Source: a virus
Direction: 5' to 3' (one strand)
Virus genome (UHGV): UHGV-0289467
DNA length: 46,550 nt
Shown here: positions 1-46,550 of the stretch, piece by piece
Position numbering within the stretch: the first letter of the stretch is position 1
Layout of the letters: each line of letters begins with the position of its first letter
Made by a program: the position numbers and the translations under genes
The notes under the pieces: model-generated
What the model was told of the DNA's origin: nothing
Seen by the model: the letters and a program-made list of their open reading frames with translations, nothing else
The model's database searches: none

Positions 1-17
1 CTTTCGCCCCTTTATTT

Positions 18-1106
18 TTACAGCGCGGTTTGCGTGCCGTAGCCGTTGAAAACTTTGCTTCGACCATTGAAATCCTTACGGATTTGCAGGCCCATAGCAG
101 CCCAGGTCAGGAAGTTAAAGTTAGCGTGCGGCGTGGTGCGCGGCTCTGCATAGGTGGATACTGGCTGAGCGACGCGAGGGCGAATATACAGCGCGTTCTT
201 CACATAGCCGACGAAATGGTTTCCGGTCAGCTTGAAGTTGGTGCCGATAGACGCGATGCGGCCAACGTTGCCGGTTTTGCCGAATGCGAGGATGTAATCC
301 TCAATGGTGCCGCCTTTGAAGCCTGCCGCGTTGGAGTACGGGCGGCTGAAGGAGCGGCGCACAGACGGAGAAACCCACAGAGTAACCGGCTCGAACACGT
401 TCTGTGCATCCAGAACCGCCTGGAAATCCTGGTTGAAGAACTTAACGATTTCATCAGGGGTTGCAGTTTGCAGGTCGATGTTCAGCGCACCATTGCCAGA
501 AGCACTCAGGTTAAGCTGCACGGTGTTCGGGTGGTTGGTGATTCCGTAAGCAGTATAAACGCCGTTCACGTTCAGGCTTGCGTCGCCGACCAGCAGATAA
601 TCCGCCATGTCTGCGCGCAGGTTGAAGGTGGTGCTTTCCTGGTCATCAATCAGCGGGTCGAAACCTTCAGACTGCATGCCCAACAGCTCCCGCCACTCGC
701 GGCCATAACCGGTTTTGAAGATCGGGATTACATCGCCGCTGTAGGAATAGCGGGTTTTATCCAGGTCTTCAGGCTCCTGACCGGAGATGGTGCGCACAAC
801 CTTACCAGCGTCGGAAGCCATGCGGCTGATTGCCACGGTCTTACCGATATTGATGTTGGTCGCCAGCGTCATCAGGTCGGCCATCATGTCCATGCCGGAC
901 TCGTTGCGGAAGACACGGGTGGTCACGTCGTCCACTTCGCGCCAGTAGTCTTTCGTTACCAGTGCGGTGGCGTTCACGCCGTATTCTTTCGCCAGAGCGT
1001 TTTCACCATTGATGAAAACCTTGCGGTCAACGGTCAGGTGACGCCATTGCTCTTTAACCACCTGCGAGTTGGTGATTAAGCCTTTAGTAAAGATAATCTT
1101 TTCCAT
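18..1106 (-). CDS. major capsid protein (HK97-fold candidate)
   Basis: 362-aa ORF at the end of the head module, downstream of scaffold and decoration genes; AGGAG RBS 7 nt upstream of ATG at 1106; size and position typical of siphovirus MCP. Confidence 0.75.
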   Translation of the reverse strand: MEKIIFTKGLITNSQVVKEQWRHLTVDRKVFINGENALAKEYGVNATALVTKDYWREVDDVTTRVFRNESGMDMMADLMTLATNINIGKTVAISRMASDAGKVVRTISGQEPEDLDKTRYSYSGDVIPIFKTGYGREWRELLGMQSEGFDPLIDDQESTTFNLRADMADYLLVGDASLNVNGVYTAYGITNHPNTVQLNLSASGNGALNIDLQTATPDEIVKFFNQDFQAVLDAQNVFEPVTLWVSPSVRRSFSRPYSNAAGFKGGTIEDYILAFGKTGNVGRIASIGTNFKLTGNHFVGYVKNALYIRPRVAQPVSTYAEPRTTPHANFNFLTWAAMGLQIRKDFNGRSKVFNGYGTQTAL

Positions 1107-1117
1107 TGTTCGGCTCC

Positions 1118-1585
1118 TTACGCCGCAGGCATTGCAGCATTGCCAGCACGACGAACTGCAACCAGTTCATCGCCATCAGATGCTACGGTGTAGGCTTCAT
1201 ACGCATAGAACAGGATTTTATCACCTGTGCCAGCCACTTTTAACGCGCCGGAGCCATTGCTTGCCAGCGGAGTACCTTTTACCAGCTCGGATGATTTCTC
1301 AACCAGAGCGTGATACGTTACGCCAAATTCGCACTGTACTGCCATGCCGGTAGCATTCGCCGGCACAGCTTCGCTCACGTCACCGCCACCAACATAGTTG
1401 TGTTGCAGGACGTAAGGAAAACCATGACCGCCAGCAGTCGCATGCGCGATGATTTTGTTGTCAGAGGGGTTGAAATCGACCAGCGCGCCAGGTTGCAGCG
1501 AGACGTTCATCAGGCCTTCGCGCAACTGCGGGTCATTTTTGCGGGCCGGGCCGCCGATGATGGTGCCATAACGGATAGTAGCCAT
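1118..1585 (-). CDS. putative head decoration protein
   Basis: 155-aa Gly/Ala-rich ORF between scaffold and MCP, GGAGG RBS; position typical of decoration protein. Confidence 0.5.
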
Positions 1586-2985
1586 TATTCAGGTGCCTCC
1601 ATATCAAAATCGTCTTCGGCACGGTTCGGCTGGAACCCGCCGGAAATCGGAGCCGCTTTACTGGTGAGCGCATAGGTTTCACGCAGTGCTTCGCCAGTCA
1701 GCGCATTAACAGCAGATTCCGGCAACTTCAGCTCAGCCATAATGGCAGCGCGCATTGCGGTTTCTTCCTGGGCGGCATTGGCTTGCAGCTGGTCGCGCAG
1801 GGTTTTGTTTTGCGCCTCCACATCGGCCAGTTTCTGGTTGACTGCGGTCAACGATTCCTGAACCGGTTTGAGGGCATCGGCTAATGCAGCCTGTAATTCC
1901 TCGTTAGTCATTGAGATTTCCCCTTGAGTTGTTTTTACCGGTTCAAGCTCTGTCTTATAAACAGCCTTAACCCGTTCACCGACTAATTCTACCATATCCT
2001 CGCGGACGATGTAGGACTGCATATAAATGGTGCCGTCAATCTCAACGCCGAAGTAATTATCATAAACGGCGACGATATAGGGCCATACATCAGACTGAGT
2101 CTCTGCCTTGATGATATTGCGGAGTTGCTCAGTAATATCAGTGAATGACAGCTGATTGCCAGTCAGTCGATTGATGGCGCGCTGCCACCATTTGATTTTG
2201 TTTGCACTTTCGTCGGTCATTGCCGATTCCTCAAGGTTAACCACAACGCGCTCAATTTCTTCGCCGTTAGCAGCAAAGATACCGACACCATCAGCAGGGC
2301 CGCCAGCACCGGGAATGCCAGGCGGAAGAATTGCGAGGTGATCCCACTCCATATTCCGGGCAATCCAGGAATATTTTTTACCCTTAGAGGTTCCTGATGC
2401 CTGTTCGCGGTTGAGCAACAGGCCCGTGGACACTTGCACAGGTTCAGCGTCAGCGCCGTTAACTTTGAGTCCGTCAATGCGCGACAGCAATTCTTTGCCT
2501 TTATCAGAGCGCTCAGCCACCACCTTATTAATATAAAGGTCTACCAGCGCCTTGCTGCCGTCATGAGATGAGTTCTCAATCCATGCGCCAACGCTGAACT
2601 GATTGGCGGCTCGCGTCATGTTGGCCGACACATATTTACCGTCAATCTTCGGGTGGTCATACGGCGCCGGTTTCCCGTCAAGGCCATGAAATGATTTTTT
2701 AATCTCATCGCCAGGGTACAGGCCGCCGTTCATGACAATATCATCCACCACCGGCACAACATTCTTGATGACATAGTGCGGGTCGCCATCAATGATTTTT
2801 TCACTGATGTTGCTGGCTGAGTTGATGGTATACAGGATGTTAACCTGTAATTTATTATTCATGTGCTTGAATGCCTCCACCTCAGCAAGGCGCTTTTTCG
2901 CCGCTTCTTCGGTGTCGTACTCGCCAAACTGGTGCGAGCCATCCTTAGATTTAACGACCCATTTGTCGCCAATTTTGACAATCAT
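1585..2985 (-). CDS. head scaffolding protein (possible prohead protease-scaffold fusion)
   Basis: 466 aa; C-terminal third is Ala/Gln/Glu-rich predicted coiled coil (…[37 protein letters not shown]…) ending in an acidic tail; lies immediately upstream of decoration and MCP genes. Confidence 0.45.
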
Positions 2986-3167
2986 GACCTTTCTCCGCGC
3001 TTACTTTATGCCCGGATTATAACACACCATGAATATGCACCACGAAACGGACGCGAGAAGGTAAAGCTGAGATTCGGTAAAAGCGAAAAGAGTAGCAAAG
3101 AATGATATCAGTATGATTGGCATGGCTGCTACCTCCTGAGTGCAAGGTAACAGCCACGGAAGAGAAT

Positions 3168-3512
3168 TTATTGAGGACTATTCTTATTTAACATTCCGCA
3201 GTTAATTTTTGCGCGGTTTACGGCATCCATGAATTTCCCGACAGACATCGTTTTGCGTATTTCAGCCAGAATGGCGCCGTGCAACATTCTTTCTTCGCCG
3301 TAGTAGAGCTTATCAAGTCGAGTGCGAACCAGTGCGCGGGTGCGCTGCATATGTCCCTTCGCCTTCATGGCCTTCTCTCTCCATACTCTGCCTGCATCAT
3401 GATTCCCAGCGAGCTGGCGCTCGATAGCCTCGATTTCAAAGGCAAGCGTCATATCAATGTCATCCAGTTCGCTGATTGTTGCTTCCATGATTTCGTTAAG
3501 TTGTAGTTTCAT
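3168..3512 (-). CDS. hypothetical early protein
   Basis: 114-aa ORF in minus-strand early operon, translationally coupled neighbours. Confidence 0.4.
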   Translation of the reverse strand: MKLQLNEIMEATISELDDIDMTLAFEIEAIERQLAGNHDAGRVWREKAMKAKGHMQRTRALVRTRLDKLYYGEERMLHGAILAEIRKTMSVGKFMDAVNRAKINCGMLNKNSPQ

Positions 3513-3769
3513 ACTTTCACCTTTAATCCATGTTTATTTAATGCAGATACAACCCCATCAACTGAATAAACAGCATAGAAAAAATCCGCCGGGTCTTGCT
3601 GTTCTGGCAGTTCAATCTCAATCGCCGCGCGTGATGCTTGCCATGCACCCCAGGCAAGGTGAATGCCAAATTTAGCGTAGCAATTGCGCTCTGGCTGCCA
3701 TTCGACATCTTCTCCGTATAATCCGTGGACATCTTCGAGCCATGATTCAAACTGCTCTCTACTCGTCAT
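3509..3769 (-). CDS. hypothetical early protein
   Basis: 86-aa ORF, 4-nt start/stop overlap with neighbours. Confidence 0.4.
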   Translation of the reverse strand: MTSREQFESWLEDVHGLYGEDVEWQPERNCYAKFGIHLAWGAWQASRAAIEIELPEQQDPADFFYAVYSVDGVVSALNKHGLKVKV

Positions 3770-4041
3770 TTCTCCTCCTCATCAAAATACTTAATCTCGC
3801 CATCAACCATGTTTTGCCGTGGAATATGCAAATCAGTGCCATTAACTGACAGCATGATGCTGTTATCCAGCTCTACGCACCCATCGGCGAAGAAAGTGCT
3901 TTTCTTTCCGTTGAGCCACTCAATTGTTACTCTGCATTTTCTTTGTTCCACTATCCACCCCATCTCTCTGCGATTATTGGCCGTGCGCTCACAGTTGGTG
4001 ACAAACAGCACGGTTCCTGATTTATGCTTTACCGCCCACAT
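3766..4041 (-). CDS. hypothetical early protein
   Basis: 91-aa ORF, overlap-coupled. Confidence 0.4.
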   Translation of the reverse strand: MWAVKHKSGTVLFVTNCERTANNRREMGWIVEQRKCRVTIEWLNGKKSTFFADGCVELDNSIMLSVNGTDLHIPRQNMVDGEIKYFDEEEK

Positions 4042-4517
4042 GACTGGCGCGCCCCGGCAAGCAGCTTTTCAAACATCATCCTGTCACGACTCATTCCAAA
4101 CGGGATGACTTCCTGCCAGTAATATTTCCATGCACCGCCGGGAAGCATTTCACGGTCAACCTGACCAATGCTTGCCAGGTAGCGCATGCGTGCCTTGAGG
4201 ATGGTGTAGTTGACGCCGACAGCCTCTGCTATCTGCTTGCTCTTGCGTCCCGGATTCGCCTCAAGATAGGTCTGAATTGCCAGGTCAAGCGCGGTATTGT
4301 CGGGATTGAGGAAATACTTAAAGCAGCGCCTGCCATAGCTGACGCTTTCCTCTTTAATAATAAATCCCATACCCTCCAGCTCAATCAGATAGCCGGTAAC
4401 GCTGGCTCGGTTTGTCATGCCGGTCTGCTTGCGTATCATGGCGTTGGTTGCTCCACCGCAGCGCTCTATCACCGTGAGTATTTGCGTTTTAAAGTCCATT
4501 TGCGCGCTCCATTGCAT
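4029..4517 (-). CDS. putative winged-helix DNA-binding protein
   Basis: 162 aa; central segment (…MIRKQTGMTNRASVTGYLIELEGMGFII…) resembles MarR/ArsR-type wHTH; start may be at internal Met. Confidence 0.35.
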   Translation of the reverse strand: MQWSAQMDFKTQILTVIERCGGATNAMIRKQTGMTNRASVTGYLIELEGMGFIIKEESVSYGRRCFKYFLNPDNTALDLAIQTYLEANPGRKSKQIAEAVGVNYTILKARMRYLASIGQVDREMLPGGAWKYYWQEVIPFGMSRDRMMFEKLLAGARQSCGR

Positions 4518-4725
4518 CTTGTTTGTAGTCGTCAGCGGTGTAGAGGTGGCCGTTGCGGGTGTTCCATTTCATGATTGCTGTCGCCGCAACCATCCAGTAA
4601 TCAGTACGGCAGCCGCAATCCTGGCATACTACAAAATGCCATTGCCCATCCTTGTTCCGCATGGAATTTTCGCTACCGCAAAACGGACACTCTAGTAATT
4701 TCTCATCATTCATCATTGGTTTCAT
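4489..4725 (-). CDS. Lar-family-like zinc-ribbon protein (restriction alleviation candidate)
   Basis: ~78 aa; LECPFCG…(24 aa)…CQDCGC four-Cys ribbon with CPFCG signature characteristic of the Lar family; GGTGG RBS before the MKPMM start. Confidence 0.5.
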   Translation of the reverse strand: MKPMMNDEKLLECPFCGSENSMRNKDGQWHFVVCQDCGCRTDYWMVAATAIMKWNTRNGHLYTADDYKQDAMERANGL

Positions 4726-4913
4726 TTCGCCACCCATTCACCAATATTGCTGAAATGCGGTCGCCCTTCGCGCCACTCAATAATTTCGCGGTTAACCTGC
4801 CGTTGCATGCGGTTGCGAACCTCGCGCAATTCGCTTTCAACCCAGGCGCGAGTACGGTCAAGTTCTTCCAGCTTGTTCAGCAATTCTTTTTCGTACACCT
4901 GATCAGTAGTCAT
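4722..4913 (-). CDS. hypothetical early protein
   Basis: 63-aa charged coiled-coil-like ORF with GAGAGA RBS. Confidence 0.4.
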   Translation of the reverse strand: MTTDQVYEKELLNKLEELDRTRAWVESELREVRNRMQRQVNREIIEWREGRPHFSNIGEWVAK

Positions 4914-4996
4914 TTTTTCTCTCCATCAGCACTTTGTAGTGAACGCCATAATATTTGAGTACCTGACTATGGTTATGCAGATACCCGTCATCATCT

Positions 4997-5212
4997 TCAA
5001 TCAACAGTCTTACCACGATGTAAAACGCCCGGTAGAGTTCTGTCCATCCATGACAACATTTGCGCTTCCTCGGCTTCATGGGCGGCCTCCATAGCAGCCA
5101 GATCAATGCGCTGCTCGATAGATTTAATGATTGACTCTGGCACATTAAGCATTTGCAGAGTCTCCCTGCAATCGCGCTTATGAACTTCTGTCACCTCCTG
5201 CCACTTTTTCAT
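4997..5212 (-). CDS. hypothetical early protein
   Basis: 71-aa ORF whose ATG overlaps the stop of the upstream HNH gene (ATGA). Confidence 0.4.
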   Translation of the reverse strand: MKKWQEVTEVHKRDCRETLQMLNVPESIIKSIEQRIDLAAMEAAHEAEEAQMLSWMDRTLPGVLHRGKTVD

Positions 5213-5730
5213 TCCACACCACCTTTTATCATTCTTTTTGGCCTATTGATTCCATGGTTTTCATGGAAACCATATTTCATTTCAGCTTCAAGTCTGGCCT
5301 TTATTGCTTCGCTCTTTTCTGAAAAGCGACCTAAGTGCAGCCTTGTTCCGTTTAAGACTATTTGCGCGTACCACTTGCCGCGCTTTTTATCAAAACAAAC
5401 ACCAACAACACCACTGGTGTTGTCGCTCCTGATTGAACTGTTTCTCGTGTTTTCTCTCCTGTTAACAAGCCTGAGATTCTCTATTCGGTTGTCATCTCTG
5501 ATGTGGTTGATGTGATCAATTTCCATGTCTTCCGGTATTGGTCCGTTAAATAGCTCCCAAACAATCCTGTGCTCATATGTCTGGGTGTATTTTACTTTTA
5601 CCTTTCGATAACCTGTCGTTGGCTCCAGGCACCCAATCCTTGCGCCAGCCTTTACGTTGTTTGACGGCTTAACCTTCCAGTAAAGCTTGCCGTTTTCGTA
5701 AACAAACAAGTCAATAAAGTTCATATCCAC
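5209..5730 (-). CDS. HNH homing endonuclease with C-terminal AP2 DNA-binding domain
   Basis: 173 aa; HNH core IDHINHIRDDNRIENLRLV followed by AP2-type motif GVVGVCFDKKRGKWYAQI…; paralogous to ORFs at 22936 and 34230. Confidence 0.85.
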   Translation of the reverse strand: MDMNFIDLFVYENGKLYWKVKPSNNVKAGARIGCLEPTTGYRKVKVKYTQTYEHRIVWELFNGPIPEDMEIDHINHIRDDNRIENLRLVNRRENTRNSSIRSDNTSGVVGVCFDKKRGKWYAQIVLNGTRLHLGRFSEKSEAIKARLEAEMKYGFHENHGINRPKRMIKGGVE

Positions 5731-5770
5731 ATCACTCGCATTAAGATGTTATAATCTACAACACCTAGTA

Positions 5771-5796
5771 TTGACTAATTGACGTAGATTAGTCAA
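5771..5796. promoter_or_regulatory. operator-like palindrome TTGACTAAT-N8-ATTAGTCAA in divergent early promoter region
   Basis: perfect 9-bp inverted repeat (5771-5779 / 5788-5796) whose 8-bp spacer TGACGTAG is the core of the recurrent TTGACGTAGATT motif; sits between divergent operons 5730<- and ->5820. Confidence 0.5.
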
Positions 5797-5819
5797 GATG
5801 ATTTCACAGGAGAGCGACA

Positions 5820-6020
5820 ATGGCGAGACAACGCAAAGAACCACTGGAAGTACTGACTGATATTATCGCTAAGCGCCAGCCGTTAAGCCTGCGAGATGTC
5901 AGATATTACGCGCACTGCTATGTAGCAATGCGGGAATGGAGCGCTGAAGAAATGTATGCGTTTGTGCGTGAACACTTCAGCGTGGATGAGAAAAACAAGG
6001 TTACATTGAGGGTGGAGTAA
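5820..6020 (+). CDS. hypothetical early protein
   Basis: 66-aa ORF, GGAG RBS; first gene of plus-strand early operon. Confidence 0.45.
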   Translation: MARQRKEPLEVLTDIIAKRQPLSLRDVRYYAHCYVAMREWSAEEMYAFVREHFSVDEKNKVTLRVE

Positions 6021-6214
6021 TGATGAAGTTTATCGTTCTTGATAACAGTGGCGGGAGTGCGATGACCGACAAGGAAAAGCATGGCGTCAGCTTCCGGGTG
6101 TTCAACAACCGCATCGATGCATGGGCGCATCTGATTGAGCACGACAATGGGCCGGATGCTCGCGTTGCTCAGATTGAAATTAAAATAATTGAAGAGAGTG
6201 GGGTGAATGAGTGA
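6020..6214 (+). CDS. hypothetical early protein
   Basis: 64 aa, TAATG coupling to upstream gene. Confidence 0.4.
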   Translation: MMKFIVLDNSGGSAMTDKEKHGVSFRVFNNRIDAWAHLIEHDNGPDARVAQIEIKIIEESGVNE

Positions 6215-6603
6215 TGATGATAAAACACAACTACCATAAAGGAAGTGAAGTTAGCGCCAGTGGCGAGCATGTGCGCATCAAGTGCGGAGATTTGATAATG
6301 GATGGCAAGTGGCATGAGGCCAATCTTGGCGCTAGTAACGGAACAGAAGCCCTTATAACCGAGCGCGGCAGCCGTTATGGCAAATTCAAAGACGGCGCAG
6401 AAATAATGCGGTCGCTGAAGCGAGTTATGCATGACACGGAGGGGTGGGGCAACCTGACGGCGAGCCAGAAGGAAGCGCTCGACATGATTCAGCATAAAAT
6501 CGGTCGCATCCTGAATGGCGACCCGATATACGACGATAGCTGGAAAGACATTGCTGGCTATGCAACATTAATTGTTAATGAACTGAATGGGGAGGTAAGG
6601 TGA
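6211..6603 (+). CDS. hypothetical early protein
   Basis: 130 aa, coupled. Confidence 0.4.
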   Translation: MMMIKHNYHKGSEVSASGEHVRIKCGDLIMDGKWHEANLGASNGTEALITERGSRYGKFKDGAEIMRSLKRVMHDTEGWGNLTASQKEALDMIQHKIGRILNGDPIYDDSWKDIAGYATLIVNELNGEVR

Positions 6604-6812
6604 TGGGTGTTTATGATGAACTTGACGATGCAATTCTGCGCCGTCTTGATGATTCAATCCGTCCTGTAGATATCGGGTCGATTTGGCGTGAGGTGTTGGA
6701 TATTTCACCAGTCAAAAACATCACAATCCTTGACAGAAGAATGCAGGCGCCGAAAAAGAAGGGGCTGGTTTATAACATGAAAGGTAAAGGCTGGGCGAGG
6801 TTATCAAAATGA
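6600..6812 (+). CDS. hypothetical early protein
   Basis: 70 aa, coupled. Confidence 0.4.
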   Translation: MMGVYDELDDAILRRLDDSIRPVDIGSIWREVLDISPVKNITILDRRMQAPKKKGLVYNMKGKGWARLSK

Positions 6813-7171
6813 AAAGACTCCTGAGAAACATCGCATGGGATATCTTCCTGACGTGGCCGCTGATTTACTTCGGTCTGTTCATGCAGAATGTGTATGCATA
6901 CAATATGGCTGTGGCTCTTTTCTGGTTCATGTCGATTGCTTCAATCATCGCATCGGTTGGCTTGCTGTCAAGAAAAGACCTGCTTGATAAATCCGTTGCT
7001 CGCTACAAAAAGCCGCTATGGATTCATCATAAATACCAGGTTGTGACGACATTTTGCGAAATAGCAGCAATGTTCGCGCTTGGTTATTTCTGGCTTGGTG
7101 GATTTTATCTGACCGCGACGCTGCTTCGCGCTGCCGCCAAGGAAAAAGTGATAGAGGAGGCTGGTAAATAA
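6809..7171 (+). CDS. hypothetical integral membrane protein (3-4 predicted TM helices)
   Basis: 120 aa with hydrophobic stretches LIYFGLFMQNVYAYNMAVALFWFMSIASIIASVGLL and AAMFALGYFWLGGFYLTATLL. Confidence 0.45.
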   Translation: MKRLLRNIAWDIFLTWPLIYFGLFMQNVYAYNMAVALFWFMSIASIIASVGLLSRKDLLDKSVARYKKPLWIHHKYQVVTTFCEIAAMFALGYFWLGGFYLTATLLRAAAKEKVIEEAGK

Positions 7172-7311
7172 TGCCGGTAAAGCAGAATAGAGTACCAAAG
7201 GCCTACATCATCACCAGCAACCGTGGCCGCCGCTATCTGGCTTTTGCTGGTAGTGTTGAGCATCAGAACGCGGCCATGTTTGGGTATAAAATTAAACCAC
7301 TGTATGAGTGA
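7171..7311 (+). CDS. hypothetical small protein (46 aa)
   Basis: ORF below track cutoff found by reading; TAATG coupling. Confidence 0.3.
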   Translation: MPVKQNRVPKAYIITSNRGRRYLAFAGSVEHQNAAMFGYKIKPLYE

Positions 7312-7318
7312 GAGAAAA

Positions 7319-7468
7319 ATGGAAGAGAAAAAGTATGTTGTTGAGTTCACTGAGGGTGAGCTTAATCAGGTAATGGAGTGTATCAAGCAGGCGTGGGCCG
7401 ATGGCTTTGAAGATAAAGACCTTGAGAGCGCAGGAAGCAAGATTGTCGACAGGCTTAATGACCTGTAA
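7319..7468 (+). CDS. hypothetical small acidic protein (49 aa)
   Basis: ORF below track cutoff; followed directly by terminator hairpin. Confidence 0.3.
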   Translation: MEEKKYVVEFTEGELNQVMECIKQAWADGFEDKDLESAGSKIVDRLNDL

Positions 7469-7469
7469 A

Positions 7470-7500
7470 ACAAAGCCCCTTTACGGGGCTTTTTTATTAC
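7470..7500. terminator. bidirectional rho-independent terminator
   Basis: AAAGCCCCtttaCGGGGCTTTTTTATT hairpin flanked by A/T runs; separates convergent early (+) and lysis (-) units. Confidence 0.7.
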
Positions 7501-7975
7501 GGAGGGAGTTGTATTGTGCCTGGCACGTCAATCCCGCCTCTCTTGCTGAGTCAGCATATTCTGCCAGTTGTCGATTTCTTTCGACAGATTCGCTGAGCAG
7601 CTGGGAGAGCAAAACTCCGGTACTGGCGGTTGGATTGCCAATGGACTCAGCGCGGGAATAATCGACGAGCTGCTTTCTGATTGTGGTGAGCTGTTGCTGC
7701 AACCTGCCAGACTTAACAGCAGCAGCGGAAGCATCAGCACGCGCGGCATCAATGCGACTCTGCGCTTCCTGCTCGATGGTCTTTTTGTCTTGCTCATGTT
7801 GTTCGCTTGCCTCTTTGTCTTTGACCTTCTGCGCCTCTACGGCGGCCAGATATCCAGAGTTATATTTCGCCTTACCGTAATTGACCCACTTCCCGTAGAT
7901 AATCAGCGCCAGAAGCATAACGCCGACAATGGCCGCAATAACCTTCCAGTTAGCCTTGAGGATTTGCAGAATCAT
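7481..7975 (-). CDS. i-spanin (Rz-like)
   Basis: 164 aa: N-terminal TM (IAAIVGVMLLALIIYG) then long Ala/Gln-rich coiled coil; last gene of lysis cassette; embedded +1-frame lipoprotein ORF. Confidence 0.7.
   Translation of the reverse strand: MILQILKANWKVIAAIVGVMLLALIIYGKWVNYGKAKYNSGYLAAVEAQKVKDKEASEQHEQDKKTIEQEAQSRIDAARADASAAAVKSGRLQQQLTTIRKQLVDYSRAESIGNPTASTGVLLSQLLSESVERNRQLAEYADSAREAGLTCQAQYNSLRNKKAP
7528..7749 (-). CDS. o-spanin (Rz1-like lipoprotein) embedded in Rz
   Basis: ORF entirely inside Rz in another frame; MPRVLMLPLLLLSLAGC lipobox signal then Pro/Ser-rich periplasmic part. Confidence 0.65.
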   Translation of the reverse strand: MPRVLMLPLLLLSLAGCSNSSPQSESSSSIIPALSPLAIQPPVPEFCSPSCSANLSKEIDNWQNMLTQQERRD

Positions 7976-8195
7976 TTTTCAGCGCCTTAATCTCTTTCTT
8001 CATGCCGTGCATTTTTCCAAACAGCGAGGCAAGAAGGATGCTGTAGCTGATAGCCTTGACCGCAATGGGCGGAATGGCAGACTTGAGGTCTTCCGGCATG
8101 AAAGCCCACACATGAACCATAGCGTCAGGCCAGAGCTGAATCAGCGAGCAGAATGACGCCCAGATGCCGATAAGCCAGTTACTGAGGCGCTTCAT
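7950..8195 (-). CDS. holin (two TM helices)
   Basis: 81 aa, two hydrophobic helices and charged C-terminus; between endolysin and spanins. Confidence 0.55.
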   Translation of the reverse strand: MKRLSNWLIGIWASFCSLIQLWPDAMVHVWAFMPEDLKSAIPPIAVKAISYSILLASLFGKMHGMKKEIKALKNDSANPQG

Positions 8196-8626
8196 GACAT
8201 GTAGACCTGGCGTTCTGCCGCCCGACGCCTGGTCAGTCCGTTCATGACCTTGCCATTAGCGCGATTCCATACCCGGAACTGGTCGGCTGCACAGGTGTAG
8301 CAGCGGGCGTTATGCTTTTTCAGAAGCGTTGATTTGCCAAAGTTACCAAGGCCGATGTTATAGGCCAGCGACACCATTGCATCAAACTGGCCCTGAGTTG
8401 TTGTGGCGGTAATGAGTGACGAGACGCCGCTTTCAAATTTCGCTACGTCGTCACGCAGCATCTTTTCCGCTTGTTCTGCGGTGATAACCATGCCTGGCTT
8501 AACGCCACGGGTTGTGCCGTAACCGATAGTCCACGGTACGCCGCCAGTAGCTGGGTCCGGGTATGCCTTCGAGCTGTAACCCTCGAATTGCTTGATTAAA
8601 TCAATGCCGCGTTGCGATAGTTTCAT
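8192..8626 (-). CDS. endolysin, GH24 (T4/P22-type) lysozyme
   Basis: 144 aa; LIKQFEGYSSKAYPDPATGGVPWTIGYGTT is the canonical GH24 catalytic region (E…D…T); GGAGGT RBS. Confidence 0.9.
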   Translation of the reverse strand: MKLSQRGIDLIKQFEGYSSKAYPDPATGGVPWTIGYGTTRGVKPGMVITAEQAEKMLRDDVAKFESGVSSLITATTTQGQFDAMVSLAYNIGLGNFGKSTLLKKHNARCYTCAADQFRVWNRANGKVMNGLTRRRAAERQVYMS

Positions 8627-8652
8627 TTTTTTACCTCCGGTGATGCAGATTA

Positions 8653-8705
8653 TTTTATCATAATCCTATTGACGTAGATTGAATCGTAGGCGATGATGTA
8701 GTTAC
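8653..8705 (+). promoter_or_regulatory. promoter module TTTTATCATAA-N5-TTGACGTAGATTGA
   Basis: conserved block shared with 43168-43196; TTGACG -35-like at 8669-8674; divergent region between lysis cassette and plus island. Confidence 0.5.
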
Positions 8706-8725
8706 ACAAACACAGGGGATTCAAG

Positions 8726-9016
8726 ATGAAAAAATTTATCGTAGTGGCGGTATTCGCAATGGCTTCATTTGGCGCATCGGCTGGCGAACTTTGCGATGCA
8801 ATGGGCAAGCTCGGCCAGACAGCAGCAGAAGCGCGTGATGCGGGCGTACCGAAGCAGGTTGCGCTGGCGGTGTCGGTTAGCAGCAAGGCGAGCGCAGAGG
8901 CCAACGAAATCAACAAGGCAACCGTTGAGGCCGCATACCAGATGACAAATAAAACGCCGAAAGAAATGTTTGTCATTGCGCGTGATATCTGCATCTCAAC
9001 ATTCGGTAATAATTAA
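8726..9016 (+). CDS. small secreted (periplasmic) protein
   Basis: 96 aa; N-terminal signal peptide MKKFIVVAVFAMASFGASA|GE (signal peptidase I type), Ala/Lys-rich mature part. Confidence 0.5.
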   Translation: MKKFIVVAVFAMASFGASAGELCDAMGKLGQTAAEARDAGVPKQVALAVSVSSKASAEANEINKATVEAAYQMTNKTPKEMFVIARDICISTFGNN

Positions 9017-9143
9017 TGTGCCCGCGCCTGATGCTTAAGGCACGCAATCGCTACGTTAAGCTGGTGATGCGCGGCATGGATGAGCATGCAGCATGGATGA
9101 ATGTGATGGGTGAACTGAAAAGCATTTATAACGGAGATAAGAA

Positions 9144-10094
9144 ATGAAGCTGATTGATATTTTGGTTGAAGAACTGCCGAAGCGTGATGGCTGGCCGGTG
9201 GGTGTTTGCGAAATCTCTACACATGCATCCGGACGAGTGTTCTTTGATGGTCGATTCGCGCCGCGGGGGTTTTCTTTACCTATGGCATCCGACGCATGGA
9301 ACAAATATAAACACCCGCGCAGTTACACAAATGCGGTCAAACGCGACCAGTACGAAGCCGCGCTGGCTGCGAGTAAGCGCCGCGATCATAAGTGGATTCC
9401 AAGCGAGGGAAGAACGCAATCTGGTTATCTTTGTAGTAAATGTGGTAACTATGACGGCCCTGGTTATGACTGGATTGATTGGGGTGGTGGCGAATGCCCA
9501 GTGCCGACAGGAACTCTGGTTGATGTAAAATGGCGAGATGGAAGAATTGACGATGGTATTCCAGCCAAAATAAGCCATGATCTGGACTCATCAAAGCGTA
9601 ACGCAATTAGCTGGCGACATCATGGAAATTCTCACGACATCATCTCCTACCGTCTGCACCAGCCTCAGGAAGCGGAACAAACCGAAGCGGATGACAAAGC
9701 CGACCTGAATGAGTGTATCGGCCAGGATGCTGCACCGGTTTGGAATGGCGAAGGCTTGCCGCCGGTTGGCGAAAAGGTTATTTTCTTTATCAATCCGCGT
9801 TTTGATTATACTACTCAAGGAATGCCTGCCGAAGGACGTGAGATTGAAGTGGTGGCACATAAAAAAACATCAGATGGCAATGATGTTGCCGTTTGCTATT
9901 GGGATGAGAATGGTGGAGGAAGAGCAGTATGCCTTGTCCCGGAGAGTTTGATGCCAGCAAAATCTGAAGACGATCGGAAGCGCGAAGAGGCTGTGAAGGC
10001 AATTACGCTAACAGGATGGTGTCAGGCTGCCGCTGAGGAAATTTACGACCTCGTTGCTGCTGGAAAAGTGCCGGGAATGAAGCTGGGGGATTAA
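9144..10094 (+). CDS. hypothetical protein (316 aa)
   Basis: long ORF with RBS; contains CSKCGN…GGGEC Cys cluster; no family recognised. Confidence 0.45.
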   Translation: MKLIDILVEELPKRDGWPVGVCEISTHASGRVFFDGRFAPRGFSLPMASDAWNKYKHPRSYTNAVKRDQYEAALAASKRRDHKWIPSEGRTQSGYLCSKCGNYDGPGYDWIDWGGGECPVPTGTLVDVKWRDGRIDDGIPAKISHDLDSSKRNAISWRHHGNSHDIISYRLHQPQEAEQTEADDKADLNECIGQDAAPVWNGEGLPPVGEKVIFFINPRFDYTTQGMPAEGREIEVVAHKKTSDGNDVAVCYWDENGGGRAVCLVPESLMPAKSEDDRKREEAVKAITLTGWCQAAAEEIYDLVAAGKVPGMKLGD

Positions 10095-10216
10095 TGATTA
10101 TCATCTGCGTGGCATGCAAGCACGAACATCACAACCGCGACAGAATTGAAAAGCCAGGTATTCAATATACGATGTGCCCAAAGTGTGGTTGCGGAGGGTT
10201 CATTAAAAAAAGTTAA
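10094..10216 (+). CDS. small zinc-ribbon protein (40 aa)
   Basis: MIIICVACKHEH…CPKCGCGG: CxxC…CxxC; TAATG coupling; followed by terminator. Confidence 0.35.
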   Translation: MIIICVACKHEHHNRDRIEKPGIQYTMCPKCGCGGFIKKS

Positions 10217-10218
10217 CA

Positions 10219-10245
10219 GAGGCCGCCGTCAGGCGGCTTTCTTGT
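10219..10245. terminator. rho-independent terminator
   Basis: GGCCGCCgtcaGGCGGCTTTCTT hairpin. Confidence 0.6.
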
Positions 10246-11173
10246 GTGTGTCCTGCCATGCCTCACGCTGCTTATCGAGCCTTTCCTGCGTCCTCTCAAG
10301 TATCACCGGCTTGCCATCCATCACCAGCGCCGGAGTCTGTGCGCAGTGGCAGTTGCGGCGGTTTGCTCCCTCGCTGTAGAACTCATCAATCTCTTCGGGG
10401 GTGTAATACTTCCCGTGACGCGCGGCATGAGTGACGCGGGTGGTTTTCATAAGCGCCGACTGCCAGAGCATGATGACGTCCATGCCCAGCGTGACCTGCG
10501 CCTCTTTCACTTCGCGCCTGTTAGCCTCACGTAGGGTGTTTGTGATTTCAGTCTGAGCAATGGAGTGCGCGTAACTCCTTGATACGTCCATGCGGTTAAC
10601 GATGTTTTGCTCAACCACTCCGGGCGCGTCGCCATTTGCAATGCCAGCAGTGATGACCTCTGCCACCTGCTGCCGCGTGTAATCAGAGAGACCACCCCAG
10701 TCGTTATACGTGCGCGTGTACGCAAGCTGAAGTCGGTCGAGATACGGCTGAGAGTACAGGATTTCAGCAAGCGACCTGCTGTCTTTGTATGCTGACGACA
10801 GGTCACTCAGGTCTGAGTTTGCTTTCTGCGTACCGGCATACATGGCGTCGCTGACATAGGATGAGGCCCACATCCTGCCATGCGTGAAATCATCGCCTTC
10901 CAGCAGCTGGCTATCAAGAATGCGCTGAAGCTCATCAAAGAATGTCGATGCGCGGTAGGCGGAGAAATCATAATAATAATTTCCAGCCTCAGCATTGCCG
11001 GTCGCCACAGGAATAGTGCGGAACAGATCGGCAACCTTCGATTTTAACGTCACATATCTGGCGTCAACATCGCGCACCATCTTATTGACGCGACCCACTG
11101 CGCCGAGCGGGTCTGTCAGGCTCATGCTTAATTTTGGCTGCGGAAGCCTGGCATTAATTTTGAGGAGGCGCAT
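10229..11173 (-). CDS. head morphogenesis protein (SPP1 gp7 / Mu F-like minor head protein)
   Basis: position immediately downstream of portal; central segment …[30 protein letters not shown]… matches the conserved Mu-F/gp7 core; start uncertain (ATG 11173 or 11125). Confidence 0.6.
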
Positions 11174-12596
11174 CAGTCTGGCCCTGCTGTTGGTCTTGCT
11201 GTGATTGCTGCTGCTGACCTTCCTGCAATCCTTCAGGAAGCCGCTCTTCCAGAGGCTCCATACCAACAATGCCACGCATCTCATCGGCGGTAATCAGAGC
11301 CATCTGACCTGCGTCGAATACGGATTTGTTTGCAGTGGCCAGCTTAACCAGCAGGTCGGCCTTGTTCAGCTCGGAAGGTGCAAGCAGGTCATCCCATTTG
11401 CAGTAATAACCGCTCTCCGGTGCCTTGTCCAGAATGCCAAAGGAAATCATCCGGTCAATGAACACCGAGATGATGTAGTCCAGCCAGTCCTCGCGGCGCT
11501 GTTTGGCGCTCATGGCGTCGTCGGTTTTATCCTCATCGGATGCAAGGCGGCCAGTCTGCTGACCAAACAGGATGGTGAATGGCTTCCTAACGGATGCCGC
11601 AAACTGGTTGGCCGCAATAGTCCAGGTTGGCCCTGGGTCAGCTGGCGTCACTGAGAGCACCTTGACATCAGCGCCCATTGTGAACATTGCCGCGTCAATC
11701 GCCTCATTCAGGCGCGCCACATCCTCATTGAGCACATCTGCCAGTTCTTCCAGCGGCACGCCCATTTGCTGTGCCAGAGACTGTGCGGAAACGCTGTCTT
11801 TATTATAATTAACGTTGAGCTGTCTGCTTGCATTTTTCAGGAAGCCCTCGGCGCTTGAGCCGGTGACTTTCGCCATGTCGATGAGGTGGTTATACCCGGC
11901 GCGCAGAAGCGGAACGCCAGAGTAAATGGAACCATCCATCGCGCCTTCGGCAAATACGATAACGCGATCGGGATGAATGCTCAGGGAGCGCGTTGGTTTG
12001 CCGTCGCTGTTGCAGGCGCCGACTACCGACTCCTGATATTCGTACATCTTCGGCTGACCATAGTCTTCGCTGGCTTCGTCATTTTCCCATTCACTGACGC
12101 GGAGTTGCTCTTCCCACGCCGGAATATAACGGACAATGGCAGCATCCTTGATGCGTCTTGTTTTCGTGGTGTCTACCGGCTCATTCCATTGCTTTCCATC
12201 ACGGATTTGCAGGATGAGGCCGGAATAGCGATTGATGAGGTTGCGGCGGTCTGCATCCTTAATGAACGGCGCAGCGCGCTTAAACAACTTATTGGCAGCC
12301 TTCTCCCACGGAGTGCTTGCTTTATCATCGGCGCCCTCCTGAAGGATTTGCGGCGGAGTCTGCCAGCACTTATCGAGCACGCGATTAACGCCAGCTGTTG
12401 CCGGTGCGTAGCGCTCATAGGCATAGCGGAACATCTCGGCGGTGATTTCTTCAGGATAGCCACATTCGACATACAGTCGGGTGTGCTTTTGGTCTATGTT
12501 TACACCGCCAAACTCCCGGCGCTGCCGCTCGATGAGCCTGTTATTGTTCGCCACTCTCTGCTGAATATAGGCGTTTACCGCCTCTAACTTTGACAT
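11154..12596 (-). CDS. portal protein
   Basis: 480 aa acidic ORF between terminase-side genes and minor head gene, Gln-rich C-terminus; canonical position. Confidence 0.7.
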
Positions 12597-12602
12597 TTCG
12601 TC

Positions 12603-12634
12603 ACCATAAAAAATCCCATCGCATGGATGGGATT
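12603..12634 (-). terminator. rho-independent terminator (minus strand)
   Basis: ATCCCATC-gcatgg-GATGGGAT hairpin followed on minus strand by TTTTTTAT. Confidence 0.55.
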
Positions 12635-12643
12635 ATAGCATGA

Positions 12644-12892
12644 TTACTTGTTGCGATTATGGTATGCGGGGTAGAAGCTACTTAGCGGGAAAACCCAGAA
12701 TCTAAACAGCATCTCATCATATGATGGAACTTGATCATGAAATTTTTTCCCGGCGTCATATCCATTCGGGTCATGATGATAGAAAAATTCCATGAACTCG
12801 CGCCTCGTTTTATATACCATGTTGTTTCTGATGAGCATGTAGAAAAGGAATGCCAAAGCCATCAACAAAAGGAAAAGAATGATATCCATCAC
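12644..12892 (-). CDS. small membrane protein
   Basis: 82 aa, N-terminal TM (IILFLLLMALAFLFYMLI). Confidence 0.45.
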   Translation of the reverse strand: MMDIILFLLLMALAFLFYMLIRNNMVYKTRREFMEFFYHHDPNGYDAGKKFHDQVPSYDEMLFRFWVFPLSSFYPAYHNRNK

Positions 12893-12898
12893 TTCACC

Positions 12899-13102
12899 TC
12901 AATCAATTTTACTAAGAAACAACGCGCCAACCATAGACGCAACCAGCATGAAAACTGCAATACGCAGCACGCCGATATTCATGATATCGCTCAACATCGG
13001 TGGCTGCCACTTGATGAACCAGCAGACCGGGAAGGCCAGTGCGAAGCATGACATGAATACCGAGAATAGTAAGGCCCACGCTAAAAGGAATCGTTTCATC
13101 AC
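12899..13102 (-). CDS. small membrane protein (2 TM)
   Basis: 67 aa almost entirely hydrophobic. Confidence 0.45.
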   Translation of the reverse strand: MMKRFLLAWALLFSVFMSCFALAFPVCWFIKWQPPMLSDIMNIGVLRIAVFMLVASMVGALFLSKID

Positions 13103-13293
13103 TCAATCTCCTCGCCATCAACCCAGCGTTGCAGCACTTCGATAAGCTGTGCGGCCTGGTGTTTGTCTATGCCAATAAATGACTCAACACCGGAGCCATT
13201 CTCTTGATACAACTCCACGACAGGTGTTCCATCCTCAAGTTCTTGCGCAGTTACGTGCATGTCATATGCGTTTTCTGTTTCTTCAATAATCAT
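13099..13293 (-). CDS. hypothetical acidic protein
   Basis: 64 aa, coupled. Confidence 0.4.
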   Translation of the reverse strand: MIIEETENAYDMHVTAQELEDGTPVVELYQENGSGVESFIGIDKHQAAQLIEVLQRWVDGEEIE

Positions 13294-13529
13294 AAATCAC
13301 CACCCTCATCGTTATTTAACTCAACATTCCGAAAGAAATCGTTAATCGTCTTCATCCCACTGTAACCACGGCGCCGCTGCAGCTCACACAGCACCTCATC
13401 ATACATGCGCAGTAGGATGGCCTCATCCACATCGTACCTTTCGCACAGCGCCTCATCAGACACGCCAGCTCTTGCTAGTGAGTATATTTTCTCCTTCTGC
13501 TCCCACGAAAAAGATGAGTATGCCTTCAT
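13290..13529 (-). CDS. hypothetical protein
   Basis: 79 aa, coupled. Confidence 0.4.
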   Translation of the reverse strand: MKAYSSFSWEQKEKIYSLARAGVSDEALCERYDVDEAILLRMYDEVLCELQRRRGYSGMKTINDFFRNVELNNDEGGDL

Positions 13530-13562
13530 GATGCCCCGGTGATGTAGTTATGTCAATGCGCC

Positions 13563-13597
13563 TTGACGTAGATTCTAGCATGGCGTAGATTAAAATG
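13563..13597 (+). promoter_or_regulatory. sigma70-type promoter TTGACG-N17-TAGATT
   Basis: TTGACG 13563-13568, 17-bp spacer, TAGATT 13586-13591, then RBS/ATG of 13618 gene. Confidence 0.5.
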
Positions 13598-13617
13598 AAA
13601 CCTCTCGGAGAAATCTT

Positions 13618-13908
13618 ATGAAATGTGTCATTTTTGAGCTTGATGGTGTGCTGCGCGATGCTGAAGGCAATGCTATTGCTGGCAACGTAGCGCTTGCTAA
13701 GTCGCTCTACTCTGCCGGTCATGATGTGCTTATCATGAGGGCAAAGCATGCGTATGAGTGGCTGCATGCTAACGATGTTTTCTATGATGACATCATGGCT
13801 TCGCACCAGCAGGTTTACGCTGACAGGGTGGCAATGGCGGTCGTTTCTGATGATGTGATTTATGCCGCCATGCGTAATGCGGGGATTCACTGCTGGCTTT
13901 ACAAATAA
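13618..13908 (+). CDS. hypothetical protein with HAD motif-I-like N-terminus
   Basis: 96 aa; VIFELDGVLRD resembles HAD hydrolase motif I (hhhhDxDGTL) but first Asp is Glu and protein is too short for a full HAD fold. Confidence 0.4.
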   Translation: MKCVIFELDGVLRDAEGNAIAGNVALAKSLYSAGHDVLIMRAKHAYEWLHANDVFYDDIMASHQQVYADRVAMAVVSDDVIYAAMRNAGIHCWLYK

Positions 13909-13921
13909 TTTATTATAAATG

Positions 13922-13956
13922 TTGACGTTGATTCATGGTTGATGTAGATTGTAGTC
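13922..13956 (+). promoter_or_regulatory. sigma70-type promoter TTGACG-N17-TAGATT
   Basis: TTGACG 13922-13927, 17-bp spacer, TAGATT 13945-13950. Confidence 0.5.
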
Positions 13957-13996
13957 ATTGAGGCGGCTCGGGGCCGAGAATGAATGAGGTGCAAAG

Positions 13997-14329
13997 ATGC
14001 AATATCAAGAACGTACTGCTGAATTACAAAACTTATATGCGGTTCGCGTAATAAATATGGTTTTAATGGGGATTGAGGTTAGTAAGTCGTCATACGTTGA
14101 TCGCTTTATTTACTCACTCTACAACGGCGTTAAATCTAATTGGGATGAAGATTGCACATGGACTGAGCACTTTGTTGAAAAACTTACCGAGGAGCGTGAG
14201 TCAATAAAAAATGGCTCTTATTGGAAGATGGGAGATTTTTTTAGATTAATTGCTGCTGAAGATAAGGAGTTCTGGGAGGCGATATGTGTCCCATTTAAAA
14301 CATGGAAAAGCATTCAGCTTTGCAATTGA
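13997..14329 (+). CDS. hypothetical protein
   Basis: 110 aa, RBS present, followed by terminator. Confidence 0.4.
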   Translation: MQYQERTAELQNLYAVRVINMVLMGIEVSKSSYVDRFIYSLYNGVKSNWDEDCTWTEHFVEKLTEERESIKNGSYWKMGDFFRLIAAEDKEFWEAICVPFKTWKSIQLCN

Positions 14330-14338
14330 TTACAGCTA

Positions 14339-14360
14339 GGCCCCGCAACGGGGCTTTTTC
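14339..14360. terminator. bidirectional rho-independent terminator
   Basis: GGCCCCGcaaCGGGGCTTTTTCTT. Confidence 0.7.
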
Positions 14361-16895
14361 TTATCTCCTGCTCCTTCTAATCCATCCAGAGCCTCGCTGT
14401 ACGATGTGATCGTTGCATGCATATCTGATTGCGTCAATGAAGTGGTTCCACGCATCCACAATATTTGTGAGCACGTTACCCGTCAGCTTGTCCACCTTGT
14501 AACTGTACATAGTGAACTCTTCCTGAGTCTGTGTGCAGCGGTCATGAATGATGATGCTGTCGCAACCCCTGAGCCAGGTTACACCCTCCTCCACGCTCCC
14601 GGGCCACTTATTGCATGGATGGATATCAAATCCTGCGCGTTTGATGTGACTGATTGTTTCTGGCCGAGAGCAGTCCCCATACCATCTTGCCTTCCTGGAG
14701 AGTGGGAATGATTGCTCCATCGCTGTAGGTGTGTCGGTAATCTCAAGGCCTACACGGCCGTATTCGCGCGCGACGTAAAGATTGCGTCGGTCATCAGGAA
14801 GTTTCTCAATGTAAACCTCAACCATCGCCGTTGCGTCCTGCGAGAATCCAAAGTCGATGCCAAAGTAAGGCCCATGCCATTCCGGCTTAACCTCGAAATC
14901 AGCAACGCGCCACTTACCGCCAAATACCTGCTCATCATTACGCTTATTAAAGCGCCCACCCCACACCCATTGATAGCGGTCGAAGTCGGTTTCTTTCATG
15001 CGCTGCATTTGGCTTGGGAGCGGAGTATCCCAGAACCACGGATTGTCTGAGTAATTACACTCGATAATCAGGTTTTCATCATCCTCATAGATGCCGCCAT
15101 TTTCGCGCAATTTATTATAAAAAGGCTCAACCCATATTTTCCACGTCGGGTCATGCTCTTTATTTGGGTTGAAAGTCACCCATATCTCTGACCCTTCAGC
15201 GCGGACTGTTGGGGTGAGGATTTCCCAGCTTGTCTGGCTGACGTTTTCCGCCTCCTCGACCCAAGCTACTGTAATGCCAGCGAAGCCTTTAACGGTCGTC
15301 TGGTTGCGATACAGCCCCTTAAATCTGAATTTTGCCTTCGTGCCTTTGTGGGTTATCTCATTATTGATGACGCGAAACTCTTTCGTTTCTCCCTTGCGAT
15401 CAATTTCGTCCTTCAGTTCCTGATATGAGCTATCTTCAATGGACTGCTGAATCTCACGAAAACAAGCTATCCTGTCAGGCTTAAAGCGTGCACGCTCCGT
15501 AAGTATTGTTGTTACTGTCCTTGTTTTTCCGCTGTTGTGTGTAACCGTGCCATCAGCAAGCAAGAAAAGATGATCGCCATCAAGAGTGAACCCAGCGTAT
15601 TCACCATGCCCGACATAAGACAATGACACCTCAGTCATCTTTCCACGGGTTGACTTGGTTTTCTCTGCTATCTTCCTTTTTACTCGGCATGGGATTGTAT
15701 GAAGGTCACCACTAACGAACACCTCCCATACGTCCTTTTCGTATATTCTTTTCTCACCTTTATATTCAAAGGTGATATCAGTCTTTTTGATTATGCTTGA
15801 CTTGAAGCCAAGCGATCTTGCCACATCCATCAAAGAGAAGGCCATTTCTTTATTTATTGATGTGAAAGAATAGCTTTTCTTTTTCTGGTCATAATGCGAA
15901 TCAGTATCCAATAGCCCAGCCAGAATCTGAAGTCTTACCTCTCTGCTGTTTTTGATATAGCAGTCAGGTATGTGTTTATTATTAATCACCCCAAGCTGCT
16001 GCATTTTAGTTAGTAACGGGTTGGTGTTCTTCCCCATGCCAGCAGCTCGACCATTAGTTATCGCATAGACAGGGCATCTATCATCGTCGCGAACCTTTAC
16101 CTGCATCCCGTATTGGCTTGCCACATTGTGAATGTAGTCAACTATCTCTGGATCAGGCGTGCACACTTCAACACCACGAGATGAACCATCACCTAACCAT
16201 AAACCAAGAAAGTACGGGTCAACTGGGACGCTTTGGTAATTAAAATCCCATCCTGTTCGCCACCCTTTAAAGACATGGCGGAACTTTTTGGAAGTTGCGC
16301 GCGACAAATATTCTGAAACACCAATATTCAGTATTTCAGGTTCATTCGGGTAATAACGATAAATTCTTTTACCATCCGGTGTTTTTGTCTCGTCACTGAT
16401 AGCAGATGGAATCTTTCGTAATGACAGTATGTGACTTGAGTTGACAGTGTAGTCATCAGCATATTTTTGATGAACCGTATACATGTCATCAAACCCCCGA
16501 CAGATGTTTAAAACATTTCGTGGTTTACTGTCTGGACCCATAACCTTATCGCCAACAACGATATCCTCTACGCGTTTTAGGCTACCATCAAACATCCTCA
16601 CCATCGTGCCGATGGCTAAGCATCCGCGCCCGCCAAACACAATCTTATTACGCTTGGGGTAAAGTAGCTTTTCCAGCTTTTCTGGTATCAGGTGATCAAC
16701 GCCAATATCAGAGTCGCTAACGTCATCAACTCCGCTTTGCGTCATTTTTAGTTTGCGAACAATCTGCTTATCTGTATTAACAACACCGAACACCGCAGAT
16801 TCAGGCGCATCAATCACGCCATCGCCAATAATCTCTTCGAGTTTTTCAATTGCTGGTGCTGAGAGTCTTTTGCGTGCCATATATAGATTCCTCAT
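14361..16895 (-). CDS. terminase large subunit, interrupted by an intein
   Basis: 844-aa ORF; N-extein ends …IVFGGRG, C-extein begins SGKTRTV… which rejoin to the Walker A box GGRGSGKT; C-terminal nuclease-like part; downstream of TerS. Confidence 0.9.
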   Translation of the reverse strand: MRNLYMARKRLSAPAIEKLEEIIGDGVIDAPESAVFGVVNTDKQIVRKLKMTQSGVDDVSDSDIGVDHLIPEKLEKLLYPKRNKIVFGGRGCLAIGTMVRMFDGSLKRVEDIVVGDKVMGPDSKPRNVLNICRGFDDMYTVHQKYADDYTVNSSHILSLRKIPSAISDETKTPDGKRIYRYYPNEPEILNIGVSEYLSRATSKKFRHVFKGWRTGWDFNYQSVPVDPYFLGLWLGDGSSRGVEVCTPDPEIVDYIHNVASQYGMQVKVRDDDRCPVYAITNGRAAGMGKNTNPLLTKMQQLGVINNKHIPDCYIKNSREVRLQILAGLLDTDSHYDQKKKSYSFTSINKEMAFSLMDVARSLGFKSSIIKKTDITFEYKGEKRIYEKDVWEVFVSGDLHTIPCRVKRKIAEKTKSTRGKMTEVSLSYVGHGEYAGFTLDGDHLFLLADGTVTHNSGKTRTVTTILTERARFKPDRIACFREIQQSIEDSSYQELKDEIDRKGETKEFRVINNEITHKGTKAKFRFKGLYRNQTTVKGFAGITVAWVEEAENVSQTSWEILTPTVRAEGSEIWVTFNPNKEHDPTWKIWVEPFYNKLRENGGIYEDDENLIIECNYSDNPWFWDTPLPSQMQRMKETDFDRYQWVWGGRFNKRNDEQVFGGKWRVADFEVKPEWHGPYFGIDFGFSQDATAMVEVYIEKLPDDRRNLYVAREYGRVGLEITDTPTAMEQSFPLSRKARWYGDCSRPETISHIKRAGFDIHPCNKWPGSVEEGVTWLRGCDSIIIHDRCTQTQEEFTMYSYKVDKLTGNVLTNIVDAWNHFIDAIRYACNDHIVQRGSGWIRRSRR
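15534..16622 (-). mobile_element. intein (363 aa) with LAGLIDADG homing endonuclease, inserted in the TerL P-loop
   Basis: starts with Cys (CLAIGTMV… block A), ends …LLADGTVTHN followed by Ser (+1); two LAGLIDADG motifs (FLGLWLGDGS and LAGLLDTDSH) in the middle. Confidence 0.85.
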
Positions 16896-16979
16896 CAGGG
16901 CATCATTGAAGTGAATGCGGCAGGCGGTGATGAGTCGCTTTTCGGGTGCCCCCTAGCCGCATTGATTATTATAAATCAG

Positions 16980-17396
16980 TTACTGTTGCTGCTCCAGTAA
17001 TTTCTCCAGTCGCTCAAGGCGTGCCGCAAGCTCGGTGACTTCCGCTACGTCAAGGCCGGTCTTAATAACTTCGGCAAACATCTTACCGATGTCGGCGGGA
17101 ATAATGCCGGATGCAATGCCACGAATGACTGCGTCAATCTTCTCTACCGGCGTACCTTCATCAGGGAAGTCAACCTCAAATACAGGGGCTACGGGCTTTG
17201 GTAGGGGGCTAAATCGCACGATAAGCTCTTTCATCATTGCAGTGTCGCGTTGATTAATAGCCATATCAACGATGGTGTCGTAAAGCGTCTCCTCGGTAAA
17301 CCCTTTTCGCTCTAGCGCCTCAATAAGCAGCTTGCGTTTGTCTTTCCCTCGCTTATTTGGTGGTTGATTTTCGCTACTGAATAGTTTTTTAGCCAT
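16980..17396 (-). CDS. terminase small subunit
   Basis: 138 aa basic N-terminus (NKRGKDKRKLLIEALERKGFTE), directly upstream of TerL. Confidence 0.65.
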   Translation of the reverse strand: MAKKLFSSENQPPNKRGKDKRKLLIEALERKGFTEETLYDTIVDMAINQRDTAMMKELIVRFSPLPKPVAPVFEVDFPDEGTPVEKIDAVIRGIASGIIPADIGKMFAEVIKTGLDVAEVTELAARLERLEKLLEQQQ

Positions 17397-17470
17397 AGAT
17401 AAAGCCTATCAATATTTCGCTATTTTTCCGTTATTCGATATTATATCAGATTCTACACCATGTCGCATGG

Positions 17471-17500
17471 CCAATAAAAAATAACCCGCCGAAGCGGGTT
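17471..17500 (-). terminator. rho-independent terminator (minus strand)
   Basis: AACCCGCcgaaGCGGGTT hairpin followed on minus strand by TTTTTTATTGG. Confidence 0.55.
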
Positions 17501-17693
17501 AAAGGGTGGTGGGTGATGATTGATGAGATGATTGTACATCAGTTTTCGCATAACACCAAACATTACAGTTATTGCTTTGAACGTGAACCACCTCAATCGC
17601 ATCAGGAAAGGCTTTGGCGATTGCTGCTATGAAGTGGTCTACGCCTTCAATCTGCGCAGCTTGCCATACCTCCCGCTTTGATTTTTGCGGCAT
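17499..17693 (-). CDS. hypothetical protein
   Basis: 64 aa ORF. Confidence 0.35.
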   Translation of the reverse strand: MPQKSKREVWQAAQIEGVDHFIAAIAKAFPDAIEVVHVQSNNCNVWCYAKTDVQSSHQSSPTTL

Positions 17694-17696
17694 TAC

Positions 17697-17852
17697 TGAT
17701 ACCTCGTAGTTGAGTACATATACCGAAGCATACTGTTATGCTCAACCACCATCATCATGCTGCCAACCTGAATGACGGCATGATGCTTCCCGGTCTCCTC
17801 ATAAAGAAAGTCAGCCTCTTCACACGCTGCCTGAATATCGCTCCACAGCATA
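17697..17852 (-). CDS. hypothetical small protein (51 aa)
   Basis: below track cutoff; GAGGTG RBS before ATG at 17852. Confidence 0.3.
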
Positions 17853-17854
17853 AA

Positions 17855-17947
17855 TCACCTCAAGATAAAGTAGGCTGCCAGTGCAACAGCAATCCAGAAT
17901 ACGGCTGATGCTGCGGCGATTAGGCGGAGGATGATGTAGGGTTTCAT
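17855..17947 (-). CDS. hypothetical membrane peptide (30 aa)
   Basis: GGAGGA RBS; single TM helix. Confidence 0.25.
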   Translation of the reverse strand: MKPYIILRLIAAASAVFWIAVALAAYFILR

Positions 17948-18150
17948 GGTTTATCCTCCTGCGTGGCGTTTGAGATCTGCACTGAAAATGTCTCACCCAC
18001 CCATGAGGTTATCTGGAAGGTGAAAATCCATGGCTTTGGATATGAAAGTTTGATTTCTGCGTCCGGGCAAACCGCCCATACACCTCTCGCCAGCTTTTCT
18101 GCCATCTCTTGGCTTTGAGCCTTGATGGTAATGACTTCTTTACTCACCAT
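17944..18150 (-). CDS. hypothetical protein
   Basis: 68 aa. Confidence 0.35.
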   Translation of the reverse strand: MVSKEVITIKAQSQEMAEKLARGVWAVCPDAEIKLSYPKPWIFTFQITSWVGETFSVQISNATQEDKP

Positions 18151-18505
18151 TCACCTCCTGCTGGGCGGCTTCGAGCATGGCGGCGCGGCAGGCGTTCCAG
18201 CCTGCGCTAAACTCATTTTCCTGCCAATCCACCCTCAATTCAGGAGTCGCCGGCGCTGGATGCGCGTGGCGGTAGTAGTGGTGAAAGGCGAACGTCAGAC
18301 CGAGCTTTGTTGGCCGCTCCTGTTTACCCAGCAGTTTGAGGCGAGTGCAAATGGTCGTCGCCGTCCAGCCGGAGTGATAACCGGCAGCACGTTTCATAAC
18401 GGTTTCAGCCAGGATGGTTCGAAAGTCGTCGCGCCCGAAGTTAGTGTTTTCGAATGCGGCGTTGATCACTTCGTCAGTGAGATGTGCATCGATAGCGTGG
18501 CTCAT
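18140..18505 (-). CDS. hypothetical protein
   Basis: about 121 aa counting from Met preceded by AGGGGG RBS (track ORF extended upstream). Confidence 0.4.
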   Translation of the reverse strand: MSHAIDAHLTDEVINAAFENTNFGRDDFRTILAETVMKRAAGYHSGWTATTICTRLKLLGKQERPTKLGLTFAFHHYYRHAHPAPATPELRVDWQENEFSAGWNACRAAMLEAAQQEVNGE

Positions 18506-18929
18506 TTGTCGCCCCCTCGCGCAGCTGCTTGGCATACGCCAGCAATGTTTCGCAGATATAACCAGCGCCATAACATTCGTTTGCGGCCTGCTCCACCCCA
18601 TCAGCCTTAATCCCGGCTACGATGCGGTCGGTGGAGGTGGTTTCTAACATGGAAAGCAAATCGGAGATTGTACCTTGCGCATCGCACAGCCGGATAAGGG
18701 CATCCATTTGCTCTCCATCAGCGTCATAGCTATACAATCCGTTCGTATCATGGTGGGATTCCATCTCCTCGAATGCTTCCAGAACGCAAGCCTTCAGCGC
18801 CACATTCTCCGCAGCCAGATGCACGCACAGTTTTGCAACATTTAGGTATTTCTCCTCTTTGATTGAGAGTTCACCGCTGCTCTCAAGGTTTTTAATAATT
18901 TCCTGAACTTCTTTAATTTCGATATCCAT
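18474..18929 (-). CDS. hypothetical acidic protein
   Basis: 151 aa. Confidence 0.4.
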   Translation of the reverse strand: MDIEIKEVQEIIKNLESSGELSIKEEKYLNVAKLCVHLAAENVALKACVLEAFEEMESHHDTNGLYSYDADGEQMDALIRLCDAQGTISDLLSMLETTSTDRIVAGIKADGVEQAANECYGAGYICETLLAYAKQLREGATNEPRYRCTSH

Positions 18930-18935
18930 AAACCC

Positions 18936-19214
18936 TCACTTAACAGCCTGCAAACGCTCAAGCTCACGCATCAGTGCAGATACACGGCGTTGCCGCAAAG
19001 TCTCTGCATGCTCTTTTGCCTGTTGTTCATCAAGCCAGTATTCACCACGTTTAAAGTAAACATCGCCAACCACAGCCACCTGACCATCGGCAAATAGCTG
19101 TGCGCTTTCGTACTTTTGAATGCCGCGGGTCAGCGCGTACTTCGTGACCCATATAGTCTCAGCGCTTGCTGCGTTAGCGATAACCAGTAAAACCACTGCC
19201 AGTAATTTATTCAT
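18936..19214 (-). CDS. small secreted (periplasmic) protein
   Basis: 92 aa with signal peptide MNKLLAVVLLVIANAASA|ET. Confidence 0.5.
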   Translation of the reverse strand: MNKLLAVVLLVIANAASAETIWVTKYALTRGIQKYESAQLFADGQVAVVGDVYFKRGEYWLDEQQAKEHAETLRQRRVSALMRELERLQAVK

Positions 19215-19229
19215 CGTTGCTAAACCGGT

Positions 19230-19424
19230 TTAGTTTCCACCAGATGACACGATAACCTGCTCAAGCACTCTCTGCTTTCCTTCTCCAATAAAAACGCGAC
19301 AGACGCGCTTACCGTTGCTGTATGCATGCATCGCCTGCGTCATCATAAAGTTTTGCGCTTTCACTGCGCCCATTTCTGGCTCCAGTTGAGTGCGCGTGTA
19401 GATTGCTTTGGTCATTTTCATCAC
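19230..19424 (-). CDS. hypothetical protein
   Basis: 64 aa; first gene downstream of the minus-strand promoter at 19446-19474. Confidence 0.4.
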   Translation of the reverse strand: MMKMTKAIYTRTQLEPEMGAVKAQNFMMTQAMHAYSNGKRVCRVFIGEGKQRVLEQVIVSSGGN

Positions 19425-19445
19425 CTCTTTGTTGTTGGTGTGGTA

Positions 19446-19474
19446 ACTATACGATGGCGATCAATCTACGTCAA
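19446..19474 (-). promoter_or_regulatory. sigma70-type promoter TTGACG(TAGATTGA)-N17-TATAGT on minus strand
   Basis: reverse complement of 19461-19473 is TGACGTAGATTGA; -10 TATAGT at rc of 19446-19451. Confidence 0.5.
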
Positions 19475-19479
19475 TATGA

Positions 19480-19860
19480 TGGTGAAAATAAATCAGCTTG
19501 GGGTAGTTTTTACCCCTGTGGGTAAGGTGTTGGGGCATGGTGTTGCCCCACACGCAAGCCTTGTCACTAAAGGGATTTAACATTTTTGGGGCACTGGGGC
19601 AATTTTGATACCCATCCCCTTGTATATATAAAAACGCCGCCAGTTTGTTAATTTATTGTTAAAATAAAATCTATAATATGAATAATAATATTACCCAGTT
19701 AACCCTACTACTATTATTATTATATATTACATATACTTAGATTAACGTTGCGTGGGGAAGGTGGCCTGCCCCACGGTTAACCCAGCTACCCCAGAAAAGA
19801 TGAACGGCAAGGCATTTACTGACGGGGATTTATGGGTTAATATGGTTTCTACCAACAAGA
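19480..19860. promoter_or_regulatory. AT-rich divergent intergenic region with GGGGCA/TGCCCC and GTTAACCC repeats and hairpin CGTGGGG-N12-CCCCACG
   Basis: 380-bp non-coding gap between divergent minus head/early and plus replication operons; AT-rich core (19610-19740) flanked by GC-rich short repeats. Confidence 0.4.
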
Positions 19861-19873
19861 TGGAGTGTATGTT

Positions 19874-20122
19874 ATGTCTAATCACGGCAGGCTTTTAAAG
19901 AAAAAATCACGGTTTCGTGGCAGACCCTCAACCACTGGCTTCAATGGCGTTGACTTCCATAAGCAATCTGGTTATTTCAGGGCGAGAATAGTTGTTAATC
20001 GCCTTCGGTATGAACTTGGCAAATTTGAAACAGCAGAAGAAGCGAACCTGGCTGTTCTGAAGGCAAAGCAATGGCTGTCAGAAAACCCTCACGAATTATT
20101 TGCAACCGAGTATGAGGTTTAA
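19874..20122 (+). CDS. stand-alone AP2-domain DNA-binding protein
   Basis: 83 aa; GFNGVDFHKQSGYFRARIVVNRLRYELGKFETAEEANLAV matches the AP2 domain found at the C-termini of the three HNH endonucleases here but lacks any HNH motif; GGAG RBS. Confidence 0.6.
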   Translation: MSNHGRLLKKKSRFRGRPSTTGFNGVDFHKQSGYFRARIVVNRLRYELGKFETAEEANLAVLKAKQWLSENPHELFATEYEV

Positions 20123-21676
20123 ATGATTACAGCACAGGAAATCTTCAACCAGGCAAGAGAGGCTCACACCTCAGCGGCGCGCGTAGCCATTCATCATGGC
20201 ATGACGCCAAGCCATAACATGTGGCCGGAAATTAAGGAAGGGCAGGAGAAGGATGTAACATACTCGGAGATAGAGCTTACCAGCGATAACAGGAAAGACC
20301 TGATAACGCGCTACTCAGTTGCAGCGGCGAGGGCTGTGCAATTCCCAGTTAGCACATCATTCATGCACCTGCTTGGCTGCGTAGCCAGCGCCATGACGCG
20401 AAATTTTAGCGTTGAATACTACGGTTCTGAATTGCCTGTTTCCTTGTACGTGGTGACGTCGCAGCCGCCATCAGCTGGCAAGACAGCCATCAACTCAATG
20501 CATATGAACCCGATAAAAATTGAGTATGACAACCTGTCAAAAAAGATGGAGAAGGAAATTGTAAAGATAAACATTCGCATTGAAGATCTGATGAAGGCCT
20601 ACAAGGAAGCGACGAATCAGAACGCAAAGGCCATCATTGGAGATGACATTGCGAAAGAGAAGGAAAAACTGGAAAGTCTTTACACCATCACCTACCCGTT
20701 AACCGATGCAACACCAGAAGCGGTGCAGCACCAGGCAATTCATGAGGGTGGTTTTTTCAACCTGATAAGTGATGAGGCAAGTGTTTTAAATACCTGCCTT
20801 GGCCTTTCGTATGGCAAGGATGGAGGAAAGTCTAACGCCGAAGTCATCCTTAAAGGCTGGGATGGCGGGTTTGTTGGTTCAGCTCGCGTTGGTCGTGGTG
20901 TTTCATCTGGCTATGTGCTTGGTAACATCAGCGTCATTGCACAGGACGAAAGTATTGATGCCATTCTTTCCGCTGGCGACAGGGGTAATGGATTGTCAGA
21001 GCGATTCCTGATGCTTCGTGAGCAGTCGATGTTGGGTTATCGTGAGCATTGGGATGTTGAAAATGATTGCCCGGTAAGTAAGCCAATGCCTAAAGAACTA
21101 AAGGCAGAATATGCCAGATTTGTGCATAACCTTGTGGCTTCTGAGAAGGTTGTTTTCTCCCTCGCTAAAGAATCTCAGCGTATGATTGGACTTTTACGAA
21201 ACCAGTGGGAAAAGAATTTCCTGCCAGGTGGTAAATGGGATCACGTTTTGCTTCGTGGCGCCATGGGTAAGGCTGACAAACAGATAATCAGGCTTTCAGC
21301 AATATTCCATGCCTCTGAAAACTGGTGCGATGGCGGTCGTCGCTCAAAAATTATTGGTGAGGAGCATATAAGCCGCGCCATAAGCGTTTATGATGCACTA
21401 ACAAAAACATTTACCGACGCCGTTGAGTCAAATGGATACGCTGGCGAGAAATCAGAAATTGACGTTGTTGCTGAAAAATTGCGTACAGCTGCGCAAAAAG
21501 GAAAGACAAATGTCACGGTAAAATGGCTGTATGATTCACTAAAAAACGTTAGACCATTCAAAGGTATACCGCACATTTATGACAGACTCAAGTCAAACGT
21601 TTTGCCGTCTCTTGAAGAAGATGGATATTGCGTATTCCTTAATAACACTGTTTACCTGAATCCGAGACTGAAATGA
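20123..21676 (+). CDS. replication-module protein of unknown function
   Basis: 517 aa; first large gene of replication operon; possible nucleotide-binding loop SQPPSAGKTA. Confidence 0.35.
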   Translation: MITAQEIFNQAREAHTSAARVAIHHGMTPSHNMWPEIKEGQEKDVTYSEIELTSDNRKDLITRYSVAAARAVQFPVSTSFMHLLGCVASAMTRNFSVEYYGSELPVSLYVVTSQPPSAGKTAINSMHMNPIKIEYDNLSKKMEKEIVKINIRIEDLMKAYKEATNQNAKAIIGDDIAKEKEKLESLYTITYPLTDATPEAVQHQAIHEGGFFNLISDEASVLNTCLGLSYGKDGGKSNAEVILKGWDGGFVGSARVGRGVSSGYVLGNISVIAQDESIDAILSAGDRGNGLSERFLMLREQSMLGYREHWDVENDCPVSKPMPKELKAEYARFVHNLVASEKVVFSLAKESQRMIGLLRNQWEKNFLPGGKWDHVLLRGAMGKADKQIIRLSAIFHASENWCDGGRRSKIIGEEHISRAISVYDALTKTFTDAVESNGYAGEKSEIDVVAEKLRTAAQKGKTNVTVKWLYDSLKNVRPFKGIPHIYDRLKSNVLPSLEEDGYCVFLNNTVYLNPRLK

Positions 21677-21906
21677 TGAGCAAAGTACATGAACTTAAAA
21701 TATTACCTCAACACTTTTGGCCTGTTGTTGATGGTTTAAAGAGGGCTGAACTAAGGAATAACGACCGTAATTTTAAGGTTGGAGATATTCTTGCTCTTTA
21801 TGAATGGGATGGTGATTACACAGGGGAGAGGGTTGATAAATTAATTGTGCATATAGCTGATGTAAGCTCGTATCTTCCTGGTTACATTTTAATTAGCATG
21901 GAATAA
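21673..21906 (+). CDS. small PUA/ASCH-like protein (DUF3850-like)
   Basis: 77 aa; HELKILPQHFWPVVDGLKRAELRNNDRNFKVGDIL pattern typical of DUF3850/ASCH-like proteins. Confidence 0.4.
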   Translation: MMSKVHELKILPQHFWPVVDGLKRAELRNNDRNFKVGDILALYEWDGDYTGERVDKLIVHIADVSSYLPGYILISME

Positions 21907-21907
21907 C

Positions 21908-21940
21908 AAAAACCCTCCGGCAGGAGGGTTTATTTTTTTA
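21908..21940. terminator. bidirectional rho-independent terminator
   Basis: AAAACCCTCCggcaGGAGGGTTTATTTTTTT. Confidence 0.7.
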
Positions 21941-22873
21941 GTGCTTCAATAGCTCTTCTGGTTTATACAGCCTTTTTCTGATGGCGCCGCTGTAACGGAT
22001 ATCCTGACCATCATCAGTAATCAGTATCGGAAGACCTGCATTCTCGGCGGCGCATACCTCATCGAAATTATTATTAATGATACAGCGTAGTTTGGTTCGC
22101 TGCTCATCGCTCACATTGCGCACAACTTCCCACATATTCTCAGGAGACCAGCAGCACCAGACATGGGCGCCAGTGAAGTAATGGCATTTCCACGCGTCGG
22201 CATAATCAGATACCAGATAAATGAACTTCCCGCTGTCTTCTCCAATGGTACTTACCGCTCCGCGTGTGAGCTTGCCGTTGATGGCTGAGTCTTTGTTGTA
22301 CCCCGCTTTATAAAATGTTCTGAATGAATCACCATCCATGCCAATGAATGCCACGTTGCACGGCTTCATTGTGTCAGCGCGCATCATCTCAACCGCAATA
22401 AGCTCTCCAGATTTACCTCTGACGACGTTAACGTCGCAGCCAATACCATTTATCAAAGTCCACTCATTCATCGCGACGCGCGTCGTTTTAGACATGATTG
22501 CTGCGACTTCCTGCTCGGTGATGAAGTCATCATTGTAATTTATCTTCGGTAACTCCTTCCTGATTGCCTCCAGTTTTTCGCGCGGGTGCATATTCAGGAA
22601 TCCTCCCAGCGCCTCCAGTGCTTCAGGAAAGCTCATGCCGGAGAGTTTCATCAGCCAGTTCATGCCACTACCGGAACCGCACTGATTGCAGATTGCACCG
22701 CCATCGCCTTTTGTTTCGAAGTGATTATCCCAACGGAATCGGTCAACCCCCATGCAATGAGGGCATGGTTGATGTTTTCCAGAAAAAATTTTTCTGTCTA
22801 TGTTGACTATTGACAGTAGTGCCGCCTCCCAATTTCCAATCATCTTTTGTTGTATCTCTTCCCAATAAAACAT
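21938..22873 (-). CDS. DNA primase (N-terminal Zn-ribbon + TOPRIM-like domain)
   Basis: 311 aa; CPHCMG…(18 aa)…CNQCGSGSG zinc ribbon typical of phage primases; later acidic motifs (…VSDYADA…, …ILITDDGQD…) consistent with TOPRIM. Confidence 0.55.
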   Translation of the reverse strand: MFYWEEIQQKMIGNWEAALLSIVNIDRKIFSGKHQPCPHCMGVDRFRWDNHFETKGDGGAICNQCGSGSGMNWLMKLSGMSFPEALEALGGFLNMHPREKLEAIRKELPKINYNDDFITEQEVAAIMSKTTRVAMNEWTLINGIGCDVNVVRGKSGELIAVEMMRADTMKPCNVAFIGMDGDSFRTFYKAGYNKDSAINGKLTRGAVSTIGEDSGKFIYLVSDYADAWKCHYFTGAHVWCCWSPENMWEVVRNVSDEQRTKLRCIINNNFDEVCAAENAGLPILITDDGQDIRYSGAIRKRLYKPEELLKH

Positions 22874-22935
22874 GTTGACTCCATCTGTTACTGTTTGTAT
22901 GCTTTAAGCGTAACACTGAATGAGGGTAACGTAAA

Positions 22936-23457
22936 GTGAATGATTTCGAATTGATGAAGTTAAAAGAGAAGTCAATACCAGTATCCACGTTGCGGGAGTA
23001 TTTTTCATATGACGGAATAAATCTCATATGGAAAAGAACAACAACAAACAGGGTTAAACGTGGCGCTATTGCAGGTTCGAAGACTGTAAGTGGATATCTT
23101 CAGGTTGGCTTTTTAGGTGTTGATATAAAGGTTCATAGAATAATTTGGGCTTTAGTGCATGGTTATTGGCCTGAGTTAATAATAGACCATAAAGATGGTA
23201 ATAGATTGAATAACAGGATAGAAAACCTAAGAGAAACAAACTTTAATGGAAATTTAAGAAACATGAGGATTCCAAGCCATAACACATCCGGTGTAAAGGG
23301 GGTTGGTTTTTGCAAGCAAACAAAAAAATGGACTTGCTCTATACATGTGAATAATAAAAAAATATGGCTCGGCAGATATGATACAAAAGAAGAAGCAGCA
23401 AAAGTTTATGCGGAAGCATCAAAAAAGTATCATGGTGAATTTGGTAGGGTAAAATAA
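22936..23457 (+). CDS. HNH homing endonuclease with AP2 domain
   Basis: 173 aa; IDHKDGNRLNNRIENLRETN HNH core and GVKGVGFCKQTKKWTCSI…GRYDTKEEAAKVY AP2 domain; GTG start with GAGGGT RBS (alternative ATG at 22954). Confidence 0.85.
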   Translation: MNDFELMKLKEKSIPVSTLREYFSYDGINLIWKRTTTNRVKRGAIAGSKTVSGYLQVGFLGVDIKVHRIIWALVHGYWPELIIDHKDGNRLNNRIENLRETNFNGNLRNMRIPSHNTSGVKGVGFCKQTKKWTCSIHVNNKKIWLGRYDTKEEAAKVYAEASKKYHGEFGRVK

Positions 23458-25391
23458 TGCACAAAATAGACAAAATGATTTCAGAGATTGATATAGATAG
23501 ATTAAAGCAATCAATAAAAATAGGTTCCATAGAGCCGTATGATTACCAATGGCTTGTTTACGCAAAGTGCGCTGAGGTTATTCGTAATTTTGGCAAGAAA
23601 CCTGAACCAAGCTATGTTACAGCGTCTGTTTCATCAGGAAAGACCGTGATGATTTCAATGCTTTGCAGTAGATTTCAGGATATGGGGTGGGAAGGCCTTG
23701 TAATCTCAAGGCAGGGCGAGATAGCTGAGCAGAATGCTGAAATGATGTGGGAGTGTGGTGTAAAAAACTCTCTTTATAGCGCATCTCTTGGTAGGAAAAG
23801 TACAGCATACCCTATTATATGCGGTACTGAAGGATCAATCGCGAACGCACTTTTTGATAAAAAAGATGAATCAAATGGTGACGTCAAGAAAGGTGGATTG
23901 AGTGATTTTACCCCAAGATTTTGCCTGATCGATGAGTCCCACCAAGCTCCATGGCAGGATATTATTAGTGATAATCCAACAACACAATATGGCGTAATAC
24001 TTACTGAACTTAACAGGCGCTGCAAGGCAAGATATGGGCATGAAATGATAACAATTGGATTCACCGGTAGCCCATTCCGTGGTACTGAATCAATGAAAGG
24101 TGCGTACTGGAAAAATGAAATAATAAACATTGATACAAAGTACATGGTAGATCGCGGTTTTGTTGTGCCAACAATCTTTGGTCTTCATGATGTTGATGAT
24201 TTGAAATATGACTTGCATAACTTCCATGGTTCAGATGTTGACGGTACACAGGATTTCACTGCCGAACAACTAAAGCAGATGCAGAAAGAAATCCTTGAGC
24301 AAGGTACGTTGACGCAGAAAATCATGCTCAAGGTTATGGAGTTGACTAAAAACAGGAACGGAGTGCTGATCACATGCGCTGGTAAAAAACACTGTCAGGA
24401 AGCGGCTAAATATTTACCCGAAGGAAGTTATGCTATCGTCACCGAGGATATGGGTCAGAAAGCCAGGCGCAAGGCGTTAAAAGACGCATACGCTGGCAAG
24501 ATTAAATATGTTTTCCAAATTGGTTGCTTGACGACAGGCGTCAACATCCCGCTTTGGGATACAAGCGTTATATTGCGAAAAATAATGTCACTCACCCTTC
24601 TTGTGCAGTTGCTTGGTCGCGGGATGCGTCTGCTGAAGAAAGAACAAATTGATGCCGGGTATCATAAAGAGGACCATCTGGTTCTTGATTTCTCAGGAAC
24701 GATGTTTGAGCTTGGTCAGCTATATGAAGACCCAATTCTGGAAGAGGCTGAGGCGCAACGTTCAAAACGTAGCGGTGAACAGGTTCCGTGCCCAAAATGC
24801 GGAACAATGAACAGTCCGTATGCGCGCCGCTGCATTGGCAAGGATGCATTGTCGCCAGATGGTCGGTGCGAAGAGTTTTTCAGTTACATCCGTTGCGGTT
24901 TTGACAAGCACGGAATCCGTATTTTTGATGATGGCTGCGGCACTAAAAACGACCCAACGGCGCGCTATTGCCGACATTGCGATCATGTTTTGCGCGACCC
25001 TAATGCGGCACTGAATGAGCGTGCGTATACCGATAATGAGTGGGCTGATGTTATGGACTTCAAAGTCCAGTTAACGAAGGACGGAGAAGGTATTTTGTAT
25101 CGCTACTGGATTAACCGTTGTGATGGCACAGAAGGATGGGCTAATGAGGTTTTCTATCCATACGGTGGCGCAACTCACATGAAAAACATGTTTAAGGCAA
25201 AGGCGGTCTTTCCTCACCTTGATGATAAGTCGATGGCTGGGAGAATCCTGAAATGCCAGAACGCCAAACAATTCATGATGTATGCGGGATTGATTAAAGC
25301 GCCAAAACGCATCACTCATCGCATTAATGATAAAGGTCGCGACATCATCCACCGCAAAGAATTTAAAGGAGAACAGAATGAAGCAGCTTGA
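23457..25391 (+). CDS. SF2 DNA helicase (DEAD/DEAH-like) with C-terminal Cys-rich zinc-finger region
   Basis: Walker A SVSSGKTV, motif II LIDESHQ, motif VI QLLGRGMRL; C-terminal CPKCG…CIG…C…C clusters. Confidence 0.8.
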   Translation: MHKIDKMISEIDIDRLKQSIKIGSIEPYDYQWLVYAKCAEVIRNFGKKPEPSYVTASVSSGKTVMISMLCSRFQDMGWEGLVISRQGEIAEQNAEMMWECGVKNSLYSASLGRKSTAYPIICGTEGSIANALFDKKDESNGDVKKGGLSDFTPRFCLIDESHQAPWQDIISDNPTTQYGVILTELNRRCKARYGHEMITIGFTGSPFRGTESMKGAYWKNEIINIDTKYMVDRGFVVPTIFGLHDVDDLKYDLHNFHGSDVDGTQDFTAEQLKQMQKEILEQGTLTQKIMLKVMELTKNRNGVLITCAGKKHCQEAAKYLPEGSYAIVTEDMGQKARRKALKDAYAGKIKYVFQIGCLTTGVNIPLWDTSVILRKIMSLTLLVQLLGRGMRLLKKEQIDAGYHKEDHLVLDFSGTMFELGQLYEDPILEEAEAQRSKRSGEQVPCPKCGTMNSPYARRCIGKDALSPDGRCEEFFSYIRCGFDKHGIRIFDDGCGTKNDPTARYCRHCDHVLRDPNAALNERAYTDNEWADVMDFKVQLTKDGEGILYRYWINRCDGTEGWANEVFYPYGGATHMKNMFKAKAVFPHLDDKSMAGRILKCQNAKQFMMYAGLIKAPKRITHRINDKGRDIIHRKEFKGEQNEAA

Positions 25392-25794
25392 AAGCGGCAT
25401 ATGGGTATTTGATAGCGGTTATCGTGGGGAGTGTCCGAAAGAAGAGACAGACCAGATGGGTTACGGCACATGGATGCAGCACCGCTTCCCTGATGTTCTG
25501 TGGTTTCATGTGCCTAACGAGACTGGAACAAAGAGTGGTCCGCAATTCATCGAAAAACGCCGAAAAATGGGCGTCAGGAGCGGTGTAAGCGACAATGTGA
25601 TACTAACTCACGGCATTAATCATAAATGCGGCCTGATTGAGTTGAAGAGGCGTGACAAGACAAAATCAAAAGTATCGCCATCGCAGATTGAGGTTCTTGA
25701 GTGCGCCATTGCAGAGGGTCACTTTGGCGCTATTGCTTATGGTCTTGAGGAGATAAAAAGAGCGACGTTATTCTATTTTGGGCTTGATGAATGA
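25378..25794 (+). CDS. VRR-NUC domain nuclease (PD-(D/E)XK)
   Basis: 138 aa from AGGAG-supported ATG; FHVPNETGTKSGPQFIEKRRKMGVRSGVSDNVIL…GLIELKRRDK matches VRR-NUC signature (hhxxxNE…G…G…SD…ELK). Confidence 0.7.
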   Translation: MKQLESGIWVFDSGYRGECPKEETDQMGYGTWMQHRFPDVLWFHVPNETGTKSGPQFIEKRRKMGVRSGVSDNVILTHGINHKCGLIELKRRDKTKSKVSPSQIEVLECAIAEGHFGAIAYGLEEIKRATLFYFGLDE

Positions 25795-25816
25795 CGTGGT
25801 TTGATGTAGATTCATC
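25786..25816. promoter_or_regulatory. inverted repeat GATGAAT-N17-ATTCATC enclosing TTGATGTAGATT promoter-motif variant
   Basis: 7-bp arms at 25786-25792 and 25810-25816; motif TTGATGTAGATT at 25801-25812; upstream of exonuclease gene. Confidence 0.4.
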
Positions 25817-25840
25817 TAACAATAACAAGTGAGGTGATGG

Positions 25841-26797
25841 ATGAAGGTTTACTTTAATAATGAATTAAGCAATCAAGAATATCATGCTGACACAGAGCAC
25901 ATCAACGGCTCTGGCCTATGGAACATACTTGACAGATGCCCAGCTGCATGGCGCTACAAAGACGAAGAAGATGAGCAATCAAAGGCTCTTGTCTTCGGAA
26001 CCGGTAGCCATACCGCTCTGCTTGAGCCTGAGCGTTTCGAAGCAGAATATGCCCGCATGCCAGTTGTCGAAGATTTCCCAAAAGACAAAGATGGCAATCG
26101 CACGGTGCTGGTGACAGCTTCCGACATGAACTCATGGGCGAAAGAGCGCGGCATTAAAGGGCTTTCAGGTAAGACTAAAGCCGAAGTGATTAAAATTATT
26201 CAGGCCACTGGCGAGACAGTGCAGATTTACGATGTTATCCGTGAAGAAGCAGAGAAGGCCGCTACTGGTAAATCAATGCTGGAGGGCAATGATTATGACG
26301 CCATCATGCAGATGCGCGCCGTAATCCATGCAAACAGCTATTACAGCAGCCTGCTTTCTGGTGCTTATTCCGAGGTATCAATTCTCGGTAGGTTGCTTGG
26401 CGAGCCATCAAAAGTACGCTTTGACTGCCTTACTCGCGGTGGCGACATCATCGACTACAAAACAGCGGTGAGCGCCAAGCCTGATGAATTTTTTCGCCAT
26501 GCTGCGCGGCTCGGGTACTTTATGAAGATGGCAATGCAGCACGACATGTTTGTCGAGGCTTATGGGCATGCGCCTCGATCGGTAAACCTTCTGGTGCAGG
26601 AGAAAAAATCTCCATTCATCCCTGCGTTGATTCGCCTGACTGATGAACAGTTACGCATTGGTCGCATTCAACTGCGCAGCGCGATGGAAATCTATAAGGC
26701 ATGCAAAAAAGCCAATTCATGGCCCGGTTACTCAATGGGTAATCCGGTCATCGAAATGGAAACGCCTGAGTGGTTCAAAAAGCAATTTAACCTGTAA
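25841..26797 (+). CDS. PD-(D/E)XK-family exonuclease (RecE/RecB-type recombination nuclease)
   Basis: 318 aa; FDCLTRGGDIIDYKT has the D-x(n)-D/E-x-K spacing of RecB-like nucleases; located just before Erf and SSB. Confidence 0.55.
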   Translation: MKVYFNNELSNQEYHADTEHINGSGLWNILDRCPAAWRYKDEEDEQSKALVFGTGSHTALLEPERFEAEYARMPVVEDFPKDKDGNRTVLVTASDMNSWAKERGIKGLSGKTKAEVIKIIQATGETVQIYDVIREEAEKAATGKSMLEGNDYDAIMQMRAVIHANSYYSSLLSGAYSEVSILGRLLGEPSKVRFDCLTRGGDIIDYKTAVSAKPDEFFRHAARLGYFMKMAMQHDMFVEAYGHAPRSVNLLVQEKKSPFIPALIRLTDEQLRIGRIQLRSAMEIYKACKKANSWPGYSMGNPVIEMETPEWFKKQFNL

Positions 26798-26820
26798 TTT
26801 ATAGTAAATGAGGTGAAGTG

Positions 26821-27024
26821 ATGGCGAGAGTTACAAGATTCACTGATGGTTATAATCATCTTATGAGCGGGCCATGTACAACATTGGATTCTCTTTGTGG
26901 TATCTGCCAGGACCATGAGAATATGCCGCAAGGACCAGAATTTGAAGGCGAGGTAACCTGTGATGCTTGCCGAGAGACGGCTTGGGTCGTTTTTGATTCA
27001 TGTAAAAAGAAAGAGGTGAAGTGA
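26821..27024 (+). CDS. small Cys-rich (zinc-binding) protein
   Basis: 67 aa; CTT…CGIC…CDAC…C. Confidence 0.4.
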   Translation: MARVTRFTDGYNHLMSGPCTTLDSLCGICQDHENMPQGPEFEGEVTCDACRETAWVVFDSCKKKEVK

Positions 27025-27683
27025 TGAAATTTTCAGAACAGAAAGCAAACCTGATTAAGGCTCTGGTAGAGGCGCGAAAGGTGATGAGCAGCAGCGCTAA
27101 AAAGAACGCGCAAAACCCGCACCTTAAAAGCAACTACGCTAACCTTGAGTCATTCCTGAATGCTATCAGGCCAGCGCTTGAGGCTAACGGTCTTATCATC
27201 ATCCAGAACGCCATTGAGAGCGATACGGTTGATGTTTTGAAGTTGGAAACGACGATCATGCATGAGTCTGGTGAATACATGTCTTCAGTTATGCCAATGC
27301 CGGTTGCCAAGAAAGATGCGCAGGGTTATGGCTCTGCAATGACGTATGCTCGCCGCTACTCTATTGCGTCCATGTTCGGTATTGCGCAGGCTGATGACGA
27401 TGGCAATGCCGCGAGGAAGTCACCTAAGGATGCAGCCGCACTCATTCGTTCAGCAGCAAGCATGGATGAGCTTACCGCTATTTATGGTGAAGAATACAAA
27501 TCATTCCGTGGTGATGACGCTGCTACTCGCGTAATCGTCGGCGCATACCAGGAAATGAAAGCGAAATTCATTGCTGGCGGCAGTGATTTCAACCCGGCCA
27601 AACTCCAGAAAGCAGAGGCGCCTGCGCCATCTGCAACCGAAGAGAAGCCATCAACATCTCAACAGAACATCGAAAACTTTTAA
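27024..27683 (+). CDS. Erf-family single-strand annealing protein
   Basis: 219 aa; …NPHLKSNYANLESFLNAIRPALEANGL…GYGSAMTYARRYSIASMFGI… matches the Erf core. Confidence 0.75.
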   Translation: MKFSEQKANLIKALVEARKVMSSSAKKNAQNPHLKSNYANLESFLNAIRPALEANGLIIIQNAIESDTVDVLKLETTIMHESGEYMSSVMPMPVAKKDAQGYGSAMTYARRYSIASMFGIAQADDDGNAARKSPKDAAALIRSAASMDELTAIYGEEYKSFRGDDAATRVIVGAYQEMKAKFIAGGSDFNPAKLQKAEAPAPSATEEKPSTSQQNIENF

Positions 27684-27692
27684 GGGTAAATT

Positions 27693-28196
27693 ATGGCATC
27701 TCGCGGAATCAACAAAGTAATCATTTTGGGCGCTCTCGGACAAGACCCTGAGGTTAAATATATGCCATCTGGCGGCGCCGTGTGCAACCTTTCTCTGGCA
27801 ACGTCAGAACAGTGGAATGATAAATCCACAGGGGAAAAGAAAGAGCAGACAGAATGGCATCGTGTGGTTATCTTCGGAAAGCTGGCGGAGGTGGCTGGCG
27901 AATACCTGCGCAAAGGCTCTCAGGTATACATAGAGGGTAAATTACGCACTCGAAAATGGACAGATCAAAGCGGTGTTGAAAAATACACTACTGAAATTGT
28001 CTTGCAGCCTATGAACGGCGTTATGCAAATGATTGGTGGTAAATCAAGTGATAATGGAAACCAACAATCACAGCAGCGACAACAACCAGGAAGCAATCAG
28101 CAGTCAGGATGGGGTAAACCTCAGCAACCATCAAGCACAAAAAAAACACCGGCAAACGAGCCGCCGATGGATTTCGACGATGATATTCCGTTTTGA
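27693..28196 (+). CDS. ssb: single-stranded DNA-binding protein (SSB)
   Basis: OB-fold N-terminus [20 protein letters not shown]…, Gly/Gln-rich linker and canonical acidic tail MDFDDDIPF. Confidence 0.95.
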
Positions 28197-28225
28197 GTTT
28201 TCAAAAAACAACATAAGGTATATGA

Positions 28226-28458
28226 CTATGAAAGATGAACATGGTGTTGATGTAATTTTAGGTAATCCGTACTTATACATATACGGGATGCCAGGGCCTG
28301 ATACAACACTGGTTATCGCAAAGTAATTCAAAAATGATAAAGTTTTATGTTTCGATGTTTATTCGGAACGTGATATTGAATTAGACCCTGGAGAACTTTT
28401 CCAGCGCAAAGAGACAGCATGGACAGATCAGGAAATTCGTAAGGTTTTTGATTTTTAA
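28226..28458 (+). other. coding-like frame interrupted by in-frame TAA (32 codons + TAA + 43 codons)
   Basis: ATG 28226 …LVIAK then TAA at 28324-28326, same frame stays open to TAA at 28456-28458 encoding FKNDKVLCFDVYSERDIELDPGELFQRKETAWTDQEIRKVFDF. Confidence 0.35.
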
Positions 28459-28510
28459 GGTAATTTTATGTTCATGCTACATCATAACTATAGATTGAAA
28501 ATTTAAAATA

Positions 28511-28535
28511 AAAGGGGCGCAAGCCCCTTAAACTA
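28511..28535. terminator. bidirectional rho-independent terminator
   Basis: AAAAGGGGCgcaaGCCCCTT hairpin between convergent units. Confidence 0.65.
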
Positions 28536-28677
28536 TCTTAAATGTCAATTCTTCTTCGCCAGAAAACCCATTGTTCATTAAGTAATCTAACACATAATCT
28601 TGTTTTTCAATTTCGTCGGAAAACGATGAGCCGCCATCATCAATTTCCACTGTAACCGGAATAGCGCCAGTTGTCAT
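28528..28677 (-). CDS. hypothetical small acidic protein (49 aa) downstream of tail spike
   Basis: below track cutoff; ATG at 28677. Confidence 0.3.
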   Translation of the reverse strand: MTTGAIPVTVEIDDGGSSFSDEIEKQDYVLDYLMNNGFSGEEELTFKIV

Positions 28678-28710
28678 AAACCACACATTTACTTTTAACA
28701 TTTAACACCT

Positions 28711-30693
28711 CTATGTAAAATTAATAATGAAATTGTCGACGTCGATCACCGCACCTTCACGGCAGCGGATAGATACTTCGCAGTACTCAGCGGCTTGTGG
28801 CACGCGACCCTGTATGAACCGTCCTACAGATTGCCATCCGCTTGGGGTGTTAGTAAAATTACTACTTGCACCTGATTTGAGGGGGTTGCCAGCCCTATCG
28901 TAAAATGTAACGGTTAACGCCCCTGCTGTTGTTCCTGTTCCAGCCGTTATTGTATTGATTTGACACGTTGTCGAGTAATAACCATGCTGTGTTACTTTTA
29001 CCTTTTGAACTAAGAAGCAACTTAACGACCCGAACGATGTCATTCTCGCACCATAAGTGCCTGTTTTCTTATATTCTGTACCAATTACACATGTTTGACT
29101 GGAAGAACTCTGATTATTAAATGTCCACGATGATAAATCCCCTGTCTCAAATCCGGGATTCAATGTTGGGTTAAGGGATTTATGGAGTGGAATATTTCCC
29201 GCCCCGGACAAGATATCTCCTATACAATGACTTGCGGTAACATACCCATCTCCCTCAACGAAAGTTCTTAATCCTTCGTCTCCATTCTGAAAGAGGTAAT
29301 CATTTCCTGGTGTTTTAACAAGAGTTACATCGATGAAGGCGTTTGCCCCAACGTAGAATAGTGGTCTCGTTTGCAGCGACGGGTTGTTACACACAAGTGT
29401 ACACCCATTAAGGATGAGTCGCGCCGCAGTTCCTGTTACTTCCCCGTAGCGATACCACGCTGACGCCCCTGGATTTTCAATATTAGCTGCCGAATCCAAG
29501 ATGACCATGGCACCGTTACCAGTTATCTTAATCGGGGTATTCAATACCGATGTGCCAGGCATCCCAATGGCAAAACTTGCGCATTCAACAAGTATCGGGC
29601 ATCCTTTCATGTCGAATATTTTGCAGTTCTGGAATGTAATGGATTCACCAGAATCAGTAAGACCAGCCGGGAAATGCATAGCGTATGTTCCGGCAGTTTC
29701 CATCATAAAGCCGCAGTTTAAGAACTTATAACGCCAGGTACTATTAGAGCCACCCACGACAATATCTGCCGTTGAGAACATACAGTTTTCAATCTTACAG
29801 TCGCCGTTGTACGTACCATTGGCCGAGTCATTATTGTTGCCAACGAGCAGTAATCGCTGCCCTACCCCCTGTATAGCACCCTTAACACGGACGCCTTTCA
29901 TAGAGGTGCAGTGATTTAGCATTCCACTGGGGTATGCCCTGCTGGAGTGTACCCAGACGCAGTAAGTGCTGGTTGCAGCGGTGAAGTCTAGATATGCAAT
30001 CCCATTAGAACACCCAAAGGAGTAATACCCCAAATCGACTTCTATACCTTCAGTAAGATTGTAGGTCTTACTTGGTTGTAATTCGACGTCTACACCATTT
30101 GTCTTTGCATATGAAAGGGCTGCTTTCACCCGCTCTGTGTCAGTGCCGTTGAAGTCCTCTGGCATTATGAACTTAGTGCGTCGGTTTAAGATATTTAGGT
30201 AATTACTTAGTAGTATACCGTCGGAATGTCTTACCAAAGATGTACCAGGTATAGTAGACGATGCTAACTCCTGTCTTAAGTTAGCATCACCAACACTTAC
30301 CAGATGAGTAATATCAACAGCCCATGAAGTGCTATTTATCCCTGTGGTTATGTATGGTGGGTTAGTGGCCGCATTTAAACGCCAGAATTCATTCTGATAA
30401 CGAATAATCTGATTACGAGCGGCAATTGTATACGGCCCATTTTCATAGTCTCCTAAAAACTGGTAACCAGAGTTTAAGAGGAATTGCTGAAAATCAGACT
30501 CCCTTTGAGTCTGAGCTGCCTGGAACTGGTTATTCCTTCCGGTATTAGTCAGCCTCTGCACGCCGAATCGGTCGGTGTAGTAATCAGCGCTTCCGTTAAC
30601 CTCTTCATCAATCTTCCCGGCGTTAAACTTCAGGTCACGCGGGTCTTCAGAAGGGATTGGGTTGCTAGTTGGGGTAGTAGCCATCTGCTGCAA
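28711..30693 (-). CDS. tail spike / tail fibre with depolymerase-like beta-helix and C-terminal carbohydrate-binding-like domain
   Basis: 660 aa; conserved phage N-terminal anchor (…IPSEDPRDLKFNAGKIDE…); central region with periodic N/C/G-rich short strands typical of right-handed beta-helix pectate-lyase fold; C-terminal ~150 aa jelly-roll-like (…GFETGDLSSWTFN…). Confidence 0.7.
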   Translation of the reverse strand: MQQMATTPTSNPIPSEDPRDLKFNAGKIDEEVNGSADYYTDRFGVQRLTNTGRNNQFQAAQTQRESDFQQFLLNSGYQFLGDYENGPYTIAARNQIIRYQNEFWRLNAATNPPYITTGINSTSWAVDITHLVSVGDANLRQELASSTIPGTSLVRHSDGILLSNYLNILNRRTKFIMPEDFNGTDTERVKAALSYAKTNGVDVELQPSKTYNLTEGIEVDLGYYSFGCSNGIAYLDFTAATSTYCVWVHSSRAYPSGMLNHCTSMKGVRVKGAIQGVGQRLLLVGNNNDSANGTYNGDCKIENCMFSTADIVVGGSNSTWRYKFLNCGFMMETAGTYAMHFPAGLTDSGESITFQNCKIFDMKGCPILVECASFAIGMPGTSVLNTPIKITGNGAMVILDSAANIENPGASAWYRYGEVTGTAARLILNGCTLVCNNPSLQTRPLFYVGANAFIDVTLVKTPGNDYLFQNGDEGLRTFVEGDGYVTASHCIGDILSGAGNIPLHKSLNPTLNPGFETGDLSSWTFNNQSSSSQTCVIGTEYKKTGTYGARMTSFGSLSCFLVQKVKVTQHGYYSTTCQINTITAGTGTTAGALTVTFYDRAGNPLKSGASSNFTNTPSGWQSVGRFIQGRVPQAAEYCEVSIRCREGAVIDVDNFIINFT

Positions 30694-30722
30694 TCTCCGT
30701 AATCATTAATTACCCTATTGTA

Positions 30723-33212
30723 TCATGCAACAGGGTTGGTGTAGGTGTACATGGCGTCATTGTACTCAGTTACGGTGAGAGACACTGTGCCATCTGTACC
30801 TGGAGTTTTTTGGCTAACTGTCCATAACGTTGAATCAAGCTCAACCTCTGTGGAGATGGCATATCTTGATTCTGACTGAACATTAACACCATCAAAAATG
30901 TTTAACTCGAAATCAGATGGCAATGCGCACTCGAATGTATTCAGTCCGGTAACGGTACAAGCCAGGCGTTCTGACACATTCCCATTGGCGCCGGTGATGA
31001 CCACAAACAGACCGCTTTCTGCCGTGAGCTGTTCACTGGTGGTAAATACGTTTCCAGACCTTGAGCGGATAACGCCAGTCTGCTGCACTGAATCATAAAT
31101 GTCGACAACGGAAATCATATCGCCGACGTTCACCCACTCGCCATCAGCAAGCGCCTTTATCTCCATGCTGCGACGTGAGTACATCAGGCGATTGCATTCA
31201 AGCATGGCCCGGTCTGTTGCCTGATACAGGTTCCGAACATATAACATGTCGAATTTTTTCGGCTTAGTCGGCTCTCCCGGTTCGATACCAGATGCCCCAA
31301 CTTTATAATAAACGTAAGCCTGTTTGTTGGTGTTTGGGTCGCGGTACTGAACGCTTACGCCATCATATGAACCAGGCAAAGTCATGTCATAAGACATTTT
31401 ATAGCCATCAGCCTGTGTGTTTCTGGTATTAAACACAGTTTCAGGGGTTGATTTTTGCTCATCTCTTGAGAAAGATAGGACGCCATCCTCCCAAAATACA
31501 GTTACGCGAGCTGCATCACAGATGGTCTGAATTCGCTCGCCGATCGATTTATCCTCATCGTCAAATGTGTAATCAAAATACCCAAGGCGCTCATCAGGCA
31601 GCGCATCAGCTATTTCATAGAGCCTTCCAACGTCAATGGTGCTTTCAGGCTGACCAGCAGTAATAAGCCAGTTATGCAGCACTGAATCTGCAAAACTTCT
31701 TGATGGAGTTAACGTATAGTCGACTGTCCCGGTTGTTCTGTTATATCCGATAGTCCAGCGGGTGATTAGCGCGTTATACTTTCTTTCTCTGCTACCGGTG
31801 GCGTTTTCTGTCGCTCTAACAACTACCTTAACAATTGTGTCATCATGATAGGATACGTTTTCCCTCTTTATTATTGTATGGACCTCGTCAACCTGAATGA
31901 TTGAGTGGTCATTGCTGTTGTTGGTTCTTGAAAACTGTATTGCATATCTCCCGAATCCAGCTGATGGGGTTAATTTTATTGTGTAAAAGTAATTGTCTGT
32001 CCTTGGTGCTGCGCCAGTTTCAAAAAAATGCTCCTCCTTTGTTCCGGGTATTTGTTCGTTATTATCATCGACTTTCCACCACTCAATCTTCACATTTGCG
32101 TAGTCTTTATCTCCAAGCTGTGCTATGAAATGCACCCAAAGCTCGCCGCCCTCTATTGGAGAGAAATATGGGCCAGATACCAGCGGCTGATTGTCAGTTA
32201 ATGAAAATAACGTATTATTTATTGTCACTCCATCAAGGGATGAGATTGGCGCTCCGCCATAATTTATTGAGTTTATTGTAAATTCGTACCAGTAATCCAC
32301 AGGAGGGATTAATCCATCATTTTTTTCTTCTGCGAATGTCAGGTTTCCAGATAATGTAACATCCGCTGTTGTGCTACCCCCAGGAGTTGGGTAGGTTATG
32401 TTTAGTTCAAAAACAATAGCATGCGGCATGGTAAGGCCTACAAAATAGTCGAAATCACTATTTTTTGGTATTTTTATGAGCAGCTCGCCGGATGCAAAGT
32501 CGGAATCACTTACCGTTGTCGTGGTGGCTGTCTCAATTTGCACTGGAGGAGGATCAACACTCAACTCATTTGGTCCGTATAATTCCTGACCATCAACATC
32601 ATCAAAAGCATAAGGCTCATATATTACAGGTATAATTTCTCCAGGGTTATATATTGTATATGATGCACCAGCAAGCGAGCCAAGGTTTGACTCTGAATAC
32701 CTGACTGATGATACGGTGTACTTCCCAAGACCGAAGTTCATTATTTCTGTAACATATTTTATGTTATTTATGTATTCAAAAAGTGACTCTTGAATGAGGT
32801 CTGGATAACTCCTGACTTGCCCAAAATTATCAGGTCTGGCCTCACCATTTCTTGCCGTGTTTGTCTGCGCTTTGAGTGAGTTGTTTGGCGATGACTTTGA
32901 TGTTTCTGAGTTGATTGACGGCGTTGATGCTTTTGGCAACAGAAAAGAAAGCACCTTCGTTACAGGCTTGAGTATCGTGCTGATAAGGTCGCCAATGGCG
33001 CCGCGAGGCTGGCAGTAAATGTTAACAATATCGTTTTGCTTTAACGATATCGACAATTCATCATCAGGGCCAAAAATGCGGCCATTCAGTGCAATCCTGA
33101 TATCAGATGGAAGGCTGGAATTCTCCAGCCATCTCCACAGATTAGTGCCAGCAGGAACATTACCCGTCTCTTTTGGAACTCCTGGCATCTTCTGAATGTG
33201 AATAACCGGCAT
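30723..33212 (-). CDS. tail tip / central fibre protein (lambda J-like), N-terminus possibly gpI-like
   Basis: 829 aa, last large gene of tail-tip block after K-like gene. Confidence 0.6.
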
Positions 33213-33639
33213 AAGTCAGGAACCTTAATTTTGTTGATAATTTTTCGAGTGTTTTAAGGCGGTCTGTCTTGACTGCCGTTTTCTCTCGCGCATGCAGTAT
33301 TTTATCACGACCCCACCACAGCGCGACATGTACCGGGCAACTTCCACGATAGGCGACAACCACATCACCAATTTTTGGATGATCGGTGTCTTTCCAGAAT
33401 GAAACTTCCCCATTGAAACAAGTGACAAAATCGCCGCCATTTGAATATGAGTCATCATGATGAACATTAACATTCATGCACAGGCGATAGAACAGCACCA
33501 CCAGACCCCAGCAGTCCACTGCGTCAACGTGACAACATCTGTCGACGTATGGCTTGCCAAGCATCATCCTCTCAAAATCTTCAAACGGTACGCAGTCCGG
33601 GGAATTCTGTGATGTCATAAAGTTTTGCCACGTTGCCAT
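33160..33639 (-). CDS. tail assembly protein with NlpC/P60 domain (lambda K-like)
   Basis: 159 aa; [12 protein letters not shown] (Cys nucleophile) and downstream His residues typical of NlpC/P60; position between L/M-like and J-like genes. Confidence 0.6.
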
Positions 33640-34051
33640 TGATTGGGTTTTTTATGGAGATGGAGACCGTTACATCAGACTCATCAAGCGTCACATCGTT
33701 CACATAAAGCGTATATGGTTTTAATGGTGTGTTTTTGTCAGTCTCGTCAAAACGCTGGTATAACGCAGTGATAGGCTCAATGCGTCCAGAACCTGACCAT
33801 AACTTTAAATATTGCTTAAAGTCATTTGCCAGTCTCGCAAACTTCAGCGTGGCATTGATTACCGGTGTGTTCGATTGCTGGCTTCTGGTTACATCCATGC
33901 GCACTGGCTGGTAAGTCTGACCGCCAAGTACAATATCAGAAAACTCATTGCCAACAAGCCTGACATAACCAAATGAAGAGTGATAAAAGGTTATGGTGTC
34001 ATACAGCTTCCAGTTTGGCCTTTTTGACTGGTATTCACGCAATGTTGGCAT
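33581..34051 (-). CDS. minor tail protein (lambda L/M-like)
   Basis: 156 aa, position in tail-tip block. Confidence 0.45.
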
Positions 34052-34229
34052 TATGGATACTCCTGAAGAAATCTTGAAATACTGATGTATATATCATACA
34101 CTACTCATGTCGCATAGGCGTGGAACCCGAAACGGCAAGCAAGCAACAATAAATTTAACGCCCTTGCCAGTATGGTTTTGTTGCAACCATGTTCCACCTG
34201 GCAGGGGCGTTACTTTTTTGGAGATAGCT

Positions 34230-34721
34230 ATGATTACGCAAAAAGAGCTTAGGTCGTTACTATCATACAACGCAGATAGCGGTGTTTTTAGATGGCTTGT
34301 TAATAAATAATTTTCCGTGAAAAAGGGTGATGTTGCCGGAAGGAAAAATAAAAGCAGCTACATCACAATAATGATTGATGGAGTTAGATATCAAGCAAGC
34401 CATTTGGCGTGGCTGTATGTAAATGGCGAGATGCCATCGAGGGCAATAGATCACATCAATGGCATTAGGAGTGATAATAGAATCATCAATCTAAGGGAGG
34501 CTACGCTATCTCAGAACGCAATGAATAGAATTAAGACTGTGAATAACACGTCGGGGTACAAAGGTGTTAGCTTTCACAAGCAAAGCGGTAAGTGGCAGGC
34601 AAGCATAAAGATAAATGGGAAGCAGAAATATTTGGGCTTGTTTTTGTCTCCAAAGCAAGCCCACGATGCATATGTAAACGCCGAAAAAGTTATTTTTGGC
34701 GAATTTAGCAGGTTTTGTTAA
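34230..34721 (+). pseudogene. HNH-AP2 homing endonuclease interrupted by in-frame TAA at 34308-34310
   Basis: ATG 34230 (GGAG RBS) …NADSGVFRWLVNK-TAA-FSVKKGDVAG… then intact HNH core IDHINGIRSDNRIINLREAT and AP2 domain GYKGVSFHKQSGKWQASI…; the segment around the stop aligns with VYENGKLYWKVKPSN of the paralog at 5209; inserted antisense between two minus-strand tail genes. Confidence 0.7.
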
Positions 34722-35191
34722 TCGCTATGCTCTGGTAGCTCTCTGTTTACAGTTTCATCAAGGAAGCTATACCATCTCTCATCAAGCTCAACAAGCACAT
34801 CATCAAATTCATCCATGGAGTTATTGAGGGTTTTACAGATGACATTTCCAGTCCATGTGACGATGCCGCCATTGATGCTTGTCTGCACGGGGTAATCAGT
34901 AAAGTGCAAAGTCTGATTCTGTAATCCGCTGCCACCAAGATCGATATCCATCGTGAACCATTCATTGCAGTGGTTTAGGTATTTGCTGCTTCTTAACCAC
35001 TGAATAAAAGCTCGCTCCTGCCTGAGCGTGAAAACCCATGTCAAACTCCATGTTACTGCAACATCGGTCGTTAACTTTTGAAATATTGGCGCTCCTACCG
35101 CAGGCTGATCGCTGCGGAATGGGGTTTGAGTCGTCATGTTCTTGCTGGCACGCTGCGCAAGCGGCAGCCATGATGGGTAAGCTATAGCCAT
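34718..35191 (-). CDS. minor tail protein (lambda M-like)
   Basis: 157 aa immediately downstream of tape measure gene. Confidence 0.45.
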   Translation of the reverse strand: MAIAYPSWLPLAQRASKNMTTQTPFRSDQPAVGAPIFQKLTTDVAVTWSLTWVFTLRQERAFIQWLRSSKYLNHCNEWFTMDIDLGGSGLQNQTLHFTDYPVQTSINGGIVTWTGNVICKTLNNSMDEFDDVLVELDERWYSFLDETVNRELPEHSD

Positions 35192-38112
35192 TATTCTGTT
35201 GCCCTTCTGGTTGCAGTGGTGTTGCTGGTAATAGCCTGAGAAATGGGCCCGCCACTCTCGATATCTGCCACAATCGTCTCAATTGTAACAGACCCATCAC
35301 CGTTATCTCTTGCGGTTGATGAGGCCGTTGCCCCACTGCTGTTATTGGTGACATTATTATAAATAATGATACCACTGCCACCGCCGGTAAGATCTTTGTT
35401 GCTGATAACCTTTCCGTTGTCGCCAGGTATCATGTACTGATTGCCATTGCTGGCCTGGAAGATTTCAGGTAGGTTGTTCTCGCCGACCTGATACATTGAG
35501 CCAGCCTGCGCAGGCCCACCATTCTTTAATGCCCCGGCAACAGACATTGCTTTAGCAACACCAATGGTGGAAACAATGCCAGCCTGTGCAGGTACTGCGT
35601 TAGCACCACCCGTGGCAAGTGATGTCATCGCTGCTGCTGGTGCCATGGCTGCTGCTATTCCTGCCGCCTGAGCAGCGGTTGCGGCAGATGCTGCCGCCAT
35701 CCCTGCCTGCCCCATAATCACCGATTTAAGCCACTCCACACCCATCTGAACGAAAGAGTTAATAACCGCATTTAACACATTGCTCCCTATTGACTGTAGC
35801 GCATCACTAACAGACATTGAGCCAGTCAGAACGCCAGTTAAGGCATTGCTTGCGGTTTGCCCAAAAGCATCAAATGCAGCCGCCGCCGCTTGCGTAGCCG
35901 CATTCTGCTGGCTCCACTCCTGCCACATGGCATCAAGGCGCTGCTGGCGGTATTGCTCCTCAATAGCTGCTCTGGCCTGCTGCACCTCCGCTATCTTTTG
36001 CGGGTAAGCCACCGCGTAAGCATTGAGCGCTGCTAAATCTTTCTGATAATTTGTTTCAACGGCAAACATTGGGGATGTCTGCGATTTTAATGCAGCGAAT
36101 CCCTTGACAGCTTCGACCCTTTGTTTCTCCGCCTCTGCCTGAGCCTTGAGCGCGTTGGCATTATCCCATGCCTTGGCTTTATATTCTCCAGCGAGTCTTA
36201 TTTGCTTCTTTGTAGCGCCTTTTCCTAGTGATTGTTGAGCCTGTAGTATTGCTTGCTCGCGGGATAGTTCTCTTGTGCTATCTGCTGTTAATAAGGATTC
36301 CTGTCGTAACTGCTCTAGTTTATTAGCGACATTCTCCTGCTCTGTGGCTGCTTTTTGCGCCGCTGACTGTGCAGCGCTTTGTGCGCTATGCTCATTCCTC
36401 AGGGATTGTGCATTTTTCTCCTGCTGCTGATAGGTTTGCAGGCGAACATTGTAATAGTCACGGAATGCCTGAGTCCCGGCTTTTAGACCCTGATTCTCAG
36501 CGTCACGCCACGCCAGAGCTTTCTGCTTCTCTACACCAGTCTGTCTTTCGATGAAAAGCGTCTGCCTGGCCTGCTTCAACGCCTTATCCTGAGAGTCAGT
36601 TAACTCATCAGTCATTTGCTTTAGCAGTCGAAGTCGCTGTGTTGCATCAGCGCTGCTGGTTGCAATCTCAAGCAGTCTCTTTGCGTACTCCCTCGCCGTT
36701 GCTGCGCCGCTGGATGTTCCCTCACCGACTCGTTGCAGGGTGACAATCAGAGCCTGCAATTTCTCATCAGATGGGTTTTTTGCAATATCAGAAAGCTGTT
36801 TTGCGAACTCGAAAGCCTGCTGGTCTGAGAGTTGGAATTTACCAGCTAACGCGCCTACCGTGGCAATCATGCCATTCATTGACGTCTGACCGGCCTGGCC
36901 CGCTGCTGACGCTTGTTTAATGGCTTCCGTCCAGCTATTCGTTGTGATATTAAGCTGCGACATGTAGTCATTGAATAGCTTCACGCTGGCATAGCCACCA
37001 CCAAGCGATGAAACAAGCGAATCGCCAAATCCGATAAAGTCACTTGATGCCTTTGTGACTTCCGCTGAGACTTTAGACAGGGCTGCCTGCAACTCAAGCT
37101 GCGCCTGCTGGCGCATTAGAGTAGCTACCGCTGAATTGGCTTTTGCAAGCTGGGCGAATTTGTCGGTATAGACAGCGACACCAGAAGATGAAACCGACAC
37201 GACGCTATCCATGGTCGCTATGGCTTCTTTCAGTGAATCAACTGCGTTTTTGCCGTTTCCGAGTGACGCTATCAGTGAGCCAGCAATAACCGTTGCAATG
37301 GTCAGCACGGCACCTGCAACGGGGCTAAACACCGAAGCCAGCTGCGAACCTTGCTGACTAAATGCCACCAGAGCAGACTGTCCTCCCTGAACCTGAACGA
37401 TAAAGTCCTGTATCTGATAGCCACCCTGCTGCATTATATTTTTAAAGTTACCGGTAGACTTTCCGGCGGCCTCGGTGCCATTTTTCATGTCGTACAGGCG
37501 GCCAGTAAGCTCAGCTATTTTTGCTTTCTGTGCGTCAGTGGCACTATCTCCTGCACGAAGCTGTGCGGCCAGTATTGCCGCGCTTCTTGCACCTTTTTCC
37601 GCTTGCTCGTCGAGGATTGCGATCTGGTTTCCAAGACTCTCAATCATCCTGTCAATGCCAGATATTGAGCCACCCGTTTCAGTTGACTGAGTGCCAAGCG
37701 CACGAATTGCCTGAGTGACCTGATTGACTGAGTTTTGAAGTGCAAGGCCGGTTGCGTTCGCGGATACCTGCGCCTGCTGCATCTGTGCGAGCTGTTGGTT
37801 TAGTGCTGCAATAACTTGCTCTGCACCAGTGACGCTTGAGGTTGTAGCTTCTACTGAGCTGGCGGCAGTCTTCGACGATGAGGCCATATCCTTCAGCGTT
37901 GCATCAATGGAGCTTACAATTTTTGCCAGGGCTGAAAGCTCTTTGCCAGATGATGATGCCGCACCATCCAGCTTATCCATGCTTTTTGATGAGTTCTGTG
38001 CTGACTTGTCAATGCTGTCAAGTGCATCTTCTGCCTGTTTAGCGCCAGCAGTGAGGCCTGAAACCTCCATGCCAACCTCATAGACAATGCCGCCAACTTC
38101 TTCTGCCATCAT
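35191..38112 (-). CDS. tail tape measure protein
   Basis: 973 aa, extremely Ala/Gln/Ser-rich with long predicted coiled coils; located between chaperone and tail-tip genes. Confidence 0.85.
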   Translation of the reverse strand: MMAEEVGGIVYEVGMEVSGLTAGAKQAEDALDSIDKSAQNSSKSMDKLDGAASSSGKELSALAKIVSSIDATLKDMASSSKTAASSVEATTSSVTGAEQVIAALNQQLAQMQQAQVSANATGLALQNSVNQVTQAIRALGTQSTETGGSISGIDRMIESLGNQIAILDEQAEKGARSAAILAAQLRAGDSATDAQKAKIAELTGRLYDMKNGTEAAGKSTGNFKNIMQQGGYQIQDFIVQVQGGQSALVAFSQQGSQLASVFSPVAGAVLTIATVIAGSLIASLGNGKNAVDSLKEAIATMDSVVSVSSSGVAVYTDKFAQLAKANSAVATLMRQQAQLELQAALSKVSAEVTKASSDFIGFGDSLVSSLGGGYASVKLFNDYMSQLNITTNSWTEAIKQASAAGQAGQTSMNGMIATVGALAGKFQLSDQQAFEFAKQLSDIAKNPSDEKLQALIVTLQRVGEGTSSGAATAREYAKRLLEIATSSADATQRLRLLKQMTDELTDSQDKALKQARQTLFIERQTGVEKQKALAWRDAENQGLKAGTQAFRDYYNVRLQTYQQQEKNAQSLRNEHSAQSAAQSAAQKAATEQENVANKLEQLRQESLLTADSTRELSREQAILQAQQSLGKGATKKQIRLAGEYKAKAWDNANALKAQAEAEKQRVEAVKGFAALKSQTSPMFAVETNYQKDLAALNAYAVAYPQKIAEVQQARAAIEEQYRQQRLDAMWQEWSQQNAATQAAAAAFDAFGQTASNALTGVLTGSMSVSDALQSIGSNVLNAVINSFVQMGVEWLKSVIMGQAGMAAASAATAAQAAGIAAAMAPAAAMTSLATGGANAVPAQAGIVSTIGVAKAMSVAGALKNGGPAQAGSMYQVGENNLPEIFQASNGNQYMIPGDNGKVISNKDLTGGGSGIIIYNNVTNNSSGATASSTARDNGDGSVTIETIVADIESGGPISQAITSNTTATRRATE

Positions 38113-38846
38113 TTTGCTCCTTTGCTTTTAGCGGCCTTTCTGGCGGCTTTCTCTTTCAGTTTCTGTTTATTCAGCTTGGCCCGCTCATAGGACGCATCAT
38201 ACTGCTCGCGCGTCATGCCTTCCGGTTCCGGGTATTTGGATTTTATCATCTGCTGATACTCGGTCATGGTCAGGTCTTCGGCTTCCTCGCGGGTAATCCC
38301 GAAGTGAGTGCGAGCTGAAATGATGTAATCCGACATTCTCAGCTCACTGGTTGTGCGCTTTTGATTTTCCGAGCGCTGAGGAACCTTGAGTGGTGACTTT
38401 CCGATGATGCCATGCTCTATTAATGCGCGAGCAATATCAATGATTCCAGCATTTCCATTAGGGAGATGCCCGGTTCCTCCTATTGGTATCAATCCAGGAA
38501 TATACTTCACGCCGCGCGGAGTCGGCTTCCATGACCCAATGAGCACCGAGATATCATCATCGCAACAGGACTGCATGATGAGGCAGGCGGCGCTGAGCAC
38601 TTTCTTACCATAGGCAGGACGTGACAGGATTTTTGCCACCTGAATCTGAGCGCCATATGGCATTGACTGAATGGCGCCGAGTATGGCCGCGTATTCATAG
38701 CCATTAAGCGTAGCGTACAGCTCGACAATCTCTTTCGGTGAGCCAAGCTCATTCATCGCCGCAAATGATGGTTTGAAGAAAAAAGACTTGTCAGCCAGGG
38801 AGATGCGCATCTCTCCGATTTCTGTTAGCGGTGTGCGTTGTCTCAT
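38109..38846 (-). CDS. tail assembly chaperone
   Basis: 245 aa directly upstream of and overlapping (ATGA) the tape measure gene; no obvious G/GT-type second ORF. Confidence 0.5.
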   Translation of the reverse strand: MRQRTPLTEIGEMRISLADKSFFFKPSFAAMNELGSPKEIVELYATLNGYEYAAILGAIQSMPYGAQIQVAKILSRPAYGKKVLSAACLIMQSCCDDDISVLIGSWKPTPRGVKYIPGLIPIGGTGHLPNGNAGIIDIARALIEHGIIGKSPLKVPQRSENQKRTTSELRMSDYIISARTHFGITREEAEDLTMTEYQQMIKSKYPEPEGMTREQYDASYERAKLNKQKLKEKAARKAAKSKGAK

Positions 38847-38883
38847 GTCTAAATCCTGTTTTCACAATGACGTAATTATACCA

Positions 38884-38925
38884 TTGACAGGGGGCGCAAG
38901 ACTGACGTAGATTGAAAGCATAAGG
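38884..38925 (+). promoter_or_regulatory. promoter TTGACA-N18-TAGATT overlapping the 13-mer TGACGTAGATTGA
   Basis: TTGACA 38884-38889; 13-mer at 38903-38915; drives plus island inside tail module. Confidence 0.45.
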
Positions 38926-38943
38926 TGATTGAGGGTTTGACAT

Positions 38944-39078
38944 ATGAACGAGACTGATGCTGATTTGAGATTTTACATCGACCTTTACATTGACCAGGGC
39001 TACACCTATGAAGAGGCCCGCGTAAAGGCGATTTTGTTGCTGGCTAAGATTGGCGTAGTGGTGGAGGATAAGAGATGA
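38944..39078 (+). CDS. hypothetical small protein (44 aa)
   Basis: first ORF of island, below track cutoff. Confidence 0.3.
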   Translation: MNETDADLRFYIDLYIDQGYTYEEARVKAILLLAKIGVVVEDKR

Positions 39079-39455
39079 GCACTGATTACAGCAAACTATC
39101 AGATTTTGAGATTAACTCAGCAGTGCATAATGCGCTGATGAAGGAACCGTACAAAATTGAATTCCTTGGCAATGACAGAATAAGATGGGTTAGAGGTTCA
39201 ACTAATGTAACGACAGGGAAGGTGGAATATAGCAAAAAATCTCTTAAAGACTATTGCAACAACCCATCTGACGCATGGAAGATTATTGTTGATAATGGTA
39301 TTTCGCTGGAATGTATTGTGGTGAACAGGCACGAGAAAACATGGCGAGCGCAATTAAAGCCTGCATATGTTAAACATCGAATGAACCACAAAAACCCACT
39401 TCGCGCCGCCATGATTGTCTTCCTCATGATGCAGGAGCCAAAAAATGCCAGTTAA
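39075..39455 (+). CDS. hypothetical protein
   Basis: 126 aa, ATGA coupling. Confidence 0.4.
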   Translation: MSTDYSKLSDFEINSAVHNALMKEPYKIEFLGNDRIRWVRGSTNVTTGKVEYSKKSLKDYCNNPSDAWKIIVDNGISLECIVVNRHEKTWRAQLKPAYVKHRMNHKNPLRAAMIVFLMMQEPKNAS

Positions 39456-39597
39456 CAAAGACGACGAAGATGTGATATCTGCATATGCAGGCCAACGCAT
39501 CGACATAAACTACGCGATAGCAATTCACCTGCGACGTGCTGAGTTTATCGCTAATCTGATTTTGCGGGGCATAAAGAACAAAACGAGGAAGGCGTGA
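39445..39597 (+). CDS. hypothetical small protein (50 aa)
   Basis: GGAG RBS, below track cutoff. Confidence 0.3.
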   Translation: MPVNKDDEDVISAYAGQRIDINYAIAIHLRRAEFIANLILRGIKNKTRKA

Positions 39598-39905
39598 TGA
39601 GTGTTGAATCTGTAGGTGAGGATGGTAGCGTATCAGTGGGCGATGAAAGCCGCTACGCATGTGAGCAATATTTAGATGCGATCGTTACGATTGAGTTAGC
39701 TGCAAAACTGGCGATGATTGAAGGCCGCCAGGTGAACAAATCAATCCGCGCGTGCTGGTCATCAATCAGACCGCGAATTGATAATAAATTAAACCGCCAG
39801 ATATTCGATGGCATGGCTAATCAGTTTATGCCGCATGGCGCGCTGTGTATGTTACGTCGAAAACTGGATACTGCAATCAGCGAGGAGAATGATGATGGTT
39901 CTTGA
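39597..39905 (+). CDS. hypothetical acidic protein
   Basis: about 102 aa. Confidence 0.4.
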   Translation: MSVESVGEDGSVSVGDESRYACEQYLDAIVTIELAAKLAMIEGRQVNKSIRACWSSIRPRIDNKLNRQIFDGMANQFMPHGALCMLRRKLDTAISEENDDGS

Positions 39906-40074
39906 TAAAAATTATGCTGATACTATTTCAAAGTACATAAGAAGCAATCAACAATACAACGGCCCGGTCTTTGTTGATATTGAAAAACTTAGATTGATTC
40001 ACATGGATTTAGCGGTATCGCTCGCTAATTTGTCATTGTGGAGAATCCGAGTGTCTTCACTGCTGAGAAAATAA
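39889..40074 (+). CDS. hypothetical small protein (~60 aa)
   Basis: ATGATGATG start cluster after GAGGAG RBS; ends at terminator. Confidence 0.35.
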   Translation: MMMVLDKNYADTISKYIRSNQQYNGPVFVDIEKLRLIHMDLAVSLANLSLWRIRVSSLLRK

Positions 40075-40098
40075 ACCCCCTTTCGGGGGTTTTCTTTA
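40074..40098. terminator. bidirectional rho-independent terminator
   Basis: AAACCCCCtttcGGGGGTTTTCTTTATT. Confidence 0.7.
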
Positions 40099-40851
40099 TT
40101 AGGTAACGGTAACGACACACTTGGTGGAGTCAACGTAATCAGGACTGGTTGCTGAGTCCATCACGCGGCAGAAGTACGTACCAGCATCACCTTCGGCTGC
40201 GGTAGCCTTGGTGAACGTGTCGGTAGTAGCACTGCTGATCGGAGAAGTGCCTTTATACCATTGGTAGGTATAAGGCTCGACACCGCCAGCAGCAACTACC
40301 GGACCGAGCGTCAGAGTGTCGCCAGTAGCAACGCTTTTGGTTTCACTGATATCAGTGGTCAGCGTCAAATCTTCGATGCTGGACACGTCAACGGTAGAGC
40401 CATCATAAGGCTTGAATTCAACCGAGCCGGTGATGATGTCGTTGGTGCCGCCATCGTAGCTCAGAGCGGTGATGTTGCAGTAAGCTACCACGACGGTGTT
40501 ACCAGTCGTTTGACGAACCCACAGCGACGGCTGGCGACGCGCTTTAACTTCTGTGACAAAGTATTTGATGAGGTTATGCACGCCATACTCATCAGCCTTG
40601 TCGGCCTTGCGAACTTCAAAATCACCGGAAATGGTTAGGTCTGCGGTAGTTACCAGCGTTGCAACAAAGCCATCGCCATCATCAGCCTCTGAAGTGGTGG
40701 TGCTTGGACTGAAGTCGACGCCTTTTGAGGTCATGGGAGCAAAAAACTTCCAGTATTCCTCTGCTGGCACAGCATCCCAGCAGCCATCAGCCAGCTCAAT
40801 GAGAGACTGGCGACCTGTGATGATGCCGTTATCATTTGCACAAATAGCCAT
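40099..40851 (-). CDS. major tail protein with C-terminal Ig-like (Big_2-type) domain
   Basis: 250 aa; C-terminal ~80 aa (…TLTLGPVVAAGGVEPYTYQWYKGTSPI…GTYFCRVMDSA…) has the Ig-like pattern common on tail tube proteins. Confidence 0.65.
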   Translation of the reverse strand: MAICANDNGIITGRQSLIELADGCWDAVPAEEYWKFFAPMTSKGVDFSPSTTTSEADDGDGFVATLVTTADLTISGDFEVRKADKADEYGVHNLIKYFVTEVKARRQPSLWVRQTTGNTVVVAYCNITALSYDGGTNDIITGSVEFKPYDGSTVDVSSIEDLTLTTDISETKSVATGDTLTLGPVVAAGGVEPYTYQWYKGTSPISSATTDTFTKATAAEGDAGTYFCRVMDSATSPDYVDSTKCVVTVT

Positions 40852-40896
40852 GTTTAGAATCCTCTGTGTTTAGCTAAACAATCGCATTATATCATG

Positions 40897-40925
40897 TTGA
40901 CAGGTTTTGATTGGTGGTGTAGATT
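40897..40925 (+). promoter_or_regulatory. sigma70-type promoter TTGACA-N17-TAGATT upstream of tRNA genes
   Basis: TTGACA 40897-40902, TAGATT 40920-40925, about 17 nt before tRNA 5' end. Confidence 0.55.
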
Positions 40926-40942
40926 CGAATCAACAACGCAAC

Positions 40943-41020
40943 GCACCATTAGCTCAGCAGGATAGTAGCAACGGACTTCTAATCCGTAGGTCACTGGTTC
41001 GAATCCAGTATGGTGCACCA
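40943..41020 (+). tRNA. tRNA-Arg (anticodon UCU)
   Basis: GCACCAT/ATGGTGC acceptor stem, GGTTCGAATCC T-loop, anticodon loop CTTCTAA, encoded CCA; closely parallels E. coli argU architecture. Confidence 0.85.
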
Positions 41021-41023
41021 AAT

Positions 41024-41100
41024 TCCCGTTTAGCTTAACTGGTTAAAGCACCCGACTCATAATCGGATGATTACAGGTTCGAATCCTGTCGCGGGAACCA
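41024..41100 (+). tRNA. tRNA with CAU anticodon (Met elongator or Ile2/lysidine type)
   Basis: T-loop GGTTCGAATCC, D-stem GCTT/AAGC, anticodon loop CTCATAA, encoded CCA; anticodon arm CGACTCATAATCG identical to that of E. coli tRNA-Ile2(LAU). Confidence 0.7.
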
Positions 41101-41484
41101 TCACTCACCAAAAACAACCCTCAGCAACAACTCATAAACAGGCCTTTTCTCTGTCGTAAGCGTAGGGCGACCAAGCGGCGCCTGCAACTGAATCATGCCA
41201 ATACAACTATCAACGGGATGCTCTTTGATATATGAGATGACATCAAGCGCCTTTGCTTTTGTTTCCTCGATGTTGTACTGCCCCTGCTGGCCGACAACAT
41301 AGAGCGAAAAATAATAATCATTGCTGAGGTCTTTGCTTACGTTCGTGCCGCCATTGGATTGCAGCACCATAAACCGATCTGTGCCAACTTCAGTATCATT
41401 CCAGAACTCAAGCTGAGAAGTCCACCCGTCATAAAGACCGGCATCGCTAAGGTATTGGTCAACAAGCTCAAGCATATCTCTCAT
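41101..41484 (-). CDS. tail completion / tail terminator protein candidate
   Basis: 127 aa, last gene before tail tube in head-to-tail order. Confidence 0.4.
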   Translation of the reverse strand: MRDMLELVDQYLSDAGLYDGWTSQLEFWNDTEVGTDRFMVLQSNGGTNVSKDLSNDYYFSLYVVGQQGQYNIEETKAKALDVISYIKEHPVDSCIGMIQLQAPLGRPTLTTEKRPVYELLLRVVFGE

Positions 41485-41897
41485 TTTAGCGTCATCTCTT
41501 TTTTGATTACCTGATCGACAAGTTCGCGTGTGTTTTCGCCAGCCTTGAGAAGGAATTTAGGTTCGCCGCTCTTATCCCACACGTTACCCTTTCCTTTGAG
41601 TCTCCCTGTGCGTGGCGTGTTCGTACCAAGCAGTTTACCTGGTGCATTGTGGACATACAGAGCATAATTAGCTGCATACCCAATCTTGCCAGTTATGCGA
41701 GTGCCATTAACCTCAACAGTATCATACTGGCTGTTTATCAGCGTTGATGTGGCTACTGGCGTCATGGAGGCCGATTCAGTCCTGATGATGTAGTTGGCGG
41801 CTTTTATTGCTGATACCGCCTTCTCGCCAGTAATCTCGCCGACTATCTGCTGAGTGCGCTTAATAGCCTGCTGGATACCTCTCATTTTGGCGGCCAT
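41481..41897 (-). CDS. head-tail joining protein (HK97 gp10-like candidate)
   Basis: 138 aa in connector block. Confidence 0.4.
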   Translation of the reverse strand: MAAKMRGIQQAIKRTQQIVGEITGEKAVSAIKAANYIIRTESASMTPVATSTLINSQYDTVEVNGTRITGKIGYAANYALYVHNAPGKLLGTNTPRTGRLKGKGNVWDKSGEPKFLLKAGENTRELVDQVIKKEMTLK

Positions 41898-41900
41898 ACA

Positions 41901-42245
41901 TTACCCCGTTACCAGCGCAAAATCAGGCAGGTCATTGCGGTCTAACGTATTGCCGTAATTCACGACGTTTCTAATCTGGTCAGCTCCGGCGGCCAGCGGG
42001 TCAGCACTGGTAATGGTGCCAAGCATGATGAAGTCGCCAACAGACGCATCCTGGTATTCAGTCCAGAATGTGTTTTTCTGTGCAATCTCATTGCCAGCTG
42101 TGCCGGTGGTCAGATTCTTATCGAAGCCATAATCACACATGATGGACTCTGGCGCGGCAAATGTTGGCTTGCCATACTTATCCTTACCAGTAAGCCGCCA
42201 GATTGTGCATGGCTGCGTATAGCTCCATCTCGCTATTGCTGACAT
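41901..42245 (-). CDS. head-tail connector protein candidate
   Basis: 114 aa in connector block. Confidence 0.4.
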   Translation of the reverse strand: MSAIARWSYTQPCTIWRLTGKDKYGKPTFAAPESIMCDYGFDKNLTTGTAGNEIAQKNTFWTEYQDASVGDFIMLGTITSADPLAAGADQIRNVVNYGNTLDRNDLPDFALVTG

Positions 42246-42363
42246 GGCGCAGCCTCAAGAGTATAAATCCAGCGCGGAACAGGAAGGCGCAGCAATACCA
42301 TAATAACCAGCAACGGCATGCACCATTTACGGATTGCGATATTTACAGTTAATGTTGACGTTT

Positions 42364-42756
42364 TCATCTGCACTTACTCCCGGTGACAACCCGAAACCAC
42401 GGCTTTGCACTTCCATCAGGCTCTTCCACAAGGTCGCCGGTGCAGTCTGCCGTATCGAGTAGTTTCATCTGATTGTAAAGGGCCATCCACGGCTTGCTTC
42501 CATAGCCAAATGATTGCGACGCACCAGATGGCGCCCGATGGCTGGTGATGTATCTTCCGGCTGTATTTGAGGCGATCAGGATAGATGCCCATAGCAGAAT
42601 CGCATCCTGCCTGCATGTGTCTTCAGGGTAATTAAGCTCAAGGCACTCTGTGATGCTCACCACCAGACACAGGATGCCCGTTGCGTCAGCTGTGGTGATA
42701 GTTACGCCTCTTGACGCCATGGCGGCGACAAGTTCACTTGCTGTCGGTGCTGCCAT
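42364..42756 (-). CDS. head-tail adaptor protein candidate
   Basis: about 130 aa from Met with GGGAGAG RBS. Confidence 0.4.
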   Translation of the reverse strand: MAAPTASELVAAMASRGVTITTADATGILCLVVSITECLELNYPEDTCRQDAILLWASILIASNTAGRYITSHRAPSGASQSFGYGSKPWMALYNQMKLLDTADCTGDLVEEPDGSAKPWFRVVTGSKCR

Positions 42757-43021
42757 TCTTTTTGCTCTCCCGAATCTTCCACCACATCTCAAAAAGGTTT
42801 TTTGCCACCAGTGACAACGCGCCAAGTATAGAGGCTACCGCCGCCCACTCGGTAATCGAATGGGGGAACATTGAGGCAATGTATGATTGCGCTACTGGCG
42901 TCTGCTCTGCCACCTTCAGGCCAAGGCCCGTACCAATGGACGTATAACCGGCTTTGTCGATTACCTGTCCGACGGTGCCACTAATTATCTGGTTTGCGGC
43001 GTGCTGAAGCGCGTCTCTCAT
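42734..43021 (-). CDS. hypothetical protein with C-terminal hydrophobic helix
   Basis: 95 aa; AAVASILGALSLVAKNLF hydrophobic segment; first gene of minus connector operon. Confidence 0.4.
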   Translation of the reverse strand: MRDALQHAANQIISGTVGQVIDKAGYTSIGTGLGLKVAEQTPVAQSYIASMFPHSITEWAAVASILGALSLVAKNLFEMWWKIRESKKNGSTDSK

Positions 43022-43167
43022 TAATTATTCTCCGAATGATGAACTTCCAGCATCTGTACACCTGAACCAGCGAAAACGCTATGACGATAACGCCGATTGC
43101 TATATCCAATTTCGCCGCCTTACGTTTTTCAGGACGGAACAGCGCGGGGTGAGTGTTGTTGGTTTAA

Positions 43168-43211
43168 TTTTATCATAAAGTGTTGACGTAGATTGAGGGT
43201 GTCGCTATAGT
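43168..43211 (+). promoter_or_regulatory. promoter module TTTTATCATAA-N4-TTGACGTAGATTGA-N9-TATAGT
   Basis: TTGACG 43183-43188, 17-bp spacer, TATAGT 43206-43211; second copy TGACGTAGAAAC at 43214-43225. Confidence 0.55.
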
Positions 43212-43251
43212 GATGACGTAGAAACAACAATAAATGTTAGAGGTGATGAAT

Positions 43252-43542
43252 ATGAAAGGTTTTAAAGGTACGCCGGGGCCGTGGTCAGTTAATGAAATAG
43301 GCCAGCACTGGAATAATAAATGATTAACCCATCTAGAAGTTATTTTTGGCGAGGATGGTGAATGCATTTGCGACACTGTTTATCAGCGCGAAGATGCCAA
43401 TCTCATAGCCGCTGCGCCGGAGTTGCTGGAAGCATTGACTACAACACTCGATGAAATCGGGCATTGGTTATCACAACAAAAACCAGACCTTAAAGAAAAG
43501 ATGGCCTCTGCAATCGCCAAAGCGCTAGGAGAATCACAATGA
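43252..43542 (+). other. ORF interrupted by in-frame TGA (23 codons + TGA + 72 codons)
   Basis: MKGFKGTPGPWSVNEIGQHWNNK-TGA(43321-43323)-LTHLEVIFGEDGECICDTVYQREDANLIAAAPELLEALTTTLDEIGHWLSQQKPDLKEKMASAIAKALGESQ; downstream part is protein-like and contains the LIAAAPELLEAL motif. Confidence 0.4.
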
Positions 43543-43655
43543 TTCGCCACGAAATCCGCAAAGAAGATCTGAAGGCGTGGGATAAGTTCAAAATCAAGCT
43601 GGCATTAATAGTTATCGGATTCGCCATTGCCAGCGCAATCTGTTTATCAAAGTGA
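43539..43655 (+). CDS. small single-TM membrane protein (38 aa)
   Basis: MIRHEIRKEDLKAWDKFKIKLALIVIGFAIASAICLSK; ATGA coupling. Confidence 0.3.
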   Translation: MIRHEIRKEDLKAWDKFKIKLALIVIGFAIASAICLSK

Positions 43656-43662
43656 GGAAAAA

Positions 43663-44481
43663 ATGACATCTCTCGGAAAAATTTACTCAGACAAAGAAAC
43701 TCGCGGCGGAATCGTGGTCAACAAAGGTTATCAGGTTCCCGTCGACCAGCTTTATCTTGAACCGGGATACAACATCCGCGAAGCCGATGAGCAGCACGTT
43801 GAATACTTTGCGCAGTGCTGGGAATCAGGCCAGCCAATCCCGGCGTTAACTGTTATTCCTGATGCTGACGGAAAGCGCATCAAGATTCTTGACGGTCAGC
43901 ATCGTTACCTTGGCGCACTGCGTGCCATTGATCGCGGTGTACCAATTGCGCGCATTGAGTGCAAAGACTTCACCGGCGATGAAGCGGACAAAATCGCCTT
44001 CATGGTGTCATCCAGTCAAGGAAAGCAGCTTGACCCGCTTGAGCGTGCAAAGGCTTATGTGCGCCTGAAAGGGTTCGGATGGACGAATGAAGAAATCGCC
44101 AAGAAGGTTGGTCGCTCAGTTTCTGATGTGCAGATGCACCTGTCACTTGGTGATGTACCTGATTCCATCAAGCAACGCATCAATGCAGGCCAAATCAGCT
44201 ATGCCAACGCCGTTGCAGTGGCGCGTGAGCATGGCGATGATGCCGTTAACGTTATTGATGCTGCCGTTGAGGAAGCAAAAGCACAGGGCAAAGATAAGGT
44301 GACGGCCAAAACGCTCAAGGCCAAAAAAGTTAAGCCGATTGACCGCCTGATTCAGTTGCTGAAAGAAGCAGATCATATGGTGGTTGCTGAGGGTCATGTG
44401 GCACAGGAGACAGAAGAATTTTTGCGCCTTCCTTCCGCTGAGTTGAGTGAAGTTCTGGCTATTCTGGAGAAGCTGCGATGA
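43663..44481 (+). CDS. ParB N-terminal-domain (ParB/Srx-like) nuclease-like protein
   Basis: 272 aa from GAGGAA-supported ATG; …VPVDQLYLEPGYNIREAD…ALTVIPDADGKRIKILDGQHRYLGAL… matches the ParB/sulfiredoxin fold signature (DGxHR). Confidence 0.65.
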   Translation: MTSLGKIYSDKETRGGIVVNKGYQVPVDQLYLEPGYNIREADEQHVEYFAQCWESGQPIPALTVIPDADGKRIKILDGQHRYLGALRAIDRGVPIARIECKDFTGDEADKIAFMVSSSQGKQLDPLERAKAYVRLKGFGWTNEEIAKKVGRSVSDVQMHLSLGDVPDSIKQRINAGQISYANAVAVAREHGDDAVNVIDAAVEEAKAQGKDKVTAKTLKAKKVKPIDRLIQLLKEADHMVVAEGHVAQETEEFLRLPSAELSEVLAILEKLR

Positions 44482-44650
44482 ACCCCGAACAATTCATAGA
44501 GAAAAACCTGCGCGAAAAACTGCCAGGCATCGACAATGCGGCCATAGAGGCCGCAATTACCCACTACAGGCGCAACAAGAGTGAAAGGAAGGGCAAGACT
44601 TTCGATGAATGCTTGAAGGTTGCAAAACAACACATGGTGAAGGTGAAGTG
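44478..44650 (+). CDS. hypothetical small basic protein (57 aa)
   Basis: ATGA-coupled to ParB-like gene, below track cutoff. Confidence 0.3.
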
Positions 44651-45187
44651 ATGAAATTAAAAGTTAGCAAGTTGCTCCTTGAAGGTGCTTTGATATTTCA
44701 GGCCAAACAGGATGTGCGTTACTACCTGAATGGCATTTGCTTTATGCCTGATGGTCGCGTTGCCGCTACTGACGGTCATCGCGCCATGATTGCCAGTAAG
44801 CACGAAAACAAGATAAAAAGTAACGTCATCGTGTCGATAAGCAAGTCGCCGACAAAAAATTACTCCTATGCAGTGATTGATACCAGGGCAAAGATTGTCA
44901 CTTATCATAACAATTTTGATGTGCTGGTTGGCGCAGGTATTTGCTCTGAGGTTGGTGGCAAGTTCCCTGATATTGATCGCGTCATCCCGAAGCAGACTGC
45001 GCCAGCAGAACAGATTGGCTTTAATGCCAAATATCTGGCAGATGTTGAGAAGCTGGCGAAGCTGTTTAGCCCGAAATGTGAAAGCGTACGCTTTGAACTG
45101 AACGGAAACATCAACGCCGCCGTCGCAAACATCAGCGCGCCCACTGGCGAGACTGCCAAAGTTATTGTTATGCCAATGAGGATTTAG
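44651..45187 (+). CDS. truncated DNA polymerase III beta sliding clamp (DnaN) homolog, domains II-III only
   Basis: 178 aa; [33 protein letters not shown]… aligns with E. coli DnaN …[35 protein letters not shown]…; C-terminus …[10 protein letters not shown] aligns with …AAYVVMPMRL. Confidence 0.75.
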   Translation: [178 protein letters not shown]

Positions 45188-45189
45188 TG

Positions 45190-45441
45190 ATGAAAAAGAA
45201 TGGCGTTTTTACTCAGAAGGACGGCTCAAAAGTTGCCCGTCTTGGTGATGGTTACGTTGGCATTAAATTTGGCTCTTGCCATGGTGAAAAGTTAATAGCC
45301 ATTGCGAATATCATAAATCGTGGAGTGCCGGGCGATGAAGTTGATGATATTGATGAGGCGCAAATTTATATCACATTCAAAGACAACGCCTCAATTCAGC
45401 GGCTGATTGATGGCCTCGTCAATCTCCGCGACCATAAGTAA
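45190..45441 (+). CDS. hypothetical protein
   Basis: 83 aa, last gene of island, followed by terminator. Confidence 0.4.
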   Translation: MKKNGVFTQKDGSKVARLGDGYVGIKFGSCHGEKLIAIANIINRGVPGDEVDDIDEAQIYITFKDNASIQRLIDGLVNLRDHK

Positions 45442-45442
45442 A

Positions 45443-45470
45443 CAAAGCCCCTTTCGGGGCTTTTCTTTTA
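45443..45470. terminator. bidirectional rho-independent terminator
   Basis: AAAGCCCCtttcGGGGCTTTTCTTTT. Confidence 0.7.
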
Positions 45471-46289
45471 TCACGGAAGATAAGCGTCATCCTCAAACCA
45501 CGAAACGTAAGCATTGATATTTTGCGCCGCAGTATCCAGCGATGTGATGCGTAACAGATAGGTGGTATTGGGCGCCATGATGACCTGCTCACCAAGTTTT
45601 GCCTGTGAATTACCCTGCCCCTGGTTTGATGCGTTCCCTTCACTATACGTCGCGGCCGCCGTCAGCTGACCAATACTTGTCACCGTAGAGCCAGTCAGAA
45701 GCTGCGCTGTTGCAGTATGCGGTGCGATGTCATTTGGGTTATTAATCTCCGCAGCGGTGCCTCCTGTTGCTACAGCTCCACGGTAAATTGACGCTACGAC
45801 ACCTTTCCCGGTGTAGCCAATGATACGCTGGTTAAAAACGACCTGTTTTGACCCGGTAATAAAAATACTGTCAAGGTTAGCCCCGCCAGCGACATCAGTC
45901 ACGCGACGAGATGCATTGAATAGCTTTCCCTGCTTATTGGCAAGCTCAGTATAGGGCTGAGCGACGACCTGACTTGATGGCACTGAGGTGTCAGCTCGCC
46001 ACACCAGGACTTTCAGGGATGCAACGCCGACAGGGAGCTGTGACTTTATCACTTTCAGTCGCAGTGCCACACCATAATAATTATTATTGTTGACATCAAT
46101 CCAGAAGTCACCAGATGCAAAAGGCGACACCATTATGGAAACAGATCCGCTTGTTAATGGTGCGTGACCGCCGGAAGAGTTTAATGGCACAATCTGCACC
46201 TGCAATGCAGTCCAGTCTGCTGACATGGTTTCGCTAAGCAAAACCTCTCCGTCAGCCGGAGTTGTGTTTATTTCGTACCTGACAGCCAT
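45471..46289 (-). CDS. hypothetical beta-rich structural protein
   Basis: 272 aa from GGGGG-supported ATG; Thr/Ser/Gly/Val-rich, no TM; lies in the late structural region. Confidence 0.4.
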   Translation of the reverse strand: MAVRYEINTTPADGEVLLSETMSADWTALQVQIVPLNSSGGHAPLTSGSVSIMVSPFASGDFWIDVNNNNYYGVALRLKVIKSQLPVGVASLKVLVWRADTSVPSSQVVAQPYTELANKQGKLFNASRRVTDVAGGANLDSIFITGSKQVVFNQRIIGYTGKGVVASIYRGAVATGGTAAEINNPNDIAPHTATAQLLTGSTVTSIGQLTAAATYSEGNASNQGQGNSQAKLGEQVIMAPNTTYLLRITSLDTAAQNINAYVSWFEDDAYLP

Positions 46290-46298
46290 GATAACCCC

Positions 46299-46332
46299 CA
46301 ATAAAAAACCCGCTTGTTTGCGGGTTTATTTT
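46299..46332. terminator. rho-independent terminator
   Basis: AAAAAACCCGCttgttGCGGGTTTATTTT. Confidence 0.6.
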
Positions 46333-46525
46333 ACTTGGTTTTCTTCGCCTTTGGCTGCGATTCTTGCGGAGTTGCAACTTCCAGAATTTTCTCACTAACC
46401 GGGCGAAGCTTTGACTCAATGTGCGGAGTGGATTCGTCAATCACGTCGCCAATGGCAAGCTCGCGCAGACGACCGCCTTTATCCTTGACGAAGATTCCGC
46501 TGGCGATTACTTCATATTTAGCCAT
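46331..46525 (-). CDS. hypothetical small protein
   Basis: 64 aa with Lys-rich C-terminus, followed by terminator. Confidence 0.35.
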   Translation of the reverse strand: MAKYEVIASGIFVKDKGGRLRELAIGDVIDESTPHIESKLRPVSEKILEVATPQESQPKAKKTK

Positions 46526-46550
46526 GATAACCTCTGATAGTTAAAAGGGG

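Follow-up and report, generated by a model that had tools for sequence, protein, structure and literature searches.

Several described systems resemble the promoter motif analysed here. The operators, or 'stoperators', of the mycobacteriophage L5 repressor (gp71/CI) were reportedly described by Brown et al. in 1997. The orientation of the L5 sites is tied to the direction of transcription, and the operators of P1/P7 C1 are asymmetric 17-mers dispersed over the genome. For phage T4, the early promoter consensus and the PeSL (promoter-early stem-loop) cassettes are said to have been the subject of work by Wilkens and Rueger and by Arbiol et al. in 2010. T4 middle promoters combine a sigma-70 -10 with a MotA box, (a/t)(a/t)TGCTT(t/c)A, which replaces the -35 at -30, and the phi29 p4 switch involves the divergent A2c/A2b and A3 promoters, with p4 sites that are inverted repeats upstream of promoters. 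The L5/L1 repressor binds some 30 dispersed 13-bp asymmetric sites, GGTGGMTGTCAAG, one of which overlaps the early promoter Pleft, and C1 of phage P1/P7 has been named within the asymmetric-operator class (PMC1934351).

The window analysed here, 46,550 nucleotides long, is a complete Roufvirus-like Klebsiella siphophage genome. A core 12-mer, TTGAYGTAGATT (TTGA(C/T)GTAGATT), which frequently continues as TTGAYGTAGATT(G/C)A, forms part of nearly all non-structural promoters of this phage and its relatives, where it constitutes a lineage-specific asymmetric cis-element of host sigma-70-type promoters. The units driven by these promoters comprise host-takeover and small genes, recombination and replication genes and tRNAs, and we infer only from this gene content that the promoters are early.

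The original prediction had placed an exact 13-mer, TGACGTAGATTGA, at 8670-8682, 38903-38915 and 43184-43196 on the (+) strand and at 19461-19473 on the (-) strand. All four copies were found there, whereas 100 dinucleotide-preserving shuffles of the window yielded none. When up to two mismatches were allowed, TGACGTAGATTGA had 11 sites against 0.97 expected, and it was the top over-represented word among the 11-13-mers of the window. The 12-mer TTGAYGTAGATT likewise occurred at 7 exact sites (0.03 in shuffles) and at 10 sites with at most one mismatch (0.2 in shuffles). Nine of these 10 sites are intergenic, compared with 8.2% of the window (P=1.5e-9), and in all nine the next gene on the same strand starts 29-64 nt downstream, in agreement with the promoter association that had been proposed; the sole genic copy, at 46485, lies on the non-coding strand. 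Two details needed correction: the variants had been positioned one base off, since they start at 5780 and 13564, and the one given at 13565 had been read as TTGATG but is an exact TTGACGTAGATT (13563-13574), TTGATGTAGATT being located at 13939 and 25801. Copies at 13580, 13922, 40914 (GGTGGTGTAGATT, in a tRNA promoter) and 5753-5764 (-), as well as downstream half-copies at 8694 and 43214, were added to those already listed. Read from the sequence, the 14-mer TTGACGTAGATTGA is self-complementary at 6 of its 14 positions, that is, asymmetric and non-palindromic. Apart from the shortness of the motif, nothing speaks for a chance recurrence or a simple compositional artefact, and the shuffles, the enrichment in all eight genomes compared, the intergenic bias and the conservation at orthologous positions together reduce that explanation to a negligible probability.

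As the original prediction held, the motif fuses a -35-like hexamer to the -10-like hexamer TAGATT. Beyond what the prediction foresaw, it is used in several registers: as a -35 with a partner -10 at 17 bp, as a -10 with a partner TTGACA at 17-18 bp, in 17-bp tandems, within a spacer and at +1. Usually one of the two halves does the work of a promoter hexamer: where TTGACG serves as the -35, the -10 lies exactly 17 bp downstream; where TAGATT serves as the -10, TTGACA or TTGACG lies 17-18 bp upstream; and two copies 17 bp apart make one complete promoter. Second copies follow downstream at distances of 17, 24 or 30 bp, where they cover the -10 or the +1, and a head-to-tail 10-bp unit, TTGAYGTAGA-TTGA, can be discerned. 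A -35-like hexamer, a 16-18 bp spacer and a -10 with A2 and T6, the layout of a sigma-70 promoter, were found, and the promoters at 8669, 13563, 13922, 19474(-), 38884, 40897 and 43183 reached sigma-70 scores of 9-10 out of 12, the best consensus promoter matches of the whole window being the motif sites. Among 45 independent family sites, 24 are paired, at 16-18 bp, with a hexamer that matches in 4 or more of its 6 positions, with the motif acting as the -35 in 11 (class b) and as the -10 in 13 (class a), and 21 have no canonical partner. Position 5 is C in 11 of 11 copies used as a -35 and T in 10 of 13 used as a -10 (P=1.5e-4), and since this position follows hexamer use, sigma-70 function clearly shapes the sequence of the motif. 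All copies have TAG.. in the -10 half, the G departing from the consensus, whereas late promoters of the same genome have TATAAT or TAAAAT. Every good copy is co-directional with its downstream gene, a strictness no less compatible with a core promoter element than with an operator.

Promoter functions for the half of the motif that sigma-70 does not need were also considered and rejected. An overlapping promoter using that half lacks partner hexamers, since the scores for an upstream -35 at class-b sites (1-3 out of 6) and for a downstream -10 at class-a sites (0-2) are at background level, and a leftward -35 taken from the reverse complement (AATCTA or TCAATC) matches at just 1-2 of 6 positions. 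Neither can TGAYG be read as part of an extended -10, because its TG falls at -17/-16 instead of -15/-14, a shift of 2 bp from the required register, and -14 is occupied by C or T.

Considered locus by locus, the motif acts as a -35 in the following promoters of the window. At 8669-8682 (+), TTGACGTAGATTGA provides the -35 of a rightward promoter with the -10 GATGAT at 8692-8697, whose targets are the genes 8726-9016 and 9144-10094; a half-copy, TGATGTAGTT, lies downstream at 8694-8703, and TTGACG(T/C)AGATTGA is kept in Vi II-E1, VSt472, Bas81 and LPST10. At 19461-19474 (-), TTGACGTAGATTGA is paired with the -10 TATAGT (19451-19446) in a promoter that drives a leftward cluster of small genes (19424 to 16980). 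The promoter at 43183-43223 (+) combines TTGACGTAGATTGA (43183-43196) as the -35 with the -10 TATAGT (43206-43211) and a second copy, TGACGTAGAA (43214-43223), around its +1; it drives the cluster that holds a ParB/KorB-like gene (43627-44481), and its three blocks and leader, but not its 11-nt spacer, are kept in the four relatives just named.

TAGATT had been proposed as the -10 at 13563, 13922, 38884 and 40897, and in each of these promoters it indeed lies 17-18 bp downstream of a -35. At 38884-38915 (+), TTGACA (38884-38889) is followed after 18 bp by CTGACGTAGATTGA (38902-38915), which contributes the TAGATT, and at 40897-40925 (+), TTGACA-N17-TAGATT, with GGTGGTG before it, forms the promoter of tRNA-Arg (40943-41020) and tRNA-Met (41024-41100). 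The other two are tandem pairs with a 17-bp period. At 13563-13591 (+), TTGACGTAGATT (13563-13574) supplies the -35 and the TAGATT of ATGGCGTAGATT (13580-13591) the -10 for the gene 13618-13908, a half-copy TGATGTAGTT lies nearby at 13540-13549, and an extended -10, TGCTAGAAT, is found at 13580-13572 (-) for the gene 13529-13290. The pair at 13922-13950 (+), TTGACGTTGATT (13922-13933) and TTGATGTAGATT (13939-13950), is the promoter of the gene 13997-14329, and the same tandem is found in Vi II-E1, VSt472, Bas81 and LPST10. The promoter of the exonuclease VIII / Erf / SSB operon (25784-25812, +) is TTGATG-N17-TAGATT, with the -35 TTGATG at 25784-25789 and the -10 within TTGATGTAGATT (25801-25812), which is overlapped by a degenerate copy, TGACGTGGTT (25792-25801), placed 10 bp upstream. 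This promoter is kept in 8 of 8 genomes, VSt472 having two full copies 10 bp apart.

The spacer register is represented by TTGACGTAGATT at 5779-5790 (+), which lies within the common spacer of two fully overlapping promoters on opposite strands, one with TTGACT at 5771-5776 (+) and the other with TTGACT at 5796-5791 (-) and the -10 AATACT at 5772-5767. The surrounding sequence forms a palindrome, TTGACTAA (5771-5778) N10 TTAGTCAA (5789-5796), and AGTATTGACTAAnTGAYGTAGATTnGTCAA is present at this locus in 7 of 7 genomes compared; in the Salmonella and E. coli relatives of the P5780 group, the motif lies between the hexamers of a conserved TTGACT-N18-AATAAT promoter. A motif-like copy, GTGTTGTAGATT (5753-5764, -), precedes the HNH / Lar / wHTH gene cluster (5730 to 3168) and overlaps an extended -10, TGTTATAAT (5747-5755, +); Bas81 and LPST10 carry a full TTGACGTAGATT in place of this copy.

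Unlike the motif promoters, the structural operons use extended -10 promoters (TGnTAnAAT) without a -35. Leftward promoters of this kind were found at 3024, 8660, 12640, 17448, 38883, 40894 and 43175, half of all matches (11 of 22) being intergenic (P=3e-7), and 4 of about 9 late promoters adjoin a motif promoter back-to-back. An identical TTTTATCATAA block had been reported ahead of the 13-mer at two sites, and it was recovered at 8653-8663 and 43168-43178, 5 and 4 nt before TTGACG. The opposite-strand -10 that had been read in this block does belong to a divergent promoter, but is better described as an extended -10, TGATAAAAT. At 8652-8660 (-), this element, the reverse complement of part of the TTTTATCATAA block, lies 8 bp from the motif and serves, with no -35, the leftward lysis operon (8626 to 7481); its equivalent in relatives is TGATAGAAT. 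At 43167-43175 (-), 7 bp from the motif, it serves the leftward head-tail connector operon (43021 to 41101), and its counterpart in relatives is TGCTAAAAT. The tail operon has TGGTATAAT (38883-38875, -) back-to-back with the 38884 promoter, and the major tail gene has TGATATAAT (40894-40886, -) back-to-back with the 40897 promoter. This back-to-back geometry is kept in distant relatives, in support of the divergent-promoter arrangement originally suggested. In VSt472, Bas81 and LPST10, TTGATGTAGATA, with no -35, faces the lysis genes.

The motif sites also coincide with the borders of exchangeable gene modules. Mosaic junctions with close relatives are located 0, 2 and 7 nt from a motif 3' edge, at 40925, 38915 and 5746; the first is shared with three relatives at exactly that position, and the second was seen with pYD38-A and BUCT610. 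Cargo genes differ between relatives at P38903, P40897, P43184 and P13922, and terminators at 7472, 10219, 14338, 21910, 40073 and 45444 mark the far ends of the cassettes, an organization typical of promoter-bounded mobile gene cassettes of the moron or PeSL-like kind. Among the genes of the phage is an exonuclease VIII / Erf / SSB / RusA recombination set, and the exact identity of the 13-mers may come in part from cassette recombination and from the head-to-tail 10-bp unit.

Searched for across the phage and its relatives, as had been recommended, the motif was enriched in 8 of 8 genomes (Roufvirus, Skatevirus, Macdonaldcampvirus and Bas81), with 9-14 sites each at up to one mismatch against 0.2-0.7 expected. 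It is thus more than a within-genome recurrence: it is family-wide, spans at least four genera, is present in phages annotated with three enterobacterial host genera and persists in the more distant contigs L197 and L199. Jersey, an unrelated phage annotated as infecting Salmonella, has no copy of TTGAYGTAGATT, which rules out a general host promoter feature. At orthologous sites, the half of the motif unneeded by sigma-70 varies in 10 of 48 columns, compared with 58 of 88 in the adjacent spacer (6/24 and 4/24 against 31/44 and 27/44 in the two sets, P=4e-4 and 7e-4), some ascertainment bias being inherent in these figures since the sites were anchored on the motif. This half stays conserved across about 25% sequence divergence, so that the exact conservation beyond the sigma-70 hexamers put forward by the original prediction was substantiated, and its low variation is what one would look for in a superimposed binding site. 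A scan of IMG/VR for the exact 14-mer returned mostly family members and random single matches. The 12-mer also occurs twice, as an inverted pair, in an E. coli chromosomal thrW island that has no relation to the phage, one of the copies having a TTGACG-N17-TAGACT layout. No protein common to this island and the phage family was found, and the island therefore offers no guilt-by-association clue to a protein reading the motif; its copies hint that no phage factor is required for the sequence to work, or they may be a coincidence.

The interpretation that we tentatively prefer, and that falls just short of being probable, is that these sigma-70 early/middle promoters carry an asymmetric operator for a putative, probably phage-encoded protein. 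The motif is conserved as a unit beyond the needs of host RNA polymerase, over -35, spacer, -10 and +1 positions, and is therefore probably also the binding site of a regulator. The 12-mer would double as an operator bound by a protein acting as a monomer or in head-to-tail arrays, and this reader would switch off or co-regulate about 10 dispersed promoters together. As several motif promoters lie 7-9 bp from the -35-less extended -10 promoters of structural and lysis genes, which fire in the opposite direction, a protein bound at the motif would at the same time relieve those late promoters of occlusion by RNA polymerase. A more elaborate version, speculative and unlikely as a whole, would have one phage-encoded temporal switch protein of a virulent phage bind head-to-tail 10-bp units at about 10 sites, silence all early/middle sigma-70 promoters and hand the DNA over to late promoters at the back-to-back modules (8652-8682, 38875-38915, 40886-40925 and 43167-43196), much as if an L5-repressor-like regulon had been reused for the early-to-late change, with the motif serving also as the joint for cassette swaps. 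The switch protein could be either of the two candidates described below or the product of an unannotated small ORF.

Family-conserved proteins predicted to bind DNA do exist, which counts for the operator, and two of them may be named as candidate readers, nothing firmer. One, encoded at 4029-4517 (-), has 156-162 aa and two winged-helix domains in one chain. Its Pfam matches (HTH_24, MarR, IclR) are all below cut-off, it belongs to phrog_1687, it has no sequence match in the PDB and its database homologues are all close. An AlphaFold2 model of moderate confidence (pLDDT 76) shows two wHTH units whose fold matches are generic (MarR, PadR, tandem winged-helix, TM about 0.4), making it a plausible candidate DNA binder and no more. 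The protein is only 36-39% identical across the family, with a recognition helix 1 that is not conserved, and this weak conservation where the motif is invariant counts against a role as reader. The other, encoded at 43627-44481 (+) and transcribed from a motif promoter, is a ParB/Spo0J/KorB-family protein (Pfam HTH_ParB and KorB; PDB relatives Spo0J, ParB, Noc and KorB) with 80-82% identity across the family and an invariant HTH. ParB-family proteins normally bind palindromes, of 13-16 bp in the case of ParB/KorB operators, and the asymmetry of the motif counts against this candidate, for which the palindromic G-rich repeats at 19500-19775, among them those at 19751-19775, would be a more natural target. 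ParB homologues with 40-44% identity (L203-L207) come without the motif and those with 67% (L197, L199) with it, a co-occurrence that follows phage family membership alone and is not discriminating. A 79-aa protein (13290-13529) was rejected as a resolvase-type HTH, as it resembles neither the island recombinase nor HTH_7 significantly (HTH_Tnp_1, E=0.13). Scanning about 45 ORFs with Pfam and PHROGs revealed no recognisable repressor, Cro-like, sigma-like, MotA-like or AsiA-like protein, and neither annotations nor domain scans revealed a repressor or integrase.

Sigma-70 alone might account for the motif, as an inherited strong form of host promoter with no dedicated binding protein, in which each copy can supply the -35 to a start further downstream as well as the -10 to one that lies upstream or overlaps, giving tandem or overlapping promoters, and uniformity stems from descent plus recombination or gene conversion among promoter copies during cassette exchange. 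We consider this rather unlikely. Canonical partners at 17-18 bp in 24 of the 45 sites, the dependence of position 5 on hexamer use, the co-directionality of all copies, the ranking of the motif sites as the best promoter matches, the three mosaic junctions, the recombination set and the unrelated E. coli island with its promoter-like copy all argue for it, and a phage-specific extension of the sigma-70 consensus has a precedent in the early promoters of T4. It does not explain, however, why the unneeded half is conserved without a partner hexamer while the neighbouring spacer is not, why the non-consensus G of the -10 is kept everywhere though TATAAT is used elsewhere in the same genomes, or why copies lie in a spacer and at +1; moreover, 12-14 bp offer little homology for homogenising promoters across genera.

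The 21 of 45 sites that have no canonical partner, yet lie at promoter distance from genes, would be accommodated by an autonomous, factor-dependent promoter, TGAYGTAGATT being read at the -10 by host RNA polymerase with a phage specificity factor. Such a factor could be a small protein resembling a sigma, or a partner in sigma appropriation, comparable to those of T4 late (gp55) and middle (MotA/AsiA) promoters. Transcription would begin at each copy some 7 nt past TAGATT, with further early starts contributed by the sigma-70-like partners. The -35-less TTGATGTAGATA facing lysis genes, the strict orientation and the restriction of the motif to its lineage are in keeping with this mechanism, but it would make the precise 17-bp pairing with consensus hexamers an unnecessary coincidence, would leave the TG out of the extended -10 register and would have the 43214 copy start in or beside the ribosome-binding region. 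Neither was a sigma-, gp55- or MotA/AsiA-like protein recognised with Pfam or PHROGs, weak evidence given the many ORFs without assigned function, and on balance we regard the mechanism as decidedly unlikely. Still less probable is a site for a protein shared by the hosts Klebsiella, Salmonella and E. coli, which would couple early transcription to host physiology: the three annotated host genera and the inverted pair in the E. coli island are suggestive of one, but the motif is not known to match the CRP, FNR, IHF, Fis, DnaA, LexA, MetJ, NarL, PhoB or IscR consensus, is absent from the Salmonella phage Jersey and, as an asymmetric 12-mer, would be unusual for an enterobacterial global regulator.

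Roufvirus, Skatevirus and Macdonaldcampvirus phages and the BASEL phages Bas77 and Bas81 are widely isolated for Klebsiella, Salmonella and E. coli therapy. A literature search returned no transcription-start mapping for this phage group and nothing on the motif or on Jerseyvirinae, Guernseyvirinae or Roufvirus promoters. The 12-mer of the non-structural promoters and the extended -10 class of the structural operons together offer a testable map of the transcription programme, the 14-mer is a specific bait for a regulator, and the motif promoters are portable cassettes for engineering these phages. If a reader exists, the dispersed asymmetric operator design of the temperate phages L5 and P1 would extend to a virulent enterobacterial phage, and regulation would be linked to the mosaic exchange of gene cassettes; if it does not, an unusual promoter word usable in two registers remains.

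Compared with the known systems, the phage has, like RK2, a ParB/KorB-family protein with an invariant HTH (PDB 8qa8 and 1r71 being among its matches), and KorB controls many dispersed promoters through a repeated operator, but KorB operators are 13-bp palindromes, unlike this motif with its 6 of 14 self-complementary positions. The class-b element recalls T4 middle promoters in that it extends from -35 to -24 and is combined with a -10 of the sigma-70 type; the motif nevertheless differs in sequence from the MotA box, which is lacking here, leaves the -35 hexamer intact and occurs also at the -10 and in spacers, and MotA and AsiA were not found in the ORFs scanned. As in the phi29 p4 switch, early promoters stand back-to-back with a -35-less late promoter, so that one protein could, hypothetically, silence the former and favour the latter, although only 4 of about 9 late promoters adjoin a motif here. 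With the T4 early promoters it shares a phage-specific consensus longer than the sigma-70 hexamers, and with PeSL cassettes the bounding of small variable gene modules by repeated promoter cassettes that coincide with junctions (38915 and 40925), but in T4 the extra positions keep one fixed register to the start, whereas here the same 12-mer is used in several. P1, a temperate plasmid prophage with a defined immunity circuit, differs in the sequence and length of its sites, and no C1 homologue was detected in this phage, but the scattering of monomer-type asymmetric operators over the -35 and -10 of many promoters as one regulon is alike. L5, finally, is temperate and has a known repressor, and its sites, which have no sequence similarity to ours, lie mostly within or between the genes of operons and stop elongation; in this phage, with no recognisable repressor, integrase or immunity function and no homologue of gp71 identified, elongation-blocking sites inside transcription units were not found, and the good copies all lie at promoters, half of them supplying the -10. 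Both genomes nevertheless carry many non-palindromic sites of about 13 bp oriented with transcription (9-14 per genome here), with one two-state middle position, the L5 copies falling into two dominant exact variants, and in both the site embodies a -35 hexamer, CTTGACAKCCACC (TTGACA) on the reverse complement of the L5 site and TTGACG-TAGATTGA in the motif described here.

The exact 13-mer TGACGTAGATTGA was present at the four predicted sites, 8670, 38903 and 43184 on the given strand and 19461 on the reverse strand, and proved to be the most over-represented word among the 11-13-mers of the window. It did not appear once in 100 dinucleotide-preserving shuffles, bearing out the enrichment expected in the original prediction, and up to two mismatches yielded 11 sites against 0.97 expected. 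The core 12-mer TTGAYGTAGATT had 7 exact sites (0.03 in shuffles) and 10 with at most one mismatch (0.2 in shuffles). Nine of these 10 were intergenic, in a window whose intergenic share is only 8.2% (P=1.5e-9), each with the next same-strand gene beginning 29-64 nt downstream. The TTTTATCATAA blocks described at 8653 and 43168 were both found, and the listed variant sites were real with a few coordinates off by one, but the TTGATG claimed near 13563 is actually TTGACG. Copies at 13580, 13922, 40914 and 5753-5764 (reverse strand) had been overlooked, as had half-copies at 8694 and 43214.

The genome is that of a complete, circularly permuted Klebsiella siphophage, with 90-93% nucleotide identity to KpV2811, BUCT610 and pYD38-A (Roufvirus) and weaker matches to the Salmonella and E. 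coli phages Vi II-E1 (Macdonaldcampvirus), VSt472 and LPST10 (Skatevirus), Bas77 and Bas81. The records of pYD38-A (compared sequence L002, 'Vibrio') and pIS4-A ('Aeromonas') show ~93% nucleotide identity to Klebsiella phages and have the same promoters; their recorded hosts look doubtful. Leftward structural, lysis and some small genes are broken up by rightward cassettes, which hold small genes, genes for recombination and replication, and two tRNAs. All the rightward cassettes, together with the leftward small-gene cluster from 19424 to 16980, start with a motif copy, and their 3' ends mostly coincide with a predicted bidirectional terminator. Such terminators are predicted from strong GC-rich hairpins with T-runs on both strands, found at every convergent gene junction and closing the cassettes (7472-7492, 10219-10240, 14338-14356, 21910-21931, 28512-28529, 40073-40092, 45444-45463 and 46306-46327). 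A second recurrent word of 13-16 nt, GAGGTGAAGTGATG, occurs at gene junctions in four copies (12887 on the reverse strand; 26810, 27013 and 44641 on the forward strand); it can be read as a translational coupling site, a Shine-Dalgarno sequence with a start codon that overlaps the stop of the preceding gene. The large terminase (14361-16895, reverse strand) has 844 aa against ~474 aa in BUCT610, VSt472 and Vi II-E1, and contains an intein (Hint domain, residues 92-178; LAGLIDADG homing endonuclease, 309-373) inserted before the Terminase_3 domain.

The 12-mer fuses a -35-like hexamer, TTGAYG, directly to a -10-like one, TAGATT, which always retains a non-consensus G (TAG...), and it is used in several registers. 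As a -35 it has a -10 exactly 17 bp downstream, at 8669 (GATGAT), 19474 on the reverse strand (TATAGT) and 43183 (TATAGT). As a -10 it follows TTGACA, TTGACG or TTGATG by 17-18 bp, at 25801, 38902 and the tRNA promoter (40897-40925). Both uses are combined in 17-bp tandems (13563/13580 and 13922/13939), where the first copy serves as -35 and the second as -10, and at 8694 and 43214 a second copy covers the -10 or +1, 24-31 bp past the first. At 5779 the motif sits inside the spacer: TTGACT precedes it, and an AATAAT-like -10, which the Salmonella and E. coli relatives have conserved, follows. There it occupies, asymmetric as it is, the middle of a palindrome (5771-5796, TTGACTAA-N10-TTAGTCAA), which the family keeps at least as TTGAC-N16-GTCAA and which can be read as a pair of promoters, one per strand, that overlap completely and have one spacer in common. 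After merging near-identical contexts, and counting as partner any hexamer with at least 4/6 matches, 45 independent sites comprised 11 with the motif as -35, 13 with it as -10 and 21 without a partner. Position 5 was C in all 11 sites used as -35 and T in 10 of the 13 used as -10 (P=1.5e-4); since this position tracks the use made of the motif, sigma-70 use shapes its sequence. The motif extends onward as (G/C)A, and because two full copies in VSt472 lie head-to-tail 10 bp apart (TGACGTAGAT-TGATGTAGATT), the basic unit may be the 10-mer TTGAYGTAGA, in which case the exact 13-mer would consist of one such unit and the opening bases of the one after it.

Upstream of the leftward structural, lysis and packaging operons stand instead extended -10 elements (TGnTAnAAT) that lack a recognisable -35, at 3016-3024, 8652-8660, 12632-12640, 17440-17448, 30717-30725, 38875-38883, 40886-40894 and 43167-43175, all on the reverse strand. 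Matches to this element were intergenic in 11 of 22 cases (P=3e-7) and equivalents exist in relatives at both sites examined, so that two promoter dialects are split by gene class. At 8652-8682, 38875-38915, 40886-40925 and 43167-43196 the leftward extended -10 and the rightward -35 are separated by only 0-9 bp. The same back-to-back geometry is built from other sequences in relatives (TGCTAAAAT or TGATAGAAT, 8-9 bp, then TTGACG); the divergent-promoter cassette proposed originally thus holds in its geometry, with the correction that its leftward element is an extended -10. Given the known footprint of RNA polymerase, we infer that both promoters cannot be occupied simultaneously and are mutually exclusive, so that silencing the rightward one would free the leftward one.

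With up to one mismatch, 9-14 motif copies were counted per genome in 8 of 8 complete genomes (0.2-0.7 expected), and TGATGTAGA ranks among the most frequent 9-mers of VSt472 and Bas81. In more distant metagenomic relatives, with 67% identity in the ParB-like protein, it takes the form TTGACGTAGATA or GTGACGTAGATT. An unrelated siphophage, the annotated Salmonella phage Jersey, has no copies, which makes the motif a trait of the lineage rather than a general promoter property in these hosts. An inverted pair, AATCTACATCAA-ATATTGG-TTGACGTAGATT, was also seen in an unrelated E. coli genomic island (7061-7091 of compared sequence L127; also in L006, L008 and L064), ~220 bp downstream of a serine recombinase gene, its right copy having a TTGACG-N17-TAGACT layout. 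On the E. coli EC12 chromosome this island adjoins tRNA-Thr/proA; it is found in ~650 of 5426 complete genomes and shares no proteins with the phage family. The pair may be the target of a recombinase or a regulator, or coincidental (rough P ~0.03).

Orthologous alignments of the phage sites show conservation where coding sequences, when alignable, are only ~75-80% identical. At the ParB-cluster promoter, conservation covers TGTTGACGTRGATT, TATAGT and the leader GRCGTAGAAACAACAATAAATG but not the intervening 11 nt; GAYGTRGNTTGATGTAGATTC is conserved at the exoVIII promoter, and AGTATTGACTAAnTGAYGTAGATTnGTCAA in all genomes around 5780. The hexamer for which sigma-70 has no use in a given register has no partner of its own, scores being at background level. 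Even so, it varied in just 6 of 24 columns where the motif is a -35 and 4 of 24 where it is a -10, against 31 of 44 and 27 of 44 in the adjoining 11 nt of spacer (P=4e-4 and P=7e-4, with some ascertainment bias, the sites having been anchored on the motif). The 12-mer is shown to be specific to the lineage, oriented, embedded in promoters and under purifying selection as a whole unit.

The most likely mechanism, which we hold tentatively, is that these sites are sigma-70 early/middle promoters doubling as asymmetric operators, to which a protein, probably encoded by the phage, would bind, co-regulating ~10 dispersed transcription units and favouring late promoters at the back-to-back modules. 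A possible but less likely explanation is a dialect read by sigma-70 only, its uniformity due to descent and cassette recombination. Homology to close relatives breaks 0 nt past the motif at 40925, 2 nt past it at 38915, and, at 5746, 7 nt past a reverse-strand copy. Past 40925 the window has tRNA-Arg(TCT) (40943-41020) and tRNA-Met(CAT) (41024-41100), both forward, behind a predicted TTGACA-N17-TAGATT promoter; KpV2811, BUCT610 and pYD38-A have the same promoter, directly after which their sequence differs and is annotated as protein-coding. Cargo genes also differ at 38915 and past the 43183 promoter, and the 13922 promoter and its gene occur, or are missing, as one block. These breaks and swaps mean that the motif marks joints of mosaic modules, and recombination between copies, for which the phage encodes an exonuclease VIII/Erf/SSB/RusA set, could help to keep them identical. 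A plain promoter is nevertheless insufficient to account for a partnerless half conserved beside a variable spacer, or for a non-consensus G that is always kept when structural operons use TGnTAnAAT. We consider it unlikely that the motif is an autonomous, factor-dependent promoter read at the -10 position. A binding site for a host factor seems more improbable still, Jersey having no copies.

Among ~45 ORFs scanned, none resembled a sigma factor, MotA, AsiA, Cro or CI, with many small conserved ORFs still uncharacterised. Two DNA-binding proteins, both candidate readers of the motif, are conserved in all the genomes compared. The gene at 4029-4517 (reverse strand) encodes a tandem winged-helix protein of 156-162 aa, with two units in a single chain (phrog_1687). 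Its matches to Pfam HTH_24, MarR and IclR are all under cut-off, its AlphaFold2 model (pLDDT 76) resembles only generic MarR/PadR folds, and family identity is only 36-39%, the first recognition helix not being conserved. Database homologues are mostly 156 aa long and start at an internal Met (window 4499), so the annotation of 162 aa probably starts 6 codons too early; the LPST10 annotation covers only the second winged-helix half. The other, at 43627-44481 (forward strand), is a full-length ParB/Spo0J/Noc/KorB relative whose HTH is invariant in the compared genomes. ParB family proteins bind palindromes, unlike the motif, and the G-rich palindromic repeats at 19425-19864 suit this protein better. 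That 440-bp gene-free gap, with an AT-rich core (19620-19740), separates the divergent early and replication clusters. It contains tandem GGGTAAGGTGTTG/GGGCATGGTGTTG (19520-19545) and G-rich hairpins such as CGTGGGGAAGG/CCTGCCCCACG (19751-19775), and similar GTGGGGCA...TGCCCCAC repeats are annotated in Vi II-E1; the gap is a candidate for the replication origin, for the target of the ParB-like protein, or for both. The first gene beside it (19865-20122, forward strand) encodes an 85-aa protein with a weak AP2-type DNA-binding domain match (E=1e-4, under cut-off), absent from KpV2811 and VSt472.

A literature search found no mention of the motif or of promoter mapping in the Roufvirus-like group. 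Three points appear to be undescribed so far: that a word fusing -35 and -10 serves in several registers, that apparently virulent enterobacterial phages conserve it across the family, and that mosaic joints coincide with it. Phage-specific promoter consensus sequences are a known kind of feature, and so are dispersed asymmetric operators. The closest precedent for the mechanism favoured here is the mycobacteriophage L5/L1 repressor, with ~30 dispersed 13-bp asymmetric sites, GGTGGMTGTCAAG, one of them overlapping the early promoter; P1, P7, Bxb1 and phi105 are also named as users of multiple asymmetric operators (PMC1934351). The reverse complement of GGTGGMTGTCAAG contains TTGACA.

Follow-up and report, generated by a model that had tools for sequence, protein, structure and literature searches.

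The large terminase gene (TerL) of the window, the 46,550-nucleotide stretch of UHGV virus genome UHGV-0289467 analysed here, is interrupted within its Walker A loop by an insert of 363 amino acids (15534..16622), which is very probably a PI-SceI-type class-1 intein that splices and homes as set out below. The anatomy, homology and fold of the insert, and its precise absence from close homologues, are demonstrated. All features of the gene and the intein given here are on the minus strand.

The host open reading frame spans 14361..16895 and has 844 aa counted from its first ATG. In RefSeq relatives the gene start is the second ATG (M6, window 16880), which makes 839 aa the probable length of the precursor. 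By its sequence matches the product is assigned to the Terminase_3/PBSX family of large terminases, into which an intein has been inserted, in line with the host gene proposed by an earlier sequence-only reading of this DNA. Pfam gives Terminase_3 at 1.4e-31 and Terminase_3C at 1.1e-13, with 110 bits for PF04466 (cutoff 23.2) and 52 bits for PF17288 (cutoff 26.7), TIGR01547 reaches 131 bits (cutoff 105), and Sf6 gp2 (PDB 4idh) matches with an E of 3.6e-41; an N-terminal P-loop ATPase and a C-terminal RNaseH-like nuclease are thus both present with scores above the family thresholds. The N-extein (16623..16880, 86 aa counted from M6) finishes half-way through Walker A, with the GGRG codons at 16623..16634. 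The C-extein (14361..15533, 390 aa plus stop) starts with the +1 Ser of SGKT, the second half of Walker A (15522..15533), after which come the remaining ATPase domain and then the nuclease domain. The neighbouring ORF at 16980..17396, presumed to be the small terminase, matches only a PHROGs family of unknown function, and a Pfam search with it gave no match.

The insert occupies ORF residues 92-454, keeps the frame over its 363 codons and lies between Gly91 and Ser455 of GGRG^SGKT. At the nucleotide level the joined exteins would read GTGTTTGGCGGGCGCGGA up to the insertion point and AGCGGAAAAACAAGGACA after it. At the protein junctions VFGGRG is followed by CLAIGT, and GTVTHN by SGKTRT. The sequence-only reading had placed an intein at exactly these limits, with a P-loop that is split by it and restored on its removal and with Cys, His-Asn and Ser at the junctions. 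All of this holds: the coordinates coincide with the Cys1 codon (16622..16620) and with the His362-Asn363 codons (15539..15534, Asn at 15536..15534), the junction residues are C1, H362-N363 and S+1, and removal of the insert leaves GGRGSGKT, which aligns without gaps to the Walker A sequence GGRGSGKS of Sf6 gp2. The classic P-loop intein site GK^[ST] is not the one used here, the insertion point being three codons upstream of it.

The splicing domain is in two parts. The N-terminal part of the Hint domain (16248..16622, intein residues 1-125) contains block A with C1 and block B with N61-x-x-H64 (inside 16419..16451); it includes at residues ~72-122 a small subdomain in the position of the DNA-recognition region of PI-SceI. 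The C-terminal part (15534..15662, residues 321-363) contains blocks F and G, GEYAGFTLDGDHLFLLADGTVTHN (15534..15605), and ends in DGDHLFLLADGTVTHN, directly followed by the +1 Ser of the C-extein. Block B reads N61-S-S-H64 and so conforms to the (T/N)xxH pattern; PI-SceI likewise has NxxH there (N76/H79). Pfam finds Hom_end_hint in the insert at 3.7e-20, far beyond chance, and the C-terminal intein model TIGR01443 (intein_Cterm) scores 16.3 bits with a cutoff of 15.6. Among 63 homologues H64, K216, D239, D241, H362 and N363 are invariant and C1, N61 and D145 are conserved in at least 90%, and every one of these residues is kept in the window intein. The Cys1 nucleophile, block B, blocks F and G with His-Asn and S+1, the Hint fold and the in-frame insertion are those of a class-1 intein. 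A class-3 assignment (WCT triplet and block F Cys nucleophile, as a rule with no nucleophile of the Cys1/Ser1 kind) was considered and rejected, since the window intein has Cys1 and its block F (GFTLDGDHLFLL) lacks a Cys.

Between the Hint halves is a LAGLIDADG homing-endonuclease domain (15663..16247, intein residues ~126-320), for which the insert gives Pfam matches to Hom_end at 1.3e-9 and, again far beyond chance, to LAGLIDADG_3 at 6.3e-8. The two LAGLIDADG blocks noticed earlier are YFLGLWLGDG (16185..16214, residues 137-146, with D145) and ILAGLLDTDS (15897..15926, residues 233-242, with D241), the second ending in DS rather than DG. In a phmmer alignment against PDB sequences D145, D241 and K216 (codon 15975..15977) align with PI-SceI D218, D326 and K301. 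D145 and D241 are the catalytic acidic residues at the helix ends, as in two-motif LAGLIDADG enzymes, and the order of secondary structure in the model over residues 136-304 fits the pseudo-dimeric alpha-beta-beta-alpha-beta-beta-alpha core.

The AlphaFold model of the intein (pLDDT 93.6, pTM 0.90) bears out the earlier description of a full-length intein with a two-motif endonuclease, and the insert resembles PI-SceI in sequence and in fold. The top Foldseek matches of the model are all PI-SceI (E 1e-28, TM 0.76), with VMA inteins, PI-PfuI and I-DmoI next; I-DmoI (E about 6e-6) and PI-PfuI cover the endonuclease domain, and the Prp8 mini-intein matches at E 7e-9, as befits a Hint fold. The phmmer E for PI-SceI is 1.1e-20, with DGDHLFLL...THN aligned to DSDHQFLL...VHN. 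PI-SceI, the Saccharomyces cerevisiae VMA1 intein (PDB 1vde, 1lwt, 1ef0), has the same Hint domain with an embedded two-motif LAGLIDADG domain, Cys1, the block B just mentioned, the C-terminal His-Asn and the catalytic D/D/K equivalents, and it too interrupts an ATPase in its P-loop region. In contrast, the window intein is shorter (363 aa as against 454 aa, with identity only about 23%), has a shorter DNA-recognition subdomain, is followed by Ser rather than Cys at +1 and resides in a phage terminase instead of a eukaryotic V-ATPase. Phage genes often hold group I or II introns with LAGLIDADG or HNH genes, and an intron or a free-standing homing-endonuclease gene was considered as the cause of the interruption. 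However, the 363 codons are open and in frame, Hint halves stand on both sides of the endonuclease and no Rfam intron model matches in 14000..17500 even at E<=1, which makes this reading barely credible, and it was rejected.

Alignment to intein-less homologues, metagenomic contigs among them, finds precisely these 363 residues missing (KP591P1, L005, L027, P0131 and P0133), and so the segment is not a conserved domain of the homologues. That the insert serves the terminase as a structural or regulatory domain and does not splice is highly improbable, and so is a dead pseudogene. Beyond its exact absence from close homologues, the segment shows a Hint fold in which no splicing residue is missing, and it splits a Walker A loop that is unbroken in Sf6 gp2, a homologue of solved structure. 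The whole gene is under purifying selection as judged by dN/dS, and the same precursor is found in several phage records naming a host strain (pIS4-A, pYD38-A, KpV2811, Segz_1 and ST44/46/65), in which it must therefore yield an active terminase.

As proposed, TerL would be translated late in infection as a precursor of ~839 aa that could not bind ATP, the P-loop being split by 363 residues. An N-S acyl shift at Cys1 would yield a thioester that is attacked by the +1 Ser, cyclisation of Asn363 aided by His362 would free the intein, and an O-N shift would leave a normal peptide bond between the exteins. The products would be a 476-aa TerL with intact GGRGSGKT and a free intein of ~40 kDa, and terminase activity can soundly be expected to depend on protein splicing. 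Whether splicing is also conditional (on redox state, temperature or DNA, for example), and so acts after translation as a switch that governs when the terminase becomes active, is a proposal that adds to the selfish-element reading and does not replace it. An intein in the catalytic P-loop necessarily makes the precursor inactive, a possible retention of P-loop inteins for their regulatory use has been argued for in the literature (PMC4760082; PMC5050341), and the window intein has further cysteines at C41, C161, C189, C221 and C312, counted from the sequence. However, no specific sequence indication points to such control and viable, closely related phages do without the intein, and so a switch of this kind seems improbable.

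In a mixed infection the free intein would act as a monomeric two-motif LAGLIDADG endonuclease, predicted to cut TerL alleles that lack the intein, in or close to the codons of the P-loop, and repair off the intein-bearing genome would then bring in the intein along with extein sequence on its flanks (homing with co-conversion). Mobility of this kind, which the sequence-only reading had called probable, is supported indirectly by composition, by purifying selection on the endonuclease domain, by patchy distribution and by a recombination tract centred on the insert. The GC content is 42.7% in the intein and 48.3% in the exteins, and dN/dS is 0.18-0.28 for the endonuclease domain and 0.04-0.12 for the N-terminal Hint part. 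Compared with Salmonella phage Segz_1, which belongs to another genus, dS rises from 0.07 for the N-extein and 0.18 for the intein to 0.68 over the first 100 codons of the C-extein, and is saturated beyond. A tract of low divergence from Segz_1 (15446..16995, minus strand; 0-8, mostly 0-5, differences per 50 nt) runs from the spacer between TerS and TerL through the N-extein and the intein and some 90 nt into the C-extein, and its borders at about 16995 and about 15446 are sharp, with far more diverged sequence on either side. The locus is a clean and recent intein-centred exchange tract between two genera, Roufvirus-like and Segzyvirus, and the tract is presumed from the sequence comparison to be a transferred or co-converted cassette. 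An int-alpA-like RNA motif is present upstream of TerL, and the identity in the upstream spacer may in part reflect this conserved motif rather than co-conversion. In this phage group TerL and the sequence around it are mosaic, with a highly divergent TerS and a 150-nt patch at 15296..15445.

Both intein-plus and intein-minus alleles occur together in one metagenome (3300045988), and the terminase copies of the intein in isolated phages are 95-98% identical. Among the alleles sampled, the N-extein type of the window ('type A') occurs only in intein-bearing ones, and the +1 Ser codon is AGC in the intein-bearing gene versus TCN in every intein-less allele; within the phage group the intein appears to travel as a cassette with this distinct N-extein allele, the AGC codon and the upstream RNA motif. 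The joined-extein junction TTTGGYGGGCGCGGAAGCGGRAARACAAG, a 29-mer that represents the vacant cognate site, has no match in IMG/VR or the JGI metagenomes. Two members of 475-476 aa in the same 90% protein cluster were rejected as vacant sites, being of the KP591P1-type allele with the other N-extein. Every sampled intein-less allele differs at 7-12 of 24 nt around the insertion site, so that no current natural target emerges from the sampled alleles; within its allele lineage the intein could be close to fixation. In the nearest intein-less alleles the P-loop reads GGRGSSKT or GGRASTKT. The idea that such deviant P-loops are endonuclease-escape mutations is weakened by the general variability of the terminase family there (GGRGSAK, GGRGGAK, GGRDGLK and others).

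The lack of a vacant site in those databases and the strong divergence of all sampled intein-less alleles at the site are also what would be seen if the intein splices while its endonuclease is inactive or target-less, as a fixed, vertically inherited passenger that is spread between phages only by ordinary recombination of TerL segments. The region is mosaic anyway (TerS and the patch described above), and motif 2 carries LLDTDS rather than an ending in DG. However, the catalytic residues D145, D241 and K216 are kept and are invariant or nearly so in the family, dN/dS in the endonuclease domain is well short of about 1, and the domain is full length with a high-confidence model. The intein is also better conserved than the exteins between divergent hosts, as in the distant phage P0002/L053, where it is 79% identical and the exteins are 42% and 66% identical. 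A passenger of this kind is thus unlikely, though it keeps some weight, and the homing intein is the preferred reading.

Inteins of terminase P-loops are an already described class, of which the window intein is a further case that does not change what is known of inteins or terminases. The mycobacteriophage inteins TerL1-a and TerL1-b (Kelley et al. 2016, PMC5050341), like the window intein, interrupt the Walker A P-loop in the large terminase of a phage, and their distribution over related phages is patchy. According to that study, mycobacteriophage inteins are confined to the Terminase_1 and Terminase_6-like families; the host family is Terminase_1 for TerL1-a and TerL1-b in contrast to Terminase_3 here, and the insertion point of TerL1-a is between the invariant Lys and Thr whereas the window intein is three residues upstream, between Gly and Ser. 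Inteins of XtmB/PBSX prophage terminases have been tabulated (Novikova et al. 2016, PMC4760082, Table 3), and together with metagenomic Terminase_3 precursors (P0050-P0120) these have the TerL family, the intein family and the P-loop location in common with the window intein. Homologous inteins, 33-46% identical to the window intein and with the same Pfam set, are found in dozens of metagenomic Terminase_3 precursors. After the terminase copies noted above, the closest relatives in isolated phages are helicase inteins of Klebsiella and Salmonella siphophages (JD001, MEW1, FSL SP-031, St162 and others), which are 37-40% identical over the full length. Their host is a replicative helicase and their lineage differs from that of the window intein, and the DnaB-type relatives P0110 and P0113 are inserted at the P-loop GK^T site.

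Among 62 homologous Terminase_3 inteins examined, the classic GGRGxxK^[ST] site is used by 48 and the GGRG^SGK[ST] site of the window intein by 11, one being at the equivalent GGRF^SSKT junction. The upstream-site inteins fall into four separate groups, the nearest outgroups of each being classic-site inteins, and they were monophyletic in none of 200 NJ bootstrap replicates (0/200). It is tentatively suggested that a single intein family has moved repeatedly between these two sites, 9 bp apart in the same P-loop. If true, this would provide a natural series on the retargeting of a LAGLIDADG intein within one recognition site, and would also show the extent of the flanking host sequence carried along.

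In the inspected records of pIS4-A, Segz_1 and KpV2811, in the hit-table features of pYD38-A and ST44/46/65 and among the listed names of a 412-member protein cluster, the product is called just 'terminase large subunit', with no word of an intein, and no description of this intein was found in literature on pIS4-A, pYD38-A, KpV2811, Segz_1 or Klebsiella phage terminase inteins. The intein alone matches three PHROG families that are labelled 'terminase large subunit'. TerL trees are widely used in phage classification, and could be distorted by an unmasked insert of 363 aa and by co-transferred flanks. Cultured intein-plus and intein-minus partners exist, for instance KpV2811 and KP591P1, between which a direct homing cross could be made.

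The large terminase (TerL) gene is read as a single long ORF of 844 aa on the minus strand (14361..16895), and since RefSeq relatives start at the second ATG (16880) the precursor is probably 839 aa. Within it lies a 363-aa insert that begins with Cys at ORF residue 92 (16622..16620, minus strand) and ends with Asn at residue 454 (15536..15534, minus strand). Translated, the junctions read ...KIVFGGRG followed by CLAIGT... and ...GTVTHN followed by SGKTRT..., and excision leaves GGRGSGKT; the sequence-only reading had given this insert and this recreated P-loop, and both match exactly on translation of the ORF. The host protein is a PBSX-family large terminase by TIGR01547 (NCBIfam, 131 bits, cutoff 105), with Pfam matches above the curated cutoffs to Terminase_3 (E 1.4e-31, ORF residues 454-648) and Terminase_3C (E 1.1e-13). 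The 476-aa sequence left after splicing matches gp2 of Shigella phage Sf6, a large terminase of solved structure (4idh, E 3.6e-41), and the GGRGSGKT of the spliced sequence aligns without gaps to GGRGSGKS, which places the insert, going by the alignment, inside the Walker A loop between its fourth residue, Gly, and Ser.

The Pfam search proposed with that reading matches the insert, again above curated cutoffs, to Hom_end_hint (E 3.7e-20), Hom_end (E 1.3e-9) and LAGLIDADG_3 (E 6.3e-8), and the C-terminal splicing region is also recognised by NCBIfam; given such matches to terminase and intein domains the observation is real and chance resemblance is excluded. PI-SceI, the yeast VMA1 intein, matches with E 1.1e-20 (phmmer, PDB sequences), and in that alignment D145 (YFLGLWLGDG), D241 (ILAGLLDTDS) and K216 (NNKHIP) stand opposite D218, D326 and K301 of PI-SceI, and the C-terminal DGDHLFLLADGTVTHN opposite DSDHQFLLANQVVVHN. 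When 63 homologous terminase inteins are aligned, H64, K216, D239, D241, H362 and N363 are invariant and C1, N61, D145, D348, G349 and D350 at least 90% conserved, and every one of these is present here. An AlphaFold model built from the same alignment is confident (mean pLDDT 93.6, pTM 0.90); its top Foldseek matches in the PDB are all PI-SceI entries (E 1e-28, TM 0.76), followed by archaeal VMA inteins, PI-PfuI, Prp8 mini-inteins and I-DmoI. With Cys1, an NxxH block B, a terminal His-Asn, a +1 Ser (the first C-extein residue) and a block F without Cys, the insert is a class-1 intein, and a monomeric two-motif LAGLIDADG endonuclease is embedded in it. No Rfam intron model matches the insert region, and no opposite-strand ORF of at least 60 aa lies within it. 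The earlier claim of a full-length intein splitting the terminase Walker A, with Cys first, His-Asn last, Ser next and two LAGLIDADG blocks, is borne out by translation, Pfam, PI-SceI homology, Foldseek and the Sf6 gp2 alignment.

The window is a siphophage genome of about 46.5 kb from a Roufvirus-like group, and the insert is present in the TerL genes of Aeromonas phage pIS4-A and Vibrio phage pYD38-A (98.9% identical), Klebsiella virus KpV2811 (98.0%) and Salmonella phages Segz_1 and ST44/46/65 (89.5%). No mention of an intein is found in the records of pIS4-A, Segz_1 and KpV2811, in the hit-table features of the other insert-bearing relatives, or among the names listed for the 412-member 90% protein cluster. 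Klebsiella phage KP591P1, with about 93% genome identity to the window over matched parts, has a TerL of 476 aa that lacks exactly the 363 insert residues, and the same residues are absent from metagenomic contigs L005 and L027, from proteins P0131 and P0133 and from a larger group of alleles with about 75% identity. Whether the segment is instead a conserved domain of homologous terminases is therefore answered in favour of an intein, and the sequence-only observation is confirmed and its interpretation supported. The nearest intein-less alleles (L001, L005, L027; P0005, P0007, P0131, P0133) carry GGRGSSKT or GGRASTKT, not GGRGSGKT; such deviant loops could be an escape from the endonuclease, although the terminase family varies generally at those positions.

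Anatomy, homology, fold and precise absence from orthologues are demonstrated here, and a standard class-1 pathway is proposed. TerL would first be an inactive precursor whose P-loop is split; an N-S shift at Cys1, attack by the +1 Ser, cyclisation of Asn363 aided by His362 and an O-N shift would then yield 476-aa TerL with GGRGSGKT and a free endonuclease of about 40 kDa. There are several phage records with a named host strain in which this precursor is found; as packaging in these phages depends on TerL, functional splicing is strongly implied. Endonuclease activity is likely: in a mixed infection the enzyme would cleave TerL genes that lack the intein, close to the P-loop codons, and recombinational repair would copy the intein in, carrying flanking sequence along.

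Phage inteins are known to be common in terminases (PMC4760082). In mycobacteriophages the TerL1-a and TerL1-b inteins interrupt the Walker A loop of a Terminase_1 protein (PMC5050341), intein-bearing XtmB/PBSX (Terminase_3-type) prophage terminases have been tabulated (PMC4760082), and 293 terminase inteins are counted in surveys of actinobacteriophages (preprint 10.1101/2025.01.02.630785). Homologous inteins of the PI-SceI type, 33-46% identical, are carried by dozens of Terminase_3 clusters in a collection of 5.8 billion proteins; in the phage genome records searched the nearest inteins, after copies at 95-98%, are Klebsiella/Salmonella siphophage helicase inteins (37-40%). The element is an unannotated new example of a well-known kind, of use to annotators and immediately suited to a homing cross, and no surprise to the specialist. 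It stands out only by its rarer insertion point, which is three residues upstream from the classic P-loop site at Lys^Ser/Thr (PMC5050341): of 62 Terminase_3 precursors examined, the intein is at GGRGxxK^[ST] in 48 and at the window's position in 11 (ten GGRG^SGK[ST], one GGRF^SSKT). In neighbour-joining trees, which are distance-based and have long branches, there are four groups of upstream-site inteins, and classic-site inteins are the nearest neighbours of each; the site character changes 3-4 times and upstream-site inteins are never monophyletic over 200 bootstrap trees, which suggests repeated shifts between two insertion points 9 bp apart. Two metagenomic Terminase_3 precursors, P0056 (1195 aa) and P0060 (1108 aa), have two inteins each, a PI-SceI-type one in the P-loop and a different Hint_2/Intein_splicing one near the C-terminal nuclease motif. 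By tblastn, relatives of the intein occur in 748 records of the phage collection, of which about 300 are Mycobacterium phages and 49 'Stx2a-converting' ones. The intein alone matches phrog_36964, phrog_19299 and phrog_15, all labelled 'terminase large subunit'; these profiles evidently include intein-containing members and so can mislead annotation.

The evidence for mobility is indirect. GC content is 42.7% in the intein, 48.3% in the exteins and 47.5% in the window. Comparison of diverged copies gives a dN/dS of 0.18-0.28 in the endonuclease domain, so that domain is under purifying selection and not decaying, and 0.04-0.12 in the N-terminal Hint part. Synonymous divergence from Segz_1, which belongs to another genus, is only 0.07 in the N-extein, reaches 0.18 in the intein and 0.68 over the first 100 codons of the C-extein, and is saturated beyond; in 50-nt bins the presumed transferred tract, from about 16995 to about 15446, has 0-8, mostly 0-5, differences, bordered upstream, in the small-terminase (TerS) gene, by 9-19 and climbing downstream from 9 to 23. 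KP591P1 and the window are separated by a breakpoint at the insertion site (C-extein DNA 90-97% identical, N-extein only about 50%), and the window's N-extein allele, type A, is found only alongside the intein. P0002, from a more distant phage (contig L053), is 79% identical in the intein, 42% in the N-extein and 66% in the C-extein. The +1 Ser codon (15531..15533) is AGC in every intein-bearing allele, distant L053 included, and TCN (TCA, TCG or TCT) in every intein-less one, which marks a very short co-conversion or else reflects a target preference. Metagenome 3300045988 holds both intein-plus and intein-minus contigs. Against ongoing homing, the region is mosaic in any case: for example, a patch of 150 nt in the C-extein (15296..15445, minus strand), 90-240 nt downstream of the insertion site, differs by about 25 substitutions from intein-bearing L008, L012 and L014, which are otherwise almost identical across TerL, and looks like a short gene-conversion patch, the window's version being common to pIS4-A (L002) and KpV2811 (L007). 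Also against ongoing homing, IMG/VR and JGI metagenomes give no match to the joined-extein 29-mer, and in the intein-less alleles sampled 7-12 of the 24 nt surrounding the site are different, so no susceptible natural target was identified.

Within the Segz_1-like tract, in the spacer that separates the TerL start from the presumed small-terminase ORF, lies an int-alpA RNA motif (RF02996; 16900..16963, minus strand; Rfam 42.6 bits against a gathering threshold of 35.8, E about 1e-6), which may travel with the intein cassette or explain part of the tract's conservation. It recurs in intein-bearing Segz_1 (L003 1933-1996) and KpV2811 (L004 43203-43266), and below threshold upstream of TerL in L053 (27.4 bits); the intein-less loci L001 and L005 give no match even with E relaxed to 5, and L016 and L027 give none at the gathering threshold. 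Directly upstream of TerL, the presumed small-terminase ORF (16980..17396, minus strand, 138 aa) has no Pfam match and a PHROG match only to a family of unknown function, and is highly divergent (9-25 differences per 50 nt) between phages with an identical TerL 5' region. A free-standing 173-aa ORF with HNH_3 and AP2 domains (5209..5730, minus strand; Pfam 3.5e-21; PHROG 'HNH endonuclease' 3.9e-68) is a probable second homing endonuclease of the genome, and two tRNA genes stand in tandem on the plus strand (40943..41017 and 41024..41097; Rfam 64 and 60 bits).

Follow-up and report, generated by a model that had tools for sequence, protein, structure and literature searches.

The plus-strand gene at positions 43252–43542 is interrupted by an in-frame TGA that is probably a derived single-base opal nonsense substitution in a small accessory early gene, and not a site of recoding. 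The window, by which we mean the whole 46,550-base stretch analyzed, is a complete genome from a Klebsiella-group siphovirus that is Chi-like (Casjensviridae-type). As originally predicted, the gene opens with an ATG at 43252–43254 and comprises 23 sense codons, the TGA at 43321–43323, and 72 open codons up to a normal TGA at 43540–43542; an alternative in-frame ATG lies at 43234. The translation reads MKGFKGTPGPWSVNEIGQHWNNK, the premature stop, and then LTHLEVIFGEDGECICDTVYQREDANLIAAAPELLEAL...KALGESQ before the normal stop. This 96-codon gene belongs to PHROG 1273 and Pfam PF27050 (Phage_P22_Y8K6). The single base that creates the premature opal stop is 43322, a G in the window and a C in the relatives, which thus encode Ser24 (TCA).

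The interrupted gene is the first of an early operon on the plus strand. The promoter proposed at 43183–43211 is well supported: it is sigma-70-like (TTGACG, a 17-nt spacer, and TATAGT), matches 10 of the 12 consensus positions, and is identical in phages KlebP_265 and DP01. The second gene, a 38-aa ORF (43539–43655, plus strand) called as a gene in all close relatives, is preceded by an AGGAG, and its ATG shares bases with the TGA that normally ends the interrupted gene (ATGA). It is followed in the same operon by a ParB/KorB-like gene (43663–44481, plus strand) with a PF17762 HTH_ParB domain, annotated as ParB-like in relatives. The end of this third gene (44476–44481) is one codon longer than in several relatives, with CGA in the window where they have TGA. 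Contrary to the original prediction that neither ATG nor GTG occurs in frame 3' of the premature stop, an ATG is present at 43501 (13 aa; the M of ...KEKMASAI...), as is a TTG at 43423 (39 aa). When the 39-aa C-terminal fragment starting at this TTG was looked up as a called protein, none was found.

None of the matched GenBank phages, among them DP01, KlebP_265, KP591P1/P3, SCNJ1-C, and pYD38-A, matches the window throughout; they show patchy matches at about 87–94% identity. Contigs from metagenomes and from assemblies of sequencing runs are much closer. SRR35866992_4391 is 99.45% identical to the window over 19.6 kb, and ZHAN20-1 scaffold_611 (L031) is 99.8% identical over 5.9 kb. The match to scaffold_611 runs on across the window ends, from the last bases to the first, a sign that the genome is circularly permuted.

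Comparison with these relatives established the origin of the TGA. The search for a sense codon in related phages, suggested as a check of the original prediction, returned TCA (Ser) at this codon in all 19 related sequences inspected. In KlebP_265 and DP01, the ORF is uninterrupted and 90 aa long, with AATAAATCATTAACC in place of AATAAATGATTAACC in the window. We searched IMG/VR, ENA metagenome contigs, and species-representative genomes with a 31-mer around 43322 in which the variable base was left free. The C allele was recovered from three IMG/VR contigs and two ENA metagenome contigs, and the species-representative genomes gave no match; across the three collections, the search for the TGA allele thus returned only C alleles, or nothing. 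An intact 96-aa gene differing from that of the window at 43322 only lies upstream of the ParB gene in four contigs whose ParB protein is exactly that of the window, within about 4–6 kb of flanking DNA that is 98.7–99.8% identical. Scaffold_611 differs from the window at two of 5288 bases, one of which is 43322. The intact protein is recorded on at least 22 contigs, and in nine of the nine contigs inspected, the 291-nt gene equals that of the window at every base but 43322, even though most of their flanks diverge by 3–5%. The TGA is a derived C-to-G change, TCA (Ser24) to TGA, private to the window sequence. Shared by no relative and accompanied by no further decay, it is presumably very recent.

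The near invariance of nucleotides extends over the block formed by the promoter and the first gene (43000–43542), in contigs with flanks mostly diverged by 3–5%. This suggests either a recently exchanged cassette or an unusually strong constraint. In GAOR21-1 scaffold_11130 (L042), from the position homologous to about 43240 onward, an extra small ORF separates the conserved promoter from a different allele of the PF27050 gene, which points to this position as a hotspot for cassette exchange.

The frame that follows the TGA had been described as coding-like, and it is indeed not open by chance, because it encodes the conserved remainder of a known protein family. With the stop repaired to Ser24, the 96-aa protein matches positions 3–101 of the 103 positions of phrog_1273 (E = 2.7e-22), the match spanning both sides of the stop, and it is 100% identical to cluster P0001 (19 contigs). 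PF27050 is precomputed for the identical intact protein. A local copy of Pfam-A gave no match to the protein, presumably since the newer PF27050 model is absent from that copy. At E ≤ 1e-5, 326 homologues were retrieved, every one a single protein; among the 120 listed, lengths range from 88 to 125 aa and all carry PF27050. The 23-aa ORF and the downstream frame, which the original prediction considered might be separate genes in homologues, therefore form one gene in all 326. Together with the sense TCA of the relatives, this favors the nonsense allele that had been listed among the possible causes. The window protein is a full-length member of the PF27050/PHROG 1273 family once its stop is repaired, and differs from the others in being broken at codon 24, a state seen in no other member.

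The alignment of 28 diverse members delineates a conserved N-terminal domain, FKGTPGPW.VNEIGQHWNNKSLTHLEVTFG.DGECICDTVYQREDANLIAAAPELLEAL, a variable middle, and a conserved C-terminal AI.KALGES motif. The stop falls between the invariant W20-N21-N22 and L25, in a column filled by Ser, Ala, or Met in these 28 sequences, with neither Cys nor Trp among them. The AlphaFold model (mean pLDDT 76) predicts strands at residues 11–18, 25–32, and 37–45, followed by two helices, so a 23-aa product would hold the first strand only of this three-strand, two-helix fold. A PDB sequence search with the protein gave no match, and a Foldseek fold search gave no significant one (best E = 0.33).

Translation from the early promoter would end after 23 residues. 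In the predicted fold, this point separates the first two beta-strands of the conserved N-terminal domain; neither fragment would thus be expected to fold, and the allele would be null. Residual near-cognate misreading of the UGA by tRNA-Trp would provide at most a trace of full-length protein. As the next gene has its own upstream AGGAG, the operon should still be expressible. The phage would tolerate the loss if, as seems probable, the gene is dispensable, and two other accessory genes of the lineage already carry inherited TAA pseudogene alleles. Against dispensability, no inspected relative lacks an allele of the PF27050 gene; this retention and the unusually conserved promoter-plus-gene block suggest that the gene normally matters.

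Two further in-frame stops, at 28324 and 34308, had been noted as showing the same kind of interruption. They do exist, but they are not the same stop, both being TAA and not TGA. The stop at 34308–34310 lies in an HNH_3 + AP2 homing-endonuclease gene (34230–34721, plus strand) and results from a TCA-to-TAA change (C to A at 34309). It is common to three of six close relatives (L031, L035, and L036), and the copy in scaffold_611 has decayed further, with a 1-nt deletion at the position homologous to 34453 of the window in addition to the shared TAA. The stop at 28324–28326 interrupts a small ORF remnant located after the SSB gene (28222–28458, plus strand) and results from a GAA-to-TAA change (G to T at 28324). 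It is common to eight of nine close relatives; L033 reads CAA, and the codon is GAA in distant relatives. Base 28324 thus exists in three states: T in the window and in eight of the nine close contigs, C in DRR859844_10904, and G in distant phages. KlebP_265 and DP01 carry other stops within the same small ORF, which indicates that it is decaying independently in several lineages. Both TAA alleles are certainly real inherited pseudogene alleles and not errors, because they are common to independent assemblies. Scanning the genes of the relatives (greedy gene set) against the window revealed no further in-frame stop backed by several relatives and no frameshift-type disruption. Avoidance of restriction sites was also considered and rejected: the change at 28324 destroys a GAATTC, yet six GAATTC sites remain in the window.

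The original prediction took three such stops to suggest more than random decay. Their codons, ages, and distributions differ, and the three stops are unrelated events of different ages. Moreover, nonsense changes are far below the neutral expectation. Relative to at least three relatives, the window has 711 private substitutions, of which 377 are synonymous, 261 missense, and two or three nonsense. A neutral model with the observed mutation spectrum gives synonymous, missense, and nonsense changes in the proportions 176:453:25, and scaling to the synonymous count leads to about 53 expected nonsense changes. Nonsense changes are therefore about 20-fold rarer than expected, and three stops are no excess. 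Three survivors in small accessory genes are what one would expect to remain under purifying selection if a few genes are dispensable.

Programmed recoding in any form is very improbable at the TGA, and the signals that we looked for are absent. In the coat/A1 system of phage Q-beta, a UGA in a phage gene is likewise followed by an open in-frame extension. A programmed or regulated readthrough of this type, with the stop kept for low-level production of the full-length protein, had been put forward for the window gene. Its intact downstream frame and position directly behind a strong promoter are in line with the proposal, and tRNA-Trp could in principle read the codon: of the three stops, UGA is the leakiest in enterobacteria, with Trp-tRNA(Trp) and RF2 competing for it (PMC10570021). 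Nevertheless, the stop in the window is conserved in no relative, its upstream part is a 23-aa fragment of a domain and not a functional unit, and an intact downstream frame is expected anyway of so recent a mutation. The Q-beta stop, by contrast, is conserved, and the protein encoded upstream of it is complete by itself. Nor is the context leaky. TGA ends 39 and TAA 41 of the 87 ORFs in the window (80 together), a TGA is most often followed by T (16 ORFs), and the codon found most often before a stop is AAA (10 ORFs). The AAA-UGA-U found here is thus the commonest terminator context of the window and looks like a normal terminator. A stimulatory RNA structure was rejected, as the 68-nt stretch that begins with the stop is no more stably folded than shuffled sequences (z = −0.13). 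Some background misreading of UGA, on the order of a per cent or less, is to be expected in every enterobacterium, and nothing suggests that it is exploited here. Regulated readthrough is a very unlikely explanation. Decoding of all three stops by selenocysteine insertion, an alternative code, or suppressor tRNAs is extremely unlikely. TGA is the selenocysteine codon, and the gene shares with fdhF-type recoding an in-frame UGA in an enterobacterial translation system; Klebsiella has the selenocysteine machinery. However, fdhF-type recoding depends on a SECIS hairpin 3' of the UGA, and we found none by folding or in Rfam. A scan of 43100–43700 with E up to 10 gave no SECIS and chance eukaryotic matches only, and a scan of the whole window at the gathering score returned two tRNAs and an int-alpA motif only, which led us to reject a SECIS or other RNA family at the stop. 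In addition, the homologous residue is Ser, Ala, or Met and not Cys or selenocysteine, and neither ARAGORN on the window nor Rfam detected a suppressor tRNA or tRNA-Sec, the two tRNAs being Arg(TCT) and Met(CAT). Phages with reassigned TAG or TGA codons and suppressor tRNAs also have in-frame stops in their ORFs, but in the window only three ORFs are interrupted, all small and accessory, the core genes are stop-free, and TGA and TAA are the normal stops. Two kinds of stop are beyond any single suppressor, and for the same reason passage on a suppressor host, also proposed originally, cannot explain one TGA and two TAA.

Either a private nonsense mutation arose recently at 43322, or the G is a consensus or base-call error, and neither case involves recoding. 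We consider a real mutation likely, a judgment that includes a small share for a selected knock-out. There is a lesser but appreciable chance that the G does not exist in the phage, having arisen as a base-call, consensus, or assembly error or another alteration of the deposited sequence, and that the genome reads TCA. Systematic sequencing error had been listed among the possible causes; it is tenable for 43322 only, since each of the two TAA alleles turns up in several independent assemblies. The G is a singleton against the 19 inspected relatives and the contigs recorded with the intact protein, as well as one of just two differences from scaffold_611, all of which would be expected of an error. 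At the 21,581 positions for which at least four close relatives provide coverage, seven such singletons were counted in the window, and the comparison with scaffold_611 added an eighth difference at 40755 (the sites are 26391, 28878, 29103, 31488, 34684, 35803, 40755, and 43322). All eight are non-synonymous and seven are transversions, five of these C>A or G>T. Unfiltered noise or oxidative damage to the library could produce such a spectrum, which differs from that of the older private substitutions, mostly synonymous and with 59% transitions. Five of the eight sites lie in tail genes (tail spike twice, tail protein, tape measure, and major tail), which fits real host-adaptation mutations too. 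The probability of no synonymous change among eight is about 0.08 under random mutation, and eight sites are too few for a firm test of the spectrum. The pattern is compatible with fresh mutations that selection has not yet filtered, with adaptation to a laboratory host, or with noise in the sequence. Against an error, the lineage does accumulate in-frame stops, the other two being certainly real, and the disrupted-gene scan was free of frameshift-type disruptions. A real mutation might also have been positively selected, if loss of the accessory gene was an advantage on the host used, for instance through the absence of a defense-triggering protein. The protein-changing singletons and their share in tail genes are what host adaptation would produce, although eight of eight does not differ significantly from random mutation. 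This reading also draws on a 12-mer, TAATAAATCATT, present at 34301–34312 and 43314–43325 of the window, in which the same C was changed, to A in the HNH gene (inherited) and to G in the PF27050 gene (private). Of about 250,000 pairs of private substitution sites, none shares a longer context, its 9-mer core TAAATCATT is found at no other place in the window or in five complete relatives, and the 12-mer would then mark a recurrent knock-out site. On the other side, the coincidence was spotted after the fact, shorter sub-motifs are left unmutated elsewhere in the window (AAATCATT, five copies; ATCATT, 54 copies; and others), and the searches of the local Pfam-A copy, PDB sequences, and folds gave no functional clue to the protein. 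A positively selected knock-out is accordingly improbable.

The rough chance probability of the 12-mer coincidence is 1e-5 to 1e-4, for an observation made post hoc. We regard it as a post-hoc oddity and not as evidence for a mechanism. That two stops hit the same C does count against a purely random reading, as chance would not predict it. A motif-specific systematic error or a methylation motif is not supported, given the intact sub-motifs, and we found no restriction or methylation explanation for the 12-mer; judging from the annotation of relatives, no methylase is encoded at the corresponding place in the window. It is improbable that the C of TAATAAATCATT is a recurrent knock-out site, whether through a local mutational hotspot or through selection silencing accessory genes. 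If it were, the stops would have arisen independently in the HNH gene (TAA) and the PF27050 gene (TGA), the TGA would be an adaptive, possibly reversible OFF allele instead of random decay, and the silenced genes might be, for example, triggers of host defense.

The proposed opal nonsense substitution thus resembles classical nonsense alleles, or nascent pseudogenes, of phage accessory genes that are not essential. Like these, it is a single-base and private change that truncates a conserved domain, and other accessory genes of the lineage have nonsense alleles, one of them further decayed. The downstream frame would still be intact because the event is recent. The case does not differ in kind from classical opal nonsense alleles, its oddity being the shared 12-mer, in which the older TAA of the HNH gene had arisen at the very same base. 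A nonsense allele of this sort is an already known kind of thing; a literature search on Casjensviridae and nonsense alleles returned nothing relevant. The finding has little weight for biology: 43252–43542 should be annotated as a disrupted gene or pseudogene, or the base checked, and not described as recoding. When close relatives are available, an open frame after a stop, even with three such stops in one phage, needs no special mechanism. Sequence quality, laboratory adaptation, or a mutational hotspot could explain the shared 12-mer and the all-nonsynonymous, transversion-rich singletons.

Two other features of the window RNA complement were observed. The two tRNAs, tRNA-Arg(TCT) and tRNA-Met(CAT), lie at 40943–41100, where DP01, KlebP_265, and KP591P3 have an adjacent tRNA-Ser(GCT) too. 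The int-alpA RNA motif maps to 16900–16963 on the minus strand (42.6 bits in Rfam for a gathering score of 35.8). It is directly upstream of an 844-aa ORF on the same strand (14361–16895), which, from its size and the annotation of relatives, looks like the large terminase, possibly with an insertion.

Follow-up and report, generated by a model that had tools for sequence, protein, structure and literature searches.

Among the structural genes of a Skatevirus-like phage we found a single self-contained operon whose two key genes encode a ParB-like protein, most similar in structure to the plasmid regulator KorB, and a small clamp-like protein, which we call the mini-clamp, that has kept the clamp-binding-motif pocket of the bacterial beta clamp (DnaN) while losing the parts from which the clamp's ring is built. 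The operon lies near one end of the 46,550-nucleotide virus genome UHGV-0289467, the whole of which is referred to below as the window. We give about an even chance to the reading that this is a non-structural, probably early operon that combines a KorB-like DNA-binding switch protein with a pocket-only beta-clamp decoy or receptor.

An operon of coupled genes between virion genes

The operon consists of six plus-strand ORFs, translationally coupled, between a sigma-70-type promoter and a strong bidirectional terminator (Table 1). Junctions of successive genes overlap or abut (ATGA, ATGA, TGATG), and the genes therefore form one operon. The terminator hairpin has a folding energy of -14 kcal/mol (z = -4.2; none of the shuffled sequences folds as well), and similar hairpins of the same family occur at positions 7465, 14331 and 40066. 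On both sides the operon is flanked by minus-strand virion genes, of the neck and of the head. An earlier note, made from the DNA letters, had described a plus-strand unit with a promoter and a terminator, embedded between minus-strand connector and structural genes, and we recovered this arrangement with all of its elements at or near the places it had proposed.

Table 1. Positions of the operon's features and of its flanking genes in the window.
Feature	Position	Strand	Description
Sigma-70-type promoter	43183-43211	+	TTGACG-17 nt-TATAGT, 10/12 consensus matches
Direct repeat pair TGACGTAGA	43184-43192 and 43214-43222	+	Candidate operator pair; first copy over the -35, second just after the -10
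ORF1	43252-43542	+	96 codons; PF27050 (Phage_P22_Y8K6) / phrog_1273; in-frame TGA at 43321-43323 (codon 24)
38-aa peptide	43539-43655	+	One hydrophobic helix; start overlaps ORF1 stop (ATGA); no family match
ParB/KorB/Noc-fold DNA-binding protein	43663-44481	+	272 aa; N-terminal ParB/Srx-type domain, HTH_ParB, C-terminal alpha/beta domain
57-aa basic protein	44478-44651	+	pI 9.7; phrog_4439; coupled to both neighbours
Mini beta-clamp	44651-45187	+	178 aa; some gene calls start at ATG 44609 (192 aa)
83-aa ORF	45190-45441	+	No family match; optional in the clade
Bidirectional intrinsic terminator	45444-45472		Hairpin 45444-45463 (8-bp GC-rich stem, 4-nt loop), then U-tract UUUUCUUUU
Convergent gene 3' of the operon	45471-46301	-	Ended by the operon's bidirectional terminator
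Left flank		-	phrog_13738 (membrane protein), phrog_786/797, Neck1/tail-completion protein
Right flank		-	phrog_5335, phrog_2138, then major head protein at window start

The phage that carries the operon is a Skatevirus/Roufvirus-like siphovirus of virulent type. Assignment to the T1-like phages was considered and rejected: T1 has neither the island, nor the ParB-like gene, nor the TTGACGTAGATT motif described below. The BASEL paper describes Skatevirus and does not cover these operon genes. ORFs in the window encode a helicase, a primase-type protein, RecE-like and ERF proteins and an SSB, and none encodes a polymerase. GC skew, considered as a signal of a replication origin, merely follows gene orientation.

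Both key genes have homologues in lambdoid phages, placed in the early right operon or nin region, and we infer that the operon is probably an early one, devoted to DNA transactions. The earlier note had likewise taken the unit to be non-structural and of DNA-transaction type, with which both the class of the promoter and the early-operon location of the lambdoid homologues agree. A search of the literature on Drexlerviridae transcriptomics found no timing data for these genes.

The small ORFs

The first gene, ORF1, is interrupted by an in-frame stop codon. The earlier note had listed a stop-interrupted ORF here, and the TGA is indeed present, but the interruption is not a general property of the gene: it results from a single C to G change at position 43322 (TCA to TGA) that is private to this genome, and codon 24 is TCA (Ser) in five near-identical contigs and in phage DP01. 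In one contig, L015, this is the only nucleotide that differs from the window over 2400 nt of the island. The intact copies on contigs L015-L019 match PF27050, and a repaired version of the window's sequence matches phrog_1273 (E = 2.9e-22); the window copy, being interrupted, is not an intact member of about 96 aa. For annotation, the ORF1 stop therefore rests on a single private base and merits rechecking.

The 38-aa peptide is annotated at the same place and with the same size in phages Tbat1_6, DP01 and KP591P1, and is called on contigs L015-L019. The gene for the 57-aa protein lies directly 5' of the mini-clamp gene across the clade, is also kept in KP591P1, which has no mini-clamp, and was deleted early among engineered mutants of phage seszw. 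The 83-aa ORF is present in Tbat1_6, KP591P1 and four of the near-identical contigs (L015-17/19) and missing from DP01, KFS-SE2 and YX3973. PDB sequence searches and NCBIfam gave no match for the ORF1, 57-aa or 83-aa proteins. Among relatives, the gene content between the conserved genes varies, and includes a C5 methylase, endonuclease VII and HNH genes.

A ParB-like protein with the architecture of KorB

Homologues, and the gene calls on near-identical contigs, place the start of the ParB-like gene at ATG 43663 and not at TTG 43627. Its product passes the Pfam cut-offs for HTH_ParB (43.5 bits; cut-off 22.6) and KorB (27 bits; cut-off 22.3) and matches phrog_1033 at 1.6e-86, whereas its score against the NCBIfam family parB_part (TIGR00180) is 43.3 bits, below the cut-off of 58.45. 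The best Foldseek matches of its AF2 model (pLDDT 85) are KorB (8qa9), ParB (6t1f) and Noc (7nfu), with E-values of about 1e-9 over about 210 columns. The earlier note had called it a ParB N-terminal-domain protein and a nuclease. It is not confined to that domain, since the whole ParB/KorB architecture is present, with an intact HTH and C-terminal domain, rather than a bare nuclease domain; stand-alone ParB-like nucleases usually lack a ParB-type HTH and a C-terminal dimerisation domain. Nuclease activity is not supported: the closest folds are those of DNA-binding CTP-switch proteins, and no nuclease family was matched in Pfam or NCBIfam.

The N-terminal nucleotide pocket is remodelled at the two boxes with which CTP-switch clamps bind and hydrolyse CTP. 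Box II, canonically the arginine patch GERR, reads DG(Q/H)HR (DGQHR in this phage), with only the last Arg kept, and box III, canonically ENLQR, reads SSSQG. Both altered boxes are invariant across 33 homologues, and the combination of invariance with a non-canonical sequence suggests a pocket that has been selected rather than one that has decayed. With the canonical GERR and ENLQR residues gone, CTP-switch behaviour is uncertain for this protein. The DGxHR motif resembles that of non-canonical Srx/DndB-type members of the superfamily; the match to the NCBIfam DGQHR domain (TIGR03187) is weak (E = 0.003) and well under the cut-off.

A partition-like role, which the earlier note had also raised, is not borne out. 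We found no ParA in the annotated closest relative or among the window's large non-structural ORFs, so the ParB-like protein is not part of a partition system, and the phage is of virulent type. The genome has no recurrent palindromic parS-like site, OB-like sites (the KorB operator) are not above chance, and there is one isolated parS-like palindrome at position 40867 (TGTTTAGCTAAACA). The protein is thus an orphan member of the ParB family in virulent phages, without ParA and with altered but invariant motifs, and it could extend the theme, known from KorB and Noc, of ParB-family roles other than partition.

The ParB-like gene is core to its clade and apparently indispensable. It is present in all 70 seszw-lineage records, though it may not have been among the genes targeted for deletion there. 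A lambdoid phage carries a homologue of 45% identity, which is placed between the YdaS/YdaT and O/DnaB genes, directly 5' of Phage_rep_O and DnaB.

A repeated motif at non-structural promoters

The region around the operon's promoter (43150-43250) differs by one base in Tbat1_6 and by none in DP01, in contrast to the coding sequence of ORF1, which has diverged. No other 12-mer is as over-represented in the genome as TTGACGTAGATT, which includes the -35 hexamer of this promoter. The motif occurs at 9 sites in the genome, compared to 0.31 expected, and all of them are upstream of non-structural clusters, one of which comprises the RecE-like, ERF and SSB recombination genes. To judge from their sequence and placement, the two copies of TGACGTAGA look like an operator pair, and both are kept in Skatevirus KFS-SE2 and in seszw despite a diverged spacer. 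In a more distant contig, L020, the -35 motif is altered and the second TGACGTAGA copy is missing; as the only distant locus, it is too few to decide whether the motif co-varies with divergence of the ParB-like protein.

It is possible, though we consider it unlikely, that the main role of the ParB-like protein is global regulation in the manner of KorB: it would bind TGACGTAGA where the repeats overlap the -35 and start sites at nine early-type promoters, its own among them, and silence these, and the rest of the island would be cargo. KorB is its best structural match, the motif is the genome's most over-represented 11-12-mer and is confined to non-structural clusters, both copies in the island promoter are conserved, T1 lacks the motif as well as the ParB-like gene, and the gene was never lost from reduced genomes. 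However, the motif is a direct repeat and not a palindrome, and it holds -35-like and -10-like hexamers, so its recurrence may partly reflect promoter sequence. A winged-helix/MarR-like regulator, likewise encoded in the genome, could bind the motif instead, the lambdoid homologues adjoin replication genes with no such regulon evident there, and L020 lacks the second repeat.

A clamp-like protein that retains the binding pocket

The mini-clamp matches enterobacterial DnaN with an E-value of 7e-15, and aligns to residues ~136-253 (domain II) and ~313-366 (the C-terminal half of domain III) of E. coli DnaN. Its AF2 model is a compact monomer (pLDDT 96.9, pTM 0.90), for which the top of the Foldseek PDB list consists of beta clamps only. 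From this alignment and model we are confident in interpreting the protein as a 1.5-domain derivative of the beta clamp. Its score against NCBIfam dnaN (TIGR00663) is 42.1 bits, far below the cut-off of 137.65, and its scores against Pfam DNA_pol3_beta_2 and _3 are also under their gathering cut-offs. The earlier note's term, a DnaN fragment, is right as to homology but not if it implies a random remnant, because the family to which the protein belongs is large and uniform in length (~170-220 aa), with 257 phage records in 144 sequence clusters at E <= 1e-10. Databases name the family either a polymerase subunit or, wrongly, a RusA resolvase.

In both the alignment and the model, the mini-clamp lacks the two segments that form the beta dimer interface (domain I and the N-terminal half of domain III), and a loop takes the place of the second inner (DNA-facing) helix of domain II. 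With these elements lost, it is not expected to form a normal ring. The protein is basic (pI 9.4).

What has been kept is the hydrophobic pocket into which every clamp partner docks. A review (PMC11139829) lists 18 residues that make up this clamp-binding-motif pocket (subsites I and II), and all 18 fall in the segments that the mini-clamp retains. It is identical to E. coli beta at 15 of these 18 positions, compared to 45 of 147 elsewhere. Across 89 relatives, identity to the E. coli residue averages 0.72 for pocket positions and 0.19 for all others (permutation p < 1e-5). Conservation in the family reaches 80% or more at 17 positions. Each of these carries a residue identical or similar to that of E. 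coli beta, the majority belong to the pocket, and the family conservation points to no other prominent surface. In cellular clamps, too, conservation is highest in the pocket, and an inherited structural constraint could explain some of the signal.

Distribution and dispensability of the mini-clamp

The mini-clamp and ParB-like genes are not obligately paired. Kagunavirus, Bcep781, Shewanella 1/41 and Proteus phages have the mini-clamp as a solitary gene, and it is missing from the natural relative KP591P1. Viable engineered seszw mutants, about 23 of the 70 records of that lineage, have the mini-clamp deleted and the ParB-like gene kept; these counts are of deposited mutant genomes from a genome-reduction experiment (PMC9825161). 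In lambdoid phages the mini-clamp gene has two kinds of location: it either lies between cII and the O/P-like genes or follows directly on RusA within the nin region. These distributions weaken the suggestion in the earlier note that co-location of the two genes points to a joint function. Its description of the region as an accessory island suits the mini-clamp and the small ORFs, whereas the ParB-like gene is not accessory. Because the mini-clamp is solitary in several unrelated phage groups, its partner should be universal, that is, host-encoded, and because it can be deleted on a laboratory host and is missing in natural relatives, any benefit that it brings is conditional. Among the phage's own real proteins we found no canonical clamp-binding motif, the ORF scan yielding only non-coding frames or loose matches.

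We think it improbable that the mini-clamp is a true processivity factor, with four 1.5-domain subunits, or a mixture with host beta, closing into a ring by which host Pol III would be held on phage DNA. Its homology to DnaN, its retained polymerase-docking pocket and its basic character are all in keeping with such a role, as is the lack of a polymerase of the phage's own, and two 1.5-domain subunits would together match a beta monomer with its three domains. However, the segments of the dimer interface are absent, the inner helix of domain II has given way to a loop, the model is compact and confident as a monomer, the phage has no clamp loader, and the gene is dispensable although replication is essential.

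Proposed function

Because the pocket is kept while the ring is lost, a role as receptor or decoy appears most likely for the mini-clamp. In the scheme that we favour, a KorB-like switch beside a pocket-only decoy, the ParB-like protein would most likely bind specific phage DNA sites through its HTH, and its remodelled nucleotide pocket would most likely act as a switch over phage replication, early promoters, or both. The mini-clamp would most likely work as a receptor or decoy, soluble and monomer-sized, to which clamp-binding motifs would bind. It may capture host replication and repair proteins–for example, the clamp-loader subunit delta, Hda, Pol III alpha, MutS/MutL or translesion (TLS) polymerases–and their capture could tilt the host's DNA machinery in the phage's favour. 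Since the phage relies on host Pol III, a blanket sequestration of Pol III or of the clamp loader would be self-harming, so the ligand may be narrower, or the mini-clamp may recruit its ligand instead.

More tentatively, the mini-clamp family may be a widespread and undescribed class of pocket-mimic sponges that disarm or redirect host replication, repair or clamp loading, encoded here beside a KorB-like protein with a new DGxHR/SSSQG pocket chemistry that would control a nine-promoter TGACGTAGA regulon. A search of the full-text literature found no described truncated or DnaN-like clamp, or clamp decoy, from a phage. If the mini-clamp is a pocket-only decoy, it would represent a new kind of phage host-takeover factor, and would also offer a compact, naturally occurring means to probe and inhibit the hub of bacterial clamp interactions, an active antibiotic target.

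That the island is instead an anti-defence locus, whose proteins neutralise bacterial immune systems, strikes us as doubtful. Some RefSeq records label ORF1 homologues as anti-restriction proteins, the content between the conserved genes is variable (C5 methylase, endonuclease VII, HNH), the mini-clamp is accessory and the promoter is of early type. However, we see no basis for the anti-restriction label, since phrog_1273 is without an assigned function; PADLOC gave no meaningful matches; and the lambdoid homologues are placed among replication genes. We give still less credence to the earlier note's idea of a nuclease or NTPase, in which the ParB-like protein would attack host DNA, or interfere with it, together with a DnaN fragment. 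The ParB/Srx superfamily does include nucleases, and motifs of the DGxHR type, weakly recognised here by the NCBIfam DGQHR model, are common to its non-canonical members, but the full architecture of HTH and C-terminal domain fits a sequence-specific DNA-binding clamp, nuclease families gave no match, and the ParB-like and mini-clamp genes are genetically separable. Finally, the notion that the mini-clamp gene codes for a RusA-like Holliday junction resolvase, which comes from a database label (RefSeq / PHROG 3007), is almost certainly mistaken, because there is no match to Pfam RusA (PF05866) even at E <= 1, sequence and fold both identify a beta clamp only, and contig L030 has a true RusA gene (PF05866) immediately 5' of a separate mini-clamp gene, an adjacency that offers a plausible route for the label's spread. 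The RusA-like label should be dropped for this family.

Comparison with known systems

The pocket-only decoy that we propose has its closest homolog in the beta clamp itself (E. coli DnaN, PDB 1MMI/2POL), with which the mini-clamp shares, besides the homology and domain fold described above, the motifs FPDxxRVxP, GFNxxY and VMPMR and one further conserved motif. The two differ in that the beta clamp has 366 aa in three similar domains and forms a ring, whereas the mini-clamp has 178 aa, is phage-encoded, basic and dispensable, and is without the ring interface.

KorB of plasmid RK2, chromosomal ParB and Noc are CTP-dependent DNA-sliding clamps that have in common with the phage ParB-like protein a ParB/Srx domain, an HTH and a C-terminal domain. 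The likeness to KorB extends to the setting, since the phage gene is also found in a genome with a many-copy, promoter-associated motif. In KorB, R117 is required for CTP binding and N146 for hydrolysis (PMC11790492). The phage protein differs in having DG(Q/H)HR for GERR and SSSQG for ENLQR, and its genome, that of a virulent phage, has no ParA/IncC or KorA partner and no palindromic operator that we could find.

The nearest functional analogue of a pocket-only protein is a laboratory mutant of the beta clamp, I272A/L273A, which is a non-ring clamp with an intact pocket. This monomeric variant is reported to bind delta about 50-fold tighter than the ring does, and to be incapable of tethering Pol III or supporting processive synthesis (PMC11139829). 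It is an engineered, full-length, three-domain protein, whereas the mini-clamp is a natural 1.5-domain phage protein whose binding is only predicted.

Small phage proteins that target the host clamp exist, such as proteins of the Staphylococcus phages Twort and G1. The MuC protein of phage Mu uses the clamp for late transcription (PMC12867686). Like the proposed decoy, these are phage strategies that act at the interface between the clamp and its partners, but they are not homologous to the mini-clamp, and they bind the host clamp where the mini-clamp would imitate the clamp's own binding site.

Organization of the island

The window is the genome of a virulent-type siphovirus of about 46.5 kb. 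In a similarity search with the island, Flyfo siphovirus Tbat1_6 matched at 94% identity, and many Klebsiella, Salmonella and Escherichia phages also matched, at 77-93% identity. One relative, Salmonella virus KFS-SE2, is classified in the genus Skatevirus, and the BASEL paper assigns the whole cluster to Skatevirus, taking Roufvirus as the root. The Salmonella matches include about 68 records that carry the name 'Salmonella phage seszw' (MZ3752xx-MZ3753xx, OL9647xx) and stem from the engineered genome reduction of one phage (PMC9825161); because of these mutants, host and organism counts from similarity searches come out too high. We found no comparable island in phage T1.

The island is one operon: its six plus-strand ORFs, whose starts overlap or abut the preceding stops, lie between a promoter and a terminator that also serves the convergent minus-strand gene, and both flanks consist of minus-strand virion genes. 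The earlier note had described this anatomy correctly. The phrog_5335 gene adjoining the terminator (273-276 aa) is found in Tbat1_6 and in the related phages DP01 and KP591P1, and is missing from KFS-SE2, YX3973 and seszw, so the island varies at its right border too.

Two sequence elements of the island recur elsewhere in the genome. Near-identical GC-rich hairpin terminators at four places form one family (AAAGCCCC-loop-GGGGCTTT, flanked by A and T runs); situated at points of convergent transcription, they apparently act both ways. The 12-14-mer (G)AGGTGAAGTGATG occurs at four gene junctions, one of them where the 57-aa gene meets the mini-clamp gene; because it joins a Shine-Dalgarno sequence to an overlapping stop and start (TGATG), it looks like a reused translational-coupling cassette.

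The first ORF of the island has 96 codons and is open except for one TGA. The corresponding codon is TCA in DP01 and also in five near-identical metagenomic contigs that encode exactly the same clamp-like protein; in these contigs ORF1 is intact (96 aa) and its product matches Pfam PF27050 (Phage_P22_Y8K6). One of the five, L015, differs from the window by 1 nt in 2400, at the ORF1 stop position, so the interruption is a C->G substitution at 43322 that is private to the window. Either a recent nonsense mutation or an error accounts for the TGA, which is not a programmed feature. Once repaired, the protein matches phrog_1273, a family without an assigned function, and we found no basis for the "anti-restriction" label carried by some RefSeq homologs.

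Features of the island and of related sites in the genome
Feature	Position	Strand	Detail
Flank: Neck1/tail-completion protein and neighbors		-
Promoter	43183-43211	+	TTGACG-17-TATAGT; sequence match
ORF1	43252-43542	+
TGA in ORF1	43321-43323	+
ParB-like gene	43663-44481	+	272 aa
ParB-like residues 1-8	43663-43686	+	M1 and L4 invariant, Y8 nearly; consensus MxTLxQxY
Mini-clamp gene	44651-45187	+	178 aa
Terminator hairpin, then U-tract	45444-45463	bidirectional	-14 kcal/mol, z = -4.2
phrog_5335 gene	45471-46301	-
Flank: phrog_5335, phrog_2138, then major head protein		-
Terminator-family hairpins	7465, 14331, 40066, 45437
(G)AGGTGAAGTGATG junctions	12887(-), 26811, 27014, 44641
TTGACGTAGATT(GA) sites	5779, 8669, 13563, 13922, 13939, 19474(-), 25801, 38902, 43183
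TerL ORF	14361-16895	-	844 aa
Palindrome TGTTTAGCTAAACA	40867-40880		perfect, 14 bp
tRNA-Arg(TCT) and tRNA-Met(CAT)	40897-41100

The island promoter belongs to a repeated class

The -35 hexamer of the island promoter lies within TTGACGTAGATT. No 11-12-mer is more over-represented in the genome than TTGACGTAGATT(GA), with 9 sites against 0.31 expected (allowing up to 2 mismatches). In this motif TTGACG, which resembles a -35 hexamer, is fused to TAGATT, which resembles a -10 hexamer, and several sites have tandem copies, spaced so that the -35 of one copy pairs with the -10 of the next. All nine sites are directly upstream of non-structural clusters, including the RecE-like/ERF/SSB genes and a second plus-strand island at ~38.9-40.1 kb. 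The motif is kept in Tbat1_6, DP01, KFS-SE2 and seszw and is absent from T1. Since the motif is common to both, the island operon falls into one promoter class with the recombination genes, and it would be expressed early by host RNA polymerase. Downstream of the -10 of the island promoter lies another copy of TGACGTAGA, and both copies are kept in KFS-SE2 and seszw despite a diverged spacer, which suggests that the pair is an operator. A promoter-like site, TTGACA-17-TAGATT, also precedes two tRNA genes that separate the major tail gene from the neck genes; DP01 has an additional tRNA-Ser there.

The mini-clamp keeps the ligand pocket of the beta clamp and lacks its ring interface

The clamp-like protein matches enterobacterial beta clamps with E = 7e-15. 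By alignment, its residues 7-117 correspond to DnaN 136-253 (domain II) and residues 120-178 to DnaN 315-366 (the C-terminal half of domain III). The AlphaFold2 model, built with 89 diverse homologs, is very confident (pLDDT 96.9, pTM 0.90), and beta clamps alone head the list of Foldseek matches in the PDB. The ring-closing interface of the beta clamp is formed by domain I together with the N-terminal half of domain III, both of which are missing here, and in domain II a loop replaces the second inner helix.

According to a review, the pocket that binds clamp-binding motifs has 18 residues in its subsites I and II (PMC11139829), and all 18 are inside the segments that the mini-clamp keeps. 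In the window protein 15 of the 18 are identical to E. coli beta, compared to 45 of 147 positions elsewhere. Averaged over 89 family members, the fraction identical to the E. coli residue is 0.72 in the pocket and 0.19 elsewhere, a difference reached in none of 100,000 permutations. All 17 positions that are at least 80% conserved in the family carry the residue of the aligned E. coli beta position or a similar one, and the majority of them are pocket residues.

The family comprises 144 cluster representatives at E <= 1e-10, nearly all of 170-220 aa, and occurs in 257 phage records. Many BFVD models share its fold (TM-scores up to 0.89), all of them uncharacterized or labeled "Pol III beta". 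PHROG 3007 and many RefSeq phage records call the protein a "RusA-like Holliday junction resolvase", which is a mis-annotation: sequence and fold are those of a beta clamp, and RusA was detected by neither. RefSeq took the label over from PHROG 3007. The error may plausibly come from arrangements such as that in a lambdoid contig (L030, 3576-4552), where a true RusA (PF05866) is directly upstream of a mini-clamp.

The ParB-like protein has a full KorB-type architecture

The ParB-like product scores above the Pfam cut-offs for HTH_ParB and KorB and matches phrog_1033 (1.6e-86), and Thermus Spo0J aligns with it over the N-terminal domain and HTH. In its AlphaFold2 model (pLDDT 85, from 33 homologs), an alpha/beta domain at the N-terminus is followed by a helical DNA-binding domain and, at the C-terminus, a small alpha/beta domain; the top structural matches are RK2 KorB, Caulobacter ParB and Noc. 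The predicted architecture is thus that of sequence-specific, CTP-switched DNA clamps and not of a bare ParB-type nuclease domain, which leaves the nuclease proposed in the earlier note unsupported. Its partition-like role also lacks support, because the protein scores below the NCBIfam partition-protein cut-off and no ParA is encoded in the closest annotated relative or among the large non-structural ORFs of the window.

Two boxes differ from canonical ParB: box II GERR is DGQHR (DG[QH]HR in the family), and box III ENLQR is SSSQG. These residues are invariant among homologs down to 41% identity. In KorB, CTP binding depends on R117, and hydrolysis and clamp closure depend on N146 (PMC11790492). 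We read the ligand pocket of the ParB-like protein as selected but chemically different from the canonical one, with nucleotide use putative.

Conservation of the extreme N-terminus likewise extends to homologs of 41% identity. The N-terminal peptide of ParB and KorB binds ParA/IncC; as there is no ParA here, that of the ParB-like protein may dock another partner. A candidate binding site is the palindrome TGTTTAGCTAAACA, 16 nt upstream of the start codon of the minus-strand major tail protein gene. The arms are similar to parS (TGTTTCAC/GTGAAACA) and to the half-site of the KorB operator (TTTAGC). Tbat1_6 and DP01 carry the identical palindrome; it is single-copy, and weaker matches were unconvincing.

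The two genes are mostly not a functional pair

The mini-clamp has no ParB-like neighbor in Kagunavirus, Bcep781, Shewanella phage 1/41 or a Proteus phage, and it is solitary in the first three of these four unrelated groups. In Bcep781 it is gp15, annotated "DNA Pol III b subunit fragment". In all four groups (Kagunavirus XY2, Bcep781, Shewanella 1/41 and Proteus 2207-N35) the mini-clamp gene is antisense amid head or tail genes, a recurrent placement. The close natural relative KP591P1 has the ParB-like, 57-aa and 83-aa genes and no mini-clamp.

CRISPR-based genome reduction of Skatevirus seszw yielded dozens of deposited viable mutant genomes (PMC9825161), usable as a ready-made gene-dispensability data set. 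At >= 99% identity, the seszw ParB-like gene and ORF1 homolog are each present in 70 records and the mini-clamp in 47; for example, mutant seszw_300S (36,991 bp) retains the ParB-like gene but neither the mini-clamp nor the 57-aa gene. Since mutants without it are viable, the mini-clamp is dispensable on the laboratory host. The ParB-like gene is never lost in these records, from a study that did not target all genes. The joint function proposed for the ParB-like protein and the DnaN fragment is therefore unsupported: the mini-clamp occurs elsewhere without the ParB-like gene and is missing from KP591P1 and seszw_300S, which keep the ParB-like gene.

Replication context and proposed mechanism

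In lambdoid phages homologs of both genes are found in the early right operon. A ParB-like homolog (45% identical) has YdaS/YdaT on one side and Phage_rep_O/DnaB on the other, a mini-clamp homolog (44% identical) lies between cII and O/P-like genes, and another mini-clamp is in the nin region, after RusA. These neighborhoods and the promoter class shared with the recombination genes make the earlier reading of the island as serving DNA transactions rather than structure broadly right. The window encodes DUF3987, primase-type, helicase, RecE-like, ERF and SSB proteins but no DNA polymerase, so the phage must use the host replisome. The TerL protein is longer than that of Tbat1_6 (~475 aa), and between residues ~92 and 373 it has Hint, Hom_end and LAGLIDADG domains, which mark an inserted intein with a homing endonuclease.

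The operon thus encodes a ParB/KorB-fold DNA-binding protein whose pocket is remodeled but invariant, and an accessory, ring-incompetent clamp derivative that keeps its pocket. We found no paper characterizing either family, and beyond fold and conservation what follows for both proteins is inference. For the ParB-like protein we favor site-specific binding to phage DNA, which would serve replication control or shut-off of the TGACGTAGA promoters, as KorB does. The mini-clamp would be a soluble receptor or decoy that takes up clamp-binding motifs in its pocket. The host probably encodes its partner, because in unrelated phages the gene functions by itself, and a scan found no canonical clamp-binding motif in this phage's own proteins. 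The outcome could be either sequestration or recruitment of a putative ligand; blanket inhibition of Pol III would hurt a phage that depends on it. A pocket-only clamp is a sharp, testable lead. A laboratory monomeric beta variant bound the clamp-loader delta subunit ~50-fold tighter than the ring did and gave no processivity support (PMC11139829), so a pocket-only protein could be a potent competitor.
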